Source: Octopus sinensis (lineage: Eukaryota). Taken from it: a DNA stretch of 64,000 nucleotides. The stretch lies in the NCBI RefSeq assembly GCF_006345805.1, contig NC_043001.1:121334001-121398000 (forward strand), in the 5' to 3' direction. A model generated the notes under the pieces. It made no database searches and was not told where the DNA came from. It worked only from the letters and a program-made list of their open reading frames with translations. Both the position numbers and the translations under genes were made by a program. Positions 1-64,000 of this stretch are shown piece after piece (position 1 is the first letter of the stretch; every line of letters begins with the position of its first letter).

Positions 1-77
1 ATGTTTATGTAATATGTGTCAGTTCAATTTGTATACTTGACTGTTACCTAGCCACTCGCTATGCAAGTACATCTCTT

Positions 78-173
<96 letters not shown>

Positions 174-2039
174 CAGATTGTAACATAGATAAATATATAG
201 ACAGAAATAGATAGTCAAAAGAAGAATAGACATACCAACTACCAAACACCTAGAAAGATAGACTGCTTGATAGCTCGATAGATATATAGATAAATAGATA
301 GATGCTTATGTTTTTTTATTGCTACTCATCACTCATTTTGTCCATTTTATGTTTCTCACCTGTACTGCTCTTTGTAAAGAATTAGCAAACTGAGCTGTTT
401 TGCAATAAAGGCTTGAATGGATTGAGAGCTATATGATAAACTGGTGAAGGAAGCATGGATTTAAACTCTGCCTTATTAATTGCTCATTGGTGAAATAGCA
501 TAAAAGATATTGTTTATGGTTAAGATTTCTTAATTAATATCAGTTTCTATATTAGTGTATGCATCTTTAGTGAAATGATGATGAACTCTCTTACAATATG
601 ACTATGTGAATTGCTGAAATTATGGTATATTGTAAATTTCATGAATATTTGAATGACAGGAAAGCTATCCTGTTTCCTAACATGCAGATTTATTTTTCCC
701 AAGTCATTTGATTAATTGGTCATGTTTGTAAAACAGGGGAATGCCTCAAATTTTAGAGGAAGTGGTTAATTGATTAAATTGATCTTATTACTTGACTTGC
801 ACTTTTTTTATCAACCATTAAAGGAAGAGAAACAAAGTTAGCCTCAACAGGATTTGAAACTAGAATATAAAGAGCTGGTAGAAATATTGGAAGGTATTTT
901 GGCAACACTCTAACAATTGTGCCTTTCCACTATCTTAAGTTTAATAGAATAAAATCTGTGAATGAATTTTGATGAATTTCTTGTGTAGTTTTAATGAAAG
1001 TTGGTCTCACATTGCTTGCATTTATATCTTTCCTGAGACATGTAAAAGTTTCCATTTGTATAATACTTGGCTGCTTGTCACTTCAAATAAAGAGTAGTGA
1101 ACTGATATTAAAGCCAAAATTTTCCTTTCGCTACTATTAGGATGTTTTTCATTTTTACTTTCAGGGTTAAAAAATGAATGATTACACTTATTGGTTTACA
1201 TGCGAACTTTTGTTTATTTTATATCCTTCTATATGTTGGATATGCAAATTTCACGAAGCGGGGATAGACACAACTGTCTTCACACAACCTACTTCAGATT
1301 ACTCCACTAAACACAATACTCTAATAAATAGAAACTCTGAACAATGTCAGCAACTTCCATGAACTCCCAATGACTCTCTTTGTCTCAACCAATATGCTAA
1401 TTTTTTTATAAGAGTTTTGCTAGTCCATTCTTCCAATCCCATAGGGGTGCCAATGACTCTCACCACAACAGTTTATACATGTATATTTTACCAAAACAAG
1501 TATCCCCATGCAAAGCTTCACCTGTATGTAAGTACATAACTTTTTTGTTAATTTAAGTTTTCTGTTAGTTAACCACAGCTGTTTGTACATTGAACACCTG
1601 TTTCTCTGTGTATATTGAACAATTTCCATAAGATATATATGTTTGCAAATGTAAAATATGTTTGTTTCCCAATGCCATGGTTTAGGGTCTAGTTCTACTG
1701 TGTGGCATTTTGGGCAAGAGTCTTCGACTATAGGTAGGGATCAACAAATGCATTTTTAGTGAAAGTCGTTGATGGGAACTATATGAAGCTTATTGCATGT
1801 GTGTGTATACACCATATCAATTATGTGATGCATGTTATAGGTAACTGTTGACAAAAAGTGCAAAATACTCATTGAAAAATCAAAATAATTTAGAGTAATG
1901 TCAAGAAGGGATGTAGAATGGATAGTGAAAGGTCTGGCTTGGAAGGTGTCCCACAGTATTGCAGCCTGGGCCTATGTGTCATCTTGCTACTGCAAGAGAG
2001 TACAGACCATTGAATGTTTGTGAAATATTGGCATCTAAG

Positions 2040-2480
2040 ATTATGAACTCTTTGGATTTACTGATTACCTTGATGTCAGTGAGATTGCCATTGTCAAACA
2101 AGAGATTTGTTACCTTAGTAAGTGTCTACCCTCCAACCATGTGTTCCTCTGAAGAGAAAAAAAAAGACTAATATTTTATCTTTAATGAAAAAAGCTTCTG
2201 TGCAGTATTCTTTCTGCTTATAAAATCTTCATATTTGGTGATTTCAATGAAAGCATTTGCAGAGATAAAAAAATTTGGGATATAATTGGGAAACATGAAG
2301 CCAGAAAATGCAATAGTAATGGCTTGTTTAGTACTGCAAATGTGTTCGATTTTTGCATATACTGGGTAACTGTCAATCTCCTAGTGTGGAGCATGCTGTA
2401 TTTGAGCACCAAATATGTGGGAGTATTTATGTGATCAAGATGAAAGGCAATTAGGTCTCTCATTAATTTCTGTTTGGTGA
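2040..2480 (+). mobile_element. Old, degenerate RTE/BovB-like LINE endonuclease fragment
   Basis: Translation LMSVRLPLSNKRFVTLVSVYPPTM resembles the RTE endonuclease motif RLM.LRLPL..K..VT..SAYAPTM. A GKH..KCNSNG-like segment follows downstream. Many stops. Confidence 0.55.
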
Positions 2481-2819
2481 GTTGGCCCTGAGGAAAAATC
2501 TAGGCAACAAATTGAAATTAAGGCATGAATGCATTAGAGACACTTAGAGGATCTAGATCAAATTAGAGAAGGTGAAAACATCACAAAGTTTTTGATGGAA
2601 AAAATTGTTTCATGTTGGAATGAGTGAATTTGAATGAATGTCAATAAAATCTTAGTGTGCATGAAAAGCTTGAGAGAGATTTTTGAAAAGGTCTTAATAT
2701 TAATGTTTCCATTGTGTTTTGCTTCAAAAACTACATAGACATGACAGAATTAAATAGACATCCTTATAATTGTTAAAATTTATTTAAATTATTTATTAAT
2801 TATTATAATGTGAATATCT

Positions 2820-3120
2820 AATATTTAGTAGACAGGCTCCTTGCATTTTTGAATGCAAGGACCCTAGCAGGCATGCTACTGATCTGATGAATATTCTCTT
2901 CATGATTTTCTTGCCAAGTTTCTTGCAGTAATATCAAAAGATCTGGCTTTAAGGATGCTTTCTTTTTCTTTTTAGGAAGTATCCCATCCATCATGCCTCA
3001 GAGGTGTTCAGTAGGGTTCATATCTGGTGATTGGCTTAGCTATGGAAGCTTTTTAATGCCATTCTCTTCCAACCAATCCTGGGTCTTTTAGTTGTGCAAG
3101 AAAGCCCTATCTTCCATAAA
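2820..3120 (-). mobile_element. Tc1/mariner transposase pseudogene, C-terminal part
   Basis: Minus-strand TKKTQDWLEENGIKKLP*LSQSPDMNPTEHL* matches the Tc1 WPSQSPDLNPIEHLW motif. Confidence 0.75.
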
Positions 3121-6100
3121 TCATCATCATCATCATCATTTAGCGTCCGCTTTCCATGCTAGCATGGGTTGGACGGGTCAACTGGGGTCTGTGAAGCTGG
3201 AAGGCTTCGTCAGGCCCAGTCAGATCTGGCAGTGTTTCTACGGCTGGATGCCTTCCTAACGCCAACCACTCTGCGAGTGTAGTGGGTGTTTTTTACGTGC
3301 CACCTGCACAGGTACCAGACAGAGCTGGCGAACGGCCATGAACGGATGGTGCTTTTACGTGTCACCGGCACGGGGCCAGGCGATGCTGGCAACGGACACG
3401 AACGGATGGTGCTTTTACGTGCCACCGACACGGGGCCAGACAGAGCTGGCAAACGGCCACGAACGGACGGTGCTTTTACGTGTCACCGGCACGGGGGCCA
3501 GCCGAGGCTGACAACGAACACGAACGGATGGTGCTTTTACGTGCCACCAACATGGGGCCAGACAGAGCTGGCAAACGGCCACGAACGGACGGTGCTTTTA
3601 CGTGTCACCGGCACGGGGGTCAGCCGAGGCTGGCAACGGACGCGAACGGATGGTGCTTTTACGTGCCACCGACACGGTTGCCAGACAGAGCTGGCGAACG
3701 GCCACGAACGGACGGTGCTTTTACGTGTCACCGGCACGGGGGCCAGCTGAGGCTGGCAACGGACACGAACGGATGGTGCTTTTACGTGCCACCGACACGG
3801 GGGCCAGGCAGAGCTGGCAAACGGCCACGAGCGAATGGTGCTTTTACGTATCACCGGCACAGGTGCCAGACGAGGCTGACAGCGGACACGAACGGATGGG
3901 TCACTTAACCCCTGCTTTCTGATATATGATTTGATTTTGATTGTTCTCACTGGTCTTGCCGGGTCTTCTGACGCACAGCATACTTCCATAGGTCTCGGTC
4001 TCTGGTCATTTCCTTGGTGAGACCTAGAGTTCGAAGGTGGTGCTTCACCACCTCGACCCAGGTTTTCCTGGGTCTACCTCTTCCACAGGTCCCCTCAACT
4101 GCCAGGGTGTGGCACTTTTTCACACACCTATCTTCATCCATTCTCGCCACATGACCATACCAGTGCAATCGTCTCTCTTGCACACAACATCTGATGCCTC
4201 TTAGGTCCAACTTTTCTCTCAAGGTACTTACACTCTGTCGACTATGAACACTGACATTACACATCCAACGGAGCATACTAGCTTCATTTCTCGCGAGCTT
4301 ACGCATGTCCTCAGCAGTCACGGCCCATGTTTCACTGCCATGTAGCATGGCTGTTCGTACACATGCATCATACAGTCTGCCTTTTACTCTGAGCGAGAGG
4401 CCTTTAGTCACCAACAGAGGTAAGAGCTCCCTAAACTTTGCCCAGGCTATTCTTACTCTAGCCGTTACACTTTCAGCACACCCACCCCCACTACTGACTT
4501 GGTCACCAAGATAACGGAAGCTATCAACTACTTCTAGTTTTTCCCCCTGGAAAGTGACGGAAGTTGTTTTCTGCAGATTTTCAGAGGTTAATGCTCCCGA
4601 GCATCTACCACATACAAAAACCATCTTCCTAGTTAGCCTTCCTATGACATTGCTGCACCTCTTATGTGTCCATAGCTTACACTTGGTGCATCTTATAGAG
4701 TTTCTACCTACACCTTTTCTACAGATCGAGCAGGGCCATCTACCTGAAGGCGTTTGTGATTTGTCTACCTTCCTACTTATTATGACTTTGGTTTTAGCTA
4801 GGTTGACTCTAAGGCCCTTCGATTCTAAACCATGCTTCCACACCTGAAACTTCTTCTCCAGTTCTGATAATGATTCAGCAATTAGAGCAAGGTCATCAGC
4901 ATAGAGGAGCTCCCAGGGGCATCCTGTCTTGAATTCCTCCGTTATTGCCTGGAGGACTATGATAAATAGGAGGGGGCTGAGGACTGAGCCTTGGTGGACC
5001 CCAACCTCTACCCGGAATTCTTCACTGTACTCATTGCCAACCCTCACCTTACTAGCAGCGTCCTGTACATGGCTTGCACAGCTCTCACTAACCATTCATC
5101 TATTCCTAGTTTCCTCATTGACCACCATATGAGGGATCGGGGGACCCTGTCGAAGGCTTTCTCCATGTCAACAAAAGCCAGGTACAGGGGCTTATCTTTG
5201 GCTAGGTATTTCTCCTGCAGCTGCCTTACCAGGAATATAGCATCAGTGGTACTTTTCCCTGGCACGAACCCAAACTGCATCTCATCTAAACTAACTCTCT
5301 CTCTAATTAGTTGGCTTATGACCCTCTCTGTAACCTTCATCACCTGATCCAACAGCTTGATACCCCTGTAATTATTTGTATCTAGGGCATCACCTTTACC
5401 TTTGTAGCAGTTGACTATTATGCTGCTACACCAGTCATAGGGTATGACTCCTTCATGTATCACCTGATTAACTATACAGGTGACTAGGCTATAGCCGACA
5501 CTACCAGATATTTTGAGCATCTCTGCAGTGATACCTGATGGGCCTGGGGCTTTCCCTGTCTTCGTGCTTCTAATTGCTTTAGCTACCAAGGAACTATCAA
5601 CCCTGATAGCTGGTCCCTCTGTTGGTTCAATGTTCGGCAGACTCTCTTTATCCCATTCATTTTCTTTATTCAGCAACCTTTCATAGTGGCATCGCCAAGC
5701 CTCTCTCTTTGCATCCTCGTTTAGCGCAAGTGAACCATCTTCCATGCGAACACACTTCTCTCCCACCACATCACAATTCTCTCTCACACACAACGCGAAA
5801 CACCTCCAGTCTTTGGTCCTCACGGCGCAGAACATTGGCAAATTTTTTCTTATCTGCTTCCCCTCTGGCTAGATAGACCTGTCTCCTAGCTTCCCTTTTA
5901 GCAGTCTGATACAATTCCCTGCTACCACTATTCTTCCAGTGCTTCCAAGTCTGTCTCTTTTCTCTAATAGCCCTGTCTACGACACTGTTCCACCACCACA
6001 TTACCTTGGGACGAGAGGGGACCTTGCACCAGCCACAGATCTGGTCAGTGGCTCTCAGCAGGTTGTCCCTTAGAAACGTCCAGTTGCCCTCTACCCCATG

Positions 6101-6890
6101 TGATACTCTATCCCCTTCTACTTCATCAAAGGCTTCAAGTAACATGTCTCTAAATCTCTGTCCATTCACAGGATCCTTAAGCTTCCAGATCCTTCTTCTC
6201 CATGTTGGTCGTCTTCTGGTTGTCCTCCTACTCCTGATCCTAAAGTCACTAACTACCAGTCTATGTTGTGGGGTGCATTCTTCGCCTGGGAAGGTTTTGG
6301 CATTTATAAGTAGCCATCTCTCCCTTTGCCTGGCAAGGATGTAGTCAATTTGGCTGGTATGTTGGCCCGATCGGTAGGTGAGTAGGTGGCTGGTAGGTTT
6401 CCTGAAGTTAGTGTTGCAAATCATAAGATTATTTGCATCGCAGAACTCCAGCAGCCTGGTTCCCTCCTCGTTGCAGGAACCAGAGCCATAGCCTCCATGT
6501 ACGCCATGGAAGCCCCCAGCATGTCGTCCAACGTGACCATTGAAGTCACCAGCCACAAAGAGAAGGTCTCTGTCGTTCGTCAACGAGGTAGTCTGCAGTA
6601 GAGTGTCATAGAATCGGTCTTTCTGTCCATCAGGTAGCCCCAACTGAGGAGCATAGGCTGATATAATGGTCGCTAATCTAATCTTAAGTATTCTGTCGCA
6701 TACTCTGATTACCTCAATTACTTTATCTACCCATTTCTCAGCGATAAGTATACCCACGCCTCCAACCCCATCAGTGTTCCCTGCCCAGAAAATCTTGTAC
6801 CTGTGTTCCTTGCCTGTGAGGAACCTAGAAGAACCTCCTCTCCACCTTACTTCTTGCATGCAACATATATCCACATGCAACATATAGTGT
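3121..6890 (-). mobile_element. RTE-clade LINE, near full length, 5'-truncated and frameshifted (APE endonuclease, RT, PHD-like finger, 3' UTR, (TGA)n tail)
   Basis: ORF pieces 5771-6883 (VDICCMQEVRW, GDFNGH, IDYIL), 5044-5841 (YRGIKLL, QFGF, AFVDMEKAFDRV) and 3947-5095 (QGSVLSP, LYADD, YLG, WYGH). Tail is (tca)n on the + strand at 3121-3140. Confidence 0.95.
3300..3900. repeat. Minisatellite of about 61 bp (about 10 units, alternating variants) in the RTE 3' UTR
   Basis: The core ggtgcttttacgtg recurs at about 61-bp spacing. The following sequence alternates between gtcaccggcacg and gccaccgacacg. Confidence 0.9.
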
Positions 6891-7370
6891 TATTTAATCA
6901 TTTTACCCCTGAGGGTTATAGGAAGAAGATTTTTCTATAATATGGACACATTTATCTGAGTTTATGTATCCCTCACATTCCACCATTTCTGATTGACTAT
7001 TGCTCCAAACTGCTCTCCAGACCATCACATGTTTCATTGTTGGCTGCAATATATTCACGTGAAAATATTGGTGACTGATTCTCCAGACCCACATTCGACC
7101 AGTGTCAGAAAATACAGCAAATCTGGATTCATCAGAGAATTTGACAGTGTCCCAAAGTGCTAGTGACCTCTCTACCATCTCACTTGTCCAATCTTTTCTC
7201 CATTTGATGTTGGCTGGTCGAAGCAGTGTCTTCTTTCTTGCTGCTCTGCCATAATAGCCAATTTTGCGGAGATAATTGACAGCTATTCTGGGACTGACAT
7301 CAACTTATTCTGCTGTATTGGAGGCCTTGCAATGAGGATTATCTTACACACTTCTCTTAAGAAAGCAAAG
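6890..7370 (-). mobile_element. Tc1/mariner transposase pseudogene, N-terminal DDE part
   Basis: WDTVKFSDESRF...VMVW motifs in ORF 6903-7178. Collinear with 2820-3120 across the RTE insertion. Confidence 0.75.
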
Positions 7371-7440
7371 TGTTCTGTCAGAGGGCCTTAGTCTACCTGG
7401 GTAAGGTGATATGGACTACTTTCACGTTTAGTGAATTGAA

Positions 7441-7540
7441 NNNNNNNNNNNNNNNNNNNNNNNNNNNNNNNNNNNNNNNNNNNNNNNNNNNNNNNNNNNN
7501 NNNNNNNNNNNNNNNNNNNNNNNNNNNNNNNNNNNNNNNN
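7441..7540. other. Scaffold gap (100 N)
   Basis: Run of N. Confidence 1.
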
Positions 7541-8370
7541 ACACATATTCCCATATTCCCACTCACCCTTGTGGAAATATGATTGATTGATTGATTCTAG
7601 TTTCAGCTCATGAGCTGTGGCCATGCTGGGGCACGGTAAGAAAGATTATTTATTTCATATCGCTTCATTGTCACAAGAATATTAGAAGACACACGCTCAC
7701 AAGAAATATATCAGCAGTTTAATTGTATCAGGCGAAATAATTCCAGCTTACAAGTACAGTAAGTATTTCAGGTTTACAGATAGAATATATGTGACTATAT
7801 TCGAATTTATATTTTTCGCTTCCACTTCAGTGGCTCGATTACATAAATAACGTGAAGTGAATGACAAAATTCGAAGTTGAATGATAATATCGAAACACGA
7901 AGGAGAATATTGAAATAAGAACTGGAGGAGGATGCAAAATATAAAATAAAGTCACATTTCAGACAGAACTACACATATATATGGACATACACACGTACTT
8001 CAGCTAAAAATATTTGATGCAAACATGTAAACTAACAAACGTTATAATTTCTAATACAAATTCATATCAAAATCATTGAAATTTGGGGAACAAAAATGAG
8101 TTATTGAAATGCGAATTGAAACAAAGCAACTACAATAAAGGAATATTATATTTTCCTATTATTTCACTTTCTCTCTCAAATTCTCTCTCTCCTTCTTTCA
8201 CATTGTCTCGCTCTCTCCTATTCTCTTTGTATCATCCTAAATCTTGTTCATTCTACAAGTTTGAATTGATTTTGTTTGGTGGAGTCTGAAATTTTATACA
8301 TTTGTGAGCTTATATATCAGCATCAATTATTACTTTCGGAAAATAGTATCAAGAAACTGAAGGAACTTAC

Positions 8371-8442
8371 AATGTGTTCAAATTGGAAAGCCCCGTGAAT
8401 GTACCTTCTTTGATGGTTGAAATGTTGTTGGCACCAAGACGT
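8371..8442 (-). CDS. LRR exon A3 (72 nt, phase 2-2): (L)RLGANNISTIKEGTFTGLSNLNTL
   Basis: Acceptor tctttctttactgctttag, donor gtaagt, 72 nt, LRR consensus. I found no further exon (LRRCT/TM/TIR) below the gap. Confidence 0.93.
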
Positions 8443-9632
8443 CTAAAGCAGTAAAGAAAGAGTAAAATAGATTATATGTAAAATATTTGTGATACGACAT
8501 GAAAGACTGTGACTTCAGAATGACAGGAAGAAAAAGAAGAAAGATGACGAAGAAGAAAAAGAAGAAGAAGAAGAAGGAGAAGAAGAAGGAAGAGGAAGAG
8601 AAGAAGAAGAATAAAAAGAAGAATAAGGAGGAGGAAGAGGAGAAGAAGAAGAAGAAAAAGTAGAAAAAACGTAGAAGAAGAAGGGAGAAGATAAAGGAGA
8701 AGAAGAAGATCTAGAAGAAGAAGAAAAAGAAGAAGAAGAATTGGGGAAGAGGCGGAGGAGGAGAGGTGGGGATGTTAGGAGGAGGACAAAGGAATGGATG
8801 ACTGAGGAGGGGCAGCTGGGGAGAGCAGCAGAAGGAGCAGGAAGAGCAGGAGGGTGAGAATAAGAGGAAGAATTGGCAGAGAATGGAAAAGAGGGAGACC
8901 ATTGAAGAAGCAGGAAGTACAGAGACGAAAAAGAAGAAGAAAAAAAGAAGGCAAAGAAGAAGACAACGAAGAAGTAGAACACGAAGAAACGTAACAAGAA
9001 GAAGAAGAAGATGAAGTAGAAGAAGAATAAGAGGAAGGAGAAGAAGAAGACGACGATGAAGAAGAGGAACATGAAGGAGATGAAGAAGGAAAGAAGAAGA
9101 CGAAGAAGATGAAGAAGCAGAAAAAAAGAATAGAAAATAAAAGAAATTGAAGAAAAAGTGGATGAGTAGGACGAGAGGGAGTTTAAGGATGAGAATTGCA
9201 ATAAGAAGAAGAAGAAAAAGGAGGATAAGGAGGTGGAGGAGGAGGGGAATAGGAGATTACAAGAAAAACACAAAACAACACCACAACATAGCAAAAATTC
9301 ATTTCGGTGGTGTGGATAAATAACCACACGGCAGCACACGAATCAAAGAACATGTGTAAGAAAATAGTAGCTAAAACTTATATTAATAGTGCAGATACAT
9401 ACATACTATGAACATACACATATATATTTTCAGGAATAACTTTTTATGCGCAGACATTATCAACTAACAGTCATTGACATGTTCAGACTCAATCAAATAA
9501 ATATAACACGAATATGAGAACTGAATATGATTTACTGTATTAGAGAGTGAGAAAACATGGAAATAAGGGGATATTAAATTTAAAGACATAGTATATTCCT
9601 CATGTATAAACGACGACATTGAAAGAACTTAC

Positions 9633-9704
9633 AATTTCTCTAAGTTGTGAAGGCCTTGAAACATCTCTTTTTCAATCCTTGAAATTTTATTGTTGTCAAG
9701 ATCT
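9633..9704 (-). CDS. LRR exon B2 (72 nt, phase 2-2): (L)DLDNNKISRIEKEMFQGLHNLEKL
   Basis: Acceptor ttgtttcctgcttcag, donor gtaagt, 72 nt, LRR consensus. Confidence 0.93.
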
Positions 9705-11279
9705 CTGAAGCAGGAAACAATATTGGTTAGATTGACATAGTGTGAATTGCGATAACATATTCAATATTGTTCTTTATTTAAAGGGACAAAATTATAGGAA
9801 AATAATACAAGAAGTGGAGGAACAGGAAAGAGATTGAGGAGAAGAAGAAGAATAAGAAGAAGAAGGAGAGGAGGGGAAGGGGAAAAGAAGAAGTCAAGGA
9901 GGAAGAGAATGGGGGAGAAGAAGTAGAAGAAGAAGGAGGTGGAGGAGGAGGAGGAGGAGTAGGTGAAGAAGAATGAGGACAGGGAAGGACAATGAGATGC
10001 AGGAGGGGGAGGAAAATAGGAGGAGGTGCAGAGGGTAGAGTATAAGAAGATATAGATGATTAAAAAGTGGAGGAAGAAAAAGAAAAAGGTGAAGAAGGAA
10101 GAAGAGAAAAATAGGTGGAGGCGGAGGAGTAGGAGGAAGGGGAAGAAGAAGAAGACAAGGAGACGAGAGGAAGAGCAAGGGAAGTATAAGAAAAAGAAGG
10201 AGAGGAGGATAAGTAGGAGGAAGAAATAGAAGAAGAAGAAGAAACGGAAGAAGAGAAAAGAAGAAAAGAAGAAAAGAAGAAGAAGAAGAAGAAGAAGAAG
10301 AAGAAGATGATGTGTTGAAGACGAAACTGAAATTTTTCTCAAGATATCAAATAATTCAAGGATAGAACCGAAAAATTTTGGGCGAGAAGACATGGGTGAA
10401 AAATCAGGGAATATACGAATCAGAAATCAACATATCAAATGCACTCATACACATTCTTATATTCATAGTATCAACAACGAATGCGGTATGCACATTCACA
10501 TCACCACCCTATTCCCACTCACCCTTGGGGAATATGGTGAGAGAGATTTTTATTTCATCTCGCTTCATTGTCACAAGAATATTAAAAACACACGCTTACA
10601 AGAATAATATCAGCAGTTTAATTGTATCAGGCCAATATTCCAGCTTACAAGTACAGTAATATTTCAGGTTTACAGATAGAATGTATGTGACTATATTATT
10701 CGAATATATATTTTCCGCTTCCACTTCAGTTGCTCTATTACATGAATAACATGAAGTGAATGACAAAATTCGAAGTTGAATGATAATATTGAAACGCGAA
10801 GGAGAATATTGAAATAAGAAATGGAGGAGGATGCAAAATATAAAATAAAGGAATAATATATTCACATTTCACATAGAACTACACTTATATATGAACATAC
10901 ACACGTACTTCAGCTAAAAATATTTGATGCAAACATGTAAACTCACAAACGTTACCATTTCTAATACAAATTCATATCAAAATCATTGAAATTTGGGGAA
11001 TCAAAAATGAGTTATCGAGATGCGAATTGAAACAAAGCAACTACAATAAAGGACAATTATATTTTTCCTATTACTTCATTTTTTCTATCAAATTCTCTCT
11101 CTTCTTTCCCGTTGTCTCGCCCTCTTATATTCTCTTTGTATCTCCCTAAATCTTGTTCATTCTACAAATTTGAATTGATTTTGTTAGGTTCAGTTTGAAA
11201 TTTTATACCTTTGTGAGCTTATATATAAGCATCAATTATTTCTTTCGGAAAATAGTATCAAGAGACTGAACGAACTTAC

Positions 11280-11351
11280 AATTCTTTTAAATTTGAAAGC
11301 CCCGTGAATGTACCTTCTTTGATGGTTGAAATGTTGTTCTCATACAGATAC
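11280..11351 (-). CDS. LRR exon A2 (72 nt, phase 2-2): (L)YLYENNISTIKEGTFTGLSNLKEL
   Basis: Acceptor tctttctttactgctatag, donor gtaagt, 72 nt, LRR consensus. Confidence 0.93.
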
Positions 11352-12640
11352 CTATAGCAGTAAAGAAAGAGTAAAATAGATTATATGGAAAATATTTGTG
11401 ATACGACATCAAACACTGTGACTTCAGAATGAAAGGAAGAAAAAGAAGAAAGATAACGAAGAAGAAGTAGAAGAAGAAGAAGACTGAGAAGAAGAAGAAG
11501 AAAGAAGAAGGAGAGGAAGGAGAATTGACGAGGAGGTGGAGGAGGCAGTGAAGGTGGAGAGGTGGGGAGGTTAGGAGAAGGACAAAGGAAGGGATGACGG
11601 AGCAGGGGGCCGCTAGGGGTAACAGCAGAAGAAGCAGGAAGAGCTGCAGACTGTGAATAAGAGGAAGAATTGGCAGAGAATGGAAAAGAGGGAGACCAGT
11701 GACGGAGCAGAAAGTACAGAGAAGAAAAAGAAGAAAAAGAATAAGGAGAAAAAGAAGAAGAAGAAGAAGAAGCAGAGAAGAAGGAGATGAAGATGAAGAA
11801 GAAGACAAAGAAAAGGAAGAAGTAGAAGAAGAAGTGGAACATGAAGAAGATGAAGAAGGAAAGAAGAAGGCAAAGAAGAAGACAAAGAAGAAGTAGAACA
11901 CGAAGAAAAGTAACAATAAGAAGAAGATGAAGTAGAAAAAGAATAAGAGGAAGAAAAGGAAGAAGCAGAAGAAGAAGAGGAACATGAAGAAGAAGAAGAA
12001 GAAGAAGAAGAAGAAGAGGAACATGAAGAAGAAGAAGAAGAGGAACATGAAGAAGAAGAGGAACATGAAGAAGTTGAAGAATGAAAGAAGAAGACGTAGA
12101 AGATGAAGAAGAAGAAAAATAGAAGAAGAGAACGAAGAAATTGAAGAACAAGGAGGATGAGTAGGACGAAGAGGGGAGGTTGAGGAGGAGAATTGCAATA
12201 AGAAGAAGAAGAAAAAGAAGGAGAAGTTGGTGGAGGAGGAGGGGGAAAAGGATAATTACAAGAAGAAGAACAAAACAACAACAACAACAATAACAAAAAA
12301 ATTATCTCGGTGGAAGTGTGGATAAATAACCACACGGCAGCACAGAATCAAGAGAACAATGTGTAAGAAAATAGTAGCTAAAACTTATATTAATAGTGCA
12401 GATACATACATACATATGAACATACACATATATATTTTCAGGAATAACATTTTTATGCAGACAATTATCAACTGACAGTCATTGACATGTTCAGACTCAA
12501 TCAAATAAATATGACACGAATATGAGAACTGAATATGATTTACTGTAATAGAGAGTGAGAAAACATGGAAATAAGGGGATATTAAATTTAAAGACATAGT
12601 ATATTCCTCATGTATAAACGACAACATTGAAAGAACTTAC

Positions 12641-12712
12641 AATTTCTCTAAGTTGTGAAGGCCTTGAAACATTTCTTTTTCAATCCTTGAAATTTTATTG
12701 TTGGCAAGACGT
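12641..12712 (-). CDS. LRR exon B1 (72 nt, phase 2-2): (L)RLANNKISRIEKEMFQGLHNLEKL
   Basis: Acceptor ttgtttcctgcttcag, donor gtaagt, 72 nt, LRR consensus. Confidence 0.93.
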
Positions 12713-15016
12713 CTGAAGCAGGAAACAATATTGGTTAGATTGACATAGTGTGAATTGCGATAACATATTCAATATTGTTCTTTATGAAAAGGGACAAAAT
12801 TATAGGAAAATAATACGAGAAGAAGAGGAACAGGAAAGAGATTGAGGAGAAGAAGAAGAAGAAGAAGAAGGAGAGTAGGGGAAGGGGAAAAGGAGAAGGA
12901 GGAGAAGTAGAAGAAGTAGAAGTAGGAGAGGAAGAAAAAGAAGAAGAAAAAAAAGGAGGATAAGGTGTGGGAGGGGAAAGGAAGAATTACAAGAAGAAGG
13001 AGAAGGAGGAGGAGGCAAGCGGTGGAGGAGGATGATGAAGTGGAAGAAGAAGTTAGAGAAAAAGAAAAAAAAAGAAGAAAAAGAAGGAGAAGAATAACAA
13101 AATGAAAATATGAAGAAGAAAGAGTGGGAAGGGGAGAAGTAGATGAAGAAGTAGAAAGTAGAAGAAGAAGAAGAAAAAATGAAGTAGAAAAAAGAGAAGT
13201 TGAAGAAAAAGTAAAATAAGGAGGAAGATGAGGAGGAGAAGTAGAAGAAGAAGAAGAAGAAGTAGTAGGAAAAGAAGACGAAGAAGAAAGAAGGAGGAGG
13301 AGGAGGAGGAAAAGTAGAAGAAGAAGTAGAAAAAGAAAGAAGAAGAAAAAAGACGAAGAAGAAGAAGAGGAAGAGGAGGAAAAAGGAGTAGGAGGATGAA
13401 GGCGAAGAAGAAGAGAAAGGAGGAGGAGGAGAAGAATTTGAAGTAGTAGAAGACGAAGAAAAAAAGAAAGTGGTAGAAAGAGAAGAAGAAAGGTAAAAGA
13501 TGGAGGAAGACGGGGAAGAGAAGTAGAAGAAGAAGACGAAGAAGGAGAAGAAGAAGAAGAATTAGAAGAAGAAAAAGAAAAAGGAGCAAGAGGGGAGAGT
13601 GGGAGGAGGTGGACGAGAATTACAAGAAGAAAAAGGAGGGGGATGGTGGGAGGAGGAAGTGAATTACAAGAAGTAAATGTAGATGAGGAAGAAGAAGAGA
13701 ATAAAATTTAAAGAAGAAAAGAAAGAGGACGAGGTTGAGAATGAGAAGAAGAAGAATAGTTTAAAAGAAGGAGAAGAAGAAGAAAATGAAGAAGAAGAAG
13801 AGAAGAAAAAGAAGGAGGAGGATGAGCAGGAGGTGAGGCGGAGGAAGAAGAAGAAGAAGAAGAAGAAGAAGAAGAAGAAGAAGAAGAAGAAGAAGAAGAA
13901 GAAGAAGAAGACGACGACGAAGAAGAAGAAGAAGAAAAAGAAGAAGAAGAAGACGAAGAAGAAAAAGAAAGGAAGGAGAAGAAGAAGAAGAAGAAAAAGA
14001 AAAAGAAGAAGAAGAAAGAAGTTTTATTGAAAATCATGGTGTTGAAGACGAAACTGAAAATATTCTCAAAACATCAGGAAATAATTCAAGGATAGAGCGA
14101 AAAATTTTGGGCGAGAAGACATGGCTGAAAAATCAGGGAATATATGAAATCAGAAATCAACATATTCAAATGCACTCATTCGCATTCTTATATTCATAGT
14201 ATCAACGACGGAATGCGCTATGCACACTCACATCACACATATTCCCACTCACCTTTGTGGAAACATGGTGAGAGAGATTATTTATTTAATATCGCTTCAT
14301 TGTCACAAGAATATTAGAAAACACACGTTTACAAGAAATATATCAGCAGTTTAATTGTATCAGGCCAAATATCCCAGCTTACAACTACAATAAGTATTTC
14401 AGGTTTACAGATAGAATGTATGTGACTATATTATTCGAATATATATTTTCCGCTTCCACTTCAGTTGCTCTATTACATAAATAACGTGAAGTGAATGACA
14501 AAATTCGAAGTTGAATGATAATATCAAAACACGAAGGAGAATATTGAATTAGGAAATGGAGGAGGATGCAAAATATAAAATAAAGGAATAATATATTCAC
14601 ATTCACACAGAACTACACTTATATATGAACCATACACATATACTTCAGCTAAAAATATTTGATGCAAAACATGTAAATAAACAAAACGTTACCATTTCTA
14701 ATACAGATTCATAAAAAAGTCATTGAAATTTGGGGAACAAAAATGAGTTATTGAGATGCGAATTGAATCAAAGCAACTACAATAAAGGAACCTTATATTT
14801 TTCCTATTATTTCACTTTCTCTCTCAAATTCTCTCTCTTTCTTTCACATTGTCTCGCTCTCTTCTATTCTCTTTGTATCTTCCTAAATCTTGTTCATTCT
14901 ACAAATTTGAATTGATTTTGTTTGGCGCAGTCTGAAATTTTATACATTTGTGAGCTTATATATCAGCATCAAAGATTACTTTCGGAAAATAGTATCAAGA
15001 AATTAAACGAACTTAC

Positions 15017-15088
15017 AATTCTTTTAAATTTGAAAGCCCCGTGAACGCACCTTCTTTGATGGTTGCAATGTTGTTGGAACCAAGATAT
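15017..15088 (-). CDS. LRR exon A1 (72 nt, phase 2-2): (L)YLGSNNIATIKEGAFTGLSNLKEL
   Basis: Acceptor tctttctttactgctatag, donor gtaagt, exactly 72 nt, no stop. Matches the typical 24-residue LRR consensus. Confidence 0.93.
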
Positions 15089-15849
15089 CTATAGCAGTAA
15101 AGAAAGAGTAAAATAGATTATATGTAAAATATTTGTGATACGATATCAAACACTGTGACTTCAGAATGAAAGGAAGAAAAAGAAGAAAGATAACGAAGAA
15201 CAAAAAGAAGAAATAGAAGAAGAAAAAGAAGAAGGAGAATTGGGGAGGAGGTGAAGAAGAAGAGGAAGAATAAGAATAAGAAGAAGACGAAGGAGAAGAC
15301 GAAGAAGAAGAAGAAGAAGAAGAAGAAGACGAAGAAGAAGAAGAAGAAGAAGAAGAGAGAAGAAAAATAAGAAGAAGAAAAAAAAGAAGACGAAGAGGAA
15401 GAAGTAGAAGACGAAAGAGAGTGAGGAGGAGGTGGAGGAGGCGGAGGGGGATGAGAGGTGTGGAGGTTAGGAGGAGAACAAAGGAAGGAATGACTGAGGA
15501 GGGGCAGCTTGGGGTAGCTGCAGAAGGAGCAGGAAGAGCAGGAGGATGAGTATAAGAGGAAGAATTGGCAGAGAATGGAAGAGAGGGAGACCAGTGACGA
15601 AGTAGAAAGTACAGAGAAGAAAAAGAAGAAGATAAAGAAGAAGAAGAAGAAGAAGAAGAAGAAGAAGAAGAAGAAAGAAGCAGGAGGAGAGAATGTCTTA
15701 ATGTGGCAGCCGTTTCGTGTTTATTTCCTACTTGACTTGCACAACCTCGAGTATCCGCTTCGCGTCTCAATGTACCAACACACACATCCACACACATACA
15801 CGCACATGTATGCATATATACGCACATACACACATATGTATATCTACCT

Positions 15850-16620
15850 CTGGGTTCGAGAATGTGTGCGAACCTCGTCCCGGTAGTGGTGTCCTTTTTA
15901 CCTGTCGATATAGTTTATTATCGAATCTAAAGGTGTTGTCTTCTAGTTCCCGGCGTGTGTCTTTGGAAATGCGTTTTGAAGCGTTCGTCCATCCGTCCGC
16001 TATGTTTTTCTACCCAGTGTTTGATTGCTTCCAGGCCCAAAGTGTGATGTATTAGTATAAAGATTAGTCAAATCTTTTAAATATAGTACGTTCTGGGACA
16101 GTGGGTGGAATGTGTTTGAGGAAATCCTTATCGTCTCGGGTATAGCTGGCCATTAATGGGCATAACGGTTTGAGGAGTATATCCAAAAGATGGCTCAGTT
16201 GTTGTGTTGGGGCTCAAGGTCCAGCAACTGTTGGTCTCAATTTGATGTCAGTAGGTCTTAGTATTTTTATATGCTGATCCTTGCATTTTGGAGCATTCGT
16301 GGATCTTGGGTGATCCATAGAAATTACTCTCTTTCATTACAGAGCTGCATAAATAATCTTTCTCTTTATCTGTGAACGAACGTTGGTATTCATTTATCAG
16401 ACTTTTGAGTGTATTCATTATTACTTTTTCCGGGTGTCTTGGTTCTTCCTTGTAGCAGGATTGGTCTGTTTCCAATATTTTATCTTTATAGTAGTTTTGG
16501 TCCGTGAATGCTTTCACCCTTCCCCAATCGGTTTCTTTTAGGATGATTGAATTGTCATTCTTCAGTTTGTAAGCTTCCTTTTCTTCTTCATGAAGGTTCT
16601 GTTTGCATTTACGGATATTT
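15850..16620 (-). mobile_element. Penelope-like element RT fragment (degenerate), in intron of the LRR gene
   Basis: Minus strand gives NFYGSPKIH, then LRPTVAGP..LSHLLDILLKPL..SYTRDDKDFL and LEDNTFRFDNKLYRQVK, typical of the N-terminal half of PLE RT. Multiple stops and frameshifts. Confidence 0.8.
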
Positions 16621-18289
16621 TATTATATAAGATATAAAACAGATTTAAGTCACTACGTAAAGTGTGAATGAAAACACACATGCATGTAAAATATGAGAAA
16701 AGAATGGATGTTCAAAATATTTGTGATTTGAATTAGATTTACAAAGCCTTCGTTGCAACATCAGTATTCAGTGGAAGATATTTTTATCATCTCAGAAGTC
16801 AGCTTTATTTATAAATATCTTGTTTCTGTCCAATGAGCATTCTATTTGTTATTACACTTTGCTGTAAAAAGTAATTTATCTTTGCAAAAGTAAACTCCTT
16901 TCCTTTGCATAATTGATGCATAAAAGTTCTTCACAAAAATAAACCCCCAAAACTTCAAGACTGAAATAATAGACTAGGAAGGAAAACATAACAGAAATAG
17001 AAAGGGATTTATTAATAGAACTGGTGAAGGTAGAGTGGGGAAACCCTGATATAATTTTGAGTCATGTGCTACAAAGGAGAACAACCTTACATGGTGATTT
17101 AACTGGCTTAGGGTGTTATTTAAAAAAGGGATGTGATTACATACATTGCCTTAGTTTTTTCGTCTTTTTTTAGTCCTTTGCTTCTTTTTCTTGCTGTATT
17201 AAACCTCAGTTTGTTCCCATTATTAACTACCTATGCTAAATCCTTCATCCCCTAAGTAGCATCCCTCTTCATTATTCCTGTAAAGGTTGACCTGCAACAG
17301 CTCAAACGGAATATTAATGATATCTGCCTCACAAGTATTGGAGATCTTGCAGGAGTTATAAAACGTGTCTGATCCTTTTTTCAAAATCGGTAAAATAAAA
17401 AGTGTGGGATTTTAACTCAGATCACAAAGAACTGGACAATATACTGCAAGGTGTCATATTCGACGTCGTCATAGTTGCATTTGTTCATTGAACTGTTATA
17501 AGTTTTTATTGATCTCAGAAATGAATGACGCAAGGTTGACCTTGGCGGGACTTGAAGTCAGATTGCCGTGTGTCAGAACGCAATGTATTCTGCTAGACGG
17601 TCAAATGATTTGTGCCAAACCTCGCTCAAGTTATGAACGATGAAAATATCTAACTTATTAAACAGAACTTCAACTTTACTATTCAACATCTTGAGTTATA
17701 CGAGATTAGGAATTCCATTATTGAAACTTTTCTCCTTTATTTGTCAAAACGTTCCAAATGTTTTGAGAAATAGATCTGATCGAATGAATTGATCCACTTT
17801 AGTATTAGAATATTTGATTAAAACTGAAAGTTTAAGGTGATTAATGCAATGATGCAAGCCAATTAACTGGAAATAATCACCTGGAAGAGCAATGTGTTGC
17901 AACAGAGTATTTGTTATGATTGATGTATCAAATAATTAGTCTTTTTTATTCTATTCCATTTCTTGAGACGTTAAATTTTAATAATTTACTTAAAAATTAC
18001 GTAAGTTTTCAGGTGAACGGGGATACATCAATCAGCCGAAACTTCAATTAAGCTTGCATAATTTTGTAATAAGGTTTATTGTGTTCATGATAGGGTAAAT
18101 TTTACTGATGACATTCTATCAAAAATAAATTCCTCAAACTTTGTTCAAACAACACTATTTTGATTTCTTCACTTAGGTATTTTTAGAATTTGGTAATTTA
18201 AGCGGATCTCGTCATTATCTGCTGTTTAATCCATCTGTTTCATTTTTAATTATAAAAATAATAATTTCTTCTATAGGAACAAACCTGAA

Positions 18290-18475
18290 ATTTTGGGAAA
18301 GGGACAAGTCCTTTACATTGATTTCAGAGATTAATTGCTATTTATTTTACCGACTCCAAAAGAATGAAAAGCAAAGTCAACCTCGACAGAATTTAAAATC
18401 GAAACGTAAAGACGAACGAAATACCGCTTAACATTTTGTCTGGCGTGCACAACGATTCTGATAGCTCGGTGCATA
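18290..18475 (-). mobile_element. tRNA-derived SINE (family B). Further copies at about 760-930, 17395-17600, 30130-30240, 30465-30680, 30695-30780 and 39330-39545
   Basis: Recurrent head with A-box-like tggcag..gttagc and B-box gagttcaaattcc, followed by gaggtcgactttgcctttcatcc. Confidence 0.75.
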
Positions 18476-18930
18476 TTCTATTATAAAATTAACACAAACA
18501 ATAATTAACAATTATTCTGTGACACGATCAACTGATATTATATCATATTACTGTAATAATAAGCAACAATTCAACTAATTAATGATATAATATAACTATG
18601 TGGAATACACGTTTTCTTAGCACTAAAGTTTTTACACTGTCCGTTCATTGAATATACCGTAAGATTTGATAAGTTCAGACAAATGACATCAAAGTCAGAT
18701 ACAAGTCATATCCAATCTCTGTGTATGCGATGTTATATATTATAAATTCAATATGGTAGGAAACAGTTTATTTGACTTCACAACAGGTAACATATCGATT
18801 TGTTTTACTCTAACATAAGATTGTGCTTAAAGCTGTGAGATAAACAGCATAAGCGATTAGCTGAGAACATAATCAATGAGAATTTAAAATATTGGATGTG
18901 GAAAATATGTAGAAAGTGTCAAATACTTAC

Positions 18931-19121
18931 AAATATTCAACATTCGTCGGAATTGGTTGTGGAATCGATGGTAAATTGCGATGTGCACAATTTATATTTG
19001 TTGTAAGTGAATTGCAAGTACATATCTTGCATATATCTGAATCAGCTTGAGTCTCCAAAAACAATATCGTACACAGTATCAACACAAGAGACCGTCTATA
19101 TGATACTACGTGGTGAAACAT
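18931..19121 (-). CDS. First coding exon of a secreted or membrane LRR protein: signal peptide + LRRNT cap (MFHHVVSYRRSLVLILCTILFLETQADSDICKICTCNSLTTNINCAHRNLPSIPQPIPTNVEYL)
   Basis: ATG at 19121-19119. Hydrophobic N-terminus followed by the C-x2-C-x-C-x8-C-x4-L-x2-IP LRRNT pattern. Acceptor (polypyrimidine tract + CAG) just above 19141. The exon ends TT|GTAAGT at 18931, a phase-2 donor matching the downstream LRR exons. Confidence 0.92.
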
Positions 19122-19669
19122 ATTGCCAGGCGTAGATTTATCTGTAAAAGAAGAAAATAGGAAATGTCAGAGATTTCAATGTTATTAACTTCAAATTGCA
19201 GATTCTCCGAAGGAACTAAAATTCACCCCTGTTCCACATGACAAACATATTTTTGTTTTCGTGATTGGATATTTAAAGCTAAAAAATTAAATTTCGATAA
19301 ATTAGTGTGAAGAAATTTATAAAAATATTATAGCTTTAACGCGTAATAATATCAAAGAAAACACCAAACACACACACACAAACACAAACGCACTCCTACA
19401 TACATCTGTAACCATACTCGGGGGGGGGGTCTAATATATATACAAAACTAACGAACCATGAGCTTCGTGGACCCTAAATACGCAGTGGTTGTAAACCCAG
19501 TTGGGTCGTTAAATCCGATGGGACCCCACAAGCAACTGTACTGTACCGAGGGATTTTTCCTGTACCCCAGGTTTAGAAGCGTTCATACAAATTTTTCCTC
19601 AAATACACTTTCATCATTTCATTTTACTTAATTTTTTTAAATGAAAACAAAATAAAGCATGAACGTAAA

Positions 19670-20482
19670 TCTATGTATATAAAACTCAACTTGTGTGCCT
19701 GTCTGTGTATCTGTGTGTGTGTGTGTGTGTTTAACTTCCCGGGACATTTTCTCCTAGCCAACAAATCGTAGAACCACCAAACATGGGTCACTTAAAGTTT
19801 AGGCAAATGAAAATTGAACTGCGCTATTTCTGTTCCGAAATTCATATCGCAAGTGCAAAAATCGATAATGTGTTTGTTTAGGCCTTCTCCCATGCATTGA
19901 ATAGTGAACTTTACTCAGTCAGCTGTTTGACGTGAACAGTGTTCACCACGCGTGCAAGCATGCGTAAATTTCATGAAAAATAAAAAATCAAGATATAAAA
20001 ACGAATCGCCGTAAACATTGTAGAAATTCGGCAAAGAAATGAATTTTCGGGATGTAGCCAGGAGGGTTTTTTCGTATTAATCGTTTGAACTTTGTGAACT
20101 CATACCATTTGTTTTCATAAAATTTTTAACGCTTTGAATTAAATGTGACCATTTTGCGTTGCGTCTGCAGTTTGAATCACTTTAACCAAATCTTAGCAGG
20201 CCGGATTTTTGATCATCACGATACATCGCCAGCGACTCCCTGAAACTCTCCTCTGATGTCCCCTTTGAGAAATACTGATCTAAAAGAATAATTCAATTAT
20301 GCAATTATTTGATAAACAAAAATTTATGAAACGCTTCTTCGTACTTCCTATTGAGGAAATGGAACACATAAGCGCAAAAATAGAGGGCACTAAATGCTTG
20401 ATTTTAAAACCAAGTTTAGCTTAATTCGCGCGTGCATAGAACGCACGAGCGCACGAGCGCACGAGCCGGGCAATACTGCTAG
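19670..20482 (+). mobile_element. Non-autonomous Helitron (813 bp)
   Basis: Starts A|TC (tctatgtatataaaactcaac..gtgtg..ctgtctg). Ends with a GC-rich subterminal repeat followed by CTAG|T, at an AT target with no TSD. Confidence 0.7.
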
Positions 20483-20682
20483 TGAACAAATGGACCTACA
20501 TCAAACAAAGCAAATTTCTTTGGGGACATAAATAGACACAAGAAAATAAAGAAAGTGGAAAAGGAAACAACAACAACAAAAGAAACATTGACAGCAAAAC
20601 AAATTAAAAAGCTCTGAAAATTACATATACACTAATATCTATTTATCAAACAATTTATATATCTCTCTCCCCTTACACACAT

Positions 20683-20759
<77 letters not shown>

Positions 20760-20907
20760 AGAGAAGAGAGAGAATAATAAGGTATTCAAAACGTTGGATG
20801 ATTATATATTTTTTATGTATTTAAATTCTATTTACATTTTGGCGCTTGCTTCCATTATCGATAACTTTATATCTGTACATCACTTCAAACTCTCTCTCTC
20901 TCTCTCT

Positions 20908-20957
<50 letters not shown>

Positions 20958-21059
20958 GGGGGGGGTGTATGTATGTATGTATGTATGTATTGATAGATCG
21001 CTAGCACTACACATTCTTTCTTCTCTCCTTGTTTCTCTCCCTGTTTCTTTCCGTGTTCC

Positions 21060-21185
21060 TTTCTGTGGAAGAGCCTAGACTCGAAACGTTAAAAACTTTT
21101 TCGCTTCCCGAGCATTATACTAATACATCAGTTTGTTTTCTACATCACCTGTCTTCGTCTTTTTTTTCTGAATTCTCCTGTATAT

Positions 21186-21228
<43 letters not shown>

Positions 21229-21345
21229 TATTTCTAATTTTGTTGTTTTGATTAACATGAACATGGCCTCCCTTAACATTCAAGAACTTACTGCAACTGA
21301 CCAACTCACATCAACACCGTCACAACATCATCTCACTTCATATCA

Positions 21346-21376
<31 letters not shown>

Positions 21377-21400
21377 TTATTATCATCATTATATATATAT
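21060..21400 (+). mobile_element. Probable Penelope pLTR fragment with a degenerate hammerhead-like motif at about 21060-21095
   Basis: ttt CTGTGGA a GAG cctaga CTC GAAA CG TT aaa resembles a minimal type I hammerhead, but core A6 is mutated. Confidence 0.45.
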
Positions 21401-21441
21401 TTTAATTTTATTATTATTATTATCATTATTATTTTTAATAC

Positions 21442-21492
<51 letters not shown>

Positions 21493-21509
21493 TATTATAA
21501 TTATTATTG

Positions 21510-21740
21510 CGTGAGAGAGCAGTGCATCCCATCAAAGTGACACTGGGGTAAAATATACGAAACCCAGTATACACATCATGACTACCCGTCTGATAAGGGT
21601 ACACCAGGCACATGCATCAAAACCATATGTGCGCAACATGGTGATCTCATATCAAAATAAACAGCACATGACCTTGCAGGTGGGGCCCAGTTAGAATTTT
21701 CTTCTGTTCGAGTATCCCATCCCGCTCAAAAGGTCGTGAG
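21510..21740 (-). mobile_element. Short copy of the TAA-associated 3'-UTR-type retroelement also seen at 34735-35270
   Basis: Near-identical to about 34735-34965 and abuts an (ATT)n/(ATC)n tract. Confidence 0.75.
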
Positions 21741-21949
21741 TCAAGTTGTCTGATCTTTTGGCTATATATTTTTTGTTTATTCATATCATTTATCTAATTT
21801 TAATCTAATTATTTTATTATTACAAAAATTAATTCATTAAATTAATTTCATTCTTTTTTACTACTTATTTTATTCTAATTATCTTTATTTAGTTATTTTT
21901 ATTTGTAGAACCTAATTTAAGGGTTTATACACCTGTCATATCAATTATC

Positions 21950-24480
21950 AATATATAGTGCCCCAAATCGAATAACAAAGGACCAAAATTTGACGTTCGT
22001 TCATTTCAAGATTTCTGGAGCACTGAGTATGGATTTGTACAGCAAAATCATCGAGTTGTGTGTGCGTTCTGCTGTGAATTTGTCGTATGTCGTACATCAA
22101 GTGTACAAAGACACTATCAAACTAGACACCAGACTATGTCTAAAAACGCTGATGAAAAAATGCAAATCATAAAAAGGGCTATTTCTAGTTACAAATAAAG
22201 CACTTCTGTTTTTGTTCAAATGCTTGGAACCAACAATGAAGCCAAATAATGTAGTTAGACAATTGCTCAATGTAGAGCTGAGAAAGGTAAACCTTTTACA
22301 GCCGGAGAATTTATCAAAAAAACTTTTCTGAGAATTGCTAAAATTTTTTTAAGTAATTAAACAAACGCTGAAAAAATACTGTCTCGAATTCAAGAAATAC
22401 GAACTTCTGCATGATCAGTTGAGAGACGTATAACTGATATAGCTGAAAACATAATTATAACACAGAAAGTTGGATTACAAAATGCTGCTGCATTCAGTGA
22501 CCCTTATCGATGAAAGTACTGACGTGAATGACATGGCGCACCTAGCAATTGTTGCAAGATACTGTGACAATGATCGTATTTACGAAGAATCATGTTGTTT
22601 GATTATTCCTCTTACCAATACATCTACAGGACAGGACATTCTGACTGCATTTCTAAATTATTTCGAAAATCAAGCCATTAATATAAATAAAATGTTTTGT
22701 ATTACTACTGGTGGTGCACGTGCAATGGGTGGAAAGAAAAAAAAGATTTATTAAGCGTCTTGAAAATCATATTTCACGCAGTGTAATGTGTTTTAATTGC
22801 ATTGTACATCAGGAAAATTTAGTTGCAAAACTTTCGTCACAAAGCTTGAGTTCTGTCGTGGAAACTGTTGTTAAAATAGTTATCTTCATGGTTTCTCGCT
22901 CTTCACTGACTCACAGACAATTTAAGTCTCTTCTGAAAGAACTGGACAGCGAATATGCAGACTTCCCACTTCACAGTAAAGTCCTGCAGCGTAGACTCGG
23001 TTGAAATTCCTCTCTCCCATTTATTATATATACGTGCATTCGAGCGTAGCAGGGAACAGCTAGCCTTTTGCCGCTATTTGGATCCCGTTCTGTCCACTAC
23101 TCTGATTAGTTGGTATTGGCGCAATTTGTCGCGCCAAACTGCCGCGTATAACCAGTCGGAGTTAGCCTGTTCACTACCCCGTTTTGGCCTACTTCTCCTT
23201 ATAAACGCTCCGCCTTTACTCATTTCGTCTTTTGGTTCCAGACCTTTGAAGGTCTAGCCACTGACCACAAAGACACAGCCAGTTCCAGAGACTTACCAAC
23301 TTTGTCCAACAGCATTCCAACAACCTCCATCTTCGTCGCTATCACCATGTCCTTAACGTCTTCAACATCATCTCTCTATGTACACAGCTCTGCAAGCGAT
23401 GCACCCAGGTTCCAACACTTCACTGTTCATGAATTACTTCATCATGGGTCAACAACAAATATACAACCAGTATGAACTCCTGTACAAGTTACCCAGGCAG
23501 CAGCATCACAGCCACGACATCACGTTCAACATGTACCTGTAACTGTCTCCTACATCTATGAAGCCACACGCATGCATTGTTCTCATGACGGCCTGTCTAT
23601 CGTTCAGTATACATGATGCACACACAGACACATCTGTTAACATATCAATAAATCGTCTTTTAATCATTCTACGCGGTTGTCTCCTTTATCCATCTGGCAA
23701 ATAGATGGTACTATCAATTTTCTCTTTATTGTGAGGGCTGTGTGATGTGGTACTAAAGAGCCATTCTTGTCACCTCGCATCGCACGGTCCTTACAGTCCG
23801 TTGGCTTTCTCGGGTAATGTTTTGAACAGATTTGTATCATGCTTAGAAGAATATTTCTTGAAAGGAAACAGTCGCCAGAATTGAACAACGAAGACGGGTT
23901 ATTTAAAATGATGCTTCTAAGTGACAGGTACTTGAATGATTAAAATTTGCATTTACAAGAGAGAGGTCAAAATGTACTTGATGTTTTTGAATATTGGAAA
24001 GGATTTTAGTTAAAATTAGATTTTTTTTGGCGTGATACACTTAGCAATACATAAAAATACTTTCCAAATGTAAAAGCATATTCAAATCGATTTAATATTT
24101 AATAAAAAATGAGCTTCAAAAATATATTGCAACGTTGAAAGAAGAATTTTCCAAGTAAGATAAATATTTCGAAACAGATGCTCCTATATTTTCATTTCTC
24201 ATCAAACCCGACTTTGAGGGATTTGAAAACGAACTCATTTCATCTCTCACATTTTGGTTAAAAAACAAATATACAGGGTAGTTTTGAAGTGGAAATGATT
24301 GAATTAACCACTTCAGAATTATGGGGAAAAATTTATGGAATTACTAAAATCTCTTGAAGGAGGCAGCATAGAGAAGTCAGTTGCCATCTTCAATCGCTGG
24401 GAGACGTTGCCTGAAAGATTCAATTCTTTGAAGAAAATCGCCTCAGCTCTGCTTTCAGCCCAACATATACAGGATTACCC
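21950..24480 (+). mobile_element. Decayed hAT (Buster/SPIN/GTF2IRD2-like) transposase, interrupted by a solo LTR
   Basis: LIDESTDVND.AHLAI, CITTGGARAM, FNCIVHQENL and PLHSKV|RWLSRGNVLNRF motifs, with frameshifts and stops. Confidence 0.88.
22985..23795 (+). mobile_element. Solo LTR (811 bp), probably Ty3/Gypsy-type
   Basis: TG...CA termini and a 4-bp TSD GTCC (22981-22984, 23796-23799). Removing it restores the hAT codons GTC CGT TGG. TATAAA near 23200 and AATAAA near 23647. Confidence 0.85.
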
Positions 24481-24496
24481 CAAAACAACAGAACCC

Positions 24497-39310: not shown

Positions 39311-39544
39311 TATTATTATTTATCATTATTAAGGCGGAGAGCTGGCAGAATCGTTAGCATTTCGGGCAAAATGCTTGGTGATATTTCATCCATCATTAGT
39401 TTCTGAGTTCAAATTCCCCCGAGGTCAACTTCGCATTTCCTCATTTCGAGGTCTATAAATTAAATACCAGTTCTGTACTTGGGGTATGTAATCGACTAAC
39501 TCACTACCTAAAATATTTCAGGCCTTGTGCCTATAGTAAAAGGG

Positions 39545-39795
39545 TAAAGACCCCCTTCGGTCATGAATGACCATGGGATTGCACCTAGAAAGTTACCCTC
39601 CTAGACACAAGTCCGGGCAAGGTTGTTTATGGAAGACCAGCAGCCGCCCATGCATACCGGCCTCCCCTCTCCACGCCACCAGTGTTATCCAAGGGAAAGA
39701 CAAAGGCCGATACAGCTTGGCACCTGTGACGTCGCAACTCATTTCTACAGTTGAGTGAACTGGGGCAACGTGAAATAAAGTGCCTTGCTCAAGAA
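39545..39795 (-). mobile_element. SINE fragment (family C)
   Basis: Contains gagtgaactggggcaacgtgaaataaagtgccttgctcaagaacac, a core related to the SINE-like pieces at about 25200-25300 and 41720-41830. Confidence 0.6.
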
Positions 39796-39822
39796 CACAT
39801 ATAGTAGGAACGACTATTATTA

Positions 39823-39877
<55 letters not shown>

Positions 39878-40132
39878 TAGTTTAAATTCTTTCGTCTCAT
39901 ACACTATCACCTCAGCGACTCTCTGCTACGCCTATTTCTTCTTATCCCGCTTATTTCATATTAAAAATAATGTCTACTTATCTACTGTTTGTCAAGTGGA
40001 TTGTTTATCAAATAATTTATACTCGGAACAATTGTACATATTTCTCTGGTTAAAACGGAATTTCCCACTTGGTGCGGCTAAATATTTTAGTAATTCTTTG
40101 AATGAATATACGCACATACACAACACACACAC

Positions 40133-40164
<32 letters not shown>

Positions 40165-40219
40165 TTGTGTGTGTATGTGTGTGTATGTATATATATATAT
40201 ATATATATATCTATATATA

Positions 40220-40266
<47 letters not shown>

Positions 40267-40332
40267 GCATTATAGAAATATGTTACAGAAAGAAAATGTA
40301 AAATACCCGTGGAAATGTAATGATAAAATATG

Positions 40333-40420
<88 letters not shown>

Positions 40421-40630
40421 GAGAGAGACTTTTAGTGGGGGGCAACCAGATCGAACCATCTCAAGTGTAACTGCCCGAGATGGTCGTGTCCTCTGGGACT
40501 TGACTGAGGAAAGAAAGCCATGAATGAGCCGTTTTTTTGCCTGTCCTCCTAATCAGTGTTTCTCTTGTCCGCCTTTTTATCGTCTGAATCTTTTATTGTC
40601 CTCTATTGCGATTTTTTTATCACATGTATA

Positions 40631-40661
<31 letters not shown>

Positions 40662-40983
40662 CTATATATCAATCTATTTATAGAAGTTTCTGATTGTTTA
40701 TCTGTCTAATTATTTTTCGAATTATCTCTCTCTCTTTCTCTCTTTCTTTCTTTTTTCTTCCTCTCTCTCTCCTTCTCTCTCTCTCTCTCTCTGTTCCAAC
40801 TTTCATTTTCTCTGACTTTTTTCTCCTTCTCTCTTCCTCTCTTCTCTCTTTCTCTCATCGTGTTGCTATTTTCAGTGTGCTGGTGCTCCTCATAGGACCT
40901 TTAATTATTAATTAATGATGCTTTACCTTATGGGATTGTTTTTACGCGTGCTTGCCATTTGATATTATTGTAAGCAATAATAT

Positions 40984-41038
<55 letters not shown>

Positions 41039-44000
41039 CTAATACACAGGTGTGTATGATTGTGTATGGAAGAATACATTACTGAAAGAAATTCCAACTT
41101 TGATTTTCATGATTTATTTACAATCTTATAATAATATATAAGATAAGAATTACATAATGAAGGGATAGAATATCAAATATCCACTCTGATTGAACTAGTA
41201 CTTTCATGCATTCTTCAAGTTGTATAAAAGTAGTTATTGTCTGCATCATTCGAAAGAGAAATAAATTTTGCATAAGGTGTAAAAGATAGAGAGGATCTGT
41301 ATGGTGTTAGTAGCAAAATATTTTGTTAGAAATAGGACTATTATTATCGGTCTTAAATTTAATTTCGCCAGTGTAGATATGTGTGTGTATAAATATTAAT
41401 TGTACATCTTAACAGGAAAGTAGCAAAGATTGTTTTACCTCGATAATGCCCGTTCCAAAAATGACTTCAATTTTAATTTTTTACACAAATGAAATAGGGT
41501 TTCTCCACTAATCTCATATACTATTACCTCATGAAAGTTTATTGTCTCATTTTGCGACTTGTGTCGGATAAGAATACTGACCGAAGTACACAATTGCTAT
41601 AACCCGTTATGTGTTTTTTTAACGGCAGTGTCAGTATTTTCTGTCGATGTATGCGATTCGCTGTATTTTAATATCCGGAAAATAAATCCATTTTCCAGCA
41701 ATTCACCATTCCTCCACGACGCAAAGTAATATGAGATGAGGTGTCTTGCTTAAGAACGCAATACAACTCCCGCTCCGGGAATTGAAACCGCGATCTCGTT
41801 ATCGAGAATGCAACACCATTAACAGCGTGGCCATACGCATGGGACACCAATTATATTATTAAACATGGTACATGACATCTGTAGGCGTGACAGCATCCCA
41901 GAAATCCTTCTTTTCTACTAGGCGTTTTCCTGAAGCAACACCCACTGAATTTTCATGGAACCCCAAAAAGATCTGAGCGTTACTCCTAAGAGATGTCTCT
42001 TGTCAAATAACGATATGGCGTTGTATCATGTAATGATAGAAAGTCTGACGCAGAAAATTGCAGAGTTTGATGTGGTGATACAAAGTCTGAGACTGAGGCC
42101 AATTTTAGGTTCATATCTTTGTTTGATTGTTTTTGTTGTGTTTTACTTTGGGTGTTGTTGTCGACGTTGTTGTTTGCCTTGAATGATCGTAATTTTGCAC
42201 AAAGGCATTCCAACTATAACCAACTAAATTATTTTTATTCCAACATTAGCAACCATGCCCTCCATTGTGTAAAATAAGAGTGTGTGATTGGAAAGAGATT
42301 TCGCAGCTATTTCCAGATGTTTGATGGAAAACATTATAAATATATCTGCGTCACAAGCCAATGTTTCCTGAATGAATAAAGCTATGATCAGAGGATATCC
42401 AGTCGTCATCTTCCCATCCATTTAGTTATATAGCATTGTGTCCGGTCTCTAGGTGAGCAGGGTTTTCCTTGATTTCAATTGCTTAAGTACACATGCAACT
42501 AAAAACCCATAGCACACTTGTGTGTATACTACTAAATACATGCTTGTAAACTCCTCAGATCTGAGTGCTTCGCCACCTTCCCGTCCCCGCAGGACTTTCC
42601 AATAAAAAATAAGTTGTACAGTTAAAAAATATACAGCTTAAATAAAAAATATAATATTAAACAAGAATATCCAAGCAAAATAAACGGCAATGCCTGTACA
42701 CAAATTTACAAGTTGCTTTGCAGCGTTTCCGTCGTCTATTCGCGTTCTGAGTTCCTTTCCTGTCGAACTCCCCTTTGCCTTTCATTTCTCAGAGGTGCTA
42801 AAATCCAATTAGTAGACTGTCCACTTCCTCCACAAAACAACAACCACTGGCCTTGTACCTGAGCCAGAGACAACATTATATGAGCGGCAGTCTAAGATTT
42901 CAGGACAAAGAATTGCTACGCGGTGTCATATGTAATCATGTATGGTTATATAAATATGCATCAGGATATATACATACACAAACACGCACAAATATATGTG
43001 CGTGTATGTGTGTGTGTGTGTAAATGTACCTGTGTGTGTTTGAGTATGTGAATGTGTGCAATTATGTACGTTTCTGTATATATATAAATATATATATATA
43101 TGCATAGGCTTAGGAGTGTCTGTGTGGTAAGTAGCTTGTTTACCAATCACATGGTTCCGGGTTCAGTCCCACAGCGTGGCACTTTAGGCAAGAGTCTTCT
43201 ACTATAGCCTCGGGTCGAGCAAAGCCTTGTGAGTGGATTTGGTAGACAGAAACTGGAAGAAGCCCGTCGTATATATGTATAAATATATATGTGTGTGTGT
43301 GTCTATATGTTTGTATGTGTTATTTTATTGCTCACTTTTGCCGATCCGCTATGTTAAGAGAGTTGTAAAAAAAACATGCTGCCAAGCTGTGAATGGAGAA
43401 TAAACATACACACATATGTCTTATTTTATTGGTCACTTTTTCCGATCCGCTATGTTAAGGAGGGTGTCATGTTTGCCTGGAACCAAATGCTCACCGAAAA
43501 ATGATCGTCAGGAAAAACGTTATTGTATTAAGTCTCATATTTCTAGAAGGATAGTGAGAGAGGGAAAAATAAATCATATATATATGTGTGTATATATAAA
43601 TGATAAATATTAAAATAAAAGTAACAAAAATTGGTTTACCTTTATAACGCCGGCTCCAAATATTACTTCAGTTTGAATTTTTAACAGAAATTAAATAAGT
43701 TTTATCCACTTATCTAAATAATCTATGGCCTCATATAAATTTTTTGTCTCACGTCGCAGCTGCTATCCGATAAGCATATTTAATGAAATACCCTGTTGTA
43801 ATAATTCTCTATATTTTTTAAAACGAGAGTGGCAGTATTTTACCTTGATGTATGTGATTGGCTGAAATTCTTTAATATCCGGAAAATGAATCCATTTTCA
43901 AGCTAGTCACCATTCCTACACGTCAAGTGTTGAAATGGTTGCTGTGTAACATTAGTTGAAGTGTTTTGCGCGCCATAGGCCTCTCGGTCCTGTATATGAA

Positions 44001-44928
44001 TTCACGAACTTGTTATCGTGAATAGCATCCCTAATCACGACTTCATGTGTTCTCGACTTCCTTTATATTACCAAAACTTTATTTTTCATATGTCCTGACA
44101 ACACCCAGAGAATATTCTTATCTACTTGACACATTTCTAAAACAAACGCCATTGTTTTTATCGATGATTGGGATGGCGATATCTGCTCAAAGACACGACC
44201 TCATCTCACTAGTTACTAAAATGCAAACCCGACGAACTTTCCTCGTTTCCCAGAATATATTTCAGTTGGTTGTAAAGTATGCTTGTTGTTCACTGGCGGC
44301 AAGACTATGACCACAGGCGTTTCGGTCATGATCACCCCGTCGATTTACTTATTTTGCAATGTGCGTTGTGTTCTATCCTTGGTTAAGACGGTAGAGAGTG
44401 AGACAATGGAATATCATTGTCTCAAATGCCTACGACAGGGCTGATAGCGCAAATGTTCAAGTAATGGACATTCATTAGTCCTGAAACCTACATCTTCAAT
44501 AATTTTTGTAATACATCACATGATGTGGATGTTAATTTTCATAGCTCTCTCCGAAATATAAGTCCGACCTTACTATCAAGATAAAACATCAATTTATTAA
44601 ATAACATCTAGGACTGAATTATTCTGCTACTTGCAGAAGAATGAATGTGATATTCTACGTGGTTTACTCTCCATGTGTGTTTAGCATATTGTAACTTTCA
44701 TGTACATGGGTTATCTCAAGTAGAACATACCCTCGAATATTTAGGGGCGTCCAGTTCACCCTGTGTACTTGTCGCAGGACTCACACGGCAGATGCAGGTA
44801 CTAGAGGGTAAAGACGGTACTAATTCCCTAAGTTCACGTGAGCATCCGCATACCAATTTATTATTATTCCATATACAAACAACAGTTTAGATTGTGTGAG
44901 TACGTTTGTGTGTATATATATTATATAG

Positions 44929-44962
<34 letters not shown>

Positions 44963-45630
44963 GTAAATTTATATACATATATGTATAATCTATATATATG
45001 ATATATATATATATGTATATATATATATAGATATATATATATATTATTTATATATTATATATATGTATATATTAAAGTATATATTGGCGTCTAAGTGAAT
45101 GTGTGTGTGTGTGAGTACATGCAGAAGTGTACGGCGTTCAACAAAACACACAGACACACACACACGCGAACATACACACACACTCACACATATATGTTAT
45201 ATATATATATATATATATGTATATACACACATAGGCGTAGGAGTGGCTGTATGGTAAGTAGCTTGTTACCAACCACATGGTCCGGGTTCAGTACCACTGG
45301 GTGGCATCTTGGGCGAGTGTCTTGTACTATAGCCTCGGGCGATCAAAGCCTCGTGTGAGTGGATCTCGTAGACGGAAACTGCAGGATGCCCCGTGGTAAA
45401 TATGTACATGTTTGGCCGAGGGCTATAGTAGAAAACACTTACCCAAGCTGCCACACAGTGGGACTGATCCGGAACCAGGTGGTTGGTAAGCAAGCTACTT
45501 ACCACTCAGCCACTCCTCCGCCTACAGTCTCAAAGACTGAACATTATTTTAGAATTCTCTATCTTATATTTCCTTACACGCCCCCATACATATATATTTA
45601 TATATTATATATATATACACTAATATATAC

Positions 45631-45671
<41 letters not shown>

Positions 45672-45795
45672 TATTATATAATATATATATATATATAATA
45701 TATATGTATAAGGGTGGAAAGGAACACACGAGTTGATATATATGAAAAAACAAGTCAAAAATAGAAATGCTAAGATAATTTTATAGTGAATCTTT

Positions 45796-45833
45796 CAGTA
45801 CCGGTTTCGGTCAATTTGAGACATTTTCAACTG
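45796..45833 (-). ncRNA. Hammerhead-ribozyme-like motif (minimal type I, U3/A8 core variant) in the Penelope pLTR
   Basis: CAG UUGAAAA UGUC-UCAAAUU-GACC GAAA CCGG UA CUG; the first stem II pair is mismatched. Confidence 0.5.
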
Positions 45834-47335
45834 TAACGATTAAATAATTAAATTTAGAAAAATTAGAGAAAAGTTTTTTTTAAAAGAATATTTCTGTAGT
45901 AGTGTTCAGATATAAGTAGCATTCTGCCTTTCTCTGACTCCCTTGTTTGCACTTGTGTGTTCGAGGCGTTTTGAGTTCTTGGTGGGATAGGTGAAAGAAT
46001 AATGAGGCTGATGTGGAGAGGGGTGGGGAAATCGGGGAATGCCTTAATGGTCGTATTTTGAATGGTCAGTGGCTGACAGTGGCTGACAGTAGTCGCAGTT
46101 CAATTCAGGAATTGTTTATGGAATTGCGTAGGCGGTTATACTGAAAGACATTAGTGACAAGGTTAAGGGGTGGAAGGTGGAGAAGTAGAAGAAGAAGAAG
46201 ATGACGATGTTGATGATGATGATGATGAAGAAGAAGAAGAAGAAAGAAGAGAACGAGAGAGATAGAAGATGGTGGTGGATGATGGATGGTGATGATGATG
46301 ACGACGATGATGATGATATGATGGTGATGAAGAAGAAGAGGAAGAGAAGAAGAAGAAAAAAACAGAAGGGAGAATATGAATGGGTGTAAGTATAGCTTTG
46401 AGGGGCTGATTAGTAATGGATTCTATGGAGTGTAATATTGTGTGTGTATATATTTCTTTTATTCTAAAGTTGAGGTATATTAATTGTTTGTGTAGACCGT
46501 TAAGAAGTGGCTTGTATTTTGTAATAAAGAGATTTCTTTACTATTCGTTGTCTCGAGGTTGTATCGTCCCTAAATTGGTAGAGGGGGTAAATTCTGAAGT
46601 TTGGTGTTTTTTTGTGTGGCGCAAGTATCTATGTGTTGGCTAAAAGCTATTTTTCTGTTTTGGGGAATTTTTATCTGGGATCTGTGCAGGGCCATTCGTT
46701 TACGCAAACCATTTTTTGTTTGGCCTATGTAGCTCTTGACACCCGGAGCAGGTTAGTGAGTATATTAGGTTCTCCGAAGCACATGTGAAGTTGCTTTTCA
46801 CTGTAAACCGTTTTGTCCCTGTTTGAAGGAGAACTCTGATCCCTCAATTAGATAGTCGCATATCCTGCAATTGGGTTTCACATTTTTTTACTGTCGGCTT
46901 CTGTGTTGAAGAGTGAATTCGGGCTTGTGTAAGGAGACTTTTCATGGATCTAGGCTGTCTTTTCTTTTTGATGACGTGTGTGTTTGGAGGATTGGTTCAT
47001 TCTGTGGTCTTTTTTAGGAGGGGTATGTTGTGGAGGATGGTGTCGAAGGCTTCGTTATTGAGAGGGTTGTGTGTGGAGATGTATGGTAAGGCTTTTGGTT
47101 GTTAAGTTTTTCTTTGATTTGGGATGTCTCAGTTCCTTGATGTTAGTTGAAGGGCACGTTGAATGCACTTGTCAATAAGTGAAGGTGGATAGTTCCTGGT
47201 GATAAGGGTATCACACAAGTGCAAACAAGGGAGTCAAGAAAGCAGAATGCTACTTATATCTGAACACTACTACAGAAATATTCTTTTAAAGAAACTTTTT
47301 CTTCTAATTTTTCTAAATTTAATTATTTAATCGTA

Positions 47336-47372
47336 CAGTTGAAAGGTCTCAAAATGACCGAAACCGGTACTG
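47336..47372 (+). ncRNA. Hammerhead-ribozyme-like motif in the inverted pLTR copy
   Basis: CAG UUGAAA GGUC-UCAAAAU-GACC GAAA CCGG UA CUG; stem II is intact but the core is one nt short. Confidence 0.5.
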
Positions 47373-47428
47373 AAAGATTCACTATAAAATCATCTTAGCA
47401 TTTTCTATTTTTGACTTGTTTTTTTTTC

Positions 47429-47514
<86 letters not shown>

Positions 47515-47815
47515 CCTTTTAGCTGAAGGCAGAGATTTATTGTACAGATTAAATTAAGTATATGAAGAAGACAAGCTTTATATATTTTATTTCAGGAAAA
47601 ATTGATTCACAAATTTTGAATTTCCTTGAAATATAAAAATCCAAGACATTTTCCTTCGTTTAAATTTATCAACTATTTTTGAGATTCTTTAAAAACATAT
47701 AAACATTCTCTTCTTGTAAACATACATGAAATCCTGGACACAATTTTTATTGTTTATAAAATGATTTGAGACAAGCAGCTCAACTGTGTATATAAAAGTA
47801 TATATGTTCGTGTTC

Positions 47816-47848
<33 letters not shown>

Positions 47849-49675
47849 TGTATGTATGTATGTATGTATGTATGTATGTATGTATGTATGTATGTGTGTG
47901 TATGTATGTGTGTATGTATGTGTGTATGTATGTGTGTATGTATGTGTGTATGTATGTATGTATGTATGTATGTATGTATGTATGTGAAGTATATAAAAAT
48001 TTATATAATGATCAAGCTATAAAAATATTCTATATATAAAAATTAGTGAGAAGGCAGATATACAGTAAAAATATAATTACACATTTATTGGATGGCTTTT
48101 GATTCTCAAGAGTTCCTCCGCTCTTTAACGGGTTATTTTTTTCATGTCCAATAAACACCCTCCTCACCAAGCAAGCTTCGTGTACGTATGTATGTATGTA
48201 TAGAAAATCCATCATTGAAGCATGCTGTAAATGTGTTAGTACCTGATAAACTTGCTACATTTCCGAATATAGTAGTTCCACAAATAGATACACAGAAAAT
48301 ATGCGCCAGACCTACAGAGAAATACTGGGGTTCATATGATCCATCGATCATACCAAGTTAATTGTCCTGGATGGCCATGCTTCAATGATTAAAACATCTA
48401 ACTCCCATATTATATAGCTTGAAATCTCTCCACTGCCACCACCATTTAGTCTGTTAATTTATATCCATCTACAAACGTCACACTAACCCTTCAATTATTA
48501 TTCATGTCTTTCTTTCTCATCTACAATCTACACTTTTACATAATTATTTCCATTTTTCTTTCAATTTACTGGACAATTCCACAGAATTCATCAATAATAT
48601 TTCGAAATTTAACAAATTATGATAGATTATTTTTTTCAAATACAATACTTAAATGTAATCTATAAAACTATAATCGTTTTAAACTTAATTGTATGTTTAA
48701 CATAATTTAATTCTTATCCAGTAACACTATGGCCAAAGGCGTTCTAACCATGACCTTCCCATATTCTTTATTATCTAATATGTTTACCTCGCGCTGCATT
48801 TTAGAGATCCATTGTTGATTCATATTACTGTTTATAATTACTCAAATTTTAAAATTGAAATAAAATCATTAAAAAAATTTCATTGATTGAAAGACGAAAG
48901 GGAAACATATAGTAGAGTTGTTAATGTAACTCATTGTATTCTGGGTTCAAATCCTGCTAAAAAAAATATCATTCTGAAGTGGTGGTCTTCTGGAATTAGA
49001 TATTGGATGCGATGCCTTGCAGTATTTAATGTAGTCCTATATTTCATGAGTTGAAATCCCTATATTAATGTAGACCTATATTTTATGAGTTGAAATGCGT
49101 GGTTGGTAAAATTCTCGCTGACTAAGCTTTGAAAAAAAGACGTTATCAAAAATCTTTTTTTAAAATTTCACTCGAAAGTTAGAAATCCAGTGTTAACTAC
49201 CTAAAATATTGTATCATTAGATGAACATTTCCAGTTTTTTAATTACCATCAAAAAGATTTTACAAAGATATAACCAAATTATATTTTATATTATATTCTG
49301 GAAATGAAGAGTTTCTTTACTTATAATATAACACCAGAAAATGTTTAAAATTGTGTGTGTGAAAAGAAAACAAATTCCTATGAAACAGTATATTTACGTT
49401 TGAAATTGTTGTAATGAATATTTAACGCTGTAAATGTGTTAGTAATTTGAGTGTTAAACAAATATATATGAAAAGAAAATTATTTACCAAATTCGAATAT
49501 TATTTTCTGATTCAGGTTGAAGTCTTTCTATCTGAGAAAAATTCAGCGTCCGCTTTGTTCAAACGACGATGAAAATGTGACACTACCAACAGTTAAACGA
49601 AACTTCTAATGAATCAGGAGGTAGTAGGCACGACCTCTTCATGTATATGTGTGTCTGTATGTGTCTATATATTCA

Positions 49676-49753
<78 letters not shown>

Positions 49754-50130
49754 TATATATATGTATGTATATATATATGTATGTATTAAGCCCGCCACCT
49801 TAATTATGATGATGACTAATTATGGCAAATACAGGATTCTGTTCCAGCACAAACATTGTAATTATCTCTTTAATTACTAACCAAACAGAAATAGCAGCTT
49901 GACAATCCCGTATATGCATAATGCATATATAGTTTTATGCATGTGTGTATATCATTCTATATATCAATATCTCAATATGCATATATATACATGTAATATA
50001 TATATATATATATATATAATATATTATATATATAATATATATATATTATATATATTTATATACATATATATATATACATATAATTATATAATATATAATA
50101 TAGAGAGAGATTGATAGCTAGATAGATAGG

Positions 50131-50174
<44 letters not shown>

Positions 50175-51559
50175 ATAGATAGATAGATAGATATGCGTTA
50201 GTGTGTGCTAAATATTGGTTCGTTTCTTGTTAAATAAATAACATTGTATTTGTGAAAGAAAATTTGTCCACCCATCCTTTGCTTAACAACCACTTGAGTT
50301 TACAGGCAAACACATCATGTGTGTGTGTGTGTGTGTGTGTCTGTGTGTGTCTGTGTGTTTCTAATACTCAGTGCAGATGGCATCCGTTTGATAGCAGTTC
50401 GTGGAATGTTAAAGTTCTCATTTTGTTTTTCCCTCATTAATTTCCTGATCTCATAATTGGATCACGCATATTTACGATAATTAATATCGTATCATTAATT
50501 TATAGACACACAGACAGAGTTTAAGATGAAAAGATGTTCATTCAAGCAGCGTTAAATGGCCCAAATGAAATTAAAATGCTTTCCCTCAGTTTAGTTTGAA
50601 ACAGTATCTACGTATCCGGGTCCCAATTAATTTCAATTTTCTGTTGCCGGATTTAAGTTCGATGCAAGTAAGCGGAGATAACTCTCGAAATATAGGCGGG
50701 GTTGGGGTATGTGTTAAGTAGCTTGCGTACCAAGCACATAGTTCCGGGTTCACTCCCACTGGGTGGCATCTTGGGCGAGTGTCTTGTACTATAGCCTCGG
50801 CCGACCAAAGCCTTGTGAGTGGATCTCGTAGAGGGAAAGTGAAGGAAGCCCCGTCGTAAATATGTACATGTTTGGCCCGAGGCTGTAGTAGAAAACACTT
50901 GCACAAGCTGCCACACAGTGGGACTGATCTCGGAACCAGGTGGTTGGTAAACAAGCTACTTACCTCTCAGCCACTCCTACGCCTACAGTCTCAAAGACTG
51001 AAAATTATTGTAGAATTCTCTATCTTATATTTTCCTTACACGCTCCCATACACACACATATATATATATATATATAGATATATATAAAACCTTTCAGCTG
51101 AAGGCAGAGATTTATTGTATAGATTAAATTAAAGTATATGAAGAAGACAAGCTTTATATTTTTTATTTCAGGAAAAAATTGATTCACAAATTTTGAATTT
51201 CCTTGAAATATAAAAATCCAAAATATTTTCATTCTTTCAAATTTATCAAATATTTTTGAGATTCCTTAGAAACATATAAACATTCTTTTCTTGTAAACAT
51301 ACTTGAAATCCTGGACACAATTTTTATTGTTTATAAAATGATTTGAGAAACCCAGTATATATGTTCATGTTCATGTATGTATGTATGTTCGTATGTATGT
51401 ATGTGTGAACGTATGAATGTATGTTTGTATGTATGTATGTATGTATGTATGTATGTATGTATGTATGTTTGTATGTATGTATGTTTGTATGTATGTATGT
51501 ATGTATGTATGTATGTTTGTATGTATGTATGTTTGTATGTATGTATGTATGTATATATG

Positions 51560-51592
<33 letters not shown>

Positions 51593-53319
51593 GAAGTATA
51601 TAAAAATTTATATAATGATCAAGCTATAAAAATATTCTATATATAAAAATTAGTGAGAAGGCAGATATACAGTAAAACTATAATTACACATTTATTGGAT
51701 GGCTGTTGATTCTCAAGAGTTCTTCTGCCCTTTAACGGGTTATTTTTTTCATGTCCAATAAACACCCTCCTCACCAAGCAAGCTTCGTGTACGTATGTAT
51801 GTATGTATAGAAAATCCATCATTGAAGCATGCTGTAAATGTGTTAGTACCTGATAAACTTGCTACATTTCCGAATATAGTAGTTCCACAAATAGATACAC
51901 AGAAAATATGCGCCAGACCTACAGAGAAATACTGGGGTTCATATGATCCTTCGAACATATCAATTTCATGCTCCTGGATGGCCGCGCTTCAATGATTAAA
52001 ACATCAAACTCACATATTATATAGCTTGAAATCTCTCCACTGCCACCCACCGTTTAGTCTGTTAATTTATATCCATCTACAAACGTCACACTCACCCTTC
52101 AATTATTATCATGTCTTTCTTTTCTCATCTACAATCTACACTTTTACATAATTATTTCCATTTCTCTTTCAATTCACTGGACAATTCCACAGAATTCATC
52201 AATAATATTTCGAAATTTAACAAATTATGATAGATTATTTTTCTCAAATACAATACTTAAATGTAATCTATAAAACTATAATCGTTTTAAACTTAATTGT
52301 ATGTGTAACTTAAGTTAATTCTTATCCAGTAACACTATGGCCAAAGTCGTTCTAACCACGACCTTCCCATATTCTTTTTTATCTAATATGTTAACCTCAC
52401 GCTACATTTCAGACACTCCATTGTTGATTCATATTACTGTTTATAATTATTCAAATTTTAAAATTGAAATAAAATCATTTAAAAAATTTCATTGATTGAA
52501 AGCCAAAGGAGATAAAATTAGTAGAGTTGTTATTGGTATTAATGTAACTCTTTGTATTCTGGGTTCAAATCCTGCGAAGGTCATTTTGATTTTTATTATG
52601 CAAGTGTTGGTAAAAAAAAATTCCAGTCTGAAGTGGTGGTCTTCTGGAATTAGATATTGGACGCGATGCCTTGCATTATTTAATGTAGTCCTATATTTTA
52701 TGAGTTGAAATCCCTATATTAATGTAGACCTATATTTTATGAGTTGAAATGCGTGGTTTGTAAAATTCTCGTTGACTAAGCTTTGAAAAAAAGAAGTTAT
52801 CAAAAAACGATTTTTTAAATTTCACTTGAGAGTTAGAAATTCAGTGTTAACTAACTAAAATATTGTATCATTAGATGAACATTTCCAGCATTTTAATTAC
52901 CATGAAAGAGATTTTAAAAAGATATAACCAAATTATATTTAATATTATATTCTGGAAATGAAAAGTTTCTTTACTTATAATATAACACCATAAAATGTTT
53001 AAAATTGTGTGTGTGAAAAGAAACAAATTCCTATGAAACAGTATATTTACGTTTGAAATAGTTGTAATGAATATTTAACGATGTAAATGTGTTAGTAAGT
53101 TGAGTGTTAAACAAATATATATGAAAAGAAAATTATTTACCAAATTCGAATATTATGTTCTGATTCGGGTTGAAGTCTTTCTCTCTCAGAAAACTTCAGC
53201 GTCCGCTTTGTTCAAACGACGATGAAAATGTGACACTACCAACAGTTAAAAGGAAACTTCTAATGAATCAGGAAGTCGTAGGCACGACCTCCCCATGTAT
53301 ATGTGTGTCCGTATGTGTC

Positions 53320-53370
<51 letters not shown>

Positions 53371-53501
53371 GTATATATAGACACATATATATATAGAGAG
53401 AGAGAGATTTATATATCTATATATATGTATACATATATATACATTTATATATATTAATATATATAGATAGATAGATATATTTGTATGGGTGTATGCATAT
53501 A

Positions 53502-53540
<39 letters not shown>

Positions 53541-64000: not shown

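What the first reader, a model, noticed from the sequence alone, without database searches (positions are those of the whole stretch)
8371..19141. Hidden LRR receptor gene with duplicated one-repeat cassette exons that diverge mainly on the ligand-binding face
Seen in sequence: six minus-strand exons splice in frame to signal peptide-LRRNT-5xLRR. Exons A2 and A3 differ at 13 nt: 8 in the first 13 nt, 5 in the last 17 nt and none in the central 42 nt. All five amino-acid changes (Y/R, Y/G, E/A, K/N, E/T) fall on x positions of LxxLxLxxN. B1 and B2 differ at 4 nt; three give R/D and A/D changes at the same positions and one is synonymous. A1 and A2 differ at 10 nt, 7 of them in the first 13 nt. 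The acceptor flanks are nearly identical between copies. Established: these x residues form the concave ligand-binding surface that is hypervariable in lamprey VLRs and diversifying in other LRR immune receptors. Inference: a recently amplified cassette-built recognition receptor under diversifying selection or micro-conversion, possibly an undescribed cephalopod immune or self-recognition system. The sample is small (5 exons).
Basis: partly seen in the sequence, partly recalled or inferred. Interest (0 to 1): 0.88.

Follow-up and report, generated by a model that had tools for sequence, protein, structure and literature searches.

The report
Octopus adhesion-GPCR with hypervariable LRR exons
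The window holds the unannotated front end of an octopus adhesion-type G-protein-coupled receptor whose ligand-binding leucine-rich-repeat domain is built from tandemly duplicated one-repeat exons; these are almost identical except at the four or so residues on the binding face, which change far faster than the neighbouring introns.

Summary
On the minus strand there are an exon for signal peptide plus LRRNT and five 72-nt, AG/GT-flanked, phase-2 exons, each encoding one 24-residue LRR.

Twenty-three distinct cassette exons (window plus five Octopus sinensis loci) show the same pattern. Diversity is 0.33-0.45 per site in exon nt 1-13. It is 0.03-0.04 in the 60 intron bases just upstream and 0.04-0.07 in the exon core. 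dN at the x3/x5/x7/x8 codons is 4-6 times intron divergence.

The gene is not an isolated novelty. It is a young paralog in an octopod-specific family: SP-LRRNT-(A/B cassettes, 2 to 12 or more)-LRRCT-Cys-rich module-HRM-GAIN/GPS-7TM. This matches an adhesion GPCR expansion published in 2019 from its 7TM part, which reported no selected sites.

Annotated isoforms in two species differ by whole cassettes, though some of these models are artefacts. Nothing points to somatic assembly or an immune role.

In the window the array runs into an assembly gap, so the 3' part is missing.

Verdict: real; interpretation partly supported; new variant of a known kind; interest about 0.65.

The parts
18931..19141 (-). 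Exon carrying the 3' end of the 5'UTR, the start codon (19121), the signal peptide and the LRRNT cysteine cluster. The donor is tt|gtaagt, phase 2.
   Evidence: tblastn 19121-18930, 100%. The acceptor at 19141 is used in annotated relatives whose models read ...[Y/N/D]KSTPGNMFHH (P0044, P0046, P0049, P0067). The exon is 100% identical in its first 41 residues to O. sinensis P0002.
15017..15088 (-). Cassette exon A1: (L)YLGSNNIATIKEGAFTGLSNLKE(L)
   Evidence: AG|72 nt|GT, open frame, LRR motif; aligned with 12 other A-type cassettes.
12641..12712 (-). Cassette exon B1: (L)RLANNKISRIEKEMFQGLHNLEK(L)
11280..11351 (-). Cassette exon A2: (L)YLYENNISTIKEGTFTGLSNLKE(L)
9633..9704 (-). Cassette exon B2: (L)DLDNNKISRIEKEMFQGLHNLEK(L)
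8371..8442 (-). Cassette exon A3: (L)RLGANNISTIKEGTFTGLSNLNT(L)
8443..15016 (-). The four inter-cassette introns (15016-12713, 12640-11352, 11279-9705, 9632-8443). Each has unique flanks that are 90-97% identical between units. Each also holds 0.4-1.2 kb of at least 90% pyrimidine, CTT-rich sequence on the sense strand.
   Evidence: for unit homology. for TCTT density: 37-83 per kb, against 4.5-7.5 per kb in window 25-62 kb. The same feature occurs in all 12 cassette introns of O. sinensis locus L005 but not in the intron after its last LRR.
7541..8370 (-). Start of the intron after A3. About 740-750 nt align at 90-91% to the introns after A1 and A2. It ends at the assembly gap.
7441..7540 (.). 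100-N assembly gap that cuts the gene. The remainder of the array and the LRRCT, GAIN and 7TM exons are not in the window.
   Evidence: No family exon is found in 1-7440, and that stretch has no homology to family loci.
19142..24915 (-). 5' flank (promoter region). It belongs to a duplicated block shared with paralogous loci. Identity is 92-95%, and coverage differs by locus: contiguous to window 20306-20516, plus a further block at about 21740-24915 in L001, L003 and L005.
   Evidence: window 15.6-20.5 kb against L001-L005; window about 21.7-24.9 kb against L001, L003 and L005.
63390..63519 (+). Partial exon of the family's Cys-rich module (CSTYRKCVEAMRNNTLICNKR / ANGTSCTGCCVGHLCNKNDFIG, followed by a gtaagt donor) with a 1-nt frameshift. 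It sits directly after the second 100-N gap. It is either a neighbouring family member or the continuation of this gene, if the 55.7-kb contig is inverted.

Best explanation
Window 8371-19141 (minus strand) is the 5' portion of an unannotated, young paralog of an octopod-specific family of adhesion GPCRs.

Architecture. The family reads: signal peptide, LRRNT, a variable run of 24-residue LRRs, LRRCT, a Cys-rich module, an HRM-like domain, GAIN/GPS and a secretin-type 7TM.

How the LRR solenoid is built. It is made of two alternating cassette types:
- A: xLxxNNIxTIKEGxFTGLSNLKxL
- B: xLxxNKISRIEKEMFQGLHNLEKL
Each cassette is one symmetric 72-nt exon. The arrays grew by tandem duplication of roughly 3-kb A+B units, introns included (shown).

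What varies. Exon cores and introns stay almost identical. This fits recent duplication and/or gene conversion (inferred). The codons for the solvent-exposed beta-strand residues x3, x5, x7 and x8 have diverged several times faster than introns and synonymous sites. The diversity is shown; diversifying selection on the concave ligand-binding face is the inferred cause.

Consequence for splicing. Every cassette is phase 2 in and phase 2 out, so any subset splices in frame. Annotated isoforms in O. sinensis and O. vulgaris differ by whole cassettes (shown as annotation; reality in vivo is inferred). Long CU-rich tracts fill every cassette intron. They may promote exon skipping through PTB-type repression and/or unequal recombination (inferred).

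Net effect. The result is a germline-encoded, possibly splice-expanded repertoire of LRR binding surfaces coupled to GAIN/7TM signalling. It most likely serves surface or ligand recognition in peripheral neural, sucker, skin or gill tissue rather than classical immunity (inferred from published expression of the expansion).
For: Exons and frames. Pfam LRR_8 at 3.6e-39.

Relatives. Six O. sinensis models share a near-identical exon 1 and the A/B cassettes in different numbers and orders.

Downstream architecture:
- LRRCT, the Cys-rich module, HRM, GAIN, GPS and TM1 are seen across P0046, P0057, P0065, P0070 and P0114.
- O. vulgaris P0136 starts with the same MFHHVVSYRR exon 1 and reaches GPS plus TM1-2.
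- Full-length LRR+GPS+7tm_2 proteins are P0135, P0141, P0139 and P0144. P0144 sits on contigs of about 4.2 kb, the size of a transcript.

Cassette exons elsewhere. Twenty more lie in five O. sinensis loci, 19 of them AG|72 nt|GT. L005 also has one 73-nt copy.

Diversity:
- Intron -60..-1: 0.041 (A) and 0.032 (B).
- Exon nt 1-13: 0.449 and 0.333.
- Exon core: 0.066 and 0.040.

Substitution rates:
- x-codon dN: 0.73 and 0.59.
- Intron K: 0.19 and 0.09.
- dS of the other codons: 0.20 and 0.10.
- dN of the other codons: 0.06 and 0.03.

Position-specific signal. Per-codon pN is high only at x5, x7, x8 and x3, plus x18 and x12 in A type. Entropy over 38 A-type and 14 B-type distinct protein cassettes is 2.1-3.1 bits (A) and 1.5-2.4 bits (B) at those four positions. 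It is 0.73 or less elsewhere, apart from x10, x12 and x18 in A type (1.2-1.6). The variable positions are rich in E, G, S, Y, D, N, R, K and W and poor in aliphatic residues.

Structure. In the AF2 model of P0072 the LRR solenoid has pLDDT 85-96, with strands exactly at x3-L4-x5 every 24 residues. The nearest folds are Nogo receptor, NGL-3, hagfish VLR-A, LGR4 and LINGO-1.

Isoforms. Lengths step by 24 aa: 409/385/361/337, 525/501/477 and 489/465/441.

Literature. PMC6408891 describes an octopus-specific adhesion GPCR expansion with LRRs in 5 of 22 sequences and a Death domain in one. P0135 carries LRR+GPS+7tm_2+Death. The paper reports expression in axial nerve cord, suckers, skin and gills, and branch-level positive selection but no selected sites.
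Against: - The window itself shows only exon 1 plus five cassettes. The 3' part is lost in an assembly gap followed by transposons, so this copy could be truncated or dead.
- There is no transcript evidence for this locus.
- Some annotated isoforms are modelling artefacts. Hybrid cassettes avoid a 73-nt, frameshifted exon in L005. Splice-based diversity is therefore suggestive, not shown.
- The cassettes compared are paralogs from several loci and perhaps two sister species. Pairs are not independent, Nei-Gojobori on 5 codons is crude, and gene conversion can depress intron and core divergence.
- x18 varies although it is not on the concave face.
- The link to the published 'group 3' rests on matching domain content, not on shared accession numbers.
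Confidence: 0.75

Rival explanations
1. This particular copy is a non-functional 5' gene fragment. On this reading a duplicated promoter, exon 1 and cassette block was cut off by transposon insertion, and its apparent integrity only reflects youth.
For: - The array ends in a gap, followed by a Tc1/mariner remnant with a nested RTE-type LINE. No downstream family exon lies in 1-7440.
- No identical product is annotated.
- The family exon fragment at 63390-63519 carries a frameshift.
- The 5' block is dispersed to at least 6 loci at 92-95% identity.
Against: - All six exons are open, with canonical splice sites.
- Four of the five O. sinensis loci likewise end at contig ends, which points to an assembly problem with these arrays rather than to biology.
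- The non-x codons show dN/dS of about 0.3 across the family.
Confidence: 0.2
2. There is no positive selection. The x positions are merely unconstrained. Frequent gene conversion or very recent duplication keeps everything else artificially similar, so the contrast overstates the rate at the x codons.
For: - Upstream and downstream intron distances between cassettes are uncorrelated (r about 0), which suggests mosaic histories.
- Cores and introns are near-identical.
- In A-type cassettes pS at the x codons is also high (0.47).
Against: - Conversion tracts would have to skip, repeatedly, two islands of about 12 nt that sit inside an otherwise homogenised 400-nt stretch. Without selection against homogenisation that is hard to explain.
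- In B type, x-codon pN is 0.41 against pS 0.13.
- The residues found at these sites are those typical of binding surfaces (Y, W, R, D, N, S, G) rather than a random draw.
- 44 of 45 B pairs and 64 of 78 A pairs have an nt 1-13 distance above both intron distances.
Confidence: 0.1
3. It is a VLR-like immune receptor whose cassettes are assembled or diversified somatically.
For: - It has a capped LRR solenoid with hypervariable concave positions.
- Hagfish VLR-A is among the best structural matches.
- The cassette introns are recombination-prone polypurine/polypyrimidine tracts.
Against: - Every cassette is a complete exon with AG and GTAAGT, inside one transcription unit and in germline order.
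- The protein continues into HRM, GAIN, GPS and 7TM, not into a stalk with a GPI anchor.
- Published expression of the expansion is in nerve cord, sucker, skin and gill.
- No evidence of any kind for somatic rearrangement was available.
Confidence: 0.03
4. It is an assembly artefact. On this reading alleles or collapsed paralogs were stitched in tandem, creating false A1/A2/A3 and B1/B2 copies.
For: - The scaffold has 100-N gaps on both sides of the contig.
- The arrays break assemblies: O. sinensis gene models end at contig ends.
Against: - The five cassettes lie within one gap-free contig stretch (7541-63288).
- Units differ by 9-17% in their introns, with different microsatellite lengths. 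That is well above what I would expect for allelic divergence; no heterozygosity figure was checked.
- An independent gap-free O. sinensis contig (L005) has 12 regular cassettes plus a penultimate LRR-like exon, with the same layout.
Confidence: 0.03

Closest known systems
Octopus-specific adhesion GPCR expansion ('group 3' of Ritschard et al. 2019, PMC6408891), annotated in RefSeq/ENA as ADGRG6-like, GPR126-like, ADGRA3, slit homolog-like or LRRC4-like
   Same: - Same lineage restriction: O. bimaculoides, O. sinensis, O. vulgaris and Argonauta.
- Same domain content: LRR, GPS and 7tm_2, with one member carrying a Death domain.
- The window's exon 1 and cassettes are 70-86% identical to annotated members.
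- P0136 links that exon 1 to GPS and TM helices.
   Different: - The paper defined the group from 7TM/GPS sequences and found no positively selected sites.
- In the papers I could search, none describes the one-exon-per-repeat cassette organisation, the hypervariability restricted to x3, x5, x7 and x8, the near-identity of introns, or the cassette-skipping isoforms.
- The window copy itself is unannotated and incomplete.
Vertebrate ADGRA2/ADGRA3 (GPR124/GPR125): LRR-containing adhesion GPCRs
   Same: - N-terminal LRRNT-LRR-LRRCT, followed by HRM, GAIN/GPS and a secretin-type 7TM.
- Octopus members carry precomputed hits to PF26588. One of them is named 'ADGRA2/3 GAIN domain-containing protein' by UniRef, and one O. 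bimaculoides member is named ADGRA3.
- A weak hit to insect ADGRA3, E 7.7e-6.
   Different: - By my own knowledge, vertebrate ADGRA genes are single-copy with a fixed, small number of LRRs and an Ig domain.
- Here a Cys-rich module replaces the Ig domain. Its CC-x4-CN ending recalls Ly6/uPAR, but Pfam does not support that.
- The genes are multiplied, the repeat number varies from 2 to 12 or more, and the binding face is hypervariable.
Ectocarpus LRR-ROCO candidate receptors (Zambounis et al. 2012, PMC3341825)
   Same: Each LRR is encoded by one exon, intense exon duplication and shuffling remodels the LRR domain, and diversifying selection acts on the LRR (abstract).
   Different: - A brown alga, with cytosolic ROC-COR GTPase proteins. 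The lineage and signalling chassis are unrelated.
- Its authors proposed somatic recombination. Here there is no hint of it.
Lamprey/hagfish variable lymphocyte receptors
   Same: - A capped LRR solenoid (LRRNT ... LRRCT) of similar size.
- Variability concentrated on concave beta-strand positions (my knowledge of the VLR literature).
- Hagfish VLR-A 2o6q is among the top structural matches.
   Different: - VLR diversity arises by somatic, gene-conversion-like insertion of flanking cassettes into an incomplete germline gene. Here the cassettes are conventional exons of a complete germline gene.
- This protein is attached to a GAIN/7TM receptor, not to a GPI-anchored or secreted stalk.
LGR4-6 / glycoprotein-hormone and relaxin receptors (one LRR per 72-75-nt exon, by my knowledge), and arthropod Dscam1 alternative exon arrays
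   Same: - LGR: an LRR ectodomain on a 7TM receptor, with sequence similarity E 4e-60 to 2e-58 to LGR4 ectodomains.
- Dscam1: tandemly duplicated alternative exons as a source of receptor isoforms.
   Different: - LGRs have rhodopsin-type 7TM domains and are conserved one-to-one orthologs with fixed repeat number.
- Dscam1 clusters are mutually exclusive, with one exon chosen per cluster. Here several cassettes are used together and isoform length changes in 24-aa steps.

Membership tests
Extracellular 'typical' LRR proteins with cysteine caps | 24-residue repeats matching LxxLxLxxNxIxxIxxxxFxxLxxL | tested here: met
   Pfam LRR_8 at 3.6e-39, LRR_4 at 1e-19 and LRR_1 at 1.5e-13 on the spliced 184 aa. 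PDB sequence hits to IGFALS, LGR4, LRRC15 and TLR3.
Extracellular 'typical' LRR proteins with cysteine caps | Signal peptide plus an LRRNT cysteine cluster before the first repeat | tested here: met
   C31-x2-C34-x-C36-x8-C45 follows a hydrophobic N-terminus (RR, then LVLILCTILFL, then TQA|D), read from the sequence. LRRNT appears only as a weak Pfam hit in relatives (0.005-0.01). The signal peptide is judged by eye; no predictor was available.
Extracellular 'typical' LRR proteins with cysteine caps | LRRCT cap after the last repeat | not testable with these tools
   Not present in the window. Present in relatives as ...NNLMKCGCHLPAFVKYIK...GTC...SQC. The window gene runs into an assembly gap.
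Octopod LRR adhesion GPCR expansion (ADGRG6-like / ADGRA3-like; Ritschard group 3) | GAIN domain with a GPS motif | not testable with these tools
   Outside the window. Relatives with the same exon 1 or cassettes have it: P0136 has GPS at 9e-11 and P0114 has LRR plus GPS. P0057 has a weak GAIN hit at 0.0016.
Octopod LRR adhesion GPCR expansion (ADGRG6-like / ADGRA3-like; Ritschard group 3) | Secretin-family 7TM (PF00002) | not testable with these tools
   Outside the window. P0135, P0141, P0144 and P0139 combine LRR_8, GPS and 7tm_2. P0136 reaches TM1-2.
Octopod LRR adhesion GPCR expansion (ADGRG6-like / ADGRA3-like; Ritschard group 3) | Sequence-level relatedness of the N-terminal exons to annotated members | tested here: met
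   70-86% protein identity to P0001-P0006. 92-95% nucleotide identity over 4.5-6.6 kb of promoter, exon 1 and intron 1 to five O. sinensis loci.
Variable lymphocyte receptors (agnathan VLR) | An incomplete germline gene completed somatically from flanking, non-spliced LRR cassettes | tested here: not met
   All cassettes are in-line exons with AG and GTAAGT in transcriptional order. Annotated mRNAs join them by splicing.
Variable lymphocyte receptors (agnathan VLR) | Hypervariability confined to the concave beta-strand positions of the LRRs | tested here: met
   Entropy and pN peak at x3, x5, x7 and x8. The AF2 strands fall at x3-L4-x5. One exception: x18 varies in A-type cassettes.
Variable lymphocyte receptors (agnathan VLR) | C-terminal stalk with a GPI anchor or secretion, and lymphocyte-restricted expression | tested here: not met
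   Relatives continue into HRM, GAIN, GPS and 7TM. Expression was not testable here. Published expression of the expansion is in nerve cord, suckers, skin and gills.
Dscam1-type mutually exclusive exon clusters | Exactly one exon of a tandem cluster is included per mRNA | tested here: not met
   Annotated products contain 2-11 cassettes in series, and isoforms differ in length by multiples of 24 aa.
LGR / glycoprotein hormone receptor family | Rhodopsin-type 7TM and conserved one-to-one orthology with a fixed LRR number | tested here: not met
   Family members carry 7tm_2 and GPS. Cassette number varies, and relatives are essentially octopod. Beyond Octopoda there are only weak hits (E 1e-5 to 1e-6) to an insect ADGRA3 and a gastropod protein.

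The most novel reading that the evidence does not exclude
Octopuses possess a large, germline-encoded repertoire of adhesion GPCRs, further diversified by splicing. Their paratope-like LRR surfaces are kept diverse by selection, with VLR-like variability on a GPCR signalling chassis. Individual sensory, neural or epithelial cells could then carry distinct recognition specificities. The ligands might be chemotactile cues, microbial surfaces, or self/non-self marks such as those implied by arm-skin self-avoidance. CU-rich intronic tracts would act as the device that makes cassette inclusion stochastic or regulated.
Probability: 0.25. Interest if true: 0.85.

Novelty: new variant of a known kind. 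Interest (0 to 1): 0.65.

Why it matters
Adhesion GPCRs are usually conserved, low-copy receptors, and many still have poorly defined ligands. This octopod lineage has turned the LRR ectodomain of one such receptor into a modular, rapidly diversifying binding surface. It combines three elements:
- one repeat per symmetric exon;
- arrays of up to a dozen or so cassettes;
- dozens of gene copies and fragments, with variation focused on four contact positions per repeat.

That is the genomic signature normally seen in immune or chemosensory recognition families. Here it sits in a family whose reported expression is in the arm nerve cord, suckers, skin and gills.

It gives a concrete, testable candidate for how octopuses recognise surfaces, microbes or self. 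It also explains why these genes are fragmented or missing in current assemblies and annotations. Finally, it supplies the selected sites that an earlier 7TM-centred study could not find.

Tried and rejected
- Downstream exons in the window. tblastn with the cassettes, LRRCT, Cys-rich, HRM and GAIN segments of relatives found nothing in 1-8370. The only hit was a partial Cys-rich exon on the opposite strand at 63390-63519.
- An upstream 5' exon matching MLMSRKKEGILN or MSFNKWMVHLDN was not found within 19-30 kb.
- The look-up of encoding contigs failed for P0001 and P0002, because only the longest isoform is on record. It returned no DNA for P0044, whose gene spans 105 kb.
- My reading of the Cys-rich module as Ly6/uPAR-like, and of the following domain as SEA-like, got no Pfam support even at E up to 10. 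The AF2 confidence there was below 50. I keep these only as descriptions of cysteine spacing.
- One-to-one orthology of the window's cassettes to those of L005 was rejected. All unit-to-unit identities fall at 82-90%, with no outstanding partner.
- The 'hybrid' cassettes in some RefSeq isoforms could have been evidence of recombination. I rejected that: they are explained by a 73-nt, frameshifted exon in L005 and an internal AAG|GT.
- Contig 1-7440 has no homology to family loci, so it gives no support for the gene continuing there.
- Six full-text searches and reading of six papers found no description of this cassette hypervariability. The SPLASH octopus analysis does not mention LRR or GPCR genes.
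- Docking/selector-type RNA pairing between introns was considered but not tested.

Full report
**1. The observation**

An exon starts at the acceptor 19141, with the ATG at 19121, and ends tt|gtaagt at 18931. It encodes MFHHVVSYRRSLVLILCTILFLETQADSDICKICTCNSLTTNINCAHRNLPSIPQPIPTNVEYL. That is a basic-then-hydrophobic N-terminus followed by a C-x2-C-x-C-x8-C cluster, i.e. a signal peptide plus LRRNT.

Five 72-nt exons follow: A1 15088-15017, B1 12712-12641, A2 11351-11280, B2 9704-9633 and A3 8442-8371. Each begins with the third base of a Leu codon and ends with 'tt', so all are phase 2 in and phase 2 out, and each encodes one 24-residue repeat. The spliced 184-aa product scores 3.6e-39 against Pfam LRR_8.

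- A2/A3: 13 differences, distributed 8 / 0 / 5 over nt 1-13, 14-55 and 56-72. The hypergeometric P of none falling in the central 42 nt is 1.7e-6.
- A1/A2: 10 differences, 7 of them in nt 1-13.
- B1/B2: 4 differences.

The repeat finder shows three copies of the A-exon neighbourhood spaced 2909 and 3737 nt, and two copies of the B-exon neighbourhood 3008 nt apart at 97% identity. The alignable parts of the introns are 90-91% identical between units. The exons therefore belong to tandemly duplicated A+B units of about 3 kb, introns included.

**2. What the window does not contain**

No further LRR exon, LRRCT or other family exon lies downstream in 1-8370. The intron after A3 resembles the introns after A1 and A2 for about 740-750 nt, then hits a 100-N assembly gap at 7441-7540.

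Beyond the gap are a Tc1/mariner-like remnant and a nested RTE-type LINE. Neither has homology to family loci.

A second 100-N gap at 63289-63388 is followed, on the plus strand, by a partial exon of the family's Cys-rich module with a 1-nt frameshift. The two gaps bound a 55.7-kb contig. If that contig were inverted in the scaffold, the LRR array would point at this exon. That is only an idea; I could not test it.

**3. Relatives**

The spliced product finds six O. sinensis RefSeq models, named slit-homolog-like, LRRC4-like or LINGO-like. They share a nearly identical exon 1 and carry the same two cassette types in different numbers and orders. No identical product exists in the collection, so this copy is unannotated there.

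Four of these models end within about 1-1.4 kb of contig ends, which shows that the arrays break assemblies.

The gap-free 52.7-kb contig L005 holds a complete N-terminal region: exon 1, twelve regular cassettes plus a penultimate LRR-like exon, an LRRCT exon and two Cys-rich exons.

The window's promoter, exon 1 and intron 1 (about 15.6-20.5 kb) are 92-95% identical to five O. sinensis loci. In three of these loci a further block (window about 21.7-24.9 kb) matches at 92-95%, after a break around 20.5-21.7 kb. The window gene is thus a young paralog, in O. sinensis/vulgaris or a very close relative. A probable O. bimaculoides counterpart is clearly more diverged (P0008).

**4. The whole protein**

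Searching with the part C-terminal to the LRRs, and then with an HRM-GAIN-GPS fragment, recovers only octopod proteins at strong E-values. Taken together they show the architecture:
- SP, LRRNT and LRR cassettes;
- LRRCT (NNLMKCGCHLP...GTC...SQC);
- a 12-Cys module ending CC-x4-CN;
- a roughly 90-residue 'NISRAxEH' domain;
- an HRM-like domain (Pfam 0.0007-0.002);
- GAIN, then GPS (Pfam 1e-11 to 1e-14);
- 7tm_2 (1e-24 to 1e-42).

O. vulgaris P0136 starts with the very same MFHHVVSYRR exon 1 and reaches GPS plus the first TM helices. O. bimaculoides P0135, P0141 and P0139 combine LRR_8, GPS and 7tm_2. So does P0144, a 1155-aa protein that sits on contigs of about 4.2 kb, the size of a spliced transcript.

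P0135 also has a C-terminal Death domain. Ritschard et al. 2019 (PMC6408891) describe an octopus-specific adhesion GPCR expansion ('group 3') with these features:
- 21-22 sequences;
- partial co-localisation on scaffolds;
- expression mainly in axial nerve cord, suckers and skin (O. bimaculoides) and in gills and skin (C. minor);
- branch-level positive selection but 'no specific amino acid sites'.

The matching domain inventory makes it very likely that the family found here is that expansion. This is an inference; I did not match accession numbers.

Naming hints suggest descent from the ADGRA-type LRR adhesion GPCRs. These are an 'ADGRA3' name, 'ADGRA2/3 GAIN domain' attached to a protein that has a PF26588 hit, and a weak hit to insect ADGRA3.

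**5. Is the binding-face variation more than chance, and more than neutral?**

I collected 25 cassette exons with flanks from the window and L001-L005: 13 distinct A-type and 10 distinct B-type.

Nucleotide diversity per site:

| Region | A type | B type |
|---|---|---|
| Last 60 intron bases | 0.041 | 0.032 |
| Exon nt 1-13 | 0.449 | 0.333 |
| Exon nt 14-55 | 0.066 | 0.040 |
| Exon nt 56-72 | 0.203 | 0.102 |
| 300 intron bases downstream (gap-aware alignment) | 0.068 | 0.047 |

Nei-Gojobori estimates:

| Quantity | A type | B type |
|---|---|---|
| dN at x5, x7, x8, x2, x3 | 0.73 | 0.59 |
| Intron K | 0.19 | 0.09 |
| dS of the other 18 codons | 0.20 | 0.10 |
| dN of the other 18 codons | 0.06 | 0.03 |

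Per codon, pN is high only at x5, x7, x8 and x3 (0.34-0.68). In A-type cassettes it is also raised at x18 (0.50) and x12 (0.26). x2 is not generally variable.

At the protein level I compared 38 distinct A and 14 distinct B cassettes from 40 family proteins. Entropies at x5, x7, x8 and x3 are 2.1-3.1 bits (A) and 1.5-2.4 bits (B). Almost everywhere else they are 0.73 or less. The residues used are E, G, S, Y, D, N, R, K, W and T, with very few aliphatics.

An AlphaFold model of P0072 gives a confident solenoid (pLDDT 85-96), with beta-strands exactly at x3-L4-x5 every 24 residues. Its best structural neighbours are Nogo receptor, NGL-3, hagfish VLR-A, LGR4 and LINGO-1. In LRR solenoids this strand lines the concave face (established knowledge).

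So two islands of about 12 nt per exon evolve 4-10 times faster than the sequence immediately around them, introns included. The most economical reading is diversifying selection at the contact residues, against a background of recent duplication and/or gene conversion.

Caveats:
- The sequences are paralogs.
- Pairs are not independent.
- Nei-Gojobori on five codons is crude.
- Conversion may depress the 'neutral' yardstick.
- Distances in upstream and downstream introns are uncorrelated, which hints at mosaic histories.

**6. Splicing**

All cassettes are symmetric, so any subset is in frame. RefSeq lists 13 isoforms for the L005 gene, with lengths 409, 385, 361 and 337 aa. Another O. sinensis gene has 525, 501 and 477 aa. 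An independent O. vulgaris annotation has 489, 465 and 441 aa. All of these differ by whole 24-aa cassettes.

This is suggestive, not proof. Some isoforms contain hybrid cassettes, which I traced to a 73-nt (frameshifted) exon in L005 and an internal AAG|GT that the predictor used to get round it.

One unexpected feature stands out. Every inter-cassette intron, in the window and in L005, contains 0.4-2.1 kb of at least 90% pyrimidine, CTT-rich sequence on the sense strand. TCTT density there is 33-86 per kb, against 4.5-7.5 per kb background. The intron after the last LRR has none.

From established knowledge, such tracts are binding platforms for PTB-type splicing repressors. As polypurine/polypyrimidine microsatellites they are also recombination-prone and hard to assemble. 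Either property would fit this locus; neither was tested.

**7. Comparison and verdict**

The gene works like other diversifying LRR recognition receptors. Its genomic organisation is closest in principle to the one-LRR-per-exon, exon-shuffled ROCO receptors of Ectocarpus (PMC3341825).

- It is not a VLR, because the cassettes are ordinary exons and the protein continues into GAIN and 7TM.
- It is not Dscam-like, because the cassettes are used additively.
- It is not an LGR, because it has a secretin-type 7TM, many copies and a variable repeat number.

It belongs to a published octopod adhesion GPCR expansion. The cassette architecture, the site-specific hypervariability and the CU-rich introns were not described in anything I could search.

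I therefore rate it a new variant of a known kind. The 'new immune or self-recognition system' reading is left open but unsupported.

Noticed in passing
window 63390-63519 (+), after the N gap at 63289-63388: Partial exon of the family's Cys-rich module (…CSTYRKCVEAMRNNTLICNKR / ANGTSCTGCCVGHLCNKNDFIG, then a gtaagt donor) with a 1-nt frameshift near 63452. With the gap at 7441-7540 it brackets a 55.7-kb contig. If that contig were inverted, the LRR array would run towards this exon, so a scaffold orientation error may be splitting one gene.
   Followed up: partly
window 8443-15016 (-); L005 7256-35733: Every inter-cassette intron holds 0.4-2.1 kb of at least 90% pyrimidine, CTT-rich sequence on the sense strand. 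TCTT density is 33-86 per kb, against about 5-7 per kb background. The intron after the last LRR in L005 lacks it. Possible roles are PTB-type control of cassette skipping, or promotion of unequal crossing-over and assembly breaks.
   Followed up: partly
window 2830-7440 (-) and 62420-63288 (+): An RTE-type LINE is nested in a Tc1/mariner-like remnant. Its endonuclease ORF is at 5771-6883 and its RT ORFs at 3947-5841. A tandem repeat of about 122 nt sits at its 3' end (about 3290-3900). A second, truncated copy of the same LINE abuts the other assembly gap.
   Followed up: no
window 31375-37080 (-): Two adjacent, near-identical copies of another reverse-transcriptase element. The ORFs are repeated at 31904-32467 and 36271-37080.
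   Followed up: no
L005 11131-11203: This cassette exon (YLSENNISTIKEGVFTGLSNLKK) has one extra A in a homopolymer run, making it 73 nt. RefSeq models bypass it through an internal AAG|GT, which creates 'hybrid' cassettes. Some annotated isoforms of this family are therefore modelling artefacts.
   Followed up: yes
protein P0135 (O. bimaculoides, 1283 aa), residues 1203-1277: A Death domain (Pfam 3.3e-6) sits at the cytoplasmic C-terminus of an LRR-GPS-7TM adhesion GPCR, after a long (QSTS)n low-complexity linker. This is an unusual link between a GPCR and death-domain signalling.
   Followed up: no
A-type cassettes, codon x18 (exon nt 40-42), e.g. window 15049-15047: Position x18 (EG[A/T/V/L]F) is variable in A-type cassettes (pN 0.50, entropy 1.6 bits), although by my knowledge of LRR geometry it lies off the concave strand. 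It is invariant (M, rarely L) in B-type cassettes.
   Followed up: partly
window 57986-58923 (both strands): About 1 kb of degenerate (ATGT/ACAT)-type microsatellite gives long spurious ORFs (MYVCMYVC...). Similar TG/CA-rich tracts occur near 15780-15840 and 19370-19400.
   Followed up: no
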